This document shows positions 1-64,000 of a stretch of 64,000 nucleotides of DNA, in pieces. Numbering within the stretch: the first letter of the stretch is position 1; each line of letters starts with the position of its first letter. The stretch covers positions 19,902,001 through 19,966,000 of the forward strand of contig NC_043023.1 in the NCBI RefSeq assembly GCF_006345805.1. The letters are read 5' to 3'. Both the position numbers and the translations under genes were made by a program. The notes under the pieces were generated by a model. That model was not told where the DNA came from. It saw nothing but the letters and a program-made list of their open reading frames with translations, and searched no databases. This DNA comes from Octopus sinensis. Its lineage: Eukaryota.

Positions 1-91
1 TATATATATATATATAATATAAATGTGTGAGTATGTATGTATGTATATATATATATATATATATATAAATATAAATGTGTGAGTATGTATG

Positions 92-128
<37 letters not shown>

Positions 129-506
129 CAGTAAAAGCAATTAAGATTCAAGTGAGTTCTATTGAATTCACTTAAATGCAGTACTTAACTTAGATGCACC
201 AGAAAACTGTAGGGTATTATATATTTACCTAAATATATATATATATATATTTCTACATACAAAATTTAAAGGGCTGACCACTAAAAATGTACCGTCAACA
301 TGCTAGATATAGACGTCAAATCGCTATTTTCCACAAAGAATATGTTCTCAAATATAATGACAGAACATGCTAACGAGATTACAGTTTATCCTTGCGGATA
401 ATAATAATCAAAACTGATTCAGTACATGGGTAACTCATTTTTATTTCGTATATTTTCATTTGTCTTGCTTATTTTTAACGCTTTGGTATTGTGCTGAGTT
501 TTTATT
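1..506. repeat. Direct duplicate of ~19940-20413 (AT-rich, includes left arm of a fold-back element)
   Basis: Near-identical sequence from 'tattcagtaaaagcaattaagattc' through 'gctgagtttttatt' at both places; the copies diverge after 506/20413. Confidence 0.95.
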
Positions 507-538
507 GGGACAAGTCCTTCAAGGATCTTCCAGATGTA
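505..538 (-). pseudogene. LINE RT fragment, distal piece (YIWKILEGLVP) split off by the Tc1 insertion
   Basis: Minus-strand translation continues the ...RQERYAII/Y reading frame of 2179-2857 across the TA target duplication. Confidence 0.85.
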
Positions 539-2178
539 CACTTGCGTCGGAAATTAATTAGCACTTCTCAAATTTCTACATTTTCTTACATTTTCTTAAT
601 TTAATTAACTTATTATCAGAAACGAACTCGTTTATAATCAAAAATTTATTAAAACATATCCCAGCACACCACATAATTGTTATTAATCGTGAAATTTAGT
701 CAATATCTTGTTGCTCCTCCTTTGGCAGCAATGACAGCTGCTACGCGGGTCGGCATGCTGTCTATGAGTGCCTGCAGGTACTGTGCAGGGATGGCCCTCC
801 ATGCAGCAAGAAGTGCCCCAAACAGCTAGTGTCGGTTCAGGTCAGGTGACTGGCCAGGCCTGTCCATGACTGTCACCCCATGGTCCTTGAAGAAACCGGT
901 TGTGAGCTTGGCTGTGTGGGAAGGCACGTTGTCCTGTTGGAGCACGTACTCCTCGCCACCAAAGAGGTATCCCGTATTATCTCAACGCACTTTGCTGCGT
1001 TGATGTTGCCTTCGACGGCATAGAACCGCCCAACACCACTGTAGCTGAACGCCCCTCACACCATCAGACCACCCCCACTATGCTTCATGGTGAGAGCAAT
1101 GCAGTCTTTGTTGAAGCACTCACCCCTGCGGCGTCGCACATGGACAGGCTTGTCACTGACGAGACTGAATCGCGACTCGTCAGTGAACATCACTGTCCAC
1201 CACTGCTGCACGGTCCATGTCTTGTGGGCACGGGCCCAGAGCAGCCGCCTCTTCCAGTTTTGGGCTGTAAGGAGCGGCCCTACAGGATTTTAGACCAGCT
1301 TCCAGTAATCTGGTCTTGACGGTGGTTGTAGACAACTGCTTCCCTGTCATCTTTTGCATCTCCTCCGCCAGTTGCTGGCTCGTTGCCCTTCGGTTGTACA
1401 GCGACTTTCGGATCAGCATCCGGTCCTCCCGCTGGGTCGTCAGCCTCTTCCGTCCCCTACCCTTTTTGTCAGCTGCTGATCCAGTTTCCTCGTATTTCTT
1501 AAATAAGCACTGAATTGTGCGCCTGGCTACACCAAGTTTTCTGGCTATTGCAGCCTCCGACAGCTTCCCACGCCACGAGAGAGCCTCGTACCATCTCTCC
1601 AAGGTCATGCGAGGTCTTGGGCCTATCTAGGAATGAACGATAAAAACCAGTTATTTTCATTAAAACTATTCATTTGAATAATGTTATGCTATAACAAAAC
1701 TGCTATGAGTTATTATTCATTAAACAAAAAAGAAAGAAAGCAGAATTTCTCACCTTATTTGATGTATAACAGAAAGTTTTGTGAACCAGAAGTGACGTCA
1801 TCAAGCAGAGTGTAGGAGAATTTGTGAGGAAAAAAAATCTTGCAAATACACAAATCATTTAACCTACGAGCTGTTCAAAATGTCTTACGCGATGAGAAAA
1901 CTTAGTACGGTGTGATTTCGGTCCTTGCGAGGCGCTACCTATATCTATTAAACAAAGGAAGATTTGTCTGCATCCGCACTCCAAGTTGTTGTTGCACTGC
2001 TATGTCAACATCATTAGGCTGTAGACTCTCAAACTGCTCTGCAAACAAAGTTACGTCATCGTTCTGCGCAACAGTGAACTCACAACAAAGCAATAGTTCG
2101 AGATATGGCCACTAGGTGACAGCAAATACCTTGAGTGAAGAGAAAATCAAGGGTGCTAATTAATTTCTGACGGTAGTG
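539..2178 (-). mobile_element. Tc1-family DNA transposon, full length, defective
   Basis: 26-bp TIRs at 539-564 (cacttgcgtcggaaattaattagcac) and 2153-2178 (gtgctaattaatttctgacggtagtg); TA on both sides (537-538, 2179-2180). Confidence 0.93.
700..1626 (-). pseudogene. Tc1 transposase pseudogene (frameshifts, stops, internal deletion)
   Basis: HTH region with GRKR motif (ORF 1180-1608); other frames give VMFTDESRF, LQQDNVPSH, PGQSPDLN and the C-terminal SMPTRVAAVIAAKGGATRY*. Confidence 0.9.
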
Positions 2179-2857
2179 TATATTATGGCATATCTTTCTT
2201 GCCTACGCTCCAAGGAATAGAGCTTTAATCTCTTGAGTCTTTCCCAGTAGCTTACATTCTGCACAGAGGTTATCTTCTTCGTGTAGCTACGTTGGATCGC
2301 CTCAAGTTCTGTGATCAACTTGACACTGGATGGTGACCATAGCTGAGAGCAATAGTCAAAGTGGCTTAGGACAAGTGTCTTCCAGAGGACCATCATGGTT
2401 TCTTGTTCTCTTGTTCTAAAGGTTCTAAGAATCCATCCGGCCAGTTGTCTATATTTCATTGCCAATTTAGCAACATGTACACGAAAGGTTGCGTCATCAC
2501 TCATGTAAATACCCAGGTCACGCACTGATTGTGCCTCTGGGATTGCTATTCCTCTGGGTCCAGTGTATTCATTGGGTATTGCATTTAGTTTTGCATGCTG
2601 ATAGTATAAAGCTTGAAACTTTTCAGCATTGAACTGCATGCTATTCTTTTCAGCCCACTTGTATATTTTGTCCAGCTCACATTGCAGGCGTTTAGTGTCC
2701 TCAGGGTTCTGTATTGCCTGTGAAACTTTTGTATCATCTGCATAACTTGTGATTGTGGCTCTCTGTGTGGCTGAGGGCATGTCTGAGAGGGCCATTATGA
2801 ACAGTAGTGGTCCCAAAACAGTGCCCTGTGGAACACCGCTCACTGTTTGCGTGTTAA
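2179..2857 (-). pseudogene. Non-LTR retrotransposon (CR1/Jockey-group-like) reverse transcriptase fragment
   Basis: SGVPQGTVLGPLLF, SYADDTK, MQFNAEKF, RDLGI, DYCSQLWSP and LYSLERR motifs. Confidence 0.93.
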
Positions 2858-2903
2858 ATAGTTACTCCCGCCGTTTACCCGCGCTTGGTTGAATTTCTTC
2901 ACT

Positions 2904-2935
<32 letters not shown>

Positions 2936-4719
2936 CGCGTCTGTGCGGCTCGGCCGGCTACGCGATGCTCTGTTTTAATTAGACAGTCGGATTCCCCCGG
3001 TCCGTACCAGTTCCGAGTCGACCGTTCGCCGCCGGCCGAACGCCTGTCGCGCGACGACGACCGACCCCTTGCGGAGCCGAGCCGTGCGCGCACGGACGCG
3101 ACGGCGAGCCCGAAGCCGTGTCGCTCCACGGCGTCCCGTGTGTGGAATCGTTTTGTTCGCGCCCACTACGCCCCGGGCGCCCCGTATGAAACCGAGCCAC
3201 CGCAACGAACGACGGCCTGCGCACGTGCCGACGCACGAGAAGGCCACGCGCGCGGATCTGGCAGCCGCAACGACGTCCCAGCAACGCGCGCTCTTTCCGG
3301 ACCGAGAGGTCCGTAGGCGGCGGCACGCGACAGAACGCAGCGCAGCGGAGGGAGAGAACGCGTGCGTAGAAGCCGACCCGCGTTGACCGAAGGCGCGACC
3401 GCGCATCGGGGCGAAGCGGGTTGCCCGCCAACGCAGCGACGACCGTCGGAAAAATGGGGCGCACCGGGATGCCGAGTCCGACGCCAACGCTACAGCCCTG
3501 TACCGGTCCGCCGCTTCGCGTGAAGACGTGTTCCGGCGCCCGACCGACTCGGTCCTCGGAGCCAATCCTTCTTCCGAAGGTACGGATCCATTTTGCCGAC
3601 TTCCCTTACCTACATTGGCGCTATCGACAAGAGGCTGTATACCTTGGAGACCTGCTGCGGATGGTGGGTACGGACCGACTCGAGAGCTGCGATTCGTTAC
3701 GGACCCGGATTTTCCAGGGTCGCCGAGAGCGCACCGGACGCCGCCCGAGACGCGGCGCTCTACAAGTACCATATCCGTATCTCCGGACGAGCCGATTCCA
3801 CGGACGCGGTCCTTTACGAAGAAGAGAGAACTCTTCCCGGGGCTCCCGGCAACGTCTCCGGGCTCGCTTGCGTTGCCGCTGCTTCGCCGGCCGCCGGCTT
3901 CGACGACGGACGCGCTGCTAGGAAGAGCATGCCGCGTTCCCACCGACGGACGGGCACTCTCCGAGTTCGGGTTCGGGAATATTAACCCGATTCCCTTTCG
4001 ATGCGAGGCCGGCCGCGTAACTTACGTCGAACTATGGGAGTAGTACTTGTTTTCTAACGACGGATCCGGCGCCTTTCGTGGAAGCTTTCGCCCGCTTCTT
4101 AGGACCGATTGACCCGTGCTCGACCACCGTTGGCACGGAACCCTTCTCCACTTCGGTCTTCGAAGGTCTCGTTCGAATATTTGCTACTACCACCGAGATC
4201 TGCACCCGCGGTCGGCTTCACCCGGGCTCGCGCCCGCGGCTTCCATGCACGCCGCGGCGCCCTCCTACTCGACCGGGCATCGGAAAGTCGCCTCGCCGGC
4301 GATCGCGCAACCTGTCGCCCGGCCGGTCCGGCATCGGTCGCTCGCTCCAGCGCCATCCATTTTCGGGGCCGGTCGATTCGGCAGGTAAGTTGTTACACAC
4401 TCCTGAGCGGATTCCGACTTCCGTGGCCACCATCCTGCAGTCTATATCGACCGACACCCTTTCGGGGATCTAATGGGTGAAGCGTAGGGCACCTTAGCCG
4501 GACGTTCGGTTCATCCCACATCACCAGTTCTGCTTACCAAAAGTGGCCCACTTGGCACCGTGCATTCGTCGTCGCATAACGGCGGCCGCCTCCGATCGGG
4601 AGAGGAGCGGCCCGTTTCGCCCGTTCCGAGTTCGACAGTAGATCGAGGCCGTCAACGTCCCCGGGGCCTCCAGTCGTTCGCTTTACCGGACGGAATTGCG
4701 TGTCATTCTCCCGCTGGCG

Positions 4720-4762
<43 letters not shown>

Positions 4763-6002
4763 CGGCTCGATTGGTCTTTCGCCCCTACACCCGGTTCCGA
4801 TGATCGATTTGCACGTCAGAGGCGCTTCGGACTTCCACCAGAGTTTCCTCTGGCTTCGTCCCGACCGGGCGTGGATCGCCATCTTTCGGGTCCCCGGCCG
4901 CCTGCTACACCTGAGTCAGAGCGCCGTCTCGCTTTCGCTGTGCCGTCGGAGTTCGCGAAGTGAAAGGCTCCAACGACTCGCAGTCGACTGGGACTCCTCG
5001 GTCCGTGTTTCAAGACGGGTCGGGTAGGTTGCCGATGCTCGTCGCTGACCGGCAGCAGCGGGCGGCTTTTCGGGCGGGGTGTACGGCGACCGCAACGCGC
5101 GTCGCCCCCTTGCGAGGGTTCCGCGCAGTCGCGGCGCGCGGGCGGCCGCGTCGCTCACGACCTCCGAAGAGGCCGCGCGCGACTCGCTGCGTCGTTCGTG
5201 CTAAGGGCGAGGTGCGTTTGCCCGTCTCCGTCGGTTAGCCGTGCCTGCGCTTTACGTGGAGCGACGGGCCCGGTCGAGAAGAGCGCGTGGATCCCACCGA
5301 CCGCCGCTTGCGCGGCAGCGACGGGGCTCTCGTCTGCGACCTGCGGACGCCGCGCGCCTACCGGCCCGACGGGAAACGAGTCGCGACGACGGATCGGAGG
5401 GGAAGTGCGTCCGATGCCGGCGCCCCGGAAATCGAACGCCGACGAGGCGGCAGACCTCCGCCCGCGGAACGAGCGGCCGCCACCGGCGCGTTCGTCGACG
5501 ACGACGGCGCCTCGGCGGGAAGCAGCGGACTGAGTCGCCTCGCGATCGCGGTGAGCGGTCCTACCCGTTTACCCCTGGGCGGTTTCACGGTCTCTTGAAC
5601 TCTCTCTCCAAAGTTCTTTTCAACTTTCCCTCGCGGTACTTGTCGGCTATCGGGACTCGTCCCCGTATTTAGCCTTGATGGAGCTTACCACCCGCTTTGA
5701 CTGCGTTCCCAAGCAACCCGACTCTCGGGCCGATGAACACCGCCGATCGCCGCCGGCTCCGAATGGGCCTGGCACCCGCTCTGGGCAGCCCCGATCGAGG
5801 GGACTCCGAACCTAGCCGGGCGAAACGATCGACCGTGTACGACCCTTGCGCCACAGCTCTCGACGACCGTTGCGACCGACGAGATTCGGCGTTGGGCTTC
5901 TCCCGGTTCACTCGCCGTTACTTAGGGAATCCCGGTTGGTTTCTTTTCCTCCGCTTAGCGATATGCTTAAGTTCGGCGGGTAATCGCGTCCGAGTCGAGG
6001 GC
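2858..6002 (-). rRNA. 28S: 28S rRNA, 5' part, ending 13 nt upstream of the R2 insertion site
   Basis: Conserved LSU blocks, e.g. antisense tcctccgcttagcgatatgcttaag, ggtccgtgtttcaagacggg and ...atagttactcccgccgtttacccgcgc at the truncation. 5' boundary approximate. Confidence 0.97.
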
Positions 6003-6496
6003 AGCGTGAAAAAAAAGGAAGAGTTCCCCGCTGCAAAAGAGACGGCTGCCGCAGCTTGCTACCGGCGCACCACCGCTGTCGATCGGCACGAACGCTCGCA
6101 CGAAAGAGATATTCCCACAGAGCGAACGCCGAAAGACGAGACGGCGGCGGCGGCGGCAGCGGCGGCGGCGGCAGCGACGGCGACGGAGGGCGGCGGTTGC
6201 TCGGAGGGGAACGTAGAGGAGGACGCGGACGGGACGAGGGGCCTCGCCGTGTCGCCGCCGTTGTCGTTCCTGCTACTGATCATCCTTACTCCTCTGCTTC
6301 CGCTCGTCGGCGGGCTCCCTCCTCCGCAACAGCGCTTCGCAACGATGACGGTCTGGCATTACGGGAGACGGACGATCGAGCGGCGGCGGCACGCGCGCGA
6401 GATAATGCGGGCCTCGCGGCGAGCGCCGCCCTTTCCTGCGACTCCCGACTCCCCGCCGCAGCCAACGGCCGCGGCGGACTGCGTTTTCGTGTCTTG
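6003..6496 (-). other. ITS2
   Basis: GC-rich spacer between 5.8S and 28S. Confidence 0.85.
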
Positions 6497-6658
6497 ACCG
6501 CCTCTCGACCAGACGGGGCCCCGGGACGATAGGATCCCGGGGCCGCAATGTGCGTTCGAGGTGTCGATGTTCACTGAGTCCTGCAATTCGCATCAGTTCA
6601 CGCGGATAGCCGCGCTCTTCATCGACGGACGAGCCGAGTGATCCCCCGTCCAGGGTTT
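6497..6658 (-). rRNA. 5.8S: 5.8S rRNA
   Basis: Antisense ggccgcaatgtgcgttcgag...cctgcaattc...ctcttcatcgac...gagccgagtgatcc. Ends approximate. Confidence 0.95.
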
Positions 6659-7086
6659 CGGTATATTTGCTACTACTACTACATGCTACACGTACAGAAA
6701 AAGGAAAGCGGCAGCGGCCCCCGACAGGAGGCCGCCGCCGCGCGACGGAAAAATTAAAATAAAATTCGTAGGCGTCGACAGCGGAACGAAGCGCGCCACT
6801 GCCGACGCCAACGGCGAGGTAGGAAGGAAGAGAGAAATGGTCATGGAGCTCGCAAAGCGTGCAAGCCCGCGTCGTCCGAGCGCCATGAGGCGGGGCCGAC
6901 GGCCGGCAGGTGGTGCGCGGTCGGCAGCAGAGAGTGCGGCGTGTCGGCGGGCTGCCGCGACTGCTACTGCTGCGCTGTTAGAGGGCCGAAACAAGAGCAT
7001 TCGGTGGTACTCGGGCGAGGGGGCCCGGCCGCGACTTGAAGAAATTGGGCGGATCGCAAGTTTGCGTTTTCGAAAGAAGACGGCGC
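6659..7086 (-). other. ITS1
   Basis: Spacer between 18S 3' end and 5.8S. Confidence 0.85.
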
Positions 7087-7144
<58 letters not shown>

Positions 7145-7358
7145 AGCGATCGGGTTCGGTCGTCTTCTCCGGGCCATCAGAGAACGCGCCGACGACGGCG
7201 CGGAACGCCGACGACGGCGCGGAACGCCGACGACGGCGCGGAACGCCGACGACGGCGCGGAACGCCGACGACGGCGCGGAATGCCGACGACGGCGCGGAA
7301 CGCCGCCGCGCGTAAGCGGACTCGTCGGCCAGATCCGAGGACCTCACCGGACCGTTCG

Positions 7359-7401
<43 letters not shown>

Positions 7402-8071
7402 GATCGACGCGGGCTGATGACCGCGCCTACCGGGATTCCTCGTTCACGGGGTTGTTCCAGGCCCCGATCCCTATCACGGGAGGTGGTTCAGAGGTTCCCG
7501 ACCCTCTCGGGCCGGGGGAGACGCGCCCGCTGATACCTCCAGAGTAGCGCGCGTGCAGCCCCGGACATCTAAGGCATCACAGACCTGTTATCGCCCCGCC
7601 TCGTGCGGCTTTCTGCCGCCCGTCCCTCTAAGAAGCGCTGCGTTCGCCAACCGACTGGCCCGACGCGACGGCGTGCCGCCGCCGGGCTCGCGCGGGCCGA
7701 GCCGACGGGTCACCGCCGCCGCTCCGCACCGACGCCGCAACCACGCCGCGACGGCCCCCGCGAGGGGGACGGCAGCCGACGCGGCCGCGCAGCGCCGGAC
7801 GCGAAGGAGAGCGGCGGCAACGGCAAGCCCGGGCCGCGCGCGGAGCTACCGACGACGGCTTCGGCTCCGCCGCGCTACCGGAAAAGCACTAATCGACGCG
7901 CTAATTAGCAGGCCGGAGTCTCGTTCGTTATCGGAATCAACCAGACGGATCCTCCACCAACTAAGAATGGCCAGCACCCACCACCCACCGAATCGAGAAA
8001 GAGCTATCGATCTGTCAATCCTACCGTGTCCGGACCGGGTGAGTTTTCCGTGTTGAGTCAAATTAAGCCGC

Positions 8072-8115
<44 letters not shown>

Positions 8116-9736
8116 CTGTTTTGCAACCATACTCCCCCCGGAACCGACTATGGTTTCCCGCGCAGGCTCCCCGCCGGGTCATCGAAGCGAACGCCGGCAG
8201 AGCGCCAGTCGGCATCGTTTACGGTCGGAACTACGACGGTATCTGATCGTCTTCGAACCTCCGACTTTCGCTCTTGATCGAGGAAAACGTGCTTGCCACA
8301 CGCCGTCGCTGCAGTGCGTCTTGCGACGATCCAAGAATTTCACCTCTAACGTCGCAATACGAGTGGCCCGATCGCTCCCTTCGATCATTGCCTCGTCGTG
8401 AACGGAGACCGACGGATGACGCGCGGACGAGGCCATTTTCCATCATTCCATGCTTTTCGTATGCAAGCCGGCGGGGCTCGCTCTGAGCACTCTAATTTTT
8501 TCACAGTGAACGTACCGGCCGCCTCGGACACTCGGCGAAGAGCACCCTCGGAGGAACCGTGCGGGCCGAAACGACCGGGAGGTGGACGCGCTACTACCGC
8601 TAGAACGCGAACGGCGACGACGCCCAATAGCGCACCCGCCTCGTGGCTCCCGCGCGCGCCTGACCGACCCGCACCGTTGAAGGCGCAGGCGTGAAACCGG
8701 ACGCGACGCGGCGCGGGCGAAGACGAGCGCTGGACGGGGTGCCGAGTCGCGAATAGGGCCGGGAGTGCGAACGGACGACCGAAGCGGACGCGCCAGAAGC
8801 GCGCCTGCGACGGCGCCGTCGCCCCGAACGTGCTGGGGCACGTTTTCGAGACCCGAATTCCGACTACGAGCTTTTCAAACGCAACAATTTTAATATACGC
8901 TACCGGAGCTGGAATTACCGCGGCTGCTGGCACCAGACTTGCCCTCCGGTCGATTCTCGTTAACGGATTTGAAGTGTACTCATTCCGATCGCGGGGCCTC
9001 GACAGAGTCCCGCGTCGTTATTTTTCGTCACTACCTCCCCGTGCCGGGAGTGGGTAATTTGCGCGCCTGCTGTCTTCCTTGGATGTGGCAGCCGTTTCGC
9101 ATGCTCCCTCTCCGGAATCGAACCCTGATTCCCCGTTACCCGTTGCCACCACGGTCGGCACTGACCGGGCCGTCGACAGTTGATAGGGCGGACTCGCGGG
9201 GGACCCGTCGCGCGAAGGCTAGTGCGATACTAGCCCGTGCGATCGTACTGACAGTTATCCAGAGTCACCAAAATCGAAGGGCGTGAAGCCGCCGCACGCC
9301 TAAGACCCGCGCGCGGAAGGCGCGGGGCGCGGTGCGACGGCCCGTACGCGTAGGTCTCAGTCTAATATTTGCGCCGCGACCAATGCGGAAGGCCGACCGT
9401 ATCGTCGCGACCGGGAGGGACGGGCGCGGATGCGCCGCCCCCGAACCGGCCGAGCGGACGCCGGCGGCGAACGACGGCGAAGACGCGACGGCTGCCGAAC
9501 GCCGTTTTCGAGCCCGACACCCGGGTGCGACGTGCGATCGCGGCTTCGGTTGCATGTATTAGCTCTAGAATTGCCACAGTTATCCACTCTCCTCGCGGTG
9601 GAAGAATACGGTCCCGAGGATTAGGTCCGGTTCCTGAGCCATTCGCGGTTTCACCATTCGTTTACGGCATGAACTTACACTTGCATGGCTTAAGCTTTGA
9701 GACAAGCATATGACTACTGGCAGGATCAACCAGGTA
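7087..9736 (-). rRNA. 18S: 18S rRNA, unusually long (~2650 nt) with large GC-rich expansion segments
   Basis: 5' end TACCTGGTTGATCCTGCCAG at 9736; 3' end CTGCGGAAGGATCATTA at 7087; universal blocks gacgggcggtgtgtac and attaccgcggctgctgg present. Confidence 0.98.
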
Positions 9737-11049
9737 TCACCGACGTACGTTTCGAGAGAACGATGCGCGGCGGCGGCGGAAGCTCGGGAAGCAGCGCCGA
9801 CGATCGGAAACGAAAACGAGAACGAAAGGAATCGGAGGGGCCGAAAACAGGGGCACGGGCGCTCACGAGTTCGGCCGCCGTTCGTATACGCGCGCGCCTC
9901 CTCCCCGAGGAGGAAAAGAGGCGAAAACAACACGAGTCGACGCGCGAAGAAGCGTTCGCGGAGCAAAAGCGGTTTGCGATCCGACTGCCGCACACCGGGG
10001 CCGCTGCGGACGGGCTCCGGTGCGGGTCGATTTGAAGTGGGGCCGGTTACGGGCGGAAGAGGAGGAGAAGGCGAAGAAGGCCAGCGACTAGGTCGGCAGA
10101 CGAGAGGGGCAGCGGCGATTGGCGCGGGCCCGCTGCAGCTTTTAGACTCGCCCGGCGCCCTATGCGTCGGTGGTCGTCGTCGCTTCCTCCACCTGATCCT
10201 TTCGAAACGGCTGCGACGAACTGCGTCCGGACTGCGGTCAACGAGCGAATGCCATGACGGTGGTCGCCACGAAAACGACGCGCGCCAAGGCGGGGTGATG
10301 CCGGGAAGGGAAAAAAAGCTGCAGAAACGCTACGAGGCAGCGAAACCCGGAGTTGAAGCCACGGTTCTGTCTAGGGAAGAAGGGGACAGACACGGCACCG
10401 CTCTCTTTCGGAGACGCCGCGTCGCCTGTGGGGGAACGGGAAGCGACGGCTAGCCCGTCCGCCGCGCCGGCGGCGACGCAACACGAGGTCAGCGGCGTAA
10501 CCTGACCGGGTCCTCGGCTGCGAAGACGAGGCCGGGGGTCGGAAGAAAAAAAAACGCGGTAACGAGAAGCGGTTCGATTGCGAGAGGACGAACCTGCGGG
10601 CGTGAAGAGGCGGGCAGACGCGGGCGTCGAGGGAGCGCGTATGAAAGACGGGCGGTGTGGCGGCGGCGGCAGACATTCGAGGACGCGCCAGCCTTCGCCC
10701 GCCTCCGGATGTTCGGAGGCGGGCGAAGGCGGGCGAAGGCGTGCGTCGAAAGGTGCGGGTAGAACGTAGCGTCTGATAGGCGGGCGTGAAGAAGCGGACG
10801 TCCAGAGGCGGGCGAAGGCGGATGAAGGCGAGCTTCAAAAGGCGGGCGAAGGCGGGCAAACGCGGGCGTCAACGGGCGGGCGAACGCAGCGTCTGAAAGG
10901 CGGGCGGTTCGGCGGCGGAAATTCGAGGACGCGCCGGCCGTGTAGAGTCGATCTTGCACCGGCAAACGGGGAGCTAACCGTCGTCAGAAAAGGAGCTACG
11001 AGGACATCCCTCCGAGACGGTAACCTATGCCGATCAACCACAACCCTAC
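9737..11049 (-). other. 5' external transcribed spacer
   Basis: Lies between the proximal copy of the repeated promoter-like block and the 18S 5' end; contains short ggcgggcgaa repeats. Start site inferred. Confidence 0.6.
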
Positions 11050-11150
11050 ATATTAGTCTGGAACCCCTTGGGGTGCGACGGTCACCTAGAGCGTGACTAT
11101 CCAGCCGGGGCCGATCCGTTTGCTTACGGTCCCAGCACCTCCTTACTCAC
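11040..11150 (-). promoter_or_regulatory. Putative Pol I gene promoter, duplicated upstream at ~11905-11990 and ~12675-12770 (spacer promoters)
   Basis: Block 'ccccttggggtgcgacggtcaccta' occurs three times. Homology breaks at a TATGTAGGG/TATTGAGGG-like motif on the minus strand, resembling rDNA initiation sites. Confidence 0.55.
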
Positions 11151-13130
11151 GGGTCGGACCACGTAGCTGTTTTTACCCGGTGCATATCGCCACGCACACC
11201 CGGCGACTGACGGCATCGATCGCGCCTACGTCCACGTGTACGTGGGCGAGAGCGCAAGTTTCGCTTAAGCTCCACTTCAGCCTCGCCGTAGCGCGGCGGA
11301 GCTGCGAGCGAAGGCGGTAGAAGGCGGGCGCATGCCCGCCACTATCGGCCGTTGCCTGCACTGGCCGCAGTTTGTCATCTTTCGGAAATTTACGGGACGG
11401 ACCACGTCGCCGTATCGAACGCCCGCACCTCGCGACATCGGTCGCGGCTACGTCCACGCTTACGTGGGCGAGACCGCCCGCTTAAGTTCGTGCTTTCGAT
11501 TTCACGCACGGTAGGGCGGCGGAGACGCGGGCGACCGGCGCAGGCCTTCCGCCGCTACCTCGTGCTAGCCGCAGTTTGTCATCTTTCGGTATTTTACGGG
11601 ACGGACCGCGTCGCCGTATCGACCGCGTGCATCTCGTGAACGCCTTCCGGCATCGGTGGCGGCTACGTCCACGCGTACGTGGACCATACGGCGAGCTTAG
11701 GTTCGTTCTTTGGATTTCGGGCACGGTAGCGCGGCGGAGGAACGGGCGACAGGCGCAGGCCTGCCGCCAACGTCCCCGCTGCGCGTGGACTAACGGAGAA
11801 AGCGAGGCGGCGCGAAGGCGGCGGCCACCCGCCGGGCTGACGTCGTCTTAGGCTAACGTCTCGGGCATCCTGCCGAACGGTCCCGGAGACATCCACCTGC
11901 TGACTGCAAGCCCTCAATATAGTCTTGACCCCCTTGGGGTGCGACGGTCACCTATCCAGTCGGGGCCGATCCGTTTGCTCACGGTCCGAGCACCTTCTCC
12001 TACTCACGGGTCGGACCACGTCGCTGTTTTTACCCGGTGCATATCGCCACGCACTCCCGGCGACTGACGGCATCGATCGCGCCTACGTCTACGTGTACGT
12101 GGGCGAGAGCGCAAGTTTAGCTTAAGGCGCGCTTCAGCCTCGCAATAGCGCGGCGGAGTCGCGGGCGAAGGCGGGCAGAGGCGCGGGCGAAGGCGGACGC
12201 AGGCCCGCCGCTATCGGCCGATACCTGCACTGGCCGCAGTTTGTCATCTTTCGGGAATTTACGGGACGGACCACGTAGCCGTATCGAACGCCTGTACCTC
12301 GCAACATCGGTCGCGGCTACGTCCACGCGTACGTGGGCGATACCGCTCGCTTAGTTTCGTGCTCTCGATTTCACGCACGGTAGGGCAGCGGAGACTCGGG
12401 CGACCGGCGCAGGCCTGGCGCAGGCCTGCCGCTACCTAGTGCTAGACGCAGTTTGTCATCTTTCGGGATTTTACGGGACGGACCACGTCGCCGTATCGAG
12501 CGCGGGTATCTCGTGAACGCCTTCCGGCATCGGTGGCGGCTACGTCCACGTGTACGTGGGCCATACCGCGGGCTTAGGTTCGTTCTTTCGATTTCGGGCA
12601 CGGTAGGGCGGCGGAGCAACGGGCGACCGGCGCAGGCCTTCCGAACGGTCCCGGAGACATCCACCTGCCGACTGCAAGCCCTCAATATAGTCTTGACCCC
12701 CTTGGGGTGCGACGGTCACCTAGAGCGTGACTATCCAGCCGGGGCCGACCCGTAAGCATACGGGTCTGATTCCTTCGACTTACGGGTCGGACCACGTCGC
12801 TCCATTTACCCGGTGCGTATCGCCACACGCCCACGGAGACTGACGCCATCGATCGCGCCTACGTCCACGTTGACGTGGGCGAGAGCCTGATGTTCGCTTC
12901 AGCCTCACTAGATCGGGCACGGCAGCGCGGCGGAGCTCCGCGCGACTGGCGCAGGCCCGCCAATACCTGCACTGGCCGCAGTTTGTCATCTTTCGGGAAT
13001 TCACGCGACGGACCACGTCGCCCCATCGACCGCGTGTATCTCGTGACATCCTTGCGGCATAGGTCGTGGCTACGTCCAGGTGCCCGTGGGCGACACCGCG
13101 AGCTTAGGTGCGTTCGTTCGATATACCAGG
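11050..13130. repeat. IGS subrepeats (~770-865 bp period; internal ~200 bp subunit)
   Basis: 'cgcagtttgtcatctttcgg...acggaccacgtcgcc' recurs at ~11367, 11570, 12236, 12447 and 12978. Confidence 0.85.
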
Positions 13131-13189
13131 CACGTGAAATCGCCGCTTCGATCGCGTCGATAACACACACTCGTGGTCTTCGTCGTAAC

Positions 13190-13422
13190 TCAGCTCTGCT
13201 ATCGCTAGACAGTAGTAAATAGGGACAGCGGGAATATCCTCGTCGCCTTCGATCCGTTCACCTTGAGAGAGTCGAAGTTACTCCCGCCGTTTACCCGCGC
13301 TCGATACCGAGAACTTCTTCAAGCCCGTACCCTCGGCTCTGCTTTCGCTAGACAGTAGACAGGGACACGCTCCTCGCCTTCGATCCGTTCACGCGGCGCC
13401 TCGCCAATCGGACGACGATGCC
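13190..13422 (-). repeat. Two degenerate copies of the 28S R2-target region within the 3'ETS/IGS
   Basis: 13276-13301 is identical to 2860-2885; 13320-13367 matches 15343-15390 at 43/48. Confidence 0.9.
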
Positions 13423-13874
13423 GAGAACTCGCCGCTTCGACAACCCGCACTCGCGGTGTCCGCCGCGTACTACTCAGACTCTGTCCGTCGCTGCGCGAGA
13501 CCGGGGCTCGGGCCCGATGCCGACGAGCAACAACTCGTCGGCGGTGCAGGAGGTTACGAACGGCCGGAATGCCGCATGCTGGCGCCACAACCCCGTGTAC
13601 GCGCGCACTAAGCAGGAGGTGCCGTTTCTTCCACTTCTCACTTAAACGAACCCGCAACGGAGCGCGCGCTGCTAAGCCGATGCGCGCTCGATTCGGCGGC
13701 CGAGACGAAGGCGGTTACGGCGACGACTACTACCGCGCGCCGAGTCGATCGCCGCAGACAAGACAAGACACAACGCAACGCAACACTTCGTAACTCCGAC
13801 TCCCAGCCGCAACACTTTCGCCATCTTTCGCACCTCCTCCTGCACCTGCTTCTCCGCCTCGAAGGGGCGGATCG

Positions 13875-14529
13875 TGTCATTCGCGAGAAGAGACTCAATA
13901 GATCGCAGTGTGGTAGCTGCTCTACTAAGCACGTCACTCCGAACGGCAAGTCGGGTCGTATGCAAGCGATCCCTTTCGTCTCGATCTCTTCAAACTAGTC
14001 GGGGCGGGACGACGAGCAGACGACTACGGCGCGAACGCCGCAGTCGCCGCCGCGTCCCCGAATGGCAATTCCGCCGGCGACGCTGCCGCTCGCCGCGCGA
14101 ACGCGACGGGCGGACGGCGAACGCGACGGGCGGACGGCGAACGCGACGGGCGGACGGCGAACGCGACGGGCGGACGGCGAACGCCGAGCTAAGGCATGCG
14201 CCTTGAGGTTGAGACGCTTTTGGAAAACAACTCGGGTCCGGCTACGGTTCCGGCTTAGAGGCGTTCAGCCGTTATCGCTCAGAGGCAGCCTGGCACCACC
14301 GCTCTATCGAGCGAGCGCGCAAACCGTTGCTCTGATCCCGCGGTACCTCTCGTACTGGACGGGATAGCCGTAGCCGAGTTGACGTTGCCGACGCCCGCCT
14401 AAGGTCGGCCGGAGAAACGCCGGCGGCACGGCCAGGACGGACGACGCGCGAGCGCGCCGCCGCCTCGACCGCACGCCGAGTACCCCGACGCGACTCGGGG
14501 CGCCGCGTACGCGCGATGCATCGGTAGGA

Positions 14530-14576
<47 letters not shown>

Positions 14577-15293
14577 GTTAGTGGGTGAACAATCCAACGC
14601 TTTGCGAATTCTGCTTCGCAATGATAGGAAGAGCCGACATCGAAGGATAAAAAAGCGACGTCGCTGCGAACGCTTGGCCGCCACAAGCCAGTTATCCCTG
14701 TGATAACTTTTCTGACACCTCTCGGCGGACGCATAGCTCGCCGCTGTAATTTGGAAAGGATCGATGGGCCACGCTTTCGCGGTCCGTATTCGTACTGAAA
14801 ATCGAGATCGAGCGAGCTTTTGCCCTTTTGCTCGACGTGTGGTTTCCGTCCACGCTGGGCTCGCCTTGGGACACCTGCGTTACCGTTTGACAGACGTACC
14901 GCCCCAGTCAAACTCCCCGACCGACACTGTTCTCGACTAAGGGTCGCGCATCGGCTGCGCCGGCGCCCGCAAAGGCGCCCGACATGCACCGCGCGCTTCG
15001 CACCAGATAATGAACCACCGCTCGGCGACGGCCCGATCCCTTCTCCATCGAGTGAGCGAGGAAACTACGGAAGTGGCGGTTTTTCATCGTCGCAAACGCG
15101 CGCGACACCCCGACGTCGAACGCGCTTAGCCGACGGCGCCCACGGCGCACCGACGAGACCGACCGCCGCACGCGAAGCGCGACGGTGCGGACAACGAACA
15201 GCACGCCAGCGCGCCGCCGGTGACGGCAGCGCCCGGCGCGGGGCAACGCGAATGCTACCGCCTATGCTACGCCTACCGTGTGCCCTCACAAAA

Positions 15294-15333
<40 letters not shown>

Positions 15334-15340
15334 CGATCCG

Positions 15341-15375
<35 letters not shown>

Positions 15376-15410
15376 CAGTAGATAGGGACAGTGGGAATCT
15401 CGTTGATCCG

Positions 15411-15450
<40 letters not shown>
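13875..15450 (-). rRNA. 28S: 28S rRNA, 3' part, starting exactly at the R2 site (TAGCCAAATGCCTCGTCATC)
   Basis: Peptidyl-transferase region blocks (gagccgacatcgaagg, ctcacgacggtctaaacccagctc) and 3'-terminal tcaatagatcgcag. 3' boundary approximate. Confidence 0.97.
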
Positions 15451-15726
15451 TCTAAGTGAGACTAAATAGTGTCTCCTTCCCTTTATTTAACGTGGGTGGT
15501 CCCACACTGTCCAGCCAGGTCCCAGCTTGTGTTAATCTTAAAAGAAAAAAAGTACAAAAAAAAACAAAAATCTACCTAAGTAGTGGGGATCTAAAACTAA
15601 CAGCGAAGCGGGTGCTTTTTCGATGGGCAGAAGAAGCTGAAAGTCCAATCCGGGTTGTTATTTTAATTTTTCTTATGTTTTAATTTTAAGCTCATATCGA
15701 GGCACGGCCCCCAAACCATGCCACCT

Positions 15727-15757
<31 letters not shown>

Positions 15758-17422
15758 ATTGAGGGGCATCCTACACGCCAGCCTCTCGGTCCTCGAAAAA
15801 AAAAAAAAAAAAAGAAATTTTGAGGACTTCATCGAGGGGGTTTTATGTGCAGGATCCGATAGAAACTATCAGGGTCGAGTTAGGTATGTGAGCCATTAGT
15901 ATTACCTGCAGTGTAAATGGCTCTATACAACTGCAGGAAGCGTTGATATCGGCCCAACGTGGTTGGGCAACACGCTCGGCCTGGCTTGGAGACCCGCTCT
16001 TTTGCCCACAAGCCACCATCTTATACGGCCCCTGGCAACCGTGTGTTTCGTAACTTTTCGTTAAGGAATTGGACTTCGCGGCATTTTCCAAGAGTACGTG
16101 GAAGAAAATCAAGAGTACAAGAGTAAGGAGTCAAACCCTGCAGACCGTAAGCAAACATCCTCCCTAGCCAACCGAAATCCGCATACCAAGCCAAATACCC
16201 TGCAACAGTCCGCGAAGGGCTCAATACTGATGGTTTACCCGTCAGTTTACCCGGCATCCTCGCCGCCCTTCTCGAGTGAGGTACTGGATGCTGGCCAAAA
16301 GTGAGTCTACTCCCACATTAACATGTGTGAGCCACAACAATCTGGCGTCAGGAGACAAAGTCGTGAACCACCCAGGGCTCATTATTGACGGTTTACCCGT
16401 CAGTTGACTGGCTCCCGTAGTGAGGCCAAAAGTGAGTCCACTCCCACATTAACATGTGTGAGCCACAACAATCTGGCGTCAGGAGACAATGTCGTGAACC
16501 ACCCAGGGCTCATTATTGACGGTTTACCCGTCAGTTGACTGGCTCCCGTAGTGAGGCCAAAAGTGAGTCCACTCCCACATTAACATGTGTGAGCCACAAC
16601 AATCTGGCGTCAGGAGACAATGTCGTGAGCCACCCAGGGACAGCAGGGACAGCAACCTTCACGAGGCGCTAACTTTTGGCGAGATAAGAGGCAGGATGGA
16701 AGCACCCCATCCCTACCTCGCCCCGTCAGCAGCCCAATCCGGAGAGCGAACCCACCCGTTCTGACCTTGGCCGTCCGTGGGCGCCGCCCCGTGAAATTCT
16801 AATATAGAAATAGGGGGCCTTCACACCACACCGATGCCAGGTAGTGGCCGATCCGGATGAGCAGGAGGCCGACAAGCGCAACCACGACCAACCAGCAGGG
16901 TATCATCCCACTCTGCACACGATAATCCTCCACACTGCTTGGTCCCCACCAATTAATTGGAACCGCTATGGGGGAAGGACACATTTAGTTAGTCTGCGGA
17001 CGGGTTGGCGCCCGCAAGGCCAATAACGGCTTGCGTCCCACCCGCAGACGTAAGCTCTTAAACCACGACAAGGTAGTGTCCCTGTGGGTGAATCCTGGCA
17101 GTGCATCCATCTCCCGGGTTAAACCCGGCAGATCATAACATACCAGACAAACTTGATGGTGCATCCACCCTCTCACCTCGCTGCCAATGTTCCAATCGGA
17201 CACTGCAGGTGTATATCCCCCTATACACCACCCACACCGATGTTCCTATAGGACACCGCAGGTGCCCCCAACCGCTGGATCTTTTCTGCCCCCAACGAAA
17301 CTCGGTGGGGTGGGGACAAATCGTATCAAGACGTGTTATTAGTGTAAGTTCACCCCAAGTGGATGAGCAGTAGGAACACCCACCCATTGCAAGGTTCGTG
17401 GGTCATAACCATCAAGCCCCAC
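15451..17422 (-). mobile_element. 5'-truncated, decayed R2-like retroelement (3' end with long structured 3' UTR)
   Basis: Its 3' junction lies precisely at the canonical R2 nick site of 28S. Fragmentary peptides (ARIH.., VPINWWG) only weakly recall the R2 C-terminus; no intact ORF. Confidence 0.65.
16294..16639. repeat. 131-bp tandem repeat, ~2.6 copies
   Basis: 'gccaaaagtgagtc..ctcccacattaacatgtg' starts at 16294, 16425 and 16556. Confidence 0.95.
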
Positions 17423-17426
17423 TTAA

Positions 17427-17497
17427 GGTGGCTACTACCACCTGACTTCTATCTTTCAGAAAGTCATGAAGCCATTCTCCCAGTTTTCCAACTATGC
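17427..17497 (-). pseudogene. LINE RT fragment, proximal piece (IVGKLGEWLHDFLKDRSQVVVA)
   Basis: Peptide type that normally lies just upstream of the SGVPQG motif found at 2843. Confidence 0.85.
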
Positions 17498-17641
17498 TAT
17501 ATATATATATAACTAATATATATATAACCAATAGCTAAATTCTTTGGCTGCTATTTCTAAAAGCTCGGTATGTGGTAAAGCAAATTATTTTTTGATGAAC
17601 CCTAATTATATAAAGTAATGTTTATATGTATATATATATAT

Positions 17642-17821
17642 TTATTTACTCTTTTACTTGTTTCAGTCATTTGACTGCGGCCGGGACTTTTTCTTTTGTA
17701 AGCCCAGTACTTATTCTATCGGTCTCTTTTGCCGAACCGCTAAGTAACACGGACATAAACACACCAGCATCGGTTGTCAAGCAATGCTAGGGGGACAAAC
17801 ACAGACACATAAACACACACA

Positions 17822-17878
<57 letters not shown>

Positions 17879-18025
17879 CGACGGGCTTCTTTCAGTTTCC
17901 GTCTACCAAATTCACTCACAAGGCTTTGGTCGGCCTGAGGCTATAATAGAAGACACTTACCCAAGGTGCCACGCAGTAGGACTGAACCCGGAACCATGTG
18001 GTTGGTAAACAAGCTACTTACCACA
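17642..18025 (-). mobile_element. tRNA-derived SINE (octopus OR-type), internally deleted
   Basis: Reverse complement of the SINE at 36653-37036, with tail gactgaaacaagtaaaagag. Confidence 0.8.
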
Positions 18026-18124
18026 CACCCATATATATACATATATATATACATATATATACAATATATATATATATATATATCATACACGTACACAGAT
18101 ACATACTTTCATTCGTACATATTC

Positions 18125-18293
18125 GAGAAGTTCTTTCAGTCTACGATTACTAAATCCATTCCCAAGTCTTTGGTCAACGGAAGGCGAGAGTGGAAGATAC
18201 TTTTCCATGATTCCGTGCAGTAGGACTGAACCCACAACCTCCCAGTTGTAAATCCATGGCCGTATTAAGAAGCCACACAACCATGCTTGCGCC
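18125..18293 (-). mobile_element. Diverged tRNA-derived SINE head
   Basis: Similar to the same SINE head (gggttcagtccta.. B-box-like). Confidence 0.6.
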
Positions 18294-18679
18294 AATTTTG
18301 TATAATTAATGTAAAATCATAACAATTCTACATATTTAATTAGGAAGTATAAGAAACATGATTATCATAGTTTAAGACGGGATTCTAATCGCTTTATGAA
18401 ATCATTGGCAGTTGAAGGGAAATCACTCTTCTGGAATAGGAATGATTACTTCCCTTTGTGTTGCTGAATTCATTTTGAAACTTAATTTCGAATTGAAAAC
18501 TGTTTAACTCAGTTGGCAATAAAGTAAATCAGCAGATGTCGCGTCTTCTGAGTGTTTTTTCGATTGCAATTCCAGTCGTTGATTCACTTCCACTTCTCCG
18601 ACTCACATTGAAGACCGTCTCATGGGCCGCCGCAACAGACACCTGACAGTTATGGCGAGTGTGTCCGTATGTCATTGGA

Positions 18680-19135
18680 ACCACTCAAACGGTGATCCAG
18701 CATCGGTCCGCTCACCGCTGCCATCCGATGATACGAAAAAAACAATCAGTCTCCCGGGCGCCCGTTCATTCGACGAGGTGTAAACCATCGTCTGTTTAGG
18801 ATCAGCGATTCTGTTCGGAGAGACTTGCTTAAGAGAACAGCTACCACACTGCGGTGTGTTGCGTCTATTCTTGCGGAAGACATGATCCCGCATCGGAGGC
18901 GTGGTGTAGCTCGGTGTCAAGAACTTAGTATCATCCGACGACATCGGTGGCGTGAATCACTCGGGAAACGATCAAAACTGAACGGTGCCGGAAAAGATGG
19001 CTCTAAGCGCCAGAATATGCATCCTCTTGTTTCATGACGTCAAGATGTCTGTCTGTCGGTCTAAGTCTCTTTCGGAGTTTAAGCAAAGCTGGGGCATCCT
19101 CGCCGCCCTTCTCGAGTGAGGTACTGGATGCTGGC
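18680..19135 (+). pseudogene. Diverged 28S-derived mosaic fragment, inverted relative to the rDNA unit
   Basis: 18811-18853 matches the reverse complement of 13904-13946 at 37/43; shorter matches to other 28S regions. Confidence 0.6.
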
Positions 19136-19248
19136 TCTATTCATTGAGTCCGTCTGATATATTTGTCTTCTCGTTTGCCAGGATAGAGAGAGAAAGAAAG
19201 GAGGAGAGAAAGAATGAAAAAGAGTTTGAAAGAAAAGCGAAGTGATTC

Positions 19249-19249
<1 letters not shown>

Positions 19250-19310
<61 letters not shown>
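19250..19310. repeat. (GA)n microsatellite inside a purine-rich tract (~19180-19790)
   Basis: Seen directly. Confidence 0.95.
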
Positions 19311-19311
<1 letters not shown>

Positions 19312-19935
19312 CAGTCATGCAGGCAGACAGACAGACAGACATAGGAAGGGAAAGAGAGAAAGAGATTGAGAGAAATGAAGATAGCAAAGAGAGAGAGAGG
19401 GGGGGAGGAAGATAGAAAATGAGTAGAGATGGAGTAACAAGGGAGTGGTGTATATGATTAGCATAAAGAGGAGAGTATGAGGCAAGAGGCATAGTGAGAG
19501 GATATTATATGAGGCGGAGAGAAAAGAGAGATATTGATACATAGAGAGAGGGAGATACTGACGTGGGAGAGAAAACAAAAGAGGTAGAGGGATATTAGGA
19601 TATATAAGGTGGTAAAGAGGGAGAGAGTGAGAGAGAAAGGGGGAGAAGGAGAGAGAGGTGACGTATGATTTATATACTTTGTGGGAGAGGGAGTGTATCA
19701 GATTAGAGAGAGTAAGAGAAGCAGACAGGAGTTATACAGGAATGTATAAAGGAGTGAAAGGAAGAGAGAGAGAGAGATAAGTAGAGAAGCTTTGCTATAT
19801 ATATATAAATGTGTGTGTTTGAATGTGTTTGTGTGTGAATGTGTGTATTTGTGTAAATGTGTGTGTGTGTTTATGTATGTGTGTGTGTGTACGCAGAGAT
19901 TGTGATCGGTGATAGAAAACAAGAGAATTGGGGTG

Positions 19936-19966
<31 letters not shown>

Positions 19967-19990
19967 TAAATGTGTGAGTATGTATGTATG

Positions 19991-20036
<46 letters not shown>

Positions 20037-20153
20037 TCAGTAAAAGCAATTAAGATTCAAGTGAGTTCTATTGAATTCACTTAAATGCAGTACTTAACTT
20101 AGATGCACCAGAAAACTGTAGGGTATTATATATTTACCTAAATATATATATAT

Positions 20154-20517
20154 ATATTTCTACATACAAAATTTAAAGGGCTGACCACTAAAAATGTACC
20201 GTCAACATGCTAGATATAGACGTCAAATCGCTATTTTCCACAAAGAATATGTTCTCAAATATAATGACAGAACATGCTAACGAGATTACAGTTTATCCTT
20301 GCGGATAATAATAATCAAAACTGATTCAGTACATGGGTAACTCATTTTTATTTCGTATATTTTCATTTGTCTTGCTTATTTTTAACGCTTTGGTATTGTG
20401 CTGAGTTTTTATTTGAGAACATATTCTTTGTGGAAAATAGCGATTTGGTGTCTATATCTAGCATGTTGACGGTGCACTTTTAGTGGTCAGTCTTTTAAAT
20501 TTTGTATGTAGAAATAT
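20154..20517. repeat. Fold-back element with ~108-bp inverted arms
   Basis: 20154-20261 is the approximate reverse complement of 20410-20517. Confidence 0.9.
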
Positions 20518-20648
20518 TTTAATCTTCAGATTTTTTAATATGCTGGGCCACTGGTTTTAATTGATTAACGTCAATTTCTACCCTTATTAAATTTTAATTT
20601 ATATATATATATATATATAAACAAGAAAAAAGCAACAAGAATGGATTA

Positions 20649-20745
20649 GTTTTTCAGTACAATTGTTTCATACGAAGACCAGCTTTATTAAAAGCTGCAA
20701 ATATTGCAGCAAATACAAGTGTCCCGTACTCATCAGCCGAAACAC
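20649..20745 (-). ncRNA. Type I hammerhead ribozyme (Penelope-like element type)
   Basis: Stem I UUUCGG/CUGAAA, core CUGAUGA, stem II GUACG/CGUAU with long insert, GAAA, palindromic stem III ACAAUUGU, GUA site. Confidence 0.75.
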
Positions 20746-21604
20746 ATATGAGTTCTCCAAGCATCCTAGTGGGTGAGGCTACACTCATGAAATATTGAAG
20801 ATAGTCCTAAAAAGCAAAATTTAGATTGTAAGCAGACTTCCAAAGTTCTCTAATGATGCACAGTCCTATAACAGGCTTTAAAAATGTTTGCTAGCTTCAT
20901 AGAAAAGGTGAATCCATCCATAATGTTGGTGCAAATTACCGGAGATATGAGGAGATATTTTATACCCACAGACGATGAATCCATCCCTGATTAATCCATA
21001 ATAAGGTGGGTATAATTTCCTGATATATGATAAGATACTTGTCACACCTCTGTTCATTTCACAAAATAGCTATGTTAGAATTATAATGGCTGAAGGAATT
21101 ATGTGGAGCATAGAGAAACCGCCCACATAGAGCATTCTGGGATAACTGAGAGGGAAGGGGTCGCAGGTACCCACCTACACAGAAAGGCCTCTTTCTGTGG
21201 AGACAGACAGTCTGGCTTAGAATTTGCAGGAATCTAAGATTTATAAAGGAGAACATTACTTTTGACCAGTATACAGCTGTTAATTGCCAATCCGACGGAT
21301 TTAGGTAAATATATTCAATAAGAATATTACATACTGAATTTATCTTGAGTGCTCCATTGTATAAAAATATTAATACTATTAAAGTATTTATATATTTAAT
21401 ACGAGCGATATATACATATATTTTTTTAATAATATATTATTATTAATAATATAAGGAAATCAATATTGAACTCATCATAAAGATATACCCGTGTGAAAGA
21501 CCTCATTGTATTAAAAATATATATAAGTAAATGAATATAAATATATAATTATAATGTAAAAGATAAATTTGAAAGATTAAAAGTTTTGAATTAATTTTTT
21601 AAGC

Positions 21605-21694
21605 GTCTTACGATCGTTTCGCAGAAGAGTAGTCCCTATAATGAAATCCTATATTGATAAGCATTTATAGACAACCCTTCTGCTCTTCAGAGAT
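21605..21694 (-). ncRNA. Type I hammerhead ribozyme (Penelope-like element type)
   Basis: CUGAAGA, stem II GCAGAAG/CUUCUGC, GAAA, palindromic stem III ACGAUCGU, GUA site; stem I only 3 bp. Confidence 0.7.
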
Positions 21695-22039
21695 ATAAAA
21701 TGTGAATATTGTATAATATATCGAATGATAGTTTTATTTTTTAAATTTGAAGTAAAATTGTAAAATGGTGTTTGTAAAATAGTGTTTGTTTGAAATGTAA
21801 AATGAAAATTAAAAATTACTACTTTTGATGAGAGTCTTTAAATCCATATATATTTCCTTGGTTATTTTACTGCAATAATCCATATAGCCCCAGCCCATTC
21901 ATAGTACCTGGATTGCAGAACGTCCTGCTGTGCTTACCTTGGATCATAGAGGGACCTGCTGTGCTTGAGGAGACCTATTGAGTCAAGTACATTAACTTTA
22001 ACATCAGTATCAAAACAAATATCAAGTGGAAATTGTAGT

Positions 22040-22321
22040 TACGACACCTGTGCCGGCGGCACGTAAAAAGCACCATCCGAACGTGGCCGATGCCAGTGCC
22101 GACTTGACTGGCTTCTGTGCCGGTAGCACGTAAAAGCACCAACCGATCGTGGCCGTTTGGCAGTCCCCGCTGGCACGTAAAAAGTACCCACTACACTCAC
22201 GGAGTGGTTGGCGTTAGGAAGGGCATCCAGCTGTAGAAACATTGCCAGATCAGACTGGAACCTGGTCAAATCATCCAACCCATGCTAGCATGGAAAACGG
22301 ACGTTAGACGATGATGATGAT
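22040..22321 (+). mobile_element. SINE/RTE-related repeat 3' part with (GAT)n tail
   Basis: tggttggcgttaggaagggcatccagc motif, 2-3 internal ~60-bp modules, gatgatgat tail. Confidence 0.75.
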
Positions 22322-22544
22322 TCATACTCAAAATCCGTCATATTATCTTGCATTCCAGTATAGTTCATGTAGTTTAGAAAATTTTACCAAACACATACTG
22401 TCAATTCCCTATTTTAATGGCTAAACCAAAAACCATCATACACATACCTTCATTATATTCACGGAACAAATTGCCCCTTGCGAGACCCTCACCAATGTTT
22501 CATGTCTACATAGTGTCTTTAAATACTCCAACATTAGTCTGCCA

Positions 22545-23030
22545 TCATGTGTGTGTGTTCCATTGGCCTTGATATCTCTCCTCCTTAATCTTGATTGCTT
22601 GATGAAAATGCTCACCATGCTCATCGCTCGCGTCTCCGAGATTAGCAGGAAATTCATCGAGATGGCTTTTGAAGAAATGAAGCTTTATGCTCATATCGCC
22701 GCCTAAAAGCTGATAGCTATCAAGTAATATCTCCACCAAATCCTTGTAGTTTTCAACCTTTTCACTCGCTACAAATCCTTTCACAACAGCCACAAATGAG
22801 TCCCATGCTCTTTTTTCTACGTCAGTCATCGAGCACGAGAATGTCTGGCATTTCATTAACTTTCGGATTTGTGACCCATCAAAAAACACCATCCATTATT
22901 TTATCATAACACAGGAAATGCTTAACATATGAATTTGAAACAGCTACTCTCCACATTAAGAGCTTCGATATATTACTTCATTAGTCCTAGTTTAATATGA
23001 AGGGTTGAGAAAATGATTTTCTCTTGCTCA
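22545..23030 (-). pseudogene. Chapaev/CMC-type transposase fragment
   Basis: LHIKLGLMK...GSQIRKLM...MSIKLHFFKSHLDEFPANLGDASDEHGEHFHQ..ERYQG motifs, disrupted. Confidence 0.75.
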
Positions 23031-23565
23031 CACCCTGAATTTTTATTCAACCACCGCCACTTTGGAGAGGCCTGTCTTAAACCACAACAGGACAAAGTGA
23101 GATATATCCTTAGATACATCATGTATTATATAGAAATACTATGTCTATAGGATATATAAAGGGAAAAGACATCAATATATATATATACCAGGCATTCTAC
23201 TCTCAGATAAAAATGAAGGTAGATAACTATCAATATAGCAGAAGATATTAAAGCTGTCTATATAACAATGGGGTTGTTTAGGGAGGGGATTAGATATACA
23301 ACAGCAACAACAATAAATGAACATTTCAAAGTTTGTCTTTATTTTAAATGTGAATTTTTAACAAAGGAGCCAAACCAGTGATATACCTGCTAGAATTAGT
23401 AGCTAAATTCACACGATATCACTGTACAGAAGGGCATATTGGACAATGTGGTTGTGGGTTCTCTTTGGAAATAGGCATGATGGTCCTGGCTGGAATGCGT
23501 TTGATCATAAGTCTCTGTTTGGTCAAGGTTAATCTGAGGCTAAACAACAACAGTTACACAGAAAT

Positions 23566-23765
23566 TCACTTTGCGTCTAATGATAGACATTCCATCGCAG
23601 CGACACATTCAGCTTCTTCAAGAGCTGCATGTAATGTTGCGTGTGTCCGTGTTTCTGGGTCGCAATTCCTGAACCATTCGTAAAGCATCAGGTAGCCTTG
23701 TTTTACAGCGTCAATAGACTCATCATCAATTTTCAGTTCAGTTGTATCAACTCCTAAAAAAATCG
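23566..23765 (-). CDS. Last exon of RING + death-domain protein (death domain C-terminal part)
   Basis: ttttgcag acceptor; AIFLGVDTTEL...GYLMLYEWFRN..RTHATLHAALEEAEC..* ; AATAAA at 23338-23343 (minus). Confidence 0.85.
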
Positions 23766-24049
23766 CTGCAAAAGACAACAATAAGAAATAAATGCAACAA
23801 CATTGACAATAACATAAAACTGTACTGTAGGTTGTTATGAATATAACAAACAAAATTTATCAATAGAGAAATAAAAAAAAGAAATAGCTATGAAACATGA
23901 AAAATATAAGACAATGTTTTCTATTGACAAAAATTACAAAGAGTTTGAATTAAACGAGATTTTTAAAGAAAATTAATTGAAAATTATACTTGAGAAAATA
24001 TATGGTAAACGAGGGCAGGAAAACTTTTGTGAAGGCAAAAGTATATCAG

Positions 24050-24950
24050 AACCTCAAGAATTAACATTGACCTCCAACAGTGAAAGCATATGATCCATCC
24101 ATTTCCTCTGCTCAATATTCTTGAAAGGGCTGTGGGGAAAGAGTCCTCAGGCACCTCCTCCATAGGGTCCAATCAGAAGCTTCCATCATTAGACATTCTG
24201 CTTGTATTCTATGATGTGAAGAACTAAGACTATGGATATCATCCAACCATTTCTTTCTTGGCCTCCCCCTCGGTATCCTGTTCCATTGGTGTGACTTTGA
24301 GAACCTGTCCTGTAATTCATTGCTGCAACACCCTGATCACATGTCCGAGGTACCACAGATTTGGAGGAGATGTGGCTCAACCTGGAGAGACTCCCAGATC
24401 TCTGAACTGTAAATCCTATTGAGTACCAAAGACCCTTTAGAAGAACCCCATACATCTGTCATATTCTGTTAGATTTCAGACCTGGTATTCAAAGGGTCAT
24501 GAAAGTACTGTCCCTCTGTACCATCTACTACCTTGCAAAGATCCCAAGAGGACACTGGAAATCGAATGATCAGTGATTGTCCAACAGTCGATAATTCTAA
24601 GTCAAATTCAATCCCATTTCAAACTTCTCCAATGAACTCCAGGTTCGATCAATTCTTCAAAGCCTATTCAGTTATTATTATGTCAGTCTCAATGAGAGAT
24701 GCCACCTCCAGTTCGGCTTGACTTGTGAATGTTCATTTTCTGGTAAATTCCCTTAAAGGAATTCTCTGTTTTCGCCTGAGGAGAATGATAGGATTTCGCT
24801 GTGTCACCTTTATTAAATTTCTTTTTATTGAAGCATTTACAGACATATGTCATGTGGTAAAGTCATTGCAAAATGGCAAAATAAATTGGAATTATCAGCT
24901 TCCAACACAATAACCCAATAAATAATGGCTGCAAGAAGAACCAAACCCAA
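24050..24950 (-). pseudogene. Probable highly decayed LINE fragment in intron
   Basis: Only weak RT-like peptide remnants; family not assignable. Confidence 0.3.
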
Positions 24951-25323
24951 AGTCTTCTGTTTGAAGAAAGATGCTTTGTTTTAGATGTTAACTTTGGTAC
25001 TTGTCCTTCATTACAATAACCTAACAGTGAACCTAAAGAAAATGTAAAACAAATTCACTCACCTGTTTACCCTTAAACAATATATTTTAGTTCCCTCTTC
25101 CAAAAGATAATATTAAACGCCATTTGTATTTTCTAGTTTATCCATTATTACCAACCAAGTTAATCTCAGTGGGTATTTTATGAAACATCAGGAATATCGT
25201 AAATAAAATTGTCATACAGGTAACCTATCAATTGGAAATTAGAAATGGAACCTGATCTCAGTCATTTTAACAAATAAAATAGCTCAAGTGAAAGTAAAAT
25301 ATATAGAAATCAAATATACTCAC

Positions 25324-25395
25324 CCACTTGCCACCAATCACGTCCTAACCTCTTAGCCACTCTCAGAAGATCCCTCTCCTTCAGAACTGGACTCC
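25324..25395 (-). CDS. Exon of RING + death-domain protein (death domain N-terminus)
   Basis: atttcag acceptor, gtgagt donor, 72 nt phase 1-1; SPVLKERDLLRVAKRLGRDWWQV. Confidence 0.85.
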
Positions 25396-27879
25396 CTGAA
25401 ATAAATATTTCCAAGTTTTATAATTGATTGTAAAACTTATTTATCTCTATAATATTCTGTAGTTTATTGTTGTGGGACATTGTTATCATCAGTGGTTGGC
25501 TGGTGACCACTAGGGTTTTGCTCAGTATTTTTATACTTTCCATTGTGGGGGACCATGTAATAGCTCAATATTTAGGCCCGCAACAAAATAGACTAACTTT
25601 CCGAAACCTTGTTTCTCTTTAACAGAGACATCCTACATAATCTAACAATGTTGCAATTATTTCATTTAATTATCATTTCATGAGACTGTTTCTTCTCATA
25701 GTTCTCTCTCTCCTTTCATATATCTGTACCAAATCTATGACATGTGACTGTCCTCTGAACTCTAGACTTCACTAACCACCATTTTCCTCATCTTCTGCTA
25801 AAGTCCAATATCATCCAATGTGGTCTCCAAAGATCTCGTCACAAATGCATGACACACCACTTCAAGTAAAATAAACGTAATACCTGTTCTCTTTGCTGTT
25901 GGAAATCTTGAATTTTATCATCCCACATCCCAGGTCACCTGGTCATTATCTGGTGCAGGGAATATTTTAAGACTCCTTAATAAAGGTGAACAATGATCAG
26001 TTCTCCACAGATGAAATAAAAAGTGATATCAGGTGTCCTAAAACAATGTACACTTGCACAAAACCCCATTCACTACATACAACTGGACATCTACACATTA
26101 TTGCAGTGAAGACATATGAAATGGTACAAAAGGACTGATACTCAAAAATAAATAAGAAAGACGGGAATACAAAGTGCGAGCTCCAAATCTTTTATTTTCC
26201 AGAATGTTTGGCATATTTATTTCTTTTAACCCATCTTCGTTCTGTGACTTGATCTCAATACCTTTACTCTTATTGCAAAATTAGGTAGTTTACCATCGTC
26301 GTAATAGTTTTTCAAGTTTCCCTTTAAACTTCATCAGGGTTTCTCCTGCTATTTTGACCTTCACTTGTTTCTGCTGACCTTTCACAAACGACAGGCTGCA
26401 TTACTCATTTGCATTGAACCACATTCTTCACCAAGTTCCTCAGTCTACCCAGATAATCCAGAACTATTTGCATATCCTTTTATTTGTTGTTACTATTGTT
26501 ATGTAATCCCTTAATGTCTTCTCGAGTGTTTTCCTTTGAGCCATTTCTTATCAATCTGCTGATTTAAGTAACATCTCCATAACAATCACAAACCAAATGA
26601 CTGATATTGTAGAAACTACAGCAATTCCCGTTTCAAAATGATACCAGTCTGCCGAGAAATTTGTTATAGCAGCTCCTCATCAGATCCTTAATCTTTTCTC
26701 ATATATAAAACAGGTCCACTGCTTCCATCAACAACTTGTTTGCTAGAGAACCATAAACCAGATCAAATCACACAACATTCAATCCCTTTTATTCTTCTTT
26801 CCGTCTTGTATCACATCCTAGATTTAAGACACATGTTCCACACAGCCAGGAATGCCAGAGGATTCCAGTCTTTGAGATACTTTTAGTCCCATATTCATTA
26901 TTCTGTAGATTTACAGTTGATCTCTTTGTGAATACAACCTTGTAAATCTTGCCATTTATATTCAAGGTTGAAATTAGTCTGAACTAATCAATCAGTATTT
27001 GATTGCTGGTTTCAATGGACATTTCAAACTGTCTATGAATGGGAATCATTGCTTTTGCTTTGGATCTCCTGCATATATCCATCCAGTTCATCTTTATTGT
27101 ATTTTAGCTTTCTGTTCTCAGTATCTGCAAACAGAATTTCCTTGTAGAAGTTAAAGAGGAGCGTTTAATTTTGTTAACGACATGATCATTTTTCTAGAGC
27201 TTTTGGAGCAAAATTGTGCCCAAGGCCCTTTTTAAAGTGGTTAATGTTAGGAAAGGCACATCACCATAGAAAAGCCGGAATGTGTTCCTCATCCAATCAA
27301 GGCGAACAGTATTTGTTAATAAGAACTGACATGGATAGGAATCATCCATCCAATCGATAGGAGCATAGACATCAGATGATAAATGATGAGGGTCATCAGT
27401 GTCTATCTTGGAGAGAGAGGGAGAGAGAGAACGGTTGTCTCAACATCAAACCTAATGCTTTTACATGGATAAAGACAATGTTTAGGGGATGTAATGATAA
27501 ATTTATTATCAGTGAAAAAAAAAGGCAGGGTGTTCACATAAGGAACACATTTCATTGTAAATCGGTCACATTATGAGAGATATTTGCCTAAATAGCAACA
27601 ACAGCAATAACCTATCAGTAAACTTAGTAACTACATATTTTAGTCCTCCATTTCAAAATACAGTATTCTATTGTCTTCTAAATTATCCATTTTCCGAACC
27701 ATGCCAACCCCGTTTACTATTTTGTGAAATTCCATTTCAAAATGTCTAATAGAATACAGCTAATATTTCAGATGTAAATTAGGAATGGATTTTGTCCTCA
27801 GTCATTCTGATAAACTACAAATGCTCAGGTGAAGGTTAAATTTATAGAAATCCATGAGGTACTGTTATTTGCTACTCAC

Positions 27880-27927
27880 CAACTGGCTGTGATGTTGTCA
27901 AGGCATCCTTCACAGAAGTTGGAGTCT
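27880..27927 (-). CDS. Candidate linker exon (ETPTSVKDALTTSQPV) with non-canonical AA acceptor
   Basis: Strong gtgagt donor; flanks homologous to those of exon 25324-25395; in-frame acceptor reads tttcAA. Confidence 0.45.
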
Positions 27928-29752
27928 TTGAAATGAATATTTTCAAGTTTTACGTTTTATAGTATAATTTCATTATAGTTATTGATAATCAACACTTTAT
28001 TATTGTGGGAAGGGCATACAGCTGTAAAAACTAGTTCGTAGGGATGTGGTTGTGTACCCATGTAAAAGTTATGTTTACTTTGAGGGTAACAAGGTGTAAA
28101 ATATCAGATGAGGGTACAAGATAATGCTATGAAACTTTCAGACAGACAAGTTTAAGAGAGTTAATGATGCTGGAATGGGTTGGAAAACTTGACAGGATCT
28201 GACAAGCCAGACAACTGCACCAGGCCTGTGTACGGACAGATGTACAACACAATAATGAAAGATAGGCTGTGAAGATAGAAGACATGCAAAGGGTTGGAGA
28301 CAAATGAAGCCAGCATGCTTCACTGGATGTACAACATCAGTGTTCAGGTAAGTCGCAGTGGAAATGTCTTAAGAGAAAATCTGGGTATAAGAGTCATCCA
28401 ATGTAGAGTTCAAAAGAGAGATCTTTCATAGTATGGTTATGTGATGCATATGGATGAGGTGATCAGCATAAAGAGATGCGGATCTCTAAATGTGGAGAGA
28501 AGCTGAGGAAGAGGAAGACTGAGGAAGACATGGGACAAAGTGGTGAGAAATGAGCTTCACACGGGAAGATAACTAAAACGACTGAGACAATCAGCAATTT
28601 TCTGTGCTTGAAAAGACCCAACTGGCTAAGTAACATCGAGGCCATCAAGGCATGTCCTTTATGTGCATACCTTCCACCCTGAACACAATCCGTCCCCTAA
28701 AAAACATCCCCAACAACCTAGAAACCATACACTCTTTCCCCACCATGATCCCTAACAAGGTGTAAAATGTTAGGTGAGGGTACACGATGTCCCTATGACA
28801 AAATAAGTTTACATTTCAGACATAAAACTGTAAGAGAGTTAATGAATTATAGCTTATTAATTATCATGATAATTGGGTATATATGTGATACAATGGCACT
28901 GTGCTTGACGGTGCAATACTAGATATCAATATAGATTGTATATAATCTGAGTAAAGAACATATAGCCTTCATTACAATGAATATGATTGTGTCTCAGCAC
29001 AGCTAATATTATGGTCGTTCCATGAGCAAACGAAGAAAGATATAACCAAGTCCACTGCCAAATACTAATAATCAATTCATTTCCTGGTCAAATAACAATG
29101 ACTATCTTTCATTAAATAATTTGAATGCAACAATCAAGACCAAAGGGTGAAACACTCAGAAAACTGTGCCTCTTTTAGCATTAATATCATCTAAAATCTA
29201 ACAAGAGTGAGAAAAAGAATGACTATATGGATGGTAAATGCTGTCCAAACAATGTAATAAGTGTATATTATATATAGTTACAAACAAGGATTTGTGAGAT
29301 CAAGTCACACAGGGAACTCATATTTTATTCCTATCTTTATATTTTATGTCAACACCAATGTTTTGTTTAAATGCAAATAGATGTTCACCGTTCAATACTA
29401 AATTTGATATTTAATCAACGTTAATGATCATTATACTTATACTCTTAGAGATTTGATTTTTAATCTTGTTAATTTCTTATAATTCAGGGTACTACCTAAA
29501 GAGACATTCAGGGTACGTACCTAAACAACATATCCTGACAGACATCTTGAAGTGTGACATCTTAAAATTAGGTAAAGGCAATATTTAGTGGATGTAGTGA
29601 TAGATATACTGTAACAAAGAAAAGGCCTCAGGAACACCTATCATAAATCTGTCATATTAAGACATACCTGGGTCTACACGAAAGCTTGAAGCACATTATT
29701 CCACACAATAAGGTCAACAAGACAACAAACAGAGCCCCAAAGATTATCTTAC

Positions 29753-29895
29753 CAAATTCACTTTTGCTGAGGGTGTATTCTCGACACATGGGGCATCTCT
29801 TAAATGTCATTTCAGAAGAACAATTCTTGCAGAGAACAAGATCTCCACATGGTTGCAGTGTCACAGTGGCCATGTTCTCTTGACACCAGCGACAT
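29753..29895 (-). CDS. RING-finger exon (Mind-bomb/IAP-like C3HC4 type) of RING + death-domain protein; upstream exons not found
   Basis: ccatag acceptor, gtaag donor; CRWC-x11-CGD-x3-CKNC-x8-CPMCR; phase compatible with exon 25324-25395. Confidence 0.85.
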
Positions 29896-30239
29896 CTATG
29901 GAACAAAATATAAACACATTTCATCAATAACATTCATGTATAACAATATTTACATGGTATACATGTTTACAGCACAAAATATTATGAAACTCTGCCGTGA
30001 CTTCCATGAGTGTTTCACAATTTCTATTTTAAAGAACCACGTTCGGACAGATTTATGTGTGTATAAGTGCTACGCAGACACACACACGTATATATTTATA
30101 CAGATTTTGTTAAATATACGTCTTGACTCTGATATATTACAAAAGCAGTGCACCACATATATTCCAAAACCATACTTCACTTCTAGACTCCATTTCTGCT
30201 GAACAAAACTATATATGTACACAACTTTGTGTCTATATA

Positions 30240-31045
30240 CGAGGTCTGATCAATAAGTATCCGGACTGTTGCTATAGTAACGAAGCAAAAACACGCAGAG
30301 AAAAGCCGCTTGGCAAAGATTGATCTCAACCTGTGCTGTACATGCGCACTAATATTTTATGTTCTAGCTCATATTCGCTGTTTACAGCAGTGCTTGGAAG
30401 CCTACGTAAAGTTGCAGAAAGTGTATGGAGAGGAGTGTATGAGCAACACACACATGTAAGAGTGGTTCAGACATTTTAAGTATGGCCGTAAATGTCGATA
30501 TTGACGAAAATTCTGGAAGATCTGCAATGAGCAGAACTGAGAAAAAAAATTGCTGATGGGCGTCCAGTTGTGTGGGTAAACCGTCGAATTACCATCCTTG
30601 AATTATCAGAGGATGTGCAGGTTTGTTACGGTTCGGTCCATTACCACAGAAGATTTGGGTATGAGACGCCTGTCTGCCAAAACAGCTTTCAGCAGACCAA
30701 AACGACACACGGGTTTCAGTTGCACAAGATGTCCTTGATTGTGTCAGGGACGATAAAAACTTATTGAAAACTTTCTATGGCCCTCTGAGCAGGAATCGTC
30801 AAACTTTTGACAAAATTTGATGCAGATTCTCTGCTCAGCTTTCTATATCATTGTCAATGTGACGATCACACGCTACACACCTTCCTTTCAAGCACTGCTG
30901 TAAACAGTGGAATTGCGCTAGAAAGTTAAAACTTAGCGTGCATGCACAACAGAGATAAAGGTCAATCTGTGCCAAGCAACTTCACTCTGTGTACTTTAGC
31001 TTTGTTACTATGGCAACAGTCTGGATACTTATTGATAAGATCATG
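30240..31045 (+). mobile_element. Internally deleted mariner element with long TIRs
   Basis: TA-flanked ends cgaggtctgatcaataagtatccggactg / cagtctggatacttattgataagatcatg; inverted homology ~160 bp; remnants LQKVYGEECMS..EWFRHFK and NRRITILELSE. Confidence 0.85.
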
Positions 31046-31459
31046 TACAACCATTAATATATGTATATATAAAACACTTCATTGTATCTAATCTGTTTCA
31101 CAAGTCCTCTATATTTAGACATCTGGTTTGTATGTATATATACGTATATTCATTAATTTTGCCCGTCCAAGTCCTCGCTCCCTCGTCTATCAACCTTCGC
31201 GTATTCGCGGTGCACCCGCCCTGCCCACCCCCACCACCAATACCGGATATCTCTATATTTTTGCTCCATCTATACCGGATGTCGCTTCTCCCACCACCAT
31301 TATAGGTGTCTACTCTTCGAACCCCCCTCTTCAATACGCTATTTCACCATGCATTACCCCTCTCGTGATATCCTACGTTCTACTTGTCTAGAACCTGTCA
31401 TCGTTTCTCTGAACACCCCTCCCCACTGGTGCCTCCCTATATTTCTGCACCCCCCCCCA

Positions 31460-31760
31460 TAAAAAGCACCATCTGAACGTGGCCGATGCCAGCAACCGCA
31501 CCGACTGGCTTCTGTGCAGGTGGCACATAAAAAGCACCAACCGACCGTGGCCGATGCCAGACCCCTCTGGCACCTGTGCAGGTGGCACGTAAAAATCACC
31601 CACTACACTCGCGGAGTGGTTGGCGTTAGGAAGGGCATCCAGCTGTAGAAACACTGCCAGACCAGACTGGAGCCTGGGGCAGCCCCTGGCTCCCCAGACC
31701 CCGGTCGAAACCGTCCAACCCGTGCTAGCGCGGAAAACGGACGTTAAACGATGATGATGA
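31460..31760 (+). mobile_element. SINE/RTE-related repeat 3' part with (GAT)n tail
   Basis: Same family as 22040-22321. Confidence 0.75.
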
Positions 31761-32276
31761 TATATATATGAAGTGGGGGGTTCTTTTTGAAATAACCCTG
31801 AAATCGGTCCGATATGGTAATAATGGAATTTTTTTTAGAAATTTCTGTCGACCTTTTTTCGAGTAGTGTGCATACTGAGAAAAAAATTATATGGTAAATG
31901 GACAATATGTCCAATTTTTCAGTATATTTGGCATTAGAAATTTTTTCGGTTGCCCTTATTTATAAGTTGTTTATATTTATGTATATACATATAAATTAAA
32001 TTAGGCAAATCAAACAGTGAAAAACATAAACCAAAACATAGAAATAAAAATAATTAATATAATATACAAAATATGTAAAATATAAAATTTAAAATTAAAG
32101 ATTTTAAATTATTAATTTATATTTATAAATTTATATATATATACATTTATATATCAAATATATATACCTATCAACAAGTATTAAAAAGTTTAATATAAGA
32201 TAAAAAGATAAATATATGTTTGTGTGTATATACATATATATGTTAGTATATATCTATGTATCTATGTATGCGTGTA

Positions 32277-32357
32277 TAAATGCCATAGATGAAGTGGATA
32301 CAAACTCAATTGCTGGTCCAGATGGTTTCCAGCAATCCTCCTCAAAGCGTGTAAGCA
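32277..32357 (+). pseudogene. LINE ORF2 fragment (AIDEVDTNSIAGPDGF..ILLKACK) running into the gap
   Basis: GPDG motif typical of the region preceding the RT domain; one frameshift. Confidence 0.6.
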
Positions 32358-32457
32358 NNNNNNNNNNNNNNNNNNNNNNNNNNNNNNNNNNNNNNNNNNN
32401 NNNNNNNNNNNNNNNNNNNNNNNNNNNNNNNNNNNNNNNNNNNNNNNNNNNNNNNNN
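32358..32457. other. Assembly gap (100 N)
   Basis: Seen directly. Confidence 1.
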
Positions 32458-32469
32458 AGGCCCACCAAA

Positions 32470-33760
32470 CCCCCCCACTGTCACCAGTACCTCCACGCAG
32501 CCACAACCACCACCACCACTGTCACCATTACCTCCACCGCAGCCACAACCACCACCACCACTGTCACCATTACCTCCACCGCAGCCACCACCACCACCAC
32601 CCCCACTGTCACCAGTACCTCCACCGCAGCCACCACCACCACCCCCACTGTCACCAGTACCTCCACCGCAGCCACAACCACCACCACCACTGTCACCATT
32701 ACCTCCACCGCAGCCACCACCACCACCCCCACTGTCACCAGTACCTCCACCGCAAGCCACCACAACACCCCACTGTCCACCAGTACCTCCACCGCAGCCA
32801 CCACCACCACACCATGTCACCATTACTCCACCGCAGCCACAACCACCACCACCACTGTCACCAGTACTTCCACCGCAGCCACAACCACCCACACTGTCAC
32901 CAGTAACCTCCACCGCAGCCACAACCACCACCACCACTGTCACCAGTACCTCCACCGCAGCCACAACCACCACCCCCACTGTCACCATTACCTCCACCGC
33001 AGCCACCACCACCACCCCCACTGTCACCAGTACCTCCACCGCAGCCACAACCACCACCACCACTGTCACCATTACCTCCACCGCAGCCACCACCACCACC
33101 CCCACTGTCACCAGTACCTCCACCGCAGCCACCACCACCACCCCCACTGTCACCAGTACCTCCACCGCAGCCACCACCACCACCACCACTGTCACCATTA
33201 CCTCCACCGCAGCCACAACCACCACCACCACTGTCACCAGTACCTCCACCGCAGCCACAACCACCACCACCACTGTCACCAGTACCTCCACCGCAGCCAC
33301 AACCACCACCACCACTGTCACCAGTACCTCACCGCAGCCACAAACCACACCCCACTGTCACCATTACCTCCACCGCAGCCACCACCACCACCCCCACTGT
33401 CACCAGTACCTCCACCGCAGCCACAACCACCACCACCACTGTCACCATTACCTCCACCGCAGCCACCACCACCACCCCCACTGTCACCAGTACCTCCACC
33501 GCAGCCACCACCACCACCCCCACTTTCACCAGTACCTCCACTGCAGCCACAACCACCACCACCACTGTCACCATTACCTCCACCGCAGCCACCACCACCA
33601 CAACACTGTCACAGTACCTCCACCGCAGCCACCACCACCACTGTCACCATTACCTCCACCGCAGCCACAACCACCACCACCACTGTCACCATTACCTCTA
33701 CCGCAGCCACAACCACCACCACCACTTTCACCGCTACCTCCACCGCAGCCACCACCACAC
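32470..33760. repeat. 39-bp CCA-rich minisatellite (ccaccactgtcaccagtacctccaccgcagccacaacca); also ~40120, 43540, 49310-49780, 53920, 58955-59220
   Basis: Seen directly. Confidence 0.95.
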
Positions 33761-34202
33761 CACCATCAACTACAAACAACAACAACAACAACAACAGCAA
33801 CAATAACACAAGCACTCCGGCGGCATTATGTTCATAACTTCCACAGCCAACCTCACCACCACCACCACCACCAACCACCACCACCACCACACATCACACC
33901 ACCTCTATACTATCTCCTACACTTCCCAACCACACTTCCGAACCATTCCCCTTTGATTCCGCCACGGCTATCACCACAAGACCAGATGAACAAAAACGTT
34001 TGTATTTGTATTGTATGAACATAGATATATTTATATACATTTACAGAGTGTGTCAGGACTTTTAATATACCTACATGCATGCATATATACATATTGCATA
34101 CACACAGACACAGACACAGACACATATATACATGCATATATAATATATATAATATATATATATATATAATATATGTTATATATACATATGTATTATTATT
34201 AA

Positions 34203-34812
34203 CTAGCAGTATCGCCCGGCGTTGCTCGGGTTTGTAAGGGAAATAACTATAACCATTTTTAGAGAGTTTATAGCCAAAAAATAGGAAAAAATGATGGTAA
34301 ATTTTTTTAAATCGTGACTATTCGTAGACATTTTTAGAGAGTTACTTCCCTTATATAATAGCGAAAAAATGCATTAAAATGGAAAAAAAACGATGGTAAA
34401 TTTTTTTTTAAATCGTAGACTCATGTAGACGCTTTCTTAGCCATTTCTGTTTTTTGTGTCTTCAAGCCATGAAGTCGTGTTCTAAAAGAACGCTGGTCTC
34501 CTTGAACGCAACGCACTACGACGTTGATTTCCTTACACTCCCTTCCCCACAGGTGCAGGTGTGAGCGTGGACGCCAACTCCGCCGCCAATCGACACACGA
34601 AAAATTATGCATTAAAATGGATAAAAAATGATGTTAAATGATTTTAAAATCGTAGATAGACTCATCTAGACGCGCGCGATAATACCCAGACGGGCTCGAC
34701 TATAAGTACCCGAATTGTGGTTAAACTGCACCGCCAAATGTGTGCGGGAGTAGTTAGGAATCTAAATCGAAGGGGACAGACACTCACACAACTACAGTTT
34801 TATATATATAGA
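34203..34812 (-). mobile_element. Non-autonomous Helitron
   Basis: Minus strand begins TC(tatatatataaaa), ends with GC hairpin cccgagcaacgccggg + CTAG, inserted between A and T. Confidence 0.8.
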
Positions 34813-34879
34813 TATACATAGCGCAGTAGTGGTGAGATATGACAGCAAAGAAAAGCATACATTCACTCTCTGCATGCAA

Positions 34880-35230
34880 TTAGACTCGGAAAGTTCGTGA
34901 GGAAACCCATTGACCCAATTTGCTGACTTTTCCGATAGCACACAGGTGTCATGAATGGTTGAATGACCAATCCAAGCTTCTCTGCTAGTTCCTCAACAGT
35001 TACGATGATAATTTTGTTCCACCATGGTTTTCAGGATGTCCTTGTCGAGTTCTACAGATCTTTCAGGATGAGGCTCGTCTTCTAGGCTGTAGTTTATGAC
35101 TCGGGATTTCTGGAACCACCATTGACACTGCCTTACGCTTATTGTCCAATCCCCATATACTGCATTAATATTTCTTGTACTTTGCACACATTTAGATTCT
35201 GTTATTCTTTTAATTGTTTCAGCCTTGAGG
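34880..35230 (-). pseudogene. Mariner transposase N-terminal fragment
   Basis: TRNINAVYGDWTISVRQCQWWFQK...SLEDEPHPERS motif. Confidence 0.8.
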
Positions 35231-35501
35231 TTGTGGCCATGCTGGATCATGTGTTGTGTGTGTGTGGTGGTGTCTATCTGTCTGTCTGTCTGTATGTATA
35301 TATGTATATGTATGTGTGTGAACAATAATATTTTCAACAGATGTGTTGCAAATGTATCTGATTGTTCTCAAGCTTCAATACTGTGTGTGTGTGTATGTAT
35401 GTGTATGTATGTATGTATGTATATGTATGTATGTGTGTATATGTATGTATGTATGTATGTGTGTGTGTATGTATGTGTGTGTGTATGTATGTGTGTGTGT
35501 A

Positions 35502-35536
<35 letters not shown>

Positions 35537-35676
35537 ATGTATGTATGTATGTATGTATGTATGTATGTATGTTTACTTTATTACTAATTACTCTCTTCCA
35601 AGAACATTTTCACTCACTCTTAGCTCTTAGCTTCCCATACATTTTACTCATGTATCTATCAGCGTCATAGACAGAA

Positions 35677-35986
35677 TACTTTCACTTTAGTCTTCCTCAA
35701 ATAACTCTGTCGCTATTTACTTTCATTTTATTCGTTGCCCACTGTGTGTGTGCGTTTGCGTGTGGTGTAAACCAGACTAAGAAAAGCATTTGACACACAC
35801 ACCAGAAAGTGAGTTTTCTGTAATTTTGCTTAATTGGAGTTTAATTTTAAAAAACTGGACCTGGCATGACGCGATGCATTGTACTCTCAAAAATGCTAGG
35901 TAAATTGTAATTGAAGAAATCCTATATTGTAGATTTCTATAACTCCCAAAGGGAGGCAGCTAAAATCTGCCTTTTATAATAAGAGA
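35677..35986 (-). mobile_element. Helitron 5' terminal fragment, homologous to 61738-62042
   Basis: Shared sequence and TC start with aggcag..ctgcct subterminal hairpin. Confidence 0.7.
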
Positions 35987-35996
35987 TATATATGTA

Positions 35997-36085
<89 letters not shown>

Positions 36086-36458
36086 TTATATATATATATG
36101 TATATATATATATATAAATATATTTGAAATTTTCTATATCTCTTTTTGTCTTTTTTACTATTACTGTATATTTTGTATAATGCCTTTACTCATATGTATG
36201 GTGTATTAAAGTATTGATTGGGTATCATCGGATAGTTGATGTTTTTTTGATTTAAGTATGTTTCTCCATTCTCTAATTTGTAGTATTAATTTACGGTAAT
36301 ATTATTACCTTTACCCATATAATACAATAGATGAACTGATTGTTTGACAATTTTTAACATCTATGTATTAGTCTTGTTGGGTACCTATCTGGCAGTATAT
36401 TGGATATATATTATCCCATGGTGGGTTGAATTTTCAACCCCTATCTCATTTTAAAACC

Positions 36459-36489
<31 letters not shown>

Positions 36490-36490
36490 G

Positions 36491-36522
<32 letters not shown>

Positions 36523-36652
36523 ATATATATATATGTTTTATTTATATTTCCTGAGCGCCATACTAATACAATTGTTCGTTTGTCTTCCACCTGCCTTCGT
36601 CTTTTGTTTATTTTCATAAAGCTTCCCGTTATATATATATATATATAAAATA

Positions 36653-36816
36653 GGCGTAGGAGTGGCTGTGTGGTAAGTAGCTTGCTAACCAACCACATTG
36701 TTCCGGGTTCAGTCCCACTGTGTGGCATCTTGGGCAAGTGTCTTCTGCTATAGCCCCGGGCCGACCAATGCCTTGTGAGTGGATTTGGTAGACGGAAACT
36801 GAAAGAAGCCGTTGTA

Positions 36817-36865
<49 letters not shown>

Positions 36866-37036
36866 TGTGGTGTGTCTGTGTTTGTCCCCCTAGCATTGAT
36901 TGACAACAGATGCTGGTGTGTTTACGTCCCCGTCACTTAGCGGTTCGGCAAAAGAGACCGATAGAATAAGTACTGGGCTTACAAAGAATAAGTCCCGGGG
37001 TCAATTTGGTCGACTAGAGGCGGTGCTCCAGCATGG
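36653..37036 (+). mobile_element. tRNA-derived SINE (octopus OR-type), one per macrosatellite unit
   Basis: A-box gtggctgtgtggt, B-box-like gggttcagtccc, cttgggcaagt core, internal (TA)n. Confidence 0.8.
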
Positions 37037-37067
<31 letters not shown>

Positions 37068-37071
37068 CAAC

Positions 37072-38226
37072 AGATTTCTAGCAGATCTAGCTACCATGTA
37101 GAGGTCTCTCTCATTGGCTCATACATACATATATACTTAGATAAGAGAGTAGGGTGTGATTTGAGGGAGATATGGCTGCTATTTCTAGCAGGTCTAGCTA
37201 CCATGTAGAGGTCTCCCTCATTGGCTCATGCATACATATATACATAGATAAGAGAGTAGGGTGTGATTTGAGGGAGATTTGGCTGTTATTTCTACCAGGT
37301 CTAGCTACCATGTAGAGGTCTCCCTCATTGGCTCATACATACATATATACATAGATAAGAGAGTAGGGTGTGATATGAGGGGGATTTGGCTGTTATTTCT
37401 ACCAGGTCTATCTACCATGTAGAGGTCTCCCTCATTGGCTCATACATATATACATAGATAAGAGAGTATGGTGTGATTTGGGGGGAGATTTGGCTGCTAT
37501 TTCTAGCAGGTCTAGCTACCATATAGAGGTCTCCCTCATTGGCTCATACATACATATATACATAGATAAGAGAGTAGGGTGTGATTTGAGGGATATTTGG
37601 CTGCTATTTCTAGCAGGTCTAGCTACCATGTAGAGGTCTCCCTCATTGGCTCATACATACATATATACATAGATAAGAGAGTAGGGTGTGATTTGAGGGA
37701 GATTTGGCAGCTGTTTCTAGCAGGTCTAGCTACCATGTAGAGGTCTCCCTCATTGGCTCATACATACATATATACATAGATAAGAGAGTAGGGTGTGATT
37801 TGGGGAGAGTTTTGGCTGCTACTTCTAGCAGGTCTAGCTACCATGTAGAGGTCTCCCTCATTGGCTCATACATACATATATACATAGATAAGAGAGTAGG
37901 GTGTGATTTGGGGAGAGATTTGGCTGCTATTTCTACCAGGTCTAGCTACCATGTAGAGGTATCCCTCATTGGCTCATACATACATATATACATAGATAAG
38001 AGAGTAGGGTGTGATTTGAGGGAGATTTGGCTGCTATTTCTAGCAGGTCTAGCTACCATGTAGAGGTCTCCCTCATTGGCTCATACATACATATATACAT
38101 AGATAAGAGAGTAGGGTGTGATTTGAGGGAGATTTGGCTGCTATTTCTACCAGGTCTAGCTACCATGTAGAGGTCTCACCCATTGGCTCATACATACACA
38201 TATACATAGATAAGAGAGTAGGGTGT
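37072..38226. repeat. 107-bp satellite, ~11 copies (also 41635-41826, 44895-46154, 51020-51857, 55140-56170)
   Basis: Period measured 37571 to 37678. Confidence 0.97.
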
Positions 38227-38299
38227 GGTGGTATTGGTGGTTGTGGTGGTGGTGATGGTGGTGGTTGCATGTGTTGGCATTATAAAATGCTGGAATCAG

Positions 38300-38331
<32 letters not shown>

Positions 38332-38389
38332 TTCGTTTTTGGATTTGGTTTGCAAGATTCTTTATATGAGTTTGTGTGTTGAAGCATAT

Positions 38390-38666
38390 TCTGTTGTGTC
38401 TGGGGAGGGTCATTCTCTTTCAGTGCCTTATTATTTAACACACTCACCGGTAAAATTTCCACTCATTCCCTTATTTTCATTTTCCTAAGATTTCCGTTGC
38501 GTCTTGCAACCTTTTCAATAGTTGTGGATGAGACAGAAAGTTATCAAAAAGGTTGCAAGATGCAATGAAAATTTTAGGAAGATAAACAAGTAAATGAGTG
38601 GAAATTTGACCAGTGAGTGTGTTAAATAATAAGGCGCTAAAACAGAATGACCCTCCCACGACACAA

Positions 38667-38669
<3 letters not shown>
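38390..38669. repeat. ~130-bp-arm inverted repeat, one per unit
   Basis: ctgttgtgtc..gggagggtcattct...gcaaccttttcaata mirrored by tatcaaaaaggttgc...agaatgaccctccc..gacacaacag. Confidence 0.9.
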
Positions 38670-38702
<33 letters not shown>

Positions 38703-38716
38703 CTATATATATATAT

Positions 38717-39560
38717 GCCAGCCTCGTCTGGCACCTGTGTCGGTGGCACATAAAAACACCATCCGAGCGTAGTCGTCTGCTAGCCTTGTCTGGCACCTGT
38801 GTCGGTGGCACATAAAAACACCATCCGAGCGTGGCCGTTCGCCAGCCTCATCTGGCACCTGTGTCGGTGGCACATAAAAAACACCATCCAAGCGTGACCG
38901 TTCGCCAGCCTCGTCTCGCACCTGTGTCGGTGGCACATAAAAAACACCATCCGAGCGTGGCCGTTCGCCAGCCTCATCTGGCACCTGTGTCGGTGGCACA
39001 TAAAAACACCATCCGAGCGTGGCCGTTCGCCAGCCTCATCTGGCACCTGTGTCGGTGGCACATAAAAAACACCATCCGAGCGTGGCCGTTCGCCAGCCTC
39101 GTCTGGCACCTGTGTCGGTGGCACATAAAAAACACCATCCGAGCGTGGCCGTTCGCCAGCCTCATCTGGCACCTGTGTCGGTGGCACATAAAAAACACCA
39201 TCCGAGCGTGGCCGTTCGCCAGCCTCGTCTGGCACCTGTGTCGGTGGCACATAAAAAACACCATCCGAGCGTGGCCGTTCGCCAGCCTCATCTGGCACCT
39301 GTGTCGGTGGCACATAAAAAACACCATCCGAGCGTGGCCGTTCGCCAGCCTCGTCTGGCACCTGTGTCGGTGGCACATAAAATCACCCACAACACTCTCG
39401 GAGTGGTTGGCGTTAGGAAGGGCATCCAGCTGTAGAAACACTGCCAGATCTGACTGGAGCCTGGTGCATCCTTCGGGCTCCCCAGACCCCAGTTGAACCG
39501 TCCAACCCATACTAACATGGAAAGCGGACGTTAAATGATGATGATGATGATGATGATGAT
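38717..39560 (+). repeat. 62/63-bp satellite expanded inside a SINE/RTE-related element, followed by its (GAT)n tail (also 42342, 47341, 52400, 57407)
   Basis: Unit gccagcctcgtctggcacctgtgtcggtggcacataaaaaacaccatccgagcgtggccgttc; homologous to modules in 22040-22321. Confidence 0.95.
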
Positions 39561-39598
39561 CTATACTTTATTTAAAGCAGCAGAAAATTCAACAAAAC

Positions 39599-39636
39599 CT
39601 GTTACTCTGAGTTTCCCGTTCCCGTTCGCCGGACAG
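39599..39636 (-). ncRNA. Degenerate minimal hammerhead, one per unit
   Basis: CUGU-CCGGCGA-ACGggaaCGG-GAAA-CUCAGAG-UA-ACAG: hammerhead topology with a mutated CUGANGA core. Confidence 0.5.
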
Positions 39637-39710
39637 TTTTTGCTATTACTCTACCACTGGTATTTGAGTACTCTTTTTTCCACCTTGCTTCACATTTATA
39701 CGTTTACTCC

Positions 39711-39749
<39 letters not shown>

Positions 39750-40238
39750 GAGGTGGGGCTGACAGAACAGAACACTGCACCACCACCACTACCTCCACCA
39801 CCTCCACCACCGCCACCACCGCCACTACTGTAACCTCATTCTTCTGGTTAGCACCTCCACCACCACCACCACCCAACCATCATTAACACTATCCTTCCCC
39901 CCCTCCCTGCTCATGCCACTACCACACCCACCACCACCACCAACACTACCACCATTACAACCCCCACCACCACCACCATCACCCTGCCATCATTAACACA
40001 ATCATGCCATGCCAATATCACAACTACCACCACCACCACAACATCACACCACACCAATACTAACTCCTACACAACCTGCCTCCCCCCACGCCAGCTTCAT
40101 TCTACTCCTACAACCACCACCACCACCACTGTCACCAGTACCTCCACCGCAGCCACAACCACCACCACCACAGTCACCATTACCTCCACCGCAGCCACCA
40201 CCACCACCCCCACTGTCACCACTACCTCCACCGCAGCT

Positions 40239-40269
<31 letters not shown>

Positions 40270-40607
40270 GCAACAATAACACAAGCACTCCTGGCATTAT
40301 GTTCCTAAACTCCACAGCCAACCTCACCACCACCACCACCACAACATCACACCATCTCTATACTATCTCCTACACTTCCCAACCACACTTCCGAACCATT
40401 CCCCTTTGATTCCTGCCACGGCTATCACCACAAGACCAGATGAACAAAAACGGTGTATTTAGTATTGTATGAACATAGATATATTTATATACATTTACAG
40501 AGTGTACAGGACTTTTAATATACATACATGCATGCATATATACATATTGCATACACACAGACACAGACACACACACACATATACATGCATATATATATAT
40601 ATATATA

Positions 40608-40754
40608 TTCAACAACATTAAGGAACGGCCCTGATAGGTCATTCGACCCACTAGAAAGAGCAGCCAATACTCAAACTGCTAAACAGTAATAATTAAGAAA
40701 TCAAAGGAAATTTAAAAACATGGCCTATCAGGGCCGTTCCTTAATGTTGTTGAA
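40608..40754. repeat. 35-bp-arm inverted repeat, one per unit
   Basis: ttcaacaacattaaggaacggccctgataggtcat / atggcctatcagggccgttccttaatgttgttgaa. Confidence 0.92.
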
Positions 40755-40911
40755 TTGATATATATATATATATATGCATGTATATATGTGTGTTGAATTT
40801 ATATATATAGTCTGTGACTATTTTCTCTTTCTCACTCGACCGCTGGTGGCCCAAAAATTTCTATTGAATTTTTTGCTACCCTTATATGGATTAATATATA
40901 TATATATATAT

Positions 40912-41131
40912 CATCAACATCATCATCATCATCGTTTAACGTCCGTTTTCCGCGCTAGCACGGGTTGGACGGTTTCGACCGGGGTCTGGGGCTCGGGACT
41001 GCCCCAGGCTCCAGTCTAGTCTGGCAGTGTTTCTACAGCTGGATGCCCTTCCTAACACCAACCACTCCGCGAGTGTAGTGGGTGTTTTTTTACGTGCCAC
41101 CTGCACAGGTGCCAGAGGGGTCTGGCATCGG
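40912..41131 (-). mobile_element. SINE/RTE-related 3' fragment present in only one macrosatellite unit
   Basis: Reverse complement of the 31550-31760 type sequence. Confidence 0.8.
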
Positions 41132-41903
41132 CATATATATATATATATAATATATACATGCATACATACACACACACAATATATATATATATATAAGATA
41201 TATATATATATATATATATAAAATAGGCATAGGAGTGGCTGTGTGGTAAGTAGCTTGCTAACACAACCCATAGTTCCGGGTTCAGTCCCACTGCGTGGCA
41301 TCTTGGGCAAGTGTCTTCTGCTATAGCCCCGGGCCGACCAATGCCTTGTGAGTGGATTTGGTAGACGGAAACTGAAAGAAGCCTGTTGTATATATGTATA
41401 TATATATATATATATATGTATGTGTGGGTGTGTTTGTGTGTCTGTGTTGTCCCCTAGCATTGATTGACAACAGATGCTGGTGTGTTTTCGTCCCCGTCAC
41501 TTAGCGGTTCAGCAAAAGAGACCGATAGAATAAGTACTGGGCTCACAAAGAATAAGTCCCTGGGTCAATTTGGTCGACTAGAGGCGGTGCTCCAGCATAG
41601 TATATATATATATATATATATATATACAAACAACAGATTTCTAGCAGATCTAGCTACCATGTAGAGGTCTCTCTCATTGGCTCATACATACATATATACT
41701 TAGATAAGAGAGTAGGGTGTGATTTGAGGGAGATTTGGCTGCTATTTCTAGCAGGTCTAGCTACCATGTAGAGGTCTCCCTCATTGGCTCATGCATACAT
41801 ATATACATAGATAAGAGAGTAGGGTGTGGTGGTATTGGTGGTTGTGGTGGTGGTGATGGTTGTGGTTGCATGTGTTGGCATTATAAAATGCTGGAATCAG
41901 ATA

Positions 41904-41936
<33 letters not shown>

Positions 41937-42308
41937 ACACACACACATATTTCGTTTTTGGATTTGGTTTGCAAGATTCTTTACATGAGTTTGTGTGTTG
42001 AAGCATATTCTGTCGTGTCTGGGGAGGGTCATTCTCTTTCAGTGCCTTATTATTTAACACACTCACCGGTAAAATTTCCACTCATTCCCTTATTTTCATT
42101 TTCCTAACATTTCCGTTGCATCTTGCAACCTTTTCAATAGTTGTGGATAAGACAGAAAGTTATCAAAAAGGTTGCAAGATGCAATGAAAATTTTAGGAAG
42201 ATAAACAAGTAAATGAGTGGAAATTTGACCAGTGAGTGTGTTAAATAATAAGGCACTAAAAGAGAATGACCCTCCCACAACACAACAGTGTGTGTGTGTG
42301 TGTGTGTG

Positions 42309-42344
<36 letters not shown>

Positions 42345-43079
42345 AGCCTCGTCTGGCACCTGTGTCGGTGGCACATAAAACCACCATCCGAGCGTGGCCG
42401 TTCGCCAGCTTCGTCTGGCACCTGCGGTGGCACATAAAACACCATCCGAGCGTGGCCGTTCGCCAACCTCGTCTCGCACCTGTGTCGGTGGCACATAAAA
42501 ACACATCCGAGCGTGGCCGTTCGCCAGCTTCGTCTGGCACCTGTGTCGGTGGCACAGAAAAACACATCCGAGCGTGGCCGTTCGCCAGCCTCGTCTGGCA
42601 CCTGTGTCGGTGGCACATAAAAAACACCATCCAAGCGTGGCCGTTCGAAGCCTCATCTGGCACCTGTGACGGTGGCACATAATAAACACCATCCGAGCGT
42701 GGCCGTTCGCCAGCCTCGTCTGGCACCTGTGTCGGTGGCACATAAAATCACCCACTACACTCTCGGAGTGGTTGGCGTTAGGAAGGGCATCCAGCTGTAG
42801 AAACACTGCCAGATCTGACTGGAGCCTGGTGCATCCTTCGGGCTCCCCAGACCCCAGATGAACCGTCCAACCCATACTAGCATGGTAAGCGGACGTTAAA
42901 TGATGATGATGTTGATGATGATGATCTATACTTTATTTAAAGCAGCAGAAAATTCAACAAAACCTGTTACTCTGAGTTTCCCATTCCCGTTCGCCGGACA
43001 GTTTTTGCTATTACTCTACCACTGGTATTTGAGTACTCTTTTTTCCACCTTGCTTCACATTTATACGTTTACTCCGGTA

Positions 43080-43165
<86 letters not shown>

Positions 43166-44340
43166 TATATATATATGGGAGGTGGGGCTGACAGAACAGA
43201 ACACTGCACCACCACCACACCTCCACCACCGCCACAACTGTAACCTCATCTTCTGGTTAGCACCTCCACCACCACCACCACCCAACCATCATTAACACTA
43301 TCCCCCCCACCTGCTAATGCCACTACCACACCCACCACCACCACCACCACTACCACCATTACACCGCCACCACACCACCACCATCACCCTGCCATCATTA
43401 ACACAATCATGCCATGCCAATATCACAACTACCACCACCACCACAACATCACACCACACCAATACTAACTCCTACACAACCCGCCTCCCCCCACGCCAGC
43501 TTCATTCTACTCCTACAACCACCACAACCACCACCACCACCACCACTGTCACCATTACCCACCACCGCAGCACCACCACCACCCCCACTGTCACCACTAC
43601 CTCCACCGCAGCTACCACCACCACCACCACCGCCAACAACAACAACAACAACAGCAACAATAACACCAGCACTCCTGGCATTATGTTCCTAACCTCCACA
43701 GCCAACCTCACCACCACCACCACCACCACCACCACCCACCCACACATCACACCACCTCTATACTATCTCCTACACTTCCCAACCACACTTCCGAACCATT
43801 CCCCTTTGATTCCTGCCACGGCTATCACCACAAGACCAGATGAACAAAAACGGTGTATTTAGTATTGTATGAACATAGATATATTTATATACATTTACAG
43901 AGTGTACAGGACTTTTAATATACATACATGCATGCATATATACATATTGCATACACACAGACACAGACACACACACACATATACATGCATATATATATAT
44001 ATATATATTCAACAACATTAAGGAACGGCCCTGATAGGTCATTCGACCCACTAGAAAGAGCAGCCAATACTCAAACCGCTAAACAGTAATAATCAAGAAA
44101 TGAAAGGAAAATTTAAAAACATGGCCTATCAGGGCCGTTCCTTAATGTTGTTGAATTGATATAATATATATATATGCATGTATATATGTGTGTTGAATTT
44201 TATATATAGTCTGTGACTATTTTCTCTTTCTCGCTCGACGGCTGGTGGCCCAAAAATTTCTATTGAATTTTTTGCTACCCTTATATGGATTAATATATAT
44301 ATATATATATATATATACATGCATACATACACACACACAC

Positions 44341-44385
<45 letters not shown>

Positions 44386-44650
44386 CATATATATATATAT
44401 ATATATATAGATATATATATATATATATATATATGAGATATATATATATATATATATGAGATATATATATAATATATATAAAATAGGCATAGGAGTGGCT
44501 GTGTGGTAAGTAGCTTGCTAACCAACCACATAGTTCCGGGTTCAGTCCAACTGCGTGGCATCTTGGGCAGGTGTCTTCTGCTATAGCCCCGGGCCGACCA
44601 ATGCCTTGTGAGTGGATTTGGTAGACGGAAACTGAAAGAAGCCTGTTGTA

Positions 44651-44697
<47 letters not shown>

Positions 44698-46641
44698 TTG
44701 TGTGTCTCTGTTTGTCCCCCTAGCATCGATTGACAACAGATGCTGGTGTGTTTTCATCCCCGTCACTTAGCGGTTCGGCAAAAGAGACCGATAGAATAAG
44801 TACTGGGCTTACAAAGAATAAGTCCCGGGGTCAATTTGGTCGACTAGAGGCGGTGCTCCAGCATGGTATATATATATATATATATATATACAACAGATTT
44901 CTAGCAGATCTAGCTACCATGTAGAGGTCTCTCTCATTGGCTCATACATACATATATGGTTAGATAAGAGATTAGGGTGTGATTTGAGGGAGATTTGGCT
45001 GCTATTTCTAGCAGGTCTAGCTACCATGTAGAGGTCTCCCTCATTGGCTCATACATACATATATACATAGATAAGAGAGTAGGGTGTGATATGAGGGGGA
45101 TTTGGCTGTTATTTCTACCAGGTCTATATACCATGTAGAGGTCTCCCTCATTGGCTCATAAGTATACATAGATAAGAGAGTATGGTGTGATTTGGGGGGA
45201 GATTTGGCTGCTATTTCTAGCAGGTCTAGCTACCATGTAGAGGACTCCCTCATTGGCTCATACATATATACATAGATAAGAGAGTATGGTGTGATTTGGG
45301 GGGAGATTTGGCTGCTATTTCTACCAGGTCTAGCTACCATATAGAGGTCTCCCTCATTGGCTCATACGTACACATATACATAGATAAGAGAGTAGTGTGT
45401 GATTTGAGGGAGATTTGGCTGCTATTTCTTGCAGGTCTAGCTACCATGTAGAGGTCTCCCTCATTGGCTCAAACATACATATATACATAGATAAGTGAGT
45501 AGGGTGTGATTTGGGGGGAGATTTGGCTGCTATTTCTAGCAGGTCTAGCTACCATGTAGAGGTCTCCCTCATTGGCTCATACATACATATATACATAGAT
45601 AAGAGAGTAGGGTGTGATTTGGGGGGAGATTTGGCTGCTATTTCTAGCAGGTCTAGCTACCATGTAGAGGTCTCCCTCATTGGCTCATACATACATATAT
45701 ACATAGATAAGAGAGTAGGGTGTGATTTGAGGGAGATTTGGCTGCTATTTCTAGCAGGTCTAGCTACCATGTAGAGGTCTCCCTCATTGGCTCATACATA
45801 CATATATACATAGATAAGAGAGTAGGGTGTGATTTGAGGGAGATTTGGCTGCTATTTCTACCAGGTCTAGCTACCATGTAGAGGTCTCCCTCATTGGATC
45901 ATACATACATAAATACATAGATAAGATAGTATGGTGTGATTTGAGGGAGATTTGGCTGCTATTTCTACCAGGTCTAGCTACCATGTAGAGGTCTCCCTCA
46001 TTGGCTCATACATACATATATACATACATAGATAAGAGAGTAAGGTGTGATTTGAGGGAAATTTGGCTGCTATTTCTACCAGGTCTAGCTACCATGTAGA
46101 GTTCTCCCTCATTGGCTCATACATACATATATACATAGATAAGAGAGTAGGGTGTGGTGGTATTGGTGGTTGTGGTGGGGGTGATGGTGGTGGTTGCATG
46201 TGTTGGCATTATAAAATGCTGGAATCAGATACACACACACACACACACACACACACATTTCGTTTTTGGATTTGGTTTGCAAGATTCTTTATATGAGTTT
46301 ATGTGTTGAAGCATATTCTGTTGTGTCTGGGGAGGGTCATTCTCTTTCAGTGCCTTATTATTTAACACACTCACCGGTAAAATTTCCACTCATTCCCTTA
46401 TTTTCATTTTCCTAAGATTTCCGTTGCGTCTTGCAACCTTTTCAATAGTTGTGGATAAGACAGAAAGTTATCAAAAAGGTTGCAAGATGCAATGAAAATT
46501 TTAGGAAAATAAACAAGTAAATGAGTGGAAATTTGACCAGTGAGTGTGTTAAATAATAAGGCACTAAAAGAGAATGACCCTCCCACAACACAACAGTGTG
46601 TGTGTGTGTATGTGTGTATGTATATATATATATATATATAT

Positions 46642-47327
46642 ATACTAAGCAATAAGGGTTCAGCAACGAATTGCCTTACCACATACCGAATTTAGAAATA
46701 GCAGTCAAAGAGTTATAGCTATTTCTTCTACTAAAAAGGGAGATCTCAGTAAAAACAGCAATTGGAAGGCAGACACAAACAGGTAACAGAAATGAATTGA
46801 CGGCAATCTATCATACTTTTAAGTTATCTACGGATGTACGTTTCGAAATCAAGTTTTTAGGAAAGCATAAGAATTAATATTAAATAATTCTACCTTACCA
46901 AAACTTCTTTTCTCTTCAGCGTAGAATACTATAATCATAAATGATTATATATTGAATTTTGAGATACTAGAAGGCACCAACTCAACTCAGTATCAGAGCG
47001 AGCTAGAATCCGCAACTAGTATCACTAAATTCAAAGTGTGAGTGAAAAGATTGTGTCACCAGCACCCCCTTCCCAACCGCGTGTAGCCAAAACAAGATGC
47101 TGTGGTCATCTACTGAGATAAAATATGGTTATCCGTAATAATGAAGGGTGAAATTAATTAATTTGGAATAATTATCAATTACACCAAGTAGTCTTCGGCA
47201 TGTAAAAGCCTCATTCGAGGAAAATTTAAGTAATACTAAGCAATAAAGGGTTTAGCAACGAATTGCCTTACCACATACCGAATTTAGAAATAGCAGTCAA
47301 AGAGTTATAGCTATTTCTTCTACTAAA
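46642..47327. mobile_element. Non-coding element with ~94-bp terminal direct repeats and an internal hammerhead (second copy 56713-57391)
   Basis: 46642-46735 repeated at 47233-47327; inserted in (TA)n; absent from the equivalent site at ~38710, 42330 and 52380. Confidence 0.8.
46827..46925 (-). ncRNA. Type I hammerhead, copy with stem III mismatch
   Basis: As 56899-56998 but stem III reads ACGUACAU. Confidence 0.65.
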
Positions 47328-50300
47328 TATATATATATATGCCAGCCTCGTCTGGCACCTGTGTCGGTGGCACATAAAAACACCATCCGAGCGTGGTCGT
47401 CTGCTAGCCTTTTCTGGCACCTGTGTCGGTGGCACATAAAAACACCATCCGAGCGTGGCCGTTCGCCAGCTTCGTCTGGCACCTGTGTCGGTGGCACATA
47501 AAAACCATCCGAGCGTGGACGTTCGCCAACCTCGTCTGGACCTGTGTCGGTGGCACATAAAAAACACCATCCAAGCGTGGCCGTTCGCCAGCCTCGTCTG
47601 GCACCTGTGTCGGTGGCACATATAAAACACCATCCGAGCGTGGCCGTTCGCCAGCCTCGTCTGGCACCTGTGTCGGTGGCACATAAAAAACACCATCCGA
47701 GCGTGGCCGTTCGCCAGCCTCATCTGGCACCTGTGTCGGTGGCACATAAAAAACACCATCCGAGCGTGGCCGTTCTACAGCCTCGTCTGGCACCTGTGTC
47801 GGTGGCACATAAAAACACCATCCGAGCGTGGCCGTTCGCCAGCCTCGTCTGGCACCTGTGTCGGTGGCACATAAAAAAAACACCATCCGAGCGTGGCCGT
47901 TCGCCAGCCTCGTCTGGCACCTGTGTCGGTGGCACATAAAAACACCATCCGAGCGTGGCCGTTCGCCAGCCACCATCTGGCACCTGTGTCGGTGGCACAT
48001 AAAACACACCATCCGAGCGTGGCCGTTCGCCAGCCTCGTCTGGCACCTGTGTCGGTGGCACATAAAAACCAATCCGAGCGTGGCCGTTCGCCAGCCTCAT
48101 CTGGCACCTGTGTCGGTGGCACATAAAAACACCATCCGAGCATGGCCGTTCGCCAGCCTCATCTGGCACCTGTGTCGGTGGCACATAAAAAACACCATCC
48201 GAGCGTGGCCGTTCGCCAGCCTCATCTGGCACCTGTGTCGGTGGCACATAAAACACACCATCCGAGCGTGGCCGTTCGCCAGCCTCGTCTGGCACCTGTG
48301 TCGGTGGCACATAAAAACACCATCCGAGCGTGGCCGTTCGCCAGCCTCGTCTGGCACCTGTGTCGGTGGCACATAAAAAACACCATCCGAGCGTGGCCGT
48401 TCGCCAGCCTCGTCTGGCACCTGTGTCGGTGGCACATAAAAAACACCATCCGAGCGTGGCCGTTCGCCAGCCTCGTCTGGCACCTGTGTCGGTGGCACAT
48501 AAAAAACACCATCCGAGCGTGGCCGTTCGCCAGCCTCGTCTGGCACCTGTGTCGGTGGCACATAAAATCACCCGCTACACTCTCGGAGTGGTTGGTGTTA
48601 GGAAGGGCATCCAGCTGTAGAAACACTGCCAGATCTGACTGGAGCCTGGTGCATCCTTCGGGCTCCCCAGACCCCAGTTGAACCGTCCAACCCATACTAG
48701 CATGGAAAGCGGACGTTAAATGATGATGATGATGATGATGATGATCTATACTTTATTTAAAGCAGCAGAAAATTCAACAAAACCTGTTACTCTGAGTTTC
48801 CCGTTCCCGTTCGCCGGACAGTTTTTGCTTTTACTCTACCACTGGTATTTGAGTACACTTTTTTCCACCTTGCTTCACATTTATACGTTTACTCCGGTAT
48901 ATATATATATATATATATAATATATATGGGAGGTGGGGCTGACAGAACAGAACACTGCACAACCACCACCACCTCCACCACCGCCACTACTGTAACCTCA
49001 TTCTTCTGGTTAGCACCTCCACCACCACCACCACCCAACCATCATTAACACTATTCTCCCCCCCCTCCCTGCTCATGCCACTACCACACCCACCACCACC
49101 ACCACCACCACCACCACCACCACTACAACCATTACAACCCCCACCACCACCACCATCCCCCTGCCATCATTAACACAATCATGCCATGCCAATATCACAA
49201 CTACCACCACCACCACAACATCACACCACACCAATACTGACTCCTACACAACCCGCCTCCCCCCATGCCAGCTTCATTCTACTCCTACAACCACCACCAC
49301 CACCACCACCACCACCACAGTCACCAGTACCCCCACCGCAGCCACCACCACCACCCCCACTGTCACCAGTACCTCCACCGCAGCCACAACCACCACCACC
49401 ACTGTCACCAGTACCTCCACCGCAGCCACAACCACCACCACCACTGTCACCACTACCTCCACCGCAGCTACCACCACCACCCCCACTGTCACCAGTACCT
49501 CCACCGCAGCCACAACCACCACCACCACTGTCACCAGTACCTCCACCGCAGCCACAACCACCACCACCACTGTCACCACTACCTCCACCGCAGCTACCAC
49601 CACCACCCCCACTGTCACCAGTACCTCCACCGCAGCCACCACCACCACCCCCACTGTCACCAGTACCTCCACCGCAGCCACAACCACCACCACCACTGTC
49701 ACCAGTACCTCCACCGCAGCCACAACCACCACCACCACTGTCACCACTACCTCCACCGCAGCCACAACCACCACCACCACCATCAACTACAACAACAACA
49801 ACAACAGCAACAATAACACAAGCACTCCTGGCATTATGTTCATAACCTCCACAGCCAACCTCACCACCACCACCACCACCACCACCACCACAACATCACA
49901 CCACCTCTATACTATCTCCTACACTTCCCAACCACACTTCCGAACCATTCCCCTTTGATTCCTGCCACGGCTATCACCACAAGACCAGATGAACAAAAAC
50001 GGTGTATTTAGTATTGTATGAACATAGATATATTTATATACATTTACAGAGTGTACAGGACTTTTAATATACATACATGCATGCATATATACATATTGCA
50101 TACACACAGACACAGACACACACACACACATATACATGCATATATATATATATATATTCAACAACATTAAGGAACGGCCCTGATAGGTCATTCGACCCAC
50201 TAGAAAGAGCAGCCAATACTCAAACCGCTAAACAGTAATAATTAAGAAATCAAAGGAAAATTTAAAAACATGGCCTATCAGGGCCGTTCCTTAATGTTGT

Positions 50301-50489
50301 TGAATTGATATATATATATATATATGCATGTATATATGTGTGTTGAATTTATATATATAGTCTGTGACTATTTTCTCTTTCTCACTCGACCGCTGGTGGC
50401 CCGAAAATTTCTATTGAATTTTTTGCTACCCTTATATGGATTAATATATATATATATATTATATATATAATATATATACATGCATACAT

Positions 50490-50532
<43 letters not shown>

Positions 50533-50555
50533 ATATATAAATATATATATATGAG

Positions 50556-50587
<32 letters not shown>

Positions 50588-50985
50588 TATATATATATAT
50601 ATATATAAATAGGCACAGGAGTGGCTCTGTGGTAAGTAGCTTGCTAACCAACCACATAGTTCCGGGTTCAGTCCCACTGCGTGGCATCTTGGGCAAGTGT
50701 CTTCTGCTATAGCCCCGGGCTGACCAATGCCTTGTGAGTGGATTTGGTAGACGGAAACTGAAAGAAGCCTGTTGTATATATGTATATATATATATATATA
50801 TATATCTATGTGTGTGTGTTTGTGTGTCTCTGTTTGTCCCCTAGCATTGATTGACAACAGATGCTGGTGTGTTTCATCCCCGTCACTTAGCGGTTCGGCA
50901 AAAGAGACCGATAGAATAAGTACTGGGCTTACAAAGAATAAGTCCCTGGGTCAATTGGTCGACTAGAGGCGGTGCTCCAGCATGG

Positions 50986-51016
<31 letters not shown>

Positions 51017-51929
51017 CAACAGATTTCTAGCAGATCTAGCTACCGTGTAGAGGTCTCTCTCATTGGCTCATACATACATATATACTTAGATAAGAGAGTA
51101 GGGTGTGATTTGAGGGAGATTCGGCTGCTATTTCTAGCAGGTCTAGCTACCATGTAGAGGTCTCCCTCATTGGCTCATGCATACATATATACATAGATAA
51201 GAGAGTAGGGTGTGATTTGGGGGGAGATTTGGCTGCTATTTCTAGCAGGTCTAGCTACCATATAGAGGTCTCCCTCATTGGCTCATACATACACATATAC
51301 ATAGATAAGAGAGTAGGGTGTGATTTGGGGGGAGATTTAGCTGCTATTTCTAGCAGGTCTAGCTACCATGTAGAGGTCTCCCTCATTGGCTCATACATAC
51401 ATATATACATAGATAAGAGAGTAGGGTGTGATTTAAGGGAGATTTGGCTGCTACTTTCTAGCAGGTCTAGCTACTATGTAGAGGTCTCCCCCATTGACTC
51501 ATACATACATATATACATAGATAAGAGAGTAGGGTGTGATTTGAGGGAAATTTGGCTGCTATTTCTACCAGGTCTAGCTACTATGTAGAGGTCTCCCTCA
51601 TTGGCTCATACATACATATATACATAGATAAGAGAGTAGGGTGTGATTTGAGGGAGATTTGGCTGCTATTTCTACCAGGTCTAGCTACCATGTAGAGGTC
51701 TCCCTCATTGGCTCATACATACATAAATACATAGATAAGAGAGTAGGTGTGATTTGAGGGAAATTTGGCTGCTATTTCTACCAGGTCTAGCTACCATGTA
51801 GAGGTCTCCCTCATTGGCTCATACATACATATATACATAGATAAGAGAGTAGGGTGTGGTGGTATTGGTGGTTGTGGTGGTGGTGATGGTGGTGGTTGCA
51901 TGTGTTGGCATTATAAAATGCTGGAATCA

Positions 51930-52002
<73 letters not shown>

Positions 52003-52359
52003 TTCGTTTTTGGATTTGGGTGCAAGATTCTTTATATGAGTTTGTGTGTTGAAGCATATTCTGTTGTGTCTGGGGAGGGTCATTCTCTTTCAGTGCCTTA
52101 TTATTTAACACACTCACCGGTAAAATTTCCACTCATTCCCTTATTTTCATTTTCCTAAGATTTCCGTTGCGTCTTGCAACTTTTTCAATAGTTGTGGATA
52201 AGACAGAAAGTTATCAAAAAGGTTGCAAGATGCAATGAAAATTTTAGGAAAATAAACAAGAAAATGAGTGGAAATTTGACCAGTGAGTGTGTTAATAATA
52301 AGGCACTAAAAGAGAATGACCCTCCCACACACAACAGTGTGTGTGTGTGTGTGTGTATG

Positions 52360-52391
<32 letters not shown>

Positions 52392-53459
52392 GCCAGCCTG
52401 CAGCCTCGTCTGGCACCTGTGTCGGTGGCACATAAAAAACACCATCCGAGCGTGGTCGTCTGCTAGCCTTTTCTGGCACCTGTCGGTGGCACATAAAAAC
52501 ACCATCCGAGCGTGGCCGTTCGCCAGCTTCGTCTGGCACTGTGTCGGGTGCACATAAAAACACCATCCGAGCGTGGCCGTTCGCCAGCCTCGTCTGGCAC
52601 CGTGTCGGTGGCACATAAAAACACCATCCGAGCGTGGCCGTTCGCCAGCCTCGTCTGGCACCTGTGTCGGTGGCACATAAAAACACCATCCGAGCGTGGC
52701 CGTTCGCCAGCCTCGTCTGGCACCTGTGTCGGTGGCACATAAAAACACCATCCGAGCGTGGCCGTTCGCCAGCCTCATCTGGCACCTGTGTCGGTGGCAC
52801 ATGAAAAACACCATCCGAGCGTGGCCGTTCGCCAGCCTCGTCTGGCACCTGTGTCGGTGGCACATAAAAACACCATCCGAGCGTGGCCGTTCGCCAGCCT
52901 CGTCTGGCACCTGTGTCGGTGGCACATAAAAAACACCATCCGAGCGTGGCCGTTCGCCAGCCTCGTCTGGCACCTGTGTCGGTGACACATAAAAAACACC
53001 ATCCGAGCGTGGCCGTTCGCCAGCCTCATCTGGCACCTGTGTCGGCGGCACATAAAAAACACCATCTGAGCGTGGCCGTTCGCCAGCCTCGTCTGGCACC
53101 TGTGTCGGTGGCACATAAAATCACCCACTACACTCTCGGAGTGGTTGGCGTTAGGAAGGGCATCCAGCTGTAGAAACACTGCCAGATCTGACTGGAGCCT
53201 GGTGCATCCTTCGGGCTCCCCAGACCCCAGTTGAACCGTCCAACCAATACTAGCATGGAAAGCGGACGTTAAATGATATTGATGATGATGATGATGATGT
53301 AAACTTTATTTAAAGCAGCAGAAAATTCAACAAAACCTGTTACTCTGAGTTTCCCGTTCCCGTTCGCCGGACAGTTTTTGCTTTTACTCTACCACTGGTA
53401 TTTGAGTACTCTTTTTTCCACCTTGCTTCACATTTATATGTTTACTCCGGTATATATAT

Positions 53460-53504
<45 letters not shown>

Positions 53505-53958
53505 GGGAGGTGGGGCTGACAGAACAGAACACTGCACCACCACCACCACCTCCACCACCGCCACCACCGCCCTACTGTAACCTCATTCTTCTGGTTAGCA
53601 CCTCCACCACCACCACCACCCAACCATCATTAACACTATCCTTCCTTCCCCCCCCTCCCTGCTCATGCCACTACACAACCCACCACCACCACCACTACCA
53701 CCATTACAACCCCCACCACCACCACCACCACACTACCACCATACAACCGCCACCACCACCACCATCACCCTGCCATCATTAACACAATCATGCCATGCCA
53801 ATATCACAACTACCACCACCACCACAACATCACACCACACCAATACTAACTCCTACACAACCCGCCTCCCCCCACGCCAGCTTCATTCCACTCCTACAAC
53901 CACCACCACCACCACCACCACCACCACTGTCACCAGTACCTCCACCGCAGCTACCACC

Positions 53959-53989
<31 letters not shown>

Positions 53990-54623
53990 GCAACAATAAC
54001 AAAAGGACTCCTGGCATTATGTTCATAACCTCCACAGCCAACCTCACCACCACCACCACCACCACCACCACCACAACATCACACCCACCTCTATACTATC
54101 TCCTACACTTCCCAACCACACTTCCGAACCATTCCCCTTTGATTCCTGCCACGGCTATCACCACAAGACCAGATGACAAAAACGGTGTATTTAGTATTGT
54201 ATGAACATAGATATATTTATATACATTTACAGAGTGTACAGGACTTTTAATATACATACATGCAATGCATATATACATATTGCATACACACAGACACACC
54301 ACCACACACACATACATGCATATATATATATATATATATTCAACAGCATTAAGGAAGGCCCTGATAGGTCATTCAACCCACTAGAAAGAGCAGCCAATAC
54401 TCAAACCGCTAAACAGTAATAATTAAGAAATCAAAGGAAATTTAAAAACATGGCCTATCAGGGCCGTTCCTTATGTTGTTGAATTAATATATATATATAT
54501 ATATGCATGTATATATGTGTGTTGAATTTATATATATAGTCTGTGACTATTTTCTCTTTCTCACTCGATCGCTGGTGGCCCAAAAATTTCTATTGAATTT
54601 TTTGCTACCCTTATATGGATTAA

Positions 54624-54674
<51 letters not shown>

Positions 54675-56297
54675 GCATACATACACACACACATATATAT
54701 ATATATGAGATATATATATATATATAATAAAACAGGCACAGGAGTGGCTGTGTGTAAGTAGCTTGCTAACAACCACATAGTTCCGGGTTCAGTCCCACTG
54801 CGTGCATGTTGGGCGAGTGTCTTCTGCTATAGCCCCAGGCTGACCAATGCCTTGTGAGTGGATTTGGTAGACGGAAACTGAAAGAAGCCTGTTGTTATAT
54901 GTTATATATATATATCTATATATATATATGTATGTGAGTGTGTTTGTGTGTCTGTGTTTGTCCCCCTAGCATTGATTGACAACAGATGCTGGTGTGGTTT
55001 TCGTCGCCGTCACTTAGCGGTTCGGCAAAAGAGACCGATAGAATAGTACTTGGGCTTACAAAGAATAAGTCCCGGGGTCAATTTGGTCGACTAAAGGCGG
55101 TGCTCCAGCATGGTATATATATATATATATTATATACAACAGATTTCTAGCAGATCTAGCTACCATGTAGAGGTCTCTCTCATTGGCTCATACATACATA
55201 TATACTTAGATAAGAGAGTAGGGTGTGATTTGAGGAGATTTTGGCTGTTATTTCTAGCAGGTCTAGCTACCATGTAGAGGTCTCCCTCATTGGCTCATAC
55301 ATACATATATATAGATAAGAGAGTAGGGTGTGATATGAGGGGGATTTGGCTGTTATTTCTACCAGGTCTATCTACCATGTAGAGGTCTCCCTCATTGGCT
55401 CATACATACATATATACATAGATAAGAGAGTAGGGTGTGATTTGGGGGGAGATTTGGCTGCTATTTCTAGCAGGTCTAGCTACCATGTAGAGGTCTCCTT
55501 CATTGGCTCATACGTAAATACATAGATAAGAGAGTAGGGTGTGATTTGAGGGAGATTTGGCTGCTAATTCTAGCAGGTCTAGCTACCATGTAGAGGTCTC
55601 CCTCATTGGCTCATACATACATATATACATAGATAAGAGAGTAGGGTGTGATTTGGGGGGAGATTTGGCTGCTATTTCTAGCAGGTCTAGCTACCATGTA
55701 GAGGTCTCCCTCATTGGCTCATACATACATATATACATAGATAAGAGAGTAGGGTGTGATTTGGGGGGAGATTTGGCTGCTATTTGTAGCAGGTCTAGCT
55801 ACCAATGTAGAGGTCCCCTCATTGGCTCATACATACTATATACATAGATAAGAAGTAGGGTGTGATTTGGGGGGAGATTTGGCTGCTATTTGTAGCAGGT
55901 CTAGCTACCATGTAGAGGTCTCCCTCATTGGCTCATACATACATATTACATAGATAAGAGAGTAGGGTGTGATTTGGGGGGAGATTTGTGCTGCTATTTG
56001 TAGCAGGTCTAGCTACCATGTAGAGGTCTCCCTTGGCTCATACATACATATATACATAGATAAGAGAGTAGGGTGTTGATTTGAGGGAAATTTGGCTGCT
56101 ATTTCTACCAGGTCTAGCTACCATGTATAGGTCTCCCTCATTGGCTCATACATACATATATACATACATAGGAGAGAAGTGTTGTGTGGTATTGGTGTTT
56201 TGTGGTGGTGGTGATGGTGGTGGTATTGGTGTTTGTGGTGTGGTGATGGTGGTGGTTGCATGTGTTGGCATTATAAAATGCTGGAATCAGATACACA

Positions 56298-56328
<31 letters not shown>

Positions 56329-56898
56329 ACACATATTTCGTTTTGGATTTGGTTTGCAAGATTCTTTATATGAGTTTGTGTGTTGAAGCATATTCTGTTG
56401 TGTCTGGGAGGGTCATTCTCTTTCAGTGCCTTATTATTTAACACACTCACCGGTAAAATTCCACTCATTCCCTATTTCATTTTCCTAAGATTTCCGTTGC
56501 GTCTTGCAACCTTTTCAATAGTTTGTGAATAAGACAGAAAGTTATCAAAAAGTTGCAAGATGCAATGAAAATTTTAGGAAAATAAACAAGTAAATGAGTG
56601 GAATTTGACCAGTGAGTGTGTTAAATAATAAGGCACTAAAAGAGAATGACCCTCCCAACCACAACAGTGTGTGTGTGTGTATGTGTGTATGTATATATAT
56701 AATATATATATATTCTAAGCAATAAAGGGTTAGCACAGCATTGCCTTACCACATACCGAATTTAGAAATAGCAGTCAAAGAGTTATAGCTATTTCTTCTA
56801 CTAAAAAGGGAGATCTCAGTAAAAACAGCAATTGGAAGGCAGACACAAACAGGTAAGAGAGAATGAATTGACGCAATCTATCATACAATTTTAAGTTA

Positions 56899-56998
56899 TC
56901 TACGGACGTACGTTTCGAAATCAAGTTTTTAGGAATGCATAAGAATTTAATATTAAATAATTCTACCTTAACAAAACTTCTTTTCTCTTCAGCGTAGA
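56899..56998 (-). ncRNA. Type I hammerhead ribozyme, apparently intact
   Basis: Stem I UCUACG/CGUAGA, CUGAAGA, stem II GAAA/UUUC extended, GAAA, palindromic stem III ACGUACGU, GUC site. Confidence 0.8.
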
Positions 56999-58527
56999 AT
57001 ACTATAATCATAAATGATTATTATTGAATTTTGAGATACTAGAAGGCACCAACTCAACTCAGTATCAGAGCGAGCCAGAATCCGCAACTAGTATCACTAA
57101 ATTCAAAGTGTGAAATGAAAGATTGTGTCACCAGCCCCTTCCCACCCGCGTGTAAACCAAAAAAGATGCTGTGGTCATCTACTGAGAAAATATGGTTATC
57201 CGTAATAATGAAGGGTGAAATTAATTAATTTGAATAATTATCAATTACACCAAGTAGTCTTCGGCATGTAAAAGCCTCATTCGAGGAAAATTTAAGTAAT
57301 ACTAAGCAATAAAGGGCTTAGCAACGAATTGCCTTACACATACCAAATTTAGAAATAGCAGTCAAAGAGTTATAGCTATTTTCTTTCTAAATAATATAAT
57401 ATATATGCCAGCCTCGTCTGGCACCTGTGTCGGTGGCACATAAAAACACCATCCGAGCGTGGCCGTTCGCCAGCTTCGTCTGACACCTGTGTCGGTGGCA
57501 CATAAAAACACCATCCGAGCGTGGCCGTCGCCAAGCCTCGTCTGGCACCTGTGTCAGTGGCACATAAAAAACCACCATCCAAGCGTGGCCGTTCGCCAGC
57601 CTCATCTGGCACCTGTGTCGGTGGCACATAAAAAACACCATCCGAGCGTGGCCGTTCGCCAGCCTCGTCTGGCACCTGTGTCGTGGCATATAAAAAACAC
57701 CATCCGAGCGTGGCCGTTCGCCAGCCTCATCTGGCACCTATGTCGGTGGCACATAAAAACACCATCCGAGCGTGGCCATTCGCCAGCCTCGTCTGGCACC
57801 TGTGTCGTGGCACATAAAAAACACCATCCGAGTGTGGCCGTTCGCCAGCCTCGTCTGGCACCTGTGGGTCGGTTGCACATAAAAAACACATCCAAGCGTG
57901 ACCGTTCGCCAGCCTCGTCTCGCACCTGTGTCGGTGGCACATAAAAAACACCATCCGAGCGTGGCCATTCGCCAGCCTCGTCTGGCACCTGTGTCGGTGG
58001 ACATAAAAAACACCATCCAAGCGTGACCGTTCGCCAGCCTCGTCTGGCACCTGTGGGTCGGTGGCACATAAAAACACCATCCGAGCGTGGCCGTTCGCCA
58101 GCCTCATCTGGCACCTGTGCGGTGGCACATAAAAAACACCATCCGAGCGTGGCCGTTCGCCAGCCTCGTCTGGCACCTGTGTCGTGGCACATAAAATCAC
58201 CCACTACACTCTCGGAGTGGTTGGCGTTAGGAAGGGCATGCTGTAGAAACACTGCCAGATCTGACTGGAGCCTGGTGCATCCTTCGGGCTCCCAGACCCC
58301 AGTTGAACCGTCCAACCCATACTAGCATGGAAAGCGACGTTAAATGATGATGATGATGATGATGATGATGTTATACTTTATTTAAAGCAGCAGAAAATTC
58401 AACAAAACCTGTTACTCTGAGTTTCCCGTTCCCGTTCGCCGGACAGTTTTTGCTATTACTCTACCACTGGTATTTGAGTACTCTTTTTTCCACCTTGCTT
58501 CACATTTATATGTTTACTTCCGGTATA

Positions 58528-58569
<42 letters not shown>

Positions 58570-60276
58570 TATATATGGGAGGTGGGGCTGACAGAACAGA
58601 ACACTGCACCACCACCACCACCTCCACCACCTCCACCACCGCCACTACTGTAACCTCATTCTTCTGTTTAGCACACCCACCACCACCACCACCCAACCAT
58701 CATTAACACTATCCTTCCCCCCTCCCTGCTCATGCCAACTACCACCCCACCACCACCACCACCACTACCACCATTACAACCGCCACCACCACCACCATCC
58801 CCCTGCCATCATTAACACAATCATGCCATGCCAATATCACAACTACCACCACCACCACAACATCACACCACACCAATACTAACTCCTACACAACCCGCCT
58901 CCCCCCATGCCAGCTTCATTCTACTCCTACAACCACCACCACCACCACCACCACCACCACCACTGTCACCAGTACTTCCACCGCAGCCACAACCACCACC
59001 CCCACTGTCACCACTACCTCCACTGCAGCTACCACCACCACCACCACCACCACCACCACCACTGTCACCAGTACCTCCACCGCAGCCACAACCACCACCA
59101 CCACTGTCACCAGTACCTCCACCGCAGCCACAACCACCACCAACACTGTCACCACTACCTCCACCGCAGCCACCACCACCACCCCCACTGTCACCACTAC
59201 CTCCACCGCAGCCACCACCACCACCACCACCACCACCACAACATCACACCACCTCTATACTATCTCCTACACTTCCCAACCACACTTCCGACCCATTCCC
59301 CTTTGATTCCTGCCACGGCTATCACCACAAGACCAGATGAACAAAAACGGTGTATTTAGTATTGTATGAACATAGATATATTTATATACATTTACAGAGT
59401 GTACAGGACTTTTAATATACATACATGCATGCATATATACATATTGCATACACACAGACACACACCACACACACCACATATACATGCATATATATATATT
59501 ATATATATATATATATATATATTCAACAACATTAAGGAACGGCCCTGATAGGTCATTCGACCCACTAGAAAGAGCAGCCAATACAAAAAACGCGCTAAAC
59601 AGTAATAATTCAGAAATCAAAAGAAAATTAAAAAACATGGCCTATCAGGGCCGTTCCTTAAGTTGTTTGAATTGATATATATATATGCATGTATATATGT
59701 GTGTTGAATTTTATATATATAGTCTGTAACTATTTTCTCTTTCTCACTCGACCGCTGGTGGCCCAAAAATTTCTATGAATTTTGCTACCCTTATATGGAT
59801 TAATATATACATATATATATATACATGCATACATATATATATATATATATATAATAAACATAGGAGTGGCTGGGTGGTAAATAGCTTGCTAACCAACCAC
59901 ATCGTTCCGGGTTCAGTCCCACTGCGTTGGCATCTTGGGCAAGTGTCTTCTGCTTATAAGCCCCGGGCCGACCAATGCCTTGTGAGTGGATTTGGTAGAC
60001 GGAAACTGAAAGAAGCCTGTCGTATATATGTATATATATAATATATGTATGTGTGTGGTTTGTGTCTGTGTTTGTCCCCTTAGCATTGCTTGACAACAGA
60101 TGCTGGTGTGTTTACGTCCCCGTCAATTAGCGGTTCGGCATAAGAGACCGATAGAATAAGTACTGGGCTTACAAAGAATAAGTCCCGGGGTCAATTGGTC
60201 GACTAGAGGCGTGCTCCAGCATGGCATATATATATATATATGTATATATAATATATATATAATATATATATATATA

Positions 60277-60347
<71 letters not shown>

Positions 60348-60348
60348 A

Positions 60349-60382
<34 letters not shown>

Positions 60383-60393
60383 ATATATATATA

Positions 60394-62042
60394 CTAGCAG
60401 TATCGCCCGGTGTTGCTCGGGTTTGTTTCGACCTGCTGGAATTGTAATTTTGAAAAGTAAAATTTTGTGAACATTTTCTGGTCGAAATACACCGAAAAGT
60501 GGCGACACAGCAGTGAAAAAATCGTAAAAAATAGGGATTTTCATAGAAAAAAAGCATCTTTTTGATGTAAATAATTTTTGGTTTTAACATGGTCCAATTT
60601 GAATTTTATGTTCTACGGAAGGAAGGGCAACCCTTCTTCTACCATACTCTCAATTTGGTCAACTTGCGCCGCAGGGTCTCGAGGAGATAGTGTTAGTTGA
60701 AGGTACCATTCTAGGTGTCTGAGTAACAACCTCGCGGATTTACAGATAAATGAATTAATTACTATTTTACAGAATAAAATTAAATAATTCTTGAAAATTA
60801 ATTAATATTAATATTTTTTGAACAAAGTAAATAATTTTTAAAACTTAAATAATAATTTTTTTTACACAAACGCGAACGGGGAAAAGGGGGTGGCGAATTC
60901 GATTTACATACCTAAATTTTTTTTTCATGACATTGTAGCAAAATAGTAGTGAATTATAAATACCAGCAGTACATTTTTTTTTTCTGGGGTATTTTTTTTC
61001 AACCTCGTCACATATTTGCCCCTTTCAATTTAAACAAAGTCTTAATTAAGCAATTACGGCAGCTTAGCAATGGTTTCAATACAGGCGTGACATGTGTATC
61101 TCATTGTTCAAAAACCCTTCGAATTTTTTCGCACGTGATGATATCATAGTGAAAACTTTCAATACGCGCGCTTAGAAGTATGCTCGCAAATTAATACTAC
61201 CAAAATTTTGAAGTTCGCGCTCCGCTTGTGTGTGTGTGTGCGTGCTTTAGGTGTACGTAGGTATGTGTTTTTGTGTGTGTGTGTCACTGAAGCCATACAT
61301 ACATATATACATACATACCTCTCTCTCTCTTTTCTCTCTCAGTCACTCACTACAAAAAGTGAATAAAAAAAGTTCAGTATTTCTGTCTTTCACTCTGTCT
61401 GTCTCTTTACACACACTAACAAAGCACTTCACTTACACACCACACTTTCTGTGTCGCACAACCCATCAAAACACACACACACACACACACACACACCACT
61501 CACGCACGCACACATGTACATCAATGCTTTCGGAGTGAAATGTTAAAATATTGAGCTTTCTCGAATTTTGTCTTAATTGGGGGTGAAATTGAAAGAAATA
61601 TATTATGGCATGACCGAATGTGTACTTGAAAAATCTTAGGTAAACTCTAATTGAAGAAATTGTGTGTGAGGAGTAAATCGTTATGTATTTATTTGTTTCT
61701 GTTGCTGTGTTTTTTTATTTTTTGATTAGTGGTTAAATACTTTCAGTTTAGTCTTCCTCAAATCACTCTGTCGCTATTTACTTTCATTATTCGTTGCACA
61801 CTGTGTGTGTGCGTGTGCGTGTGGTGTAACCACATTAAGAAAAAGCATTTGACATACACACCAGAATGTGAGTTTTCTGTAAATTTTGCTTAATTGGAGT
61901 TTAAATTTTAAAACTGGACCTGGCATGACCCGATGCATTCTACTCTTAAAATGCTAGGTAAATTGTAATTGAAGAAATCCTATATTGTAGATTTCTATAA
62001 GTTACAAAGGGAGGCAGATAAAATCTGCCTTTTATAATGAGA
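60394..62042 (-). mobile_element. Non-autonomous Helitron (~1.65 kb)
   Basis: Same 3' hairpin + CTAG as 34203; TC 5' end at 62042. Confidence 0.7.
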
Positions 62043-62439
62043 TTCTACCAGTATATGGAGTTTAAAAGTGTTTAGTTACGTGGAAATTATTAAAAAAAAC
62101 AGCCGTTCAAACGGAAAAGATCCCCATCTAGCCCTGTCATATTGTGTATGTTATGCTGAATCTCCCTGTGAACTACATTAAGGGTATGTGTGTCTGTGGA
62201 GTACTCAGCCACTTGTGCATTAACTTCATGAGCAGGCTGTTCCATTGATCAGATCAAAAGAAACAAATGTTGTCATAACCGGCCGAGTGCTCCTAATGTG
62301 CTTTGTCTGACCCATGCAAGCATGGAAAAGAGATGTTAAAACGATGATGATGATTAGAAAAATAACCCTGAAATATTTCCTCAGGAAAATCTTTCCCACA
62401 CAAGTTTTCGATGTTAAGCGAGAAGGGTGGAGCAAACCA

Positions 62440-63106
62440 AAGACATTTCTGCGGCGCTTCCTTTCCTGGTGTCAGGGCCTGGCATGTAGGAGAGGCAGTC
62501 CTTAAATCCACTCCATGCCAGTGCCTCATTGTAGAAAGGGGCAGCAGCGTCAAAGCTATCTTGGTTCGAGGACAGATTCGAGATCCTCTTGCTTACACCT
62601 CTCACTAGGTTCTTGAAAAATATAGGGCTGGTGCCAGTTCTAATGCAAGACATTCTCTGGTTTGGCTTGTGATAAAGCTTGTGTCTACCAGAGCACAGAT
62701 TGAAAGTAACATGGAAGAAAGTTACTGTGAGGAGTTTAGTCTTGTGTTGAGGTCCAGAAGGCAAGTTGCTGAAATGGGAAACTAACGAATTGTGGTTCTA
62801 ATCGTTCTGCACATTTATCAGTGTGATAACTGAGGTATATTCGGCGATATTGTGGGGAGGAAATTTGTTGTTTGTGGACCATACAGCTCTTTTGGATTAA
62901 AATTCCTCTCGAATCAATTTAGTTTCGAAGGCAGCCCAAGCATCTGATTATGTAAATGAGGTTTTGGGGTGTGCAAGGGACGTTGGATTTGATTTTGAAT
63001 ATTTGCCCTTGTCTGAAATGGAATTCCGATCCTTCTAAAAGATTTTCTGAAAATAGGTGAACCACACTTTACAACTCTTGCATCTGTTGTTCTATTATTA
63101 TTATTA

Positions 63107-63152
<46 letters not shown>

Positions 63153-63250
63153 CATCGTCATTTTGTAGAAGATGGGTCTTTGAATTCACTTATATCACAT
63201 TCTAGAAAGAACATTGGTTGATTCTCTTCAAGTGTAGGATAAGTTAAAAT
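62440..63250 (-). pseudogene. Penelope-like element RT fragment, interrupted by (TTA)n
   Basis: FFHVTFNL..LYHKPN..KNLVRGVSKRISNLSSNQDSFDAAAPFYNEALAWSGF resembles the PLE RT thumb region. Confidence 0.75.
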
Positions 63251-63450
63251 CTAAAAATAATTACTTATGCTGAATGAAAATTTTCCTTGCTACCCCAAAT
63301 TCAGTTGCTTTTTTTGTTTTATGAGTAATTCGGTGAGATTTCTGCTAATAATTACCCCCAATCTGAAGCAGAAGGAGAGTCTATTTTCAGACAATCACAC
63401 TGAGATAAGCAGTGTTATATGTCTTTTAACTATGTTATGAGTTCATTTAA

Positions 63451-63668
63451 CCCTTTAGTGTTCAGATTACTCTGTTAAATGTATACTTTTTCGCTCAAAT
63501 GTTTTGAATTAATCATGCATTGTCTAATAGCTCTGAGGGTTTCATGATGGTGTGATGTTTATTTCAGATGTCAATGTAGGTTTGGGTGAGAGGGCCAGAT
63601 ATCGCCCGTTTGAATATAAAACATGTAGAACATCTGGGCCAGATATGGCCGATTTAAACACTAAAGGG
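63451..63668. mobile_element. piggyBac-type MITE
   Basis: TTAA both sides; TIRs ccctttagtgttcagat / atttaaacactaaaggg. Confidence 0.85.
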
Positions 63669-64000
63669 TTAAACCGGTTATATCCGGCCCAAATTTCTAC
63701 TCAATTTATGCTCAAACTGGGGAATAGTTTGGCATTGGTGAGAATCTTCAACAAGTAAGACTGAATAAAGAAGACTCATTTATCTCCAAATACAGACCAA
63801 ATAAATAAATATGAACCCATATTAAAAATAAAGGACTTACCCCATCTAATGTAGGGTATAAGCCAGAAAAATGTAGGGCATAAGCCAGAAAAAAAAAATA
63901 GAGAGAACAAATAAAAATTTACAGATTTACCTCCCCTAAACTGTAAAATATATGAATGAACAATTATCTCCACTTGCCGTATATATTTTTTTTCAACTCT

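Follow-up and report, generated by a model that had tools for sequence, protein, structure and literature searches.

A circularly permuted rDNA repeat within an octopus LINE, with ends that point to R2 biology

We describe a nearly complete, circularly permuted rDNA repeat that lies within a LINE copy of Octopus sinensis, and conclude that the locus is probably a genuine rDNA orphon, now decaying, with ends suggestive of R2 biology. R2 activity is likely to have freed the repeat, and break repair to have pasted it in. The window, by which we mean the whole 64,000-nucleotide stretch that was analysed (G000:C27:19902001-19966000), was searched against the 2.72 Gb assembly. Its rRNA genes, long and GC-rich, and its repeats give a cephalopod-like impression. 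The block occupies 2858-17427 on the minus strand (14,570 bp) and, read in the sense direction, runs from 17427 through a 1.97 kb non-rDNA element, the 3´ part of 28S, the spacer, 18S, 5.8S and the 5´ part of 28S to 2858 (Table 1). As expected of an rDNA orphon, it lies outside an array, has non-rDNA flanks and is diverging independently.

Table 1. Features of the window that bear on the permuted rDNA block and its LINE host
Feature	Coordinates	Strand	Remarks
Host LINE, short stretch flanked by two older insertions	505..538	-	LINE 3´ tail ~625 bp upstream of window
Tc1/mariner-like insertion at TA in host LINE	539..2176	.	Terminal inverted repeats; family label is our assumption
Host LINE, RT-coding piece	2177..2857	-	RVT_1 E=1.6e-11; ends in the LINE's own TTAA (2854-2857)
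28S rRNA gene, 5´ part	2858..5980	-	Rfam and sequence; ends at -14 relative to R2 site
5.8S rRNA gene	6499..6657	-	Rfam; ITS2 5981-6498, ITS1 6658-7086
18S rRNA gene	7087..9736	-	Rfam, full model span
Spacer sub-repeats	11044..13134	-	Each with a TATA..GGG promoter-like motif (12689, 11921, 11055), presumably a Pol I promoter
Degenerate copies of 28S R2-target region within spacer	13189..13392	-	
28S rRNA gene, 3´ part	13869..15450	-	Begins exactly at R2 site (TAGCC)
Non-coding R2 derivative, SIDE type	15451..17422	-	3´ motif 15492-15505 common to autonomous R2
43-bp patch copied from local flank	16253..16295	.	Absent from 9 other element rows shown
Predicted HDV-like ribozyme	16977..17427	-	P2/P3/L3/P1b core 17055-17082; J4/2 and P2b about 16977-16992
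28S-derived 5´ leader of element, positions -7 to -3	17423..17427	-	17428 is one extra base
Host LINE, 5´-most 71 bp	17429..17499	-	Then (TA)n
Donor of 43-bp patch	19093..19135	.	Flank DNA 93.8% like G000:C4:164813200-164813990

A sequence-only reading that preceded this analysis had proposed a whole rDNA repeat permuted at the R2 site, and most of its anatomy held. The permuted minus-strand gene order was borne out by Rfam matches to LSU (13869-15339, 3626-5980 and 2870-2924), SSU (7087-9736, full model) and 5.8S (6499-6657, full model). 28S is re-entered exactly at the R2 site (TAGCC, at 15450) and does stop just before the next one, 13 nt short; the limits that had been given for the block, 2854 to 17426, required correction. 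Relative to the R2 site, the block begins at 28S position -7 and ends at -14, and six nucleotides of 28S (-13 to -8) are absent at the permutation point. The word "whole" calls for qualification, as the unit is shorter than other copies in ITS1 (490 versus about 1210; two comparison copies), in the spacer (2715 versus 4698; one copy) and in 28S near 4925 (100 versus 206 nt between anchors; one comparable copy). It is longer than other copies at two small tandem repeats. Terminal inverted repeats are absent, as judged by comparing the sequences of the two block ends and by self-comparison.

What had been described as an R2-like 3´ end is a complete element with its own 5´ end, present at many other places in the genome. 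No protein-coding ORF was found in it (the longest stop-free frame has 98 codons), and tblastx of the element against an intact R2 gave no match. Its likeness to the R2 on C18 consists of 41 nt at 80% identity in the ribozyme core and 35 nt at 86% at the 3´ end, both short, with a pairwise E of about 1e-4. The 3´ end sits exactly at the 28S R2 site, and the 3´ motif (31 exact matches) adjoins that site in 24 of 30 fetched loci, one of the 30 being uninserted. Copies resident in rDNA keep 28S up to TTAAG at their 5´ junction (L060 and L061, and L070 with a one-base variant), and copies outside 28S likewise start in bases resembling 28S, at about -7 to -9 (L056, L066, L068, L011). We assign the element to the SIDEs as defined in PMC3414825 (partial text), its ribozyme activity being predicted only.

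The candidate ribozyme is an HDV-like core (P2, P3, L3, P1b, a long P4 and J4/2) located 340 nt into the element, spotted by eye and then tested by covariation; neither the strict HDV descriptor nor an Rfam E-value scan matched a ribozyme in the element. P1b covaries with the junction across the four P1 types scored in copies with 28S-type junctions: 7/7 in L060 and L061, 7/7 in L066, L070 and L156, 6/7 in L161, and 7/7 in L167, L150 and L173. Five of the 19 cores, those with lost or altered junctions, pair at 2-5 of 7 positions (the window copy at 5), and five of the 19 were without a scored junction. P3 changes on both strands between the element and R2. P1a is derived from 28S, and its first two bases are missing in the window copy. 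The P1 covariation predicts self-cleavage at -9 for the element family; for the C18 R2 the predicted position is -11. Both positions fall within the 9-36 nt upstream at which cuts are predicted in R2 elements with upstream self-cleavage (PMC3774820, partial text).

Autonomous R2 is present in the same genome. An intact 1311-codon ORF at G000:C18:17535690-17540340, whose best PDB match is an R2 protein (E=5e-158), lies in 28S at the R2 site as a single frame with N-terminal zinc fingers, a reverse transcriptase and a restriction-like endonuclease, the three zinc-finger motifs and the endonuclease motif having been read by eye. A second copy, on C14, is frameshifted and matches Pfam zf-C2H2 and RVT_1. 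R2s are reported from molluscs, and the supplements to that report may list cephalopod R2 (PMC13188248, partial text).

The host LINE, whose tail lies 625 bp upstream of the window, is truncated at its 5´ end at 17499, within (TA)n. Besides the Tc1-like insertion it has received a further one, of about 750 bp copied from 19738-20413. Its RT frame was correctly placed on both sides of the block by the sequence-only reading: in each of the 29 other copies retrieved with the left flank, the two pieces adjoin and the LINE continues across the site. Both pieces have the same best-matching copies (L036, L039). Aligning the flanks distinguishes duplication from deletion, with 15 nt of the LINE lost, one G gained at 17428 and nothing duplicated. 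Block and LINE are read in the same direction, and no LINE-rDNA homology was seen at either junction. Nor does the arrangement correspond to target-primed insertion into the LINE, as the element's 3´ end joins 28S, and the LINE joins 28S position -14 and the element's 5´ leader. The TTAA found at both 2854-2857 and 17423-17426 had been taken as an argument for a real insertion; the two motifs are there, but they are not a target-site duplication. The left one is the LINE's own and is present in 29 of 29 other copies, and the right one is 28S sequence, the normal 5´ junction of the element in the rDNA-resident copies L060 and L061.

The landing site is a recurrent, nucleotide-precise scar hotspot of the LINE family, newly seen here. 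Multi-base lesions occur at it in 7 of 29 copies of a first flank-selected set and in 12 of 35 informative copies of a second (39 fetched, four not covering the site), together 19 of 64 (about 30%), and the scars are polyphyletic; the two frequencies are based on numbers too few to call a trend with age. Indels of at least 3 nt fall into the landing-site 50-nt bin in 6 of 28 copies, against at most three in any other bin. Genome-wide there are 102 shortened alleles versus 255 exact intact copies at the site, and 89 of the 100 shortened alleles listed are at least 2 nt short (hand count). At a control site whose 4-nt repeats are arranged alike, for which shortened alleles only were counted, 41 of 42 are short by 1 nt and one by 2 nt.

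The lesions are microhomology deletions and templated inserts that extend both ways from one point, and identical scar alleles recur across different LINE subfamilies (79 rows compared; of the 73 that cover the site, the 53 with less than 5% divergence were used, two of which represent one locus). One copy, L118, holds a 54-nt foreign insert at the site, and the LINE ends in the window are those of the commonest scar allele. Such a pattern is expected from repeated site-specific breaks repaired by end-joining, and we infer that the scars reflect double-strand-break repair. No resident transposon was seen at the scar site in the 30 loci fetched from each of two sets of matches, of 53 and 31. 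The LINE site also bears a likeness to what we take to be the CCAAT-box consensus, which offers no mechanism. When R2 itself was considered as the cutter, visual inspection brought up two partial likenesses to its target, both out of register with the cut. Binding by A-clade R2 is upstream of the nick (PMC11204384, partial text) and the LINE cut is not aligned with this, so we do not assign the cutting to R2. The recurrent scarring of the landing site had escaped the sequence-only reading.

For the origin of the block, we moderately favor an R2-dependent release of one rDNA unit, as a circle or by two adjacent cuts, followed by end-joining into a break in the LINE. R2 protein would have been inserting the non-coding element into an rDNA unit. 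The unit would then have been freed, either as a one-unit circle or through a cut in the next unit at its R2 site as well, and end-joining would have pasted the linear piece into a break at the recurrent scar site of the LINE. We presume ribozyme cleavage at -9; the 5´ end of the block may be a cDNA terminus that did not re-anneal to 28S, and the -14 end may be a trimmed R2 cut end. The simplest reading of the 5´ end, which is situated 2 nt inside the predicted ribozyme cut and upstream of the R2 nick, is that a reverse transcript ended there. A start upstream of the nick cannot derive from recutting an already inserted unit at the nick.

Both ends fit this release by R2. The 5´ end agrees with the end that ribozyme cutting of the element is predicted to leave, and the 3´ end stops 12-14 nt before the R2 cuts, on their upstream side, like trimmed R2 5´ junctions, for which upstream 28S deletions and extra bases are described (PMC2718515, partial text). 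By arithmetic, roughly 0.1-0.2% of openings placed at random in a 14.6 kb unit would be within about 10 nt of the R2 site, and a link to R2 is therefore supported at both ends. The earlier proposal of R2-defined ends is supported, and that of R2-driven mobilization is upheld in part, with release by a DNA cut or, less probably, by way of read-through RNA. No rDNA circles were observed. This is one event only, and the cut in the LINE is, by eye, out of line with the R2 nick.

A possible, though rather unlikely, alternative is that a Pol I read-through RNA was cut by ribozymes at both ends and reverse transcribed whole (14.6 kb), then captured at a LINE break or added by template jumps during LINE insertion. 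The block start (-7, against a predicted cut at -9) and end (-14, against a last base at -12 if an R2 lay next door or -10 if a SIDE did) are as this route would have them. With both ends 2-4 nt from predicted ribozyme cuts, and with block and LINE in the same sense, the RNA route fits as well as the release of DNA. Moreover, 9 of 24 R2-type 3´ ends are followed by only 35-994 nt of 28S before the sequence breaks off, like copied read-through RNA, and template jumps by R2 are described (PMC3414825, partial text). Three element-bearing orphons, C11, C28 and C10, end at window-equivalent 10562, 10588 and about 10840, within about 280 nt of one another and just past the spacer repeats. Their 5´ ends differ, that of C11 being the element's own 5´ end beside a LINE tail, from which the orphon extends 10.9 kb into the next ETS. 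However, this clustering comprises three cases noticed post hoc, and the route presupposes a 14.6 kb transcript left unprocessed across spacer, promoter, ETS, both ITS and 28S. LINE copies are truncated at the landing site in only 2 of 30 loci, which makes the scars unlike failed template jumps.

We think it improbable that an element-bearing unit owes its move to a generic break or recombination event lying beside the R2 site by chance, with R2 uninvolved. rDNA fragments with many different ends are indeed scattered across the assembly, and circle integration and ectopic recombination are standing models (PMC10257491, partial text), but both ends of the block lie at most 14 nt from the R2 site and neither junction has LINE-rDNA homology. 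A genome scan for other orphons with the same permutation point, which had been suggested, returned no second fully permuted unit among 50 places with the exact upstream-28S motif (30 and 13 were read; the remainder are the window's own two or otherwise mapped) and 31 with the downstream motif, exact patterns that miss diverged copies in an assembly where the true rDNA arrays are collapsed. A pattern like the left junction gave 76 matches versus 86 in the control and is too short to inform.

An assembly misjoin or chimeric read is very improbable. Assembled rDNA is collapsed (only one of 30 R2-site loci is uninserted), 18S carries eight short deletions that resemble read error, six of them in homopolymers, and the best public runs contain at most 0.46 of the words. 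When contigs of four public runs were compared with 16650-17820, none among the records listed bridged 17423-17429, a comparison that concerns the right junction only and in which LINE and SINE copies swamp the lists. Two runs have short low-depth contigs identical to the element variant (X12 records 2 and 7; X4 record 27), which is not junction proof. Against a misjoin, the LINE is collinear to within 15 nt, both flanks best match the same two copies, and no N gap lies nearer than 32358. In addition, the 43-bp patch in the element is identical to the flank at 19093-19135, to which the sequence is native, and differs at one base from the C4 paralog. Its 27-nt core has two exact places genome-wide, both in the window, and one more with a mismatch. 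The most fitting account of the patch is templated repair from nearby DNA once the block had arrived.

In the 5´ part of 28S, private substitutions amount to 43 in 3052 columns (19 of CpG type), with 14 in 2419 columns of 18S and 8 in 1507 of the 3´ part of 28S, counted against 43 rDNA loci, some overlapping, with the window and four distant-rDNA contigs left out. They represent CpG-type decay outside concerted evolution. A patch from the local flank together with this decay makes a misjoin unlikely, and the earlier preference for a real insertion is supported by LINE collinearity, patch and decay. Finally, a piggyBac/Pokey-type cut-and-paste event with TTAA duplication is hardly credible: TTAA stands at both ends and Pokey is said to target 28S, but the two motifs have separate origins (LINE and 28S), intact LINE copies contradict a duplication, 15 nt of the LINE were lost and the block ends are not inverted repeats.

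How rDNA arrives at new chromosomal sites is an old question, to which this locus contributes ends that are resolved to the base and suggest R2. Ectopic recombination, transposition and circle integration are given as routes of rDNA relocation, none studied in detail, and R1 and R2 are judged unlikely movers of rDNA in the species studied (PMC10257491, partial text). Fragments of rDNA in transposable elements are listed, though not whole units (PMC10946416, partial text), and R2 makes breaks in rDNA in Drosophila (PMC11700107, partial text). In the literature covered, which did not extend to subscription papers, we found no description of an ectopic locus holding an entire rDNA unit with its permutation at the R2 site. 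Our evidence concerns one event, a decaying unit and a right junction checked in contigs only. The hundreds of empty sites make the circle, adjacent-cut and read-through RNA routes testable with long reads, and the locus adds a SIDE family from outside the insects whose predicted ribozyme shows covariation. As a tentative and somewhat doubtful generalization, the R2 machinery of this animal may routinely export rDNA, up to entire units that include spacer and promoter, while a putative sequence-specific nuclease recuts a single base position of a young LINE family and thereby offers hundreds of landing pads, a seeding route that would need no homology.

Among known systems, Pokey (a piggyBac element of Daphnia 28S) shares with the octopus block a TTAA near the R2 site, but the block, without terminal inverted repeats, target-site duplication or transposase, is not a member. 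The octopus element resembles the Drosophila R2 SIDEs (PMC3414825, partial text) in being non-coding, in residing at the 28S R2 site, in its 5´ HDV-like ribozyme and in a 3´ end like that of autonomous R2. It differs from them, as far as that text goes, in length (about 2 kb versus about 0.5 kb), in a P1 that uses 28S sequence (predicted cut at -9) with a 340-nt J1/2, in having several subfamilies and many copies outside rDNA arrays, and in heading, here, an entire exported unit. A predicted ribozyme built partly from 28S and a uniform 5´ junction in rDNA copies are common to the R2 elements of PMC3774820 (partial text), unlike which the 28S-derived leader here joins a LINE end rather than upstream 28S. 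With the rDNA orphons and relocations of PMC10257491 (partial text) the locus shares a full transcription unit plus spacer decaying at an ectopic site; in contrast to the relocations described there, its junctions are without homology or satellite, its ends are at the R2 target, and junctions and empty sites are available at base level. In Drosophila magnification, the R2 endonuclease is likewise a source of breaks at its 28S target, and the outcome is unequal exchange within the array (PMC11700107, partial text), whereas in the octopus it would be the export of a unit.

Within the host LINE family, in which the permuted rDNA block is embedded, about 30% of copies are scarred, carrying a small lesion at the site where the block landed, and this hotspot is nucleotide-precise. 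About half of the 53 matches at the scar site are intact in length and carry a substitution at the base adjoining the cut; these copies are possibly resistant alleles. The host LINE copy itself, 1.2 kb long, also received about 750 bp copied from the nearby flank, its third insertion, which lacks a target duplication. The right flank separately contains an inverted 76 bp segment with about 81% similarity to the 3´ end of 28S, and further along lies a higher-order tandem array in which 107-bp, 63-bp and CA-rich repeats make up units of about 5-6 kb; a 100-N gap falls within it.

Three other orphons (rDNA outside the array) carry the non-coding R2 derivative, and those on C11 and C28 end immediately ahead of a T9 run. 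The 28S R2-target region recurs as degenerate copies in the spacer of most rDNA copies, where the target itself bears variable deletions. One such spacer copy, on C14, has received an element, and these spacer copies are a possible decoy target. Four unplaced contigs hold rDNA that is just 75-85% like that of the window, lacks the element and probably derives from another organism within the assembly.

Features of the window and related loci (C, assembly contigs; L, loci fetched from the assembly)
Feature	Location	Loci	Window-equivalent end
Element-bearing orphon	G000:C11:55355747-55366608		10562
Element-bearing orphon	C28:3161478-3169751		10588
Element-bearing orphon	C10:22947983-22958960		about 10840
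Spacer R2-target copies	window:13189-13392	L133, L136, L139, L146, L148, L153	
Element in spacer copy	G000:C14:24965382		
Element tandems	G000:C9332:61681-71842	L057, L058	
Element 3´ hairpin	window:15451-15480	L071-L100	
R2-related families		L075, L080, L161, L166-L168	
Host LINE family (examples)		L022-L050, L101-L130, L181-L269	
Flank segment, source	window:19738-20413		
Flank segment, copy	window:1-504 plus ~243 bp upstream		
Inverted 28S-like segment	window:18813-18888		
Tandem array	window:32200-60300		
100-N gap	window:32358-32457		
Distant rDNA	G000:C8697, C10266, C12603, C12762	L169-L172	

The element also occurs outside 28S in head-to-tail tandems, one of them joined via four 28S bases. 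Further R2-related families share its ribozyme core, some of them offset downstream from the R2 site by 25-71 nt or carrying a divergent ORF. The final 30 nt of the element form a hairpin whose stem sequence differs between subfamilies and which, in the Rfam alignment, resembles the 28S helix directly upstream of the R2 site.

Follow-up and report, generated by a model that had tools for sequence, protein, structure and literature searches.

The DNA analysed here, a 64,000-nucleotide stretch of the Octopus sinensis genome (RefSeq assembly GCF_006345805.1, contig NC_043023.1, positions 19,902,001 to 19,966,000; the window), carries a real, R2-linked, unit-length rDNA orphon, as dispersed rDNA is termed, and the locus is a variant of known things. 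The insert (2858-17427/8, minus strand) amounts to one rDNA unit of ~14.57 kb, circularly permuted at the R2 site and complete save for 28S -13 to -8 and -1 (28S positions are counted upstream from the R2 site). The first-pass annotation had supposed a unit-long insert shaped by the R2 machinery, and both points stand, the insert being one unit in length with both ends at the R2 site. It had further proposed a retrocopy of a read-through transcript that a ribozyme had clipped at -13. We consider it fairly probable, instead, that an abortive element integration freed the unit as DNA, as a circle or by adjacent cuts, and that a chromosomal break captured it. The features are as follows.

2858 to 17428, minus strand: rDNA orphon, one unit permuted at the R2 site, ~14.57 kb (Rfam and junction analysis)
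2858 to 5980, minus strand: 28S 5' part, ending at -14 at 2858 (Rfam LSU 3626-5980 and 2870-2924; junction)
5981 to 7086, minus strand: ITS2, 5.8S (6499-6657) and ITS1 (Rfam)
7087 to 9736, minus strand: 18S rRNA gene (Rfam)
9737 to 13868, minus strand: 3' ETS, intergenic spacer and 5' ETS, with three promoter-like repeats near 12710, 11942 and 11076 (putative function)
13869 to 15451, minus strand: 28S 3' part, starting at the R2 site (TAGCC...; Rfam and junction)
15452 to 17421, minus strand: full-length ORF-less R2 derivative, SIDE-like, 1.97 kb (comparison of genome copies)
15474 to 15507, minus strand: 3'-terminal motif common to autonomous R2, 86-91% over 35 columns (alignment)
16253 to 16295, plus strand: 43-nt patch, private to this copy and matching flank 19093-19135 exactly
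16976 to 17082, minus strand: predicted HDV-like ribozyme core (motif search and alignment, as for the next two lines)
17082 to 17075, 17074 to 17062 and 17061 to 17055, minus strand: predicted core parts P2 5', P3/L3 and P1 3' strand (TTAAGAG)
16988, minus strand: candidate catalytic C in J4/2; P4 and P2 3' also lie in the predicted core
17422 to 17428, minus strand: insert 5' end, a 28S-derived leader CTTAAG (-7 to -2) plus one C, untemplated or flank-derived
2177 to 2857, minus strand: host repeat, downstream half (RVT_1 fragment, high copy; comparison of repeat copies)
17429 to 17498, minus strand: host repeat, upstream half (comparison of repeat copies)

The insert reads 5' to 3' as C, CTTAAG, the 1.97-kb element, 28S from the R2 site on, spacer, 18S, ITS1, 5.8S, ITS2 and 28S to ...GGAGTAACTAT at 2858. 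Rfam places the 28S 3' part, spacer, 18S, 5.8S and 28S 5' part on the minus strand between 15339 and 2870. The spacer is a short-spacer variant, closest to that of the orphon on contig C1; its shortening is common to both, and was ruled out as a change private to the insert. The insert is isolated as an orphon should be: it lies outside an array, interrupts non-rDNA sequence and is decaying, and the 10 kb upstream of it hold no rDNA.

At 2858/2857 the minus-strand 28S, reading ...GGGAGTAACTAT, is joined to a dispersed, high-copy RT-fragment repeat of ~765 bp, whose two halves (2177-2857 and 17429-17498) flank the insert in register. At the insertion 15 nt of this repeat were lost and no target was duplicated; the full 15 nt are present in 7 of 9 other copies. 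A 10-nt-shorter allele of the repeat, found at L007, would account for the extra C and cut the loss to 5 nt. All nine other copies have A, not T, before the left-flank sequence, so the 28S end lies exactly at -14, and the one-nucleotide T ambiguity that had been allowed for disappears. The 13 nt before the R2 site said to be gone are indeed absent at the 2858 end, as judged against an uninserted site (L031), but six of them (CTTAAG, -7 to -2) stand at the other end, at 17422-17427. Neither a poly(A) tail nor a target-site duplication, which together mark a processed pseudogene made by a LINE, was found at the insert ends. R2-type priming at TAGCCA in the host repeat was ruled out, as this motif sits on the wrong side of the insert. 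A rough calculation puts the chance of both ends falling in a 30-nt window at the R2 site at ~4e-5 if the ends are independent (14 orphons) and at ~5e-3 for single-break circles, the window having been picked for this feature, so that neither value is an unbiased P.

The search for an empty-site paralog returned right-flank paralogs on C4 (near the contig end) and C12424 that have no host repeat and differ upstream, and no true empty site. The host repeat is flanked on each side by a copy of a duplicated ~700-bp segment (window 1-506 plus the 244 nt preceding it; 19738-20413), and the repeat itself is split at 539-2176 by an unrelated ~1.6-kb insert that we take by eye to be transposase-like. 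The low-copy flank contains an old 76-nt piece resembling the 28S 3' end (18813-18888, 82%), and 32475-59300 is a higher-order satellite in which 42-, 63- and 107-bp arrays recur every 4-7 kb. The 43-nt patch inside the element is absent at that place in 9 of 9 other locus records (which represent fewer distinct copies). It matches the low-copy flank 1.7 kb outside the insert exactly and is one base off the C4 paralog, i.e. it is the local allele; a private 131-bp triplication (16293-16639) adjoins it.

The element is full length, its 5' end being the same as in copies joined to intact 28S (L016, L020), and the supposed 5' truncation of the insert inside R2 is thereby withdrawn. A genome search with the element gave 60 matches, most of the long ones sharing this 5' end; copies on intact 28S read GACTCTCTTAAG followed by TGGGG. 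Here and in other copies the element occupies the R2 site, with its 3' junction to TAGCC and its 5' junction after CTCTTAAG. It has no ORF (longest stop-to-stop frame, 98 aa), and tblastn of the local R2 protein against eight sequences matched only L046 and gave no match to this element. A Pokey-like DNA transposon at TTAA was ruled out: the ends are not a duplicated TTAA, and a ribozyme and an R2 3' end are present.

An autonomous R2 of 4.6 kb with an ORF of 1311 aa exists in the same genome, where R2 also shows an ORF of 1155 aa and an RVT_1 domain. The best PDB matches of the 1311-aa ORF are R2 proteins (E 5e-158 and 1e-149). By eye the protein has three zinc-finger-like motifs and one Myb-like motif; these motifs suggest lineage A, and R2 is active-looking in this genome. 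R2 in molluscs is described in PMC5035012 and also in PMC13188248. The element and the autonomous R2 have in common only the ribozyme core and the 3'-terminal motif. Their predicted 5' ribozymes appear related, with the same P3/L3/P1.1/P4 start and compensatory P2 and P1.

In site, predicted ribozyme, R2 3' end, lack of an ORF and autonomous partner, the element's sequence matches the definition of an R2 SIDE, which comes from Drosophila willistoni (PMC3414825). Both are ORF-less R2-site inserts with a 5' HDV-like ribozyme, an R2-like 3' end and an unrelated middle, and both have variable 5' junctions and an autonomous partner. As set against the account in PMC3414825, the octopus element is larger (1.97 kb versus 529 bp), and its P1 uses upstream 28S (-9 or -11) whereas the D. 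willistoni SIDE uses its own 5' end; the octopus SIDE-like elements also differ in having no poly(A), several subfamilies and copies outside rDNA.

Several further R2-related sites were seen. In the 3' spacer lies a degenerate version of the 28S R2 target whose upstream motif is intact (window 13160-13400); a motif search found this pseudo-target in four units. On C14 it has received a SIDE-like element (L012/L174, G000:C14:24.965 Mb), which makes it a natural decoy. Outside rDNA, copies of R2 and of SIDE-like elements start at -10 to -4 of the 28S leader (G000:C16:28.10 Mb, C10:40.16 Mb, C22:9.24 Mb, C5:128.06 Mb and C1:194.65 Mb). At G000:C27:14.07-14.12 Mb and C9332:58-72 kb, a 187-bp 28S piece forms tandem arrays together with a diverged second R2 lineage (64% to L056); the arrays also contain SIDE-like heads, whose 5' units are reiterated up to several times.

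We turn to the predicted ribozyme. The element core reads ACC-TTGTCGT-GGT and then TTAAGAG, which pairs 7/7 with 28S -9 to -3. Changes in P1 are compensatory and leave the register as it is: copies with the junction CTCTTAC carry GTAAGAG, and one with TCTTTC carries GAAAGAG. The autonomous R2 and a second SIDE-like subfamily carry AAGAGAG, which pairs 7/7 with 28S -11 to -5. The core could be parsed in 17 of the 25 loci examined for P1 register, and in all 17 the -13 register (P1 3' strand against 28S -13 to -7) gives only 1-4 Watson-Crick pairs of seven. Motif search and an alignment of 10 copies gave a nested double pseudoknot of P1, P1.1, P2, P3 and P4 in which L3 and the C of J4/2 are conserved. 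Between the element and R2 there is covariation in P2 and in P4, and C-(T/G)-A-A is retained in J4/2. The minimum-free-energy fold shows P2, P3 and P4 at a z of only -1.2. An Rfam scan of the element, in which P1 is split by a ~340-nt loop, returned no ribozyme match, only three chance-level matches at E<=10. The 7-bp P1 register starts at C-9 or C-11, not at a G. A G first after the cut is usual in HDV-like ribozymes, although not invariant, and a C there is unusual.

Junction footprints agree with these registers. From 30 distinct junction contexts we set aside 6 that were continuous with 28S and 6 that were point-mutated, pseudo-target or join-type. The 18 informative ones, ectopic or reiterated, come from 10 loci, two of them of one tandem cluster and hence not independent. 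They start at -11 (12 contexts, all of the AAGAGAG family), at -10/-9 (4) and at -7 (2, including this window), with 0 of 18 at -12 or -13. The AAGAGAG family has 12 clean starts at -11, one more at -9 and none at -13. By sequence inspection, P1 of the autonomous R2 could be extended to 9 nt and as far as G-13 at the cost of one A-C mismatch, which would give exactly -14; no trace of this longer P1 appears in the footprints. The site at -13 is therefore probably not the one used in this genome, contrary to the original proposal, and the predicted cuts are at -9 (element) and -11 (autonomous R2). Because P1 registers and junction starts give -9/-11 and none at -12/-13, the ribozyme-like footprint, as read from the sequence, is the insert 5' end at 17427 and not the originally flagged end at 2858. 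The 5' end lies 2 nt inside the predicted -9 cut, and the 3' end 2-4 nt short of a predicted product end.

The first-pass annotation was right that -13 and -28 are published R2 cut sites. PMC3774820 reports both in other species, -13 being that of the jewel wasp and of flour beetle B, within a range of 9-36 nt upstream, and states that ~7 nt after P3 set the site and that tandem junction duplications mark the cut. The octopus ribozymes are alike in that 28S supplies the P1 5' strand and ~7 nt after P3 would set the site; they differ from those at -13 and -28 in predicted cuts at -9 and -11, both before C. The text of PMC3774820 does not name -11, which its figures may list.

Other orphons were collected with R2-site queries from the best 40 matches of each search, a sample that is incomplete and biased toward the R2 site. 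Besides unplaced contigs and the paralogs of one orphon, it holds at least 13 further multi-kb rDNA orphons, on contigs of chromosome scale, whose ends fall in spacer, 18S, ITS1 and 28S. Among those listed, one on C2 is about unit-long with both ends in ITS1, one on C3 is near unit-long, and one on C11 starts 7 nt inside the element. Four loci (L028, L029, L030 and L049) retain a 7/7 P1 junction together with at least 0.5 kb of upstream 28S; for orphons with such intact ribozyme junctions capture as DNA is favoured, because a cleaved RNA could not supply the upstream 28S. At target-site level, 10 other orphons gave a duplication only on C4 (33 nt), the rest being <=8 nt.

The 28S ends found elsewhere scatter around the site. 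At imprecise junctions the upstream 28S stops at -12 (L032, L046, L047, L038), -8 (L055), ~-7 to -5 (L033-L035, L050) and -3 (L045 type), and in three short pieces that stand isolated it stops at -9, -8 and -7. On sequence inference, then, the single -13 breakpoint proposed at first gives way on two counts, with a different predicted cut and other 28S ends at -7, -8, -9 and -12. The -14 end is 2 nt past the join range (-12 to -3) and 2-4 nt short of the ribozyme product end, so position alone cannot decide. In 37 of the best 40 upstream matches, this window was the sole multi-kb one ending in non-element sequence near the R2 site.

Decay of the insert was compared with that of the other orphons. 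This copy carries 1.4-1.7% private substitutions, mostly C>T/G>A, and eight private deletions of at least 8 nt in its genes. At 1.68% substitutions it has 11 deletions per 10 kb, in line with orphons of like age (8-19 at 1.4-2.4%), so we read the deletions as decay and not as a mark of reverse transcription; the orphon C18r is lower, with 4 per 10 kb at 1.44%. Hairpin deletions as a signature of reverse transcription were ruled out, since deletions scale with age across 16 units. In a weak test, no base-modification misreads were found at three motifs.

Among the other orphons, three (C10:22.96 Mb, C28:3.17 Mb and C11:55.37 Mb) have ends that cluster within ~260 nt in what is presumed to be 5' ETS, the last promoter-like repeat lying 440-710 nt upstream of them; the cluster is possibly a 5' ETS processing site or a fragile GC-rich repeat. 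A very young 18-kb orphon (G000:C3:32.02-32.04 Mb) starts inside R2 and ends in 28S, at the centre of a 16-bp palindrome. In the about unit-long one at G000:C2:131.72-131.74 Mb both ends lie in an ITS1 tandem repeat, and its R2 5' deletion breaks the ribozyme.

The topology of the insert is that of an imprecise R2 5' junction with the chromosome in the middle. In the release as DNA that we favour, the element RNA is predicted to have cut itself at -9. R2 protein acting in trans would have nicked a 28S target and copied the 2-kb RNA, leaving a cDNA end at ~-7 on the downstream 28S. The 5' junction may then have stayed unsealed to the upstream 28S end, itself cut or trimmed to -14. Had the target been on a one-unit rDNA circle, or had R2 made a second cut in the next unit, a linear unit would have been freed. 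The structure observed, with 5-15 nt of the repeat copy lost and no duplication, would reflect its end-joining there. This reading is supported by the insert 5' end at -7, which resembles the starts of elements elsewhere that are ectopic or reiterated (-7 to -11), and by its needing reverse transcription of 2 kb, not 14.6 kb. A DNA break by the R2 endonuclease with slight resection, which the first-pass annotation had kept as its alternative, is the better fit to the -14 end.

Published work supplies precedents. R2Tg, an avian R2, cleaves both DNA strands and is capable of breaks independent of TPRT (PMC12222951). Junctions of the 5' end to non-rDNA sequence are among those defined in PRINT data (PMC11371274), deletion of rDNA increases with R2 activity (PMC3542110, citing Zhang 2008), and circles of rDNA are known (PMC10946416). 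Against release as DNA, no direct footprint tells it from RNA copying, and -14 falls outside the observed join range, 2 nt (R2, -11) or 4 nt (element, -9) short of the product end. It also asks for several events at once, namely integration, a circle or else another cut, and breakage at a distant site. The promoter-like spacer repeats would make read-through plausible, and the three clustered 5' ETS ends could be RNA ends.

The original read-through retrocopy loses its cut at -13 and its truncation in R2, and survives in modified form as a doubtful but possible origin: a 14.6-kb read-through Pol I RNA, cut at -9 by the element and at -9/-11 by the next unit and trimmed by 2-4 nt, would have been copied in full into a break. 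The insert 5' end within 2 nt of a predicted cut and the 3' end within 2-4 nt of the product end are what it predicts, as are sense-strand continuity and the promoter-like repeats, and the mismatched P1 to G-13 would yield -14 exactly. That P1 is at odds with the clean starts of the AAGAGAG family, none of which is at -13. The retention of ETS, ITS and spacer means that 12 kb of pre-rRNA must have escaped termination and processing. The deletion density like that of orphons of similar age, the lack of poly(A) and TSD and, weakly, the three unchanged modification motifs also speak against it, and 37 of the best 40 matches include no multi-kb sibling that is 5'-truncated and ends at -10 to -14. 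The wider claim, that the insert is a full RT copy of a 14.6-kb unprocessed Pol I RNA bounded by the R2-family ribozymes of neighbouring units and that R2 elements are able to move entire rDNA units onto new chromosomes by retrotransposition, we regard as unlikely.

Quite improbable is the capture of an rDNA circle, or of a fragment of an array, in which the element was already present and which R2 re-cut at the element's 5' junction, or which broke there, with no fresh reverse transcription. A single circle break would give both ends, and R2-family elements of this genome do insert with only upstream homology, as in the spacer pseudo-target (C14) and in tandem (C9332). A cut at the upstream motif, at ~0/-2, would nevertheless leave no -7 to -2 on the element side unless a second nick fell at least 7 nt upstream. 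An assembly mis-join of a collapsed rDNA array into the repeat is hardly credible: that no listed contig from 4+4 public runs spans either junction is uninformative, whereas the flanking halves of one repeat match in register, no N lies at the junctions, the copy has its private, mostly C>T/G>A substitutions, and the patch inside the element equals the unique-type flank in its local allele, not that of C4.

The release of a unit as DNA also sets the locus beside known systems. Like the R2 'join' and 'other' 5' junctions in PRINT, where a non-rDNA category exists, it would have a cDNA end joined without annealing; unlike those described in PMC11371274, it brought with it a whole unit's downstream rDNA and is fixed in a natural genome. 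It resembles rDNA orphons and reintegrated extrachromosomal circles (PMC10946416) in being dispersed, decaying, unit-length, permuted and without array context, and is unlike them in that both ends are at the R2 site and one is cDNA-like. A literature search returned nothing on rDNA orphons together with R2, on octopus R2 with 28S, or on R2 deletion with extrachromosomal rDNA; it covered few subscription papers and is weak evidence of novelty. With the same limited coverage, most searches on dispersed rDNA were without result, and none on HDV first-pair tolerance gave any. LINE-made rRNA processed pseudogenes likewise place rRNA sequence in dispersed sites; this insert differs from them in having no poly(A) or TSD, in keeping its spacers and in its unit length.

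Work on karyotype evolution still asks how rDNA comes to seed new sites on chromosomes. The ribozymes of the R2 and SIDE-like family in this octopus are predicted to cut at -9 or at -11, the shift being matched by compensatory changes in P1, and to start on C. The insert is a fixed natural case in which both ends point to R2, and it suggests that an R2 integration that fails can carry off an entire rDNA unit. The locus also gives a caution for R2-based gene insertion, in which unsealed 5' junctions could move flanking rDNA.

Follow-up and report, generated by a model that had tools for sequence, protein, structure and literature searches.

R2 is conventionally assigned one target per rDNA unit, and this target lies within an essential gene. 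An rDNA unit of Octopus sinensis, located in a 64,000-nucleotide stretch of contig NC_043023.1 (positions 19,902,001 to 19,966,000; the whole stretch is referred to as the window), raises the question of whether the spacer behind the 28S gene holds a second R2 target and, if so, whether that target can be cut. An earlier note on this DNA had described two degenerate copies of the 28S segment around the R2 site in the spacer, and had proposed either that they offer a bindable but uncleavable target in each repeat, which could titrate R2, or that they are a scar of R2 cleavage and repair. Our analysis favors, at a probability of roughly 0.6, a different reading: the spacer carries a second R2 target of 28S origin, which is likely self-renewed whenever cut copies are repaired off the 28S gene, and which likely acts as a de facto R2 sink. 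Positions in the target are numbered relative to the R2 bottom-strand nick throughout.

Results

Layout of the window

The window contains one rDNA unit in minus-strand orientation. The 3' part of the 28S gene (15450-13869) is followed by the spacer, which extends to 9737, and then by the 18S, the 5.8S and the 5' part of the 28S gene, which terminates at 2859. The relevant features are the following:

15451..17427, minus strand: R2-dependent, non-coding element (SIDE-like), inserted at the real site in the 28S
13869..15450, minus strand: real 28S gene, 3' part, starting at its own R2 site
13320..13418, minus strand: copy 2, colinear degenerate 28S +12..+109, lacking the upstream half and the cut site
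13302..13319, minus strand: linker, the leftover of a spacer subrepeat, of which about 60-90 bases are gone that are still present in older copies
13261..13301, minus strand: copy 1, upstream half, equal to 28S -41..-1 of the R2 target (by sequence alignment)
13282..13294, minus strand: R2 upstream motif (RUM, -34..-22), same as in the 28S (motif as defined in PMC10499050)
13260..13266, minus strand: nick motif (RASIN, -6..+1), with T-5 -> C in the window copy; the common allele fits the consensus
13193..13260, minus strand: downstream half of copy 1, a degenerate version of 28S +37..+93, 51/57 bases, with insertions
13131..13192, minus strand: remnant of the 141-bp spacer subrepeat, which in other units follows the target copy as an array
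2859..2960, minus strand: upstream flank of the real R2 site, with the orphon terminus at -14

The unit as a whole is an orphon (2859-17427), that is, a complete rDNA unit that was opened at its R2 site and begins with the short R2-dependent element; its other end, at -14 of the next R2 site, adjoins the known ribozyme cut at -13 (PMC3774820). As the orphon flanks read as consecutive parts of one LINE reverse transcriptase, the unit looks like a single 14.6-kb insertion. Elsewhere in the window, the 28S 3' end recurs in inverted, degenerate form (72%) at 18774-18888, and positions 32400-59300 hold about four occurrences of a multi-kilobase higher-order repeat with 42-, 63- and 107-bp satellites.

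The spacer copies derive from the R2 region of the 28S gene

Comparison of the spacer with the genic parts of the unit by blastn gave three strong matches, all of them to the R2 region. The 26/26 identity with the 28S upstream flank that had been reported for 13276-13301 was reproduced on the minus strand, both by blastn and by alignment, and was found to extend to the nick position, with 39/42 bases matching without a gap over -41..+1. Equally, the jump at the nick was recovered with its junction at 13260/13261, where copy 1 fuses 28S -41..-1 to 28S +37, such that 36 bases are absent; the break may be placed at 0 or +1, because the junction T is compatible with either side. Copy 2 (13320-13418), which the earlier note had taken to be scrambled, turned out to be colinear with 28S +12..+109 (77/98 bases). 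The two copies reached local scores of 60 and 84; across 300 shuffled versions of the spacer, the highest values were 31 and 30. The idea that the 141-bp subrepeats are themselves decayed target copies was rejected, as 322, 665 and 55 of 1,000 shuffles reached the score.

The window allele is not the typical one. Among the copies with full spacing between upstream motif and nick, 10 of 11 read TTCAGG/T, and the window with its T-5 -> C change is the exception. The common allele, represented by L010, agrees with the 28S at 39/42 bases, differing at -15, -14 and -4 (A-4 -> C), and has no gap.

The spacer copy is widespread

A genome search with the spacer copy returned at least 87 matches, from 40 scored candidates out of 93. 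When the 28S 3' ends of the genome were located by pattern (n=26), 21 led into the spacer copy, four stopped before it and one entered an older spacer that has its own target copy. For the sequencing runs, the commonest allele (L010) served as the query, and a threshold of at least 0.6 of its words was reached in 20 of the 24 listed runs, from 11 studies; the seven runs that were compared are near-identical to this genome. Single contigs in runs X2 and X9 cross the junction with zero differences, and run X12 provides a single contig with one 3-base gap away from the junction. As to bulk rDNA units, the summed contig depth in run X16, which is not a copy number, was about 150,000-220,000 on the copy versus 92,000-195,000 on the 28S end, and depths of the same order on both rule out a rare variant. 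Uniqueness of the copy to this orphon was thus rejected, and the suggestion that such a target occurs in each repeat is borne out by the 28S ends, the runs and the contigs spanning the junction. Judging from the genome and run counts, the L010 allele would represent the bulk spacer allele. A search of JGI metagenomes for the same deletion form gave 0 matches. Run X16 also contains two loose ends, at -7 and -2, each in a single contig.

Predicted cleavability of the spacer target

The region of the R2 target bound by the protein spans -38..+1, and the silkmoth R2 protein requires the motif at -34..-22, its correct distance from the nick, and T-6, T-5, A-3 and T+1; changes at +6..+37 impair neither its nicking nor its priming, changes of A-4 are tolerated, and a T-5 change severely lowers nicking (PMC10499050). 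Lineage-A R2 proteins remain bound upstream and place the second-strand nick at -2 (PMC12180492); the bases that they recognize differ somewhat, and their priming uses a downstream match of 4-5 bases (PMC12222951). The octopus genome encodes lineage-A R2 frames, whose best PDB match is R2Tg (E 2.4e-84), with an RT identified by Pfam and with three zinc-finger motifs and one Myb motif read by eye.

In both the window copy and the common allele, the RUM at -34..-22 is identical to that of the 28S. The motif-to-nick spacing is as in the 28S (ungapped -41..+1) in 11 of 29 copies, the common allele included. The nick motif T-6 T N A N N T+1, a consensus that holds for the lineage-D (silkmoth) protein and of which a lineage-A protein such as that of the octopus reads other bases (PMC12222951), is present in the common allele as the sole match within L010, whereas the rDNA of the window lacks any consensus match because its own copy has T-5 -> C. 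The downstream match of 4-5 bases used for priming is absent, T+1 being the only base common to copy and 28S. Extrapolation from the silkmoth and lineage-A rules therefore predicts nicking with poor priming for the common allele. The description of the target as bindable but uncleavable may suit the window's own allele with its T-5 -> C change; it is not supported for the family, whose common allele fits the consensus and which has R2-family ends at the nick, as detailed below.

R2-family elements end in the spacer copy

The window element at the real site is 1,977 bases long and non-coding, its longest stop-free stretch amounting to 98 aa, and its family has 19 5' matches and 10 3' matches in the genome. 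A 3' motif that this family shares with coding R2 copies located 45 R2-family ends. A total of 49 3' ends, drawn from all collected loci, were classified by script according to the sequence that follows, which was the 28S downstream flank in 28, the deleted spacer copy in 7, another element in 4 and other sequence in 10. R2-family ends are thus present at the mimic, where the earlier note had suggested looking for R2 insertions. The seven ends represent four distinct junctions (C10, C14, C9332 and a C18/C9730 group of four), which are ragged, lie 0-5 bases from the nick and in three cases retain upstream bases. At C14 (L031), a 1,670-base family member has both ends inside the spacer copy, with the copy's marker bases on either side. 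The three other junctions are not clean insertions: one terminates an element tandem, and two have real 28S on the 5' side, which calls for a double cut or later recombination. Since crossing-over from the real site would have retained +1..+36, we infer that the ends arose at the spacer copy. One of the 28 ends followed by 28S flank, that of C7 (L105), has spacer subrepeats from +110 onward; it probably marks an element inserted into a spacer copy that was still intact, but could also be a crossover product.

An HDV-like core pattern, with pairings assigned by eye, was recognized in L023 and L048, both of the window-element family, and in full R2 copies. Rfam returned no hit for an HDV-like ribozyme at gathering score in the window.

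All four spacer junctions lie in copies with older bases, and zero insertions were found in the present common allele (A-4 -> C). This is in line with a former target that is now shut, in which case the fixed allele, with A-4 changed to C and the downstream half lost, would have spread by resisting the local R2 and would still be bound, yet no longer cut. The break of T-5 in the window allele, entailing a severe nicking loss with the silkmoth protein (PMC10499050), and the downstream match of 4-5 bases on which lineage-A proteins draw (PMC12222951) point in the same direction. On the other hand, the A-4 changes tolerated in the silkmoth assay (PMC10499050) argue against a block at this base, and three separate nick-spanning deletions are found among the copies that group with the common allele. 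We consider closure of the site distinctly improbable.

Deletions cluster at the predicted cut

Thirty candidate copies were collected by script, of which L087 was dropped as not being a spacer copy. The remaining 29, a biased sample because the copies studied are all dispersed orphons and most of them R2-bearing, comprise 11 with full spacing (10 of bulk type plus the window), one that bears an element, 14 (11 events) with an indel of at least 2 bases at the cut, and three lacking one base, which may be a read error. The indels across the cut vary widely in length. We further compiled 22 distinct deletions of at least 5 bases within -426..+96, taken by hand from pairwise alignments and including some that are lineage differences. 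Seven of these 22 overlap -4..-2, versus a mean of 0.72 upon random placement, and seven were reached in 1/500,000 trials; the any-point version of the test gave 0.00025 (20-event list). A tree of 22 copies, calculated with the junction excluded, placed three deletion alleles separately among the bulk-type copies, with the caveat that one row, L006, is long and two others are short. As far as the deletion is concerned, the clustering supports the second proposal of the earlier note, a scar of R2 cleavage and repair. Simple repeats upstream of the spacer target are likewise indel-rich.

Several deletions begin in the loop of the helix-69 hairpin, with microhomology, and both the microhomologies and the hairpin may help to make indels at the cut. 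The spacer copy lies about 570-650 bases beyond the 28S end and has kept the helix-69 stem. Taken together, these features could be accommodated by a role unrelated to R2, in 3' spacer processing, termination or RNA structure, with the indels originating from the hairpin. Folding of the spacer copy was no better than that of shuffles (z 0.39 and -0.15), and a role of this kind would leave the R2-family ends at the nick unexplained, which makes it, in our view, very remote from the likely course of events.

Older copies record the history of the insert

Spacer-flanked pieces that are overall 94-98% identical to the 28S are preserved in two loci. L105 has +2..+110 at 107/109, followed by a subrepeat, and -90..-6 at 80/85, preceded by a subrepeat; L077 has +14..+110 at 98%, with subrepeats on both sides. 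A target-site duplication around the L077 piece had been considered and was dropped, as L105 shows the flanks to be ordinary subrepeats. In L033, L079 and L080, both copies stand at 85-90%, copy 1 extends to about -95 and the nick deletion is already present; later copies are devoid of -95..-42. Chimeras of gene and spacer copy (L068, L072, L075 and L105) indicate that exchange between the two occurs.

An older spacer family (L148-L155; C10:105.05 Mb and others) has a 28S end that is about 92% identical in conserved parts. It carries an upstream target copy (about -120..-1) at 536 bases from the gene end, with a score of 68 versus at most 37 in 500 shuffles, and the rest of its spacer aligns with the present one at chance level. 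The junctions of this family vary from copy to copy, and the target copy is in tandem in L155. The presence of a separate target copy in an older family suggests that the target was captured, or refreshed, more than once.

Discussion

The simplest reading of the allele series is that a spacer subrepeat received a near-perfect copy of the 28S over about -95..+110, which was then duplicated. R2 cuts and subsequent end-joining would have deprived copy 2 of the site and copy 1 of +1..+36; the upstream side would later have been cut back by deletion to -41, approximately the footprint of the protein. Breaks may sometimes have been repaired off the real 28S, whereby the upstream core would be refreshed, and concerted evolution would then spread the refreshed allele. 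With one base of downstream match versus the 4-5 used, nicking would likely be easier than priming, which fits the ragged 3' junctions.

Refreshment from the gene would account for a 26-base core that is unchanged while other parts of the same insert have drifted (far-upstream 42/56, +37..+93 49/57, copy 2 77/98). The contrast between the intact core and the drifted, downstream gapped remainder would also be expected if the host kept a cuttable spacer target under selection, either diverting R2 or obtaining harmless breaks for copy-number recovery. The fixed allele has retained the full geometry despite at least 11 damaging origins, and damaged alleles did not take over; the surviving -41..+1 is close to the bound region -38..+1 (PMC10499050); the older spacer family has an upstream target copy as well, similarly far from the 28S end; and rDNA expansion in the fly is driven by R2 breaks (PMC11700107). 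Against selection, other spacer blocks are equally invariant, and the chance of three substitutions missing all 17 critical bases is about 0.2. Moreover, copy 2 of the common allele contains 24 bases (+61..+84) that are just as perfect as the core, although they have no known role for R2. The insert region +60..+85 is presumably the position of the insect R1 site; a second element targeting it was considered and rejected, since the seven unpaired 28S fragments contained zero element junctions there, including +61..+84, where collapsed arrays could hide one. Finally, the real site still receives most insertions (27/49 rows vs 8). We therefore regard a selected decoy or domesticated cut site as rather unlikely, and we are just as doubtful about its extension to an R2 sink of the rDNA unit's own, maintained by selection and captured at least twice in the lineage. 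A decoy role of the copy would be conceivable as a sink, not as an uncuttable sponge.

The spacer target shares features with several known systems; target rules, off-target use, junction duplications (PMC3774820) and SIDEs (PMC3414825) have all been described. As in the canonical 28S target (PMC10499050), the RUM, a spacing of 15 bases, T-6, T-5, A-3 and T+1 are all present in the common allele, and R2-family 3' ends occur at the same nick. Unlike the canonical target, the spacer copy is devoid of +1/+2..+36/+37, matches over a single base on the downstream side, and can take up an insertion that spares the 28S gene. A silkmoth non-28S insertion and pseudo-28S hits (PMC10499050, PMC12222951) similarly make use of look-alikes in which the upstream motif is kept, but those sites are scattered and rare, whereas the spacer site is fixed in the rDNA unit at about one per gene. 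In a butterfly, some R2 insertions are likewise reported as not limited to the 28S (PMC10257491). Duplicated 28S bases at R2 5' junctions (PMC3774820) are comparable as short target copies made by R2 that later drift; they mostly measure 13-28 bases (one case +113) and sit at the element 5' end within the gene, in contrast to the 200-base piece in the spacer, which is usually element-free. The octopus element of 1.7-2.0 kb resembles the Drosophila R2 SIDEs (PMC3414825) in its R2-like ends, its location at the R2 site, its lack of a long reading frame and its putative HDV-like core, and differs from them in being much longer, in its mollusc host and in its occurrence in the spacer copy as well as in the gene. 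We found no literature report of a used R2 target fixed in an rDNA spacer, although subscription papers, Repbase and supplements could hold a precedent; the available portions of PMC10946416, PMC13580325, PMC10257491 and PMC11447458 contain no such spacer target.

Each octopus rDNA unit would accordingly offer R2 a second, dispensable target that has already been cut and filled, and the dispersed orphons record the history of this target stepwise. Host tolerance of R2 and host influence on where R2 lands thereby become testable, and the allele series amounts to a natural mutational scan of the target rules of lineage A, which is used in gene insertion tools. If the target is merely self-perpetuating, it would still represent R2 reshaping the spacer and driving gene-spacer exchange. 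If it were a selected sink after all, R2 could cut and integrate with no loss of a 28S gene, which would help to explain long-term coexistence, and hosts might perhaps exploit R2 breaks for the restoration of rDNA copy number (PMC11700107).

Some further observations concern R2-family sequences outside the window. The region C9332:44000-72000 (L140, L065, L066) consists of tandem coding R2 pieces and short elements and ends in a spacer target copy. Two R2-family 3' ends, at C10:40159367 and C26:2873535, each meet five bases that resemble the 28S downstream flank, and the SINE-like repeats in which they lie are similar. In L122 (C4) and L124 (C6), 28S sequence starting at the R2 site runs about 25-60 bases downstream into sequence resembling the R2 ribozyme core, and these loci may represent R2 5' ends at which downstream bases were duplicated. 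A different, uninserted 28S is present in L097-L100 (C8697, C10266, C12603 and C12762) and is likely derived from a co-sequenced organism. Among the dispersed 28S sites observed in the octopus, nearly all carry an R2 or SIDE-like element, L086 being the sole empty one with a long upstream flank; the coexistence of at least two coding R2 lineages and the short family, together with the near-complete occupancy of these sites, suggests that R2 drives orphon formation.

What the first reader, a model, noticed from the sequence alone, without database searches (positions are those of the whole stretch)
37072..38226. 107-bp satellite whose minus strand has most of an HDV-like ribozyme fold
Seen per unit: GAGGGAG(A) ACC-UCUACAU-GGU AGCUAGAC CUGCUA-GAAA-UAGCAG CCAA A UCUCCCUC. 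This maps to P2, P3 with 7-nt L3, P4, a C-N-A-A junction and P2'. Caveats: P1 is short and imperfect (GAGCCA vs UAGCU), and the conserved L3 G is A (consistent with CpG decay). About 40 copies occur in five arrays. Inference: tandem relic of a self-cleaving motif; active relatives would release ~107-nt monomers, like hammerhead retrozymes but with a delta-type core.
Basis: partly seen in the sequence, partly recalled or inferred. Interest (0 to 1): 0.7.

Follow-up and report, generated by a model that had tools for sequence, protein, structure and literature searches.

The report
Satellite from a dead ribozyme-headed retroposon
This 107-base repeat is a tandem copy of the front end of an old, very abundant jumping element whose ancestor likely carried a self-cutting (HDV-type) RNA motif; the repeat has lost key parts of that motif and likely spread as ordinary DNA, not through self-cutting RNA circles.

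Summary
The array is real: 43 units in five arrays, which share both junctions and so come from one founder. P2, P3, P4 and a C-A-A-A junction are present and are not chance (0 of 20,000 shuffles). The unit is the first ~90 nt of a dispersed ~250-nt retroposon (26 hits in 400 random kb, roughly 180,000 fragments) plus a TA/TG spacer. The reconstructed ancestral head has the L3 G, a P1 with 6 of 7 pairs starting at the element's 5' edge, and a single P1.1 pair, as in the trypanosome L1Tc ribozyme; its P3 is one pair short, and no covariation or partner LINE was found. The satellite has lost the L3 G (0 of 41 in the window; 16 of 1,027 tandem-type hits genome-wide) and P1; 7 of 35 units keep all four helices. 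A young Helitron-type element carries a more broken variant (838 hits), and the retroposon's tail half also forms arrays. RNA reads show no start or end pile. Verdict: a relic, not a delta-type retrozyme. The scan had not noted this sequence before. Cleavage is untested.

The parts
37074..38227 (-). 107-bp tandem array, 11 units (last one cut inside P4); unit = retroposon head plus TA/TG spacer
41637..41828 (-). second array, 2 units, same two junctions
44897..46156 (-). third array, 12 units, same junctions
51023..51858 (-). fourth array, 8 units, same junctions
55143..56182 (-). fifth array, 10 units, same junctions
38077..38083 (-). representative unit: remnant of P1 5' strand; 38083 corresponds to the ancestral first nucleotide (predicted cut just 5' of it); only 3 contiguous pairs remain
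   Evidence: inferred from parent family
38068..38074 (-). P2 5' strand (7 nt), pairs with 38018-38024
38055..38067 (-). P3 (3 bp) and L3 (38058-38064); 38059 is A where HDV-like ribozymes and the parent family have G; 38067 is an extra base absent from the parent
38049..38055 (-). P1' region; two ancestral CpG cytosines are A in the satellite, which breaks P1
38031..38046 (-). P4 hairpin, 6 bp with GAAA loop; intact in 19 of 35 complete units
38025..38030 (-). J4/2; 38029 is the predicted catalytic C position
   Evidence: descriptor from PMC6326823
38018..38024 (-). P2 3' strand; P2 intact in 17 of 35 complete units
37977..38017 (-). about 22 nt of retroposon body followed by a TA/TG microsatellite spacer
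36630..58200 (.). higher-order block duplication (arrays start 3.3-6.1 kb apart) holding the 107-bp arrays together with 63-bp and 42-bp arrays and short repeats
35717..36037 (-). 5' end of the Helitron-type element that elsewhere carries these units (96% to L259); not the direct container of the window arrays

Best explanation
The 107-bp unit is the 5' head of an old dispersed retroposon joined to a TA/TG spacer; that head was likely an HDV-type self-cleaving ribozyme in the ancestor, while the satellite copy is predicted to be inactive and likely grew and spread as DNA. Step 1 (shown): the unit is homologous to the first ~90 nt of a ~250-nt, AAC-tailed family of roughly 180,000 fragments. 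Step 2 (inferred): the family was a non-autonomous LINE-type retroposon like NARTc, RIME or SIDE, whose ribozyme cut its 5' end out of host transcripts before a partner LINE copied it. Step 3 (shown as sequence, order inferred): one decayed head, already lacking the L3 G and P1, was duplicated in tandem. Step 4 (carrier shown, mechanism inferred): units spread inside a ~2-kb non-autonomous Helitron and by block duplication and unequal exchange, as in this window.
For: Parent family: dispersed copies on most chromosomes with a shared body and tail; 26 hits in 40 random 10-kb stretches; mean 70% identity to the majority in 22 random-locus copies; 91 of 204 hits have head and tail. Ancestral fold: CpG-restored head from 41 selected and 97 head-unanchored copies matches the descriptor (P2 7 bp, P3 2 bp, L3 with U..CG, P4 6 bp, P1 5 contiguous pairs plus one more after a C-C mismatch); 0 of 30,000 shuffles match, and with no loop sequence required 6 of 10,000 match the core and 0 of 10,000 core plus P1. 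Conservation falls to background 1 nt upstream of the predicted first nucleotide. A C-G first pair and a single-pair P1.1 occur in the active L1Tc ribozyme (PMC3185411, passages; PMC4035085, passages). Satellite inactive: L3 G in 0 of 41 aligned segments and 16 of 1,027 tandem-type hits; the same G-to-A change abolished cleavage in a Nasonia R2 ribozyme (PMC3774820, section 12 read). P1 duplex -3.0 against -7.3 kcal/mol for the ancestor. All four helices intact in 7 of 35 units; 19 variant alleles at 36 paired sites against 20 at 41 spacer sites. DNA-level spread: 26 of 30 loci lie in one element with a TC 5' end; 17 of them show the 3' hairpin and CTAG followed by T within the fetched range; its unit variant with broken P3, L3 U and P4 has 838 exact hits. 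The tail half, which has no ribozyme part, also forms arrays (L082, L084-L086, L099).
Against: No cleavage assay. The ancestral head is one nucleotide short at the P2/P3 junction (P3 of 2 bp, or 3 bp at the cost of a weaker P2 register) and has a C-C mismatch in P1, a kind of defect linked to weak cleavage in PMC3774820. No covariation in any helix among 41 dispersed copies, and P1 scores below its shuffles (expected for CpG-rich copies decaying from one master, but it gives no support). The minimum-energy fold of the reconstruction prefers a competing hairpin over P3 (-19.8 against -17.6 kcal/mol without the P1 pseudoknot). P1 of 5 or more pairs arises in 830 of 20,000 shuffles of the first 10 nt (4%). 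No single dispersed copy passes the strict core (0 of 134). Two earlier majority reconstructions failed the descriptor because of one noisy column each, so the result depends on how the consensus is built. No partner LINE in 80 LINE loci. Target-site duplications unresolved. No Rfam ribozyme hit. PMC3774820 notes that the G-to-A change does not fully abolish cleavage in HDV itself.
Confidence: 0.7

Rival explanations
1. Same origin and DNA-level spread, but the parent head was never a ribozyme: it is a structured 5' domain (a closing stem with two hairpins) that resembles the HDV fold by chance or is only a remote remnant.
For: The minimum-energy fold is a two-hairpin junction; P3 has 2 bp; no covariation; no Rfam hit; no LINE with this head found; the descriptor was written after seeing the sequence.
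Against: Loop consensus, junction C-N-A-A, four helices in the right order and P1 starting at the element's edge coincide; 0 of 30,000 and 0 of 10,000 shuffles reproduce this. No tRNA gene found and no pol III boxes seen by eye.
Confidence: 0.24
2. Delta-type retrozyme: tandem transcripts self-cleave into 107-nt monomers or circles that are reverse-transcribed and reinserted. P1 could form between the palindromic AGCU of neighbouring units (4 bp), and rare G-bearing units or A-to-I editing could restore the loop.
For: The satellite gained a third P3 pair and a two-pair P1.1 on paper (34 of 35 units); a 4-bp P1 works in one Nasonia R2 ribozyme (PMC3774820, section 16); 16 tandem-type hits carry the G; RNA reads span unit junctions; earlier AI notes report hammerhead retrozyme arrays in this genome (unchecked).
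Against: 98% of tandem-type hits lack the G, also in contigs of three other organism labels (under the 3% listing threshold; 0.1% in X15). Helices are broken without compensation. 0 of 18 distinct array starts and 2 of 17 ends lie within 3 nt of the predicted cut, about what chance gives (hand count). No start or end pile in three RNA runs; reads lie on both strands. The most widely spread variant is the most broken. Junction-spanning reads are expected from tandem DNA too.
Confidence: 0.04

Closest known systems
L1Tc/NARTc and ingi/RIME/SIDER Pr77 ribozyme of trypanosomatids (PMC3185411, PMC4035085; passages read)
   Same: HDV-like fold in the first ~70 nt of a short non-coding retroposon; cut at C1 of the element; single-pair P1.1; heads can be duplicated (SIDER2 has two).
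   Different: Their ribozymes were shown to cleave and their partner LINEs are known; P3 has 3 bp. Here only a reconstruction fits, P3 has 2 bp, no partner was found, and the tail is AAC-rich. No sequence comparison with Pr77 was run.
R2 ribozymes and R2 SIDEs; bipartite non-autonomous LINEs of the RTE, Ingi, Vingi and R2 clades (PMC3774820 sections 12 and 16; PMC5786205 passages)
   Same: 5' HDV-like head on a non-LTR retroposon; P1 of 6-7 bp with mismatches at the top tolerated; dead copies lose the L3 G.
   Different: Not tied to rDNA; derivation from the two ends of one LINE is not shown.
Metazoan non-LTR retrozymes (PMC7229834, PMC7761336; passages read)
   Same: Tandem repeats of a small unit holding a ribozyme-like motif in an animal genome.
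   Different: Those carry active type I hammerheads in 150-450-bp units and yield abundant linear and circular monomers. Here the motif is HDV-like, lacks a conserved catalytic-site base and P1, and shows no sign of RNA-level processing.
Satellite-like repeats carried by non-autonomous Helitron-superfamily elements, e.g. Cg_HINE of the oyster (PMC7492417 passages); SINE-derived satellites (PMC9659126 passages)
   Same: Short internal tandem arrays dispersed by a rolling-circle element; satellite unit derived from part of a retroposon.
   Different: The carrier here has canonical Helitron ends (5' TC, 3' hairpin and CTAG, A|T target; features recalled), not the subterminal repeats of a HINE, and the window's arrays are not inside it.

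Membership tests
HDV-like ribozyme (satellite unit) | P1 of 6-7 bp (4 bp in one known exception) | tested here: not met
   3 contiguous pairs; duplex -3.0 kcal/mol
HDV-like ribozyme (satellite unit) | L3 with conserved U..C-G (U-G reverse wobble) | tested here: not met
   G in 0 of 41 segments and 16 of 1,027 tandem-type hits
HDV-like ribozyme (satellite unit) | P2, 3-bp P3, P4 in order, junction C-N-A-A | tested here: met
   majority unit, 0 of 20,000 shuffles; but all four helices intact in only 7 of 35 units
HDV-like ribozyme (satellite unit) | P1.1 of 1-2 bp | tested here: inconclusive
   two pairs possible in 34 of 35 units, only in a register that leaves a 4-nt P1'
HDV-like ribozyme (ancestral head) | L3 with U..C-G and junction C-N-A-A | tested here: met
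   CpG signature in 97 copies; descriptor match
HDV-like ribozyme (ancestral head) | P1 of 6-7 bp starting at the element's 5' end | tested here: met
   6 of 7 pairs, C-G first pair, one C-C mismatch; conservation ends 1 nt upstream; rests on 41 selected copies
HDV-like ribozyme (ancestral head) | 3-bp P3 together with a P2 of 5 bp or more | tested here: inconclusive
   one G serves either P2 (7 bp, P3 2 bp) or P3 (G-U, weaker P2)
HDV-like ribozyme (ancestral head) | P1.1 of 1-2 bp | tested here: met
   one U-A pair, 28 of 41 copies paired; a single pair is enough in L1Tc (PMC3185411)
HDV-like ribozyme (ancestral head) | compensatory changes in helices | tested here: inconclusive
   none above shuffles; copies of one master are not expected to covary
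HDV-like ribozyme (either form) | Mg2+-dependent self-cleavage needing the junction C | not testable with these tools
   needs a bench assay
non-LTR retrozyme | intact ribozyme in each tandem unit | tested here: not met
non-LTR retrozyme | monomer-length linear and circular RNAs | tested here: inconclusive
   no start or end pile in three ordinary RNA-seq runs of a related label; such libraries capture small circles poorly
bipartite non-autonomous LINE (NARTc/RIME/SIDE kind) | head and tail shared with an autonomous LINE | tested here: inconclusive
   no match in 50 RT loci and 30 DUF6451 loci; a small sample of about 60,000 RT candidates
bipartite non-autonomous LINE (NARTc/RIME/SIDE kind) | short, dispersed, microsatellite tail, target-site duplication | tested here: inconclusive
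   length, dispersal and AAC tail met; duplications score 8 or more in 14 of 72 copies against 58 of 992 controls, but with scattered ends
tRNA-derived SINE | tRNA-like head with A and B boxes | tested here: not met
   no ARAGORN gene in the window or three loci, no Rfam tRNA hit, no boxes by eye; weak test on decayed copies
non-autonomous Helitron (carrier) | 5' TC, 3' hairpin plus CTAG, insertion between A and T (features recalled) | tested here: met
   5' end in 26 of 30 loci; 3' end in the 17 where it fell within the fetched range, T following in all 17

The most novel reading that the evidence does not exclude
The satellite is a working delta-type retrozyme: neighbouring units supply each other's P1 through the palindromic AGCU, the gained P3 and P1.1 pairs complete the core, and rare G-bearing (or edited) units release 107-nt monomers or circles, the first HDV-core counterpart of hammerhead retrozymes. 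A milder novel reading, about 0.6 likely and worth about 0.5, is that the parent is an undescribed ~180,000-copy animal retroposon with an L1Tc-type ribozyme head in place of a tRNA head.
Probability: 0.04. Interest if true: 0.85.

Novelty: new member of a known kind. Interest (0 to 1): 0.36.

Why it matters
The array itself is an ordinary retroposon-derived satellite and a warning: a ribozyme-like fold in every unit of a tandem repeat need not mean a retrozyme. The useful result is the parent. If its reconstructed head cleaves, this genome holds roughly 180,000 relics of an HDV-like ribozyme of the L1Tc type, with a C-G first pair, a single P1.1 pair and a 2-bp P3. That would widen the accepted fold and show a very successful animal retroposon that used a ribozyme rather than a tRNA promoter to define its 5' end. 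One 66-nt transcription assay would settle it. I found no paper on it, but Repbase and Dfam could not be searched, so the repeat family may already have a name.

Tried and rejected
Rfam scans of the window and eight parent-family loci: no ribozyme or tRNA family. Hammerhead or twister reading of the head: core motifs not seen on either strand (by eye, motifs recalled). Partner LINE: 30 top RVT_1 loci, 20 extended chromosomal RT loci and 30 DUF6451 loci share neither head nor tail; sequences flanking 24 head-only and 24 tail-only hits share only other common repeats. Target-site duplications: first script had an indexing error; the corrected run was inconclusive. Two majority reconstructions failed the descriptor through one noisy column each before the one reported. 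Covariation: none. Sequencing-run search: no RNA holder listed on record; no evidence either way. A-to-I editing as the source of T>C at 38067 or 38059: not adopted; 38067 is the dominant letter in a contig set of the same organism label (25,034 of 28,606 depth, X10) and appears in both mate directions, and reads with the L3 G have at least two other differences; no DNA run of that organism was laid, so editing is not excluded. One search's count (85) looks low beside one search's for an overlapping motif, so it was not used for copy number. Ruminski 2011 (PMC3308841) and Webb and Luptak 2011 (PMC3256349) were not held; no supplements were opened, and those of PMC4035085 and PMC13282606 may bear on the fold comparison and on whether the family is named.

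Full report
Setting. The window lies at G000:C27:19902001-19966000 in a 2.72-Gb animal genome. It holds expanded eukaryotic rDNA at 2.9-15.5 kb. I read the genome as an octopus from its size, my recall of its common repeats and earlier notes of the scan; no call named the species.

Observation. The array at 37074-38227 has period 107, 10.8 copies and 94% matches. BLAST finds 43 units in five arrays (11, 2, 12, 8, 10). All five share both junctions and sit in a block duplication with 63-bp and 42-bp arrays, so they are one founding event. On the minus strand the majority unit folds into P2 (7 bp), P3 (3 bp, 7-nt loop) and P4 (6 bp, GAAA loop) with a C-C-A-A-A-U junction. A relaxed HDV core descriptor matches it, 0 of 20,000 shuffles, and nothing in 400 kb of random genome. 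I wrote that descriptor after seeing the sequence, using features from PMC6326823 (passages). With the L3 G required, the unit does not match. Rfam gives no ribozyme hit.

Where the unit comes from. A motif search returned single copies on many chromosomes. They continue into a shared body and end in an AAC-rich tail, about 250 nt in all. A profile finds 26 hits in 40 random 10-kb stretches, 19 of them reaching the tail; scaled up, roughly 180,000 fragments (rough: small, clustered sample). Random-locus copies average 70% identity to the majority (22 copies). The satellite unit matches the first ~90 positions of this family and adds a TA/TG spacer. No tRNA-like head was found. Target-site duplications were not resolved, and no partner LINE was found in 80 loci.

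The ancestral head. Among 134 copies with the P4 anchor, 97 were not selected on the head, and 41 were chosen for agreement in the 5' and loop columns. Five dinucleotides show CG/TG/CA patterns, including the L3 position (CG 9, TG 23, CA 16, TA 11 of 97) and the first nucleotide (CG 3, TG 12, CA 5, TA 2 of 41). The restored head gives P2 7 bp, P3 2 bp, an L3 with U..C-G, a 7-nt P1' that pairs with the first seven nucleotides (C-G first pair, five contiguous pairs, one C-C mismatch, one A-U), a single U-A P1.1 pair, P4 6 bp and a C-A-A-A-U junction. No shuffle matches (0 of 30,000; with no loop sequence required, core 6 of 10,000 and core plus P1 0 of 10,000). Conservation drops to background one base upstream of the predicted first nucleotide, and loose ends of 85 and 178 contigs in two other runs show the same head, without the satellite's extra base, running into unrelated AT-rich flanks. 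The active L1Tc ribozyme is cut at C1 and has a single P1.1 pair (PMC3185411, passages; PMC4035085, passages). R2 ribozymes tolerate mismatches at the top of P1 (PMC3774820, section 16). Against this: P3 is one pair short; a competing hairpin is 2.2 kcal/mol better than the nested part without P1; P1 alone arises in 4% of shuffles of the first 10 nt; there is no covariation and P1 scores below its shuffles; 0 of 134 single copies pass the strict core; and two earlier reconstructions failed on one noisy column each. I put a ribozyme ancestry at about 0.7.

The satellite is predicted to be inactive. The L3 G is present in 0 of 41 aligned segments (two segments held two units each, of which the second was not aligned). 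Genome-wide, a 25-nt motif has G in 17 hits (16 tandem-type, one dispersed copy) and A in 1,011. This change abolished cleavage in a Nasonia R2 ribozyme, though not fully in HDV (PMC3774820, section 12). Two C-to-A changes cut P1 to three contiguous pairs (-3.0 against -7.3 kcal/mol). Of 35 complete units (five truncated end units and one misaligned unit left out), P2 is intact in 17, P4 in 19, P3 in 31 and all four helices in 7; paired sites carry 19 variant alleles at 36 sites, spacer sites 20 at 41. On the other side, the satellite gained a base that completes P3 and a two-pair P1.1 on paper, which keeps a neighbour-assisted 4-bp P1 conceivable.

How it spread. Of 30 loci from a third motif search (the first 30 exact hits, all on C1, of 2,082 hits at up to one mismatch), 26 are copies of one ~1.8-2.5-kb element at about 95% identity holding 1-5 units. 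It begins with TC and, in the 17 where the end was in range, ends in a hairpin and CTAG followed by T: Helitron ends (features recalled). Its main unit variant has an A-C mismatch in P3, C for the first L3 U and a broken P4, and has 838 exact hits. Rolling-circle elements carrying satellite-like arrays are described in the oyster (PMC7492417, passages). The window's arrays are not inside this carrier, and their units are closer to the parent, so the carrier probably captured units later (inference). The tail half of the retroposon forms its own arrays (L082, L084-L086, L099), and a shorter head fragment does too (L073), so tandem growth does not need the fold. Prompted by earlier notes on hammerhead arrays with fixed end registers, I listed array ends in 22 loci: 0 of 18 distinct starts and 2 of 17 distinct ends lie within 3 nt of the predicted cut, both of those in the TA-rich spacer (hand count, same-flank duplicates merged, BLAST ends approximate). 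Five arrays run on into an old retroposon body (by eye).

RNA. One monomer was laid on three raw RNA-seq runs of a related organism label (about 6% of each run): 869, 796 and 626 reads of 12.9, 12.0 and 11.5 million, first mates on both strands, mostly 90-99% alike, 51-59% running on into unlike sequence, and no place where many molecules begin or end. Reads span unit junctions, which tandem DNA and circles would both give. These libraries are a weak test for small circles.

What is known. It works like a decayed NARTc/RIME/SIDE-type head (PMC3185411, PMC4035085, PMC5786205 passages) turned into a satellite. It fails membership of HDV-like ribozymes as a satellite unit, and of non-LTR retrozymes (PMC7229834, PMC7761336 passages). 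Searches for HDV-like ribozyme with octopus, and for HDV, ribozyme, tandem, satellite and cephalopod together, found 0 papers; related searches (listings) and passages of PMC13282606 and PMC4758252 showed no description. Repeat databases were not available. The scan's own index had no look-alike.

Verdict. Observation confirmed; interpretation partly supported. New member of a known kind; interest 0.36, carried by the parent retroposon rather than the array.

Noticed in passing
window 13869-15450 and 15451 to about 17000, minus strand: A 28S copy resumes at 15450, at what I recall as the R2 target site, with non-rRNA sequence upstream that includes a 131-bp tandem (16293-16639) and poly(T) runs; no ORF of 100 aa or more up to 19300 and no 5' junction found. 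Possibly an R2-site insertion remnant.
   Followed up: partly
window 2160-2869, minus strand: A second 28S copy is cut at about 2860, some 13 nt before that site, by a reverse-transcriptase fragment (RVT_1, E 1.6e-11).
   Followed up: partly
L246-L275 (G000:C1); window 35717-36037 and 61778-62042: Young ~2-kb non-autonomous Helitron-type element, about 95% identical across loci, often inserted in (TA)n, carrying 1-5 of the 107-bp units and a long internal palindrome.
   Followed up: yes
window 38717-39382, 42342-42752, 47341-48567, 52401-53125, 57407-58196 and 32475-33765, 49300-49780: 63-bp and 42-bp arrays in the same block duplication; the 63-bp unit resembles another common short repeat seen in L259.
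   Followed up: no
L082, L084-L086, L099; G000:C27:473594-473763: Tandem arrays made from the tail half of the same retroposon (periods about 71 to 140 bp).
   Followed up: partly
L003, L004, L057, L282, L286: Arrays of the young unit run straight into old, mutually divergent retroposon bodies, as if satellite units had been placed into old copies by homology. Unexplained.
   Followed up: no
L277:1500-1560 (G000:C16:56153332): A dispersed copy that keeps all three CpGs from L3 to P1' and has an A before the P3 cytosines; its P4 and P2 are decayed.
   Followed up: partly
L146-L175: The best RVT_1 hits are many near-identical intact LINE frames on unplaced contigs, apart from the chromosomal families; they may be very young elements or foreign DNA.
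   Followed up: no
window 38067: In organism B the extra P3 base is mostly G instead of A (88% of depth in X10, about half of the RNA reads), which turns an A-U pair into G-U.
   Followed up: partly
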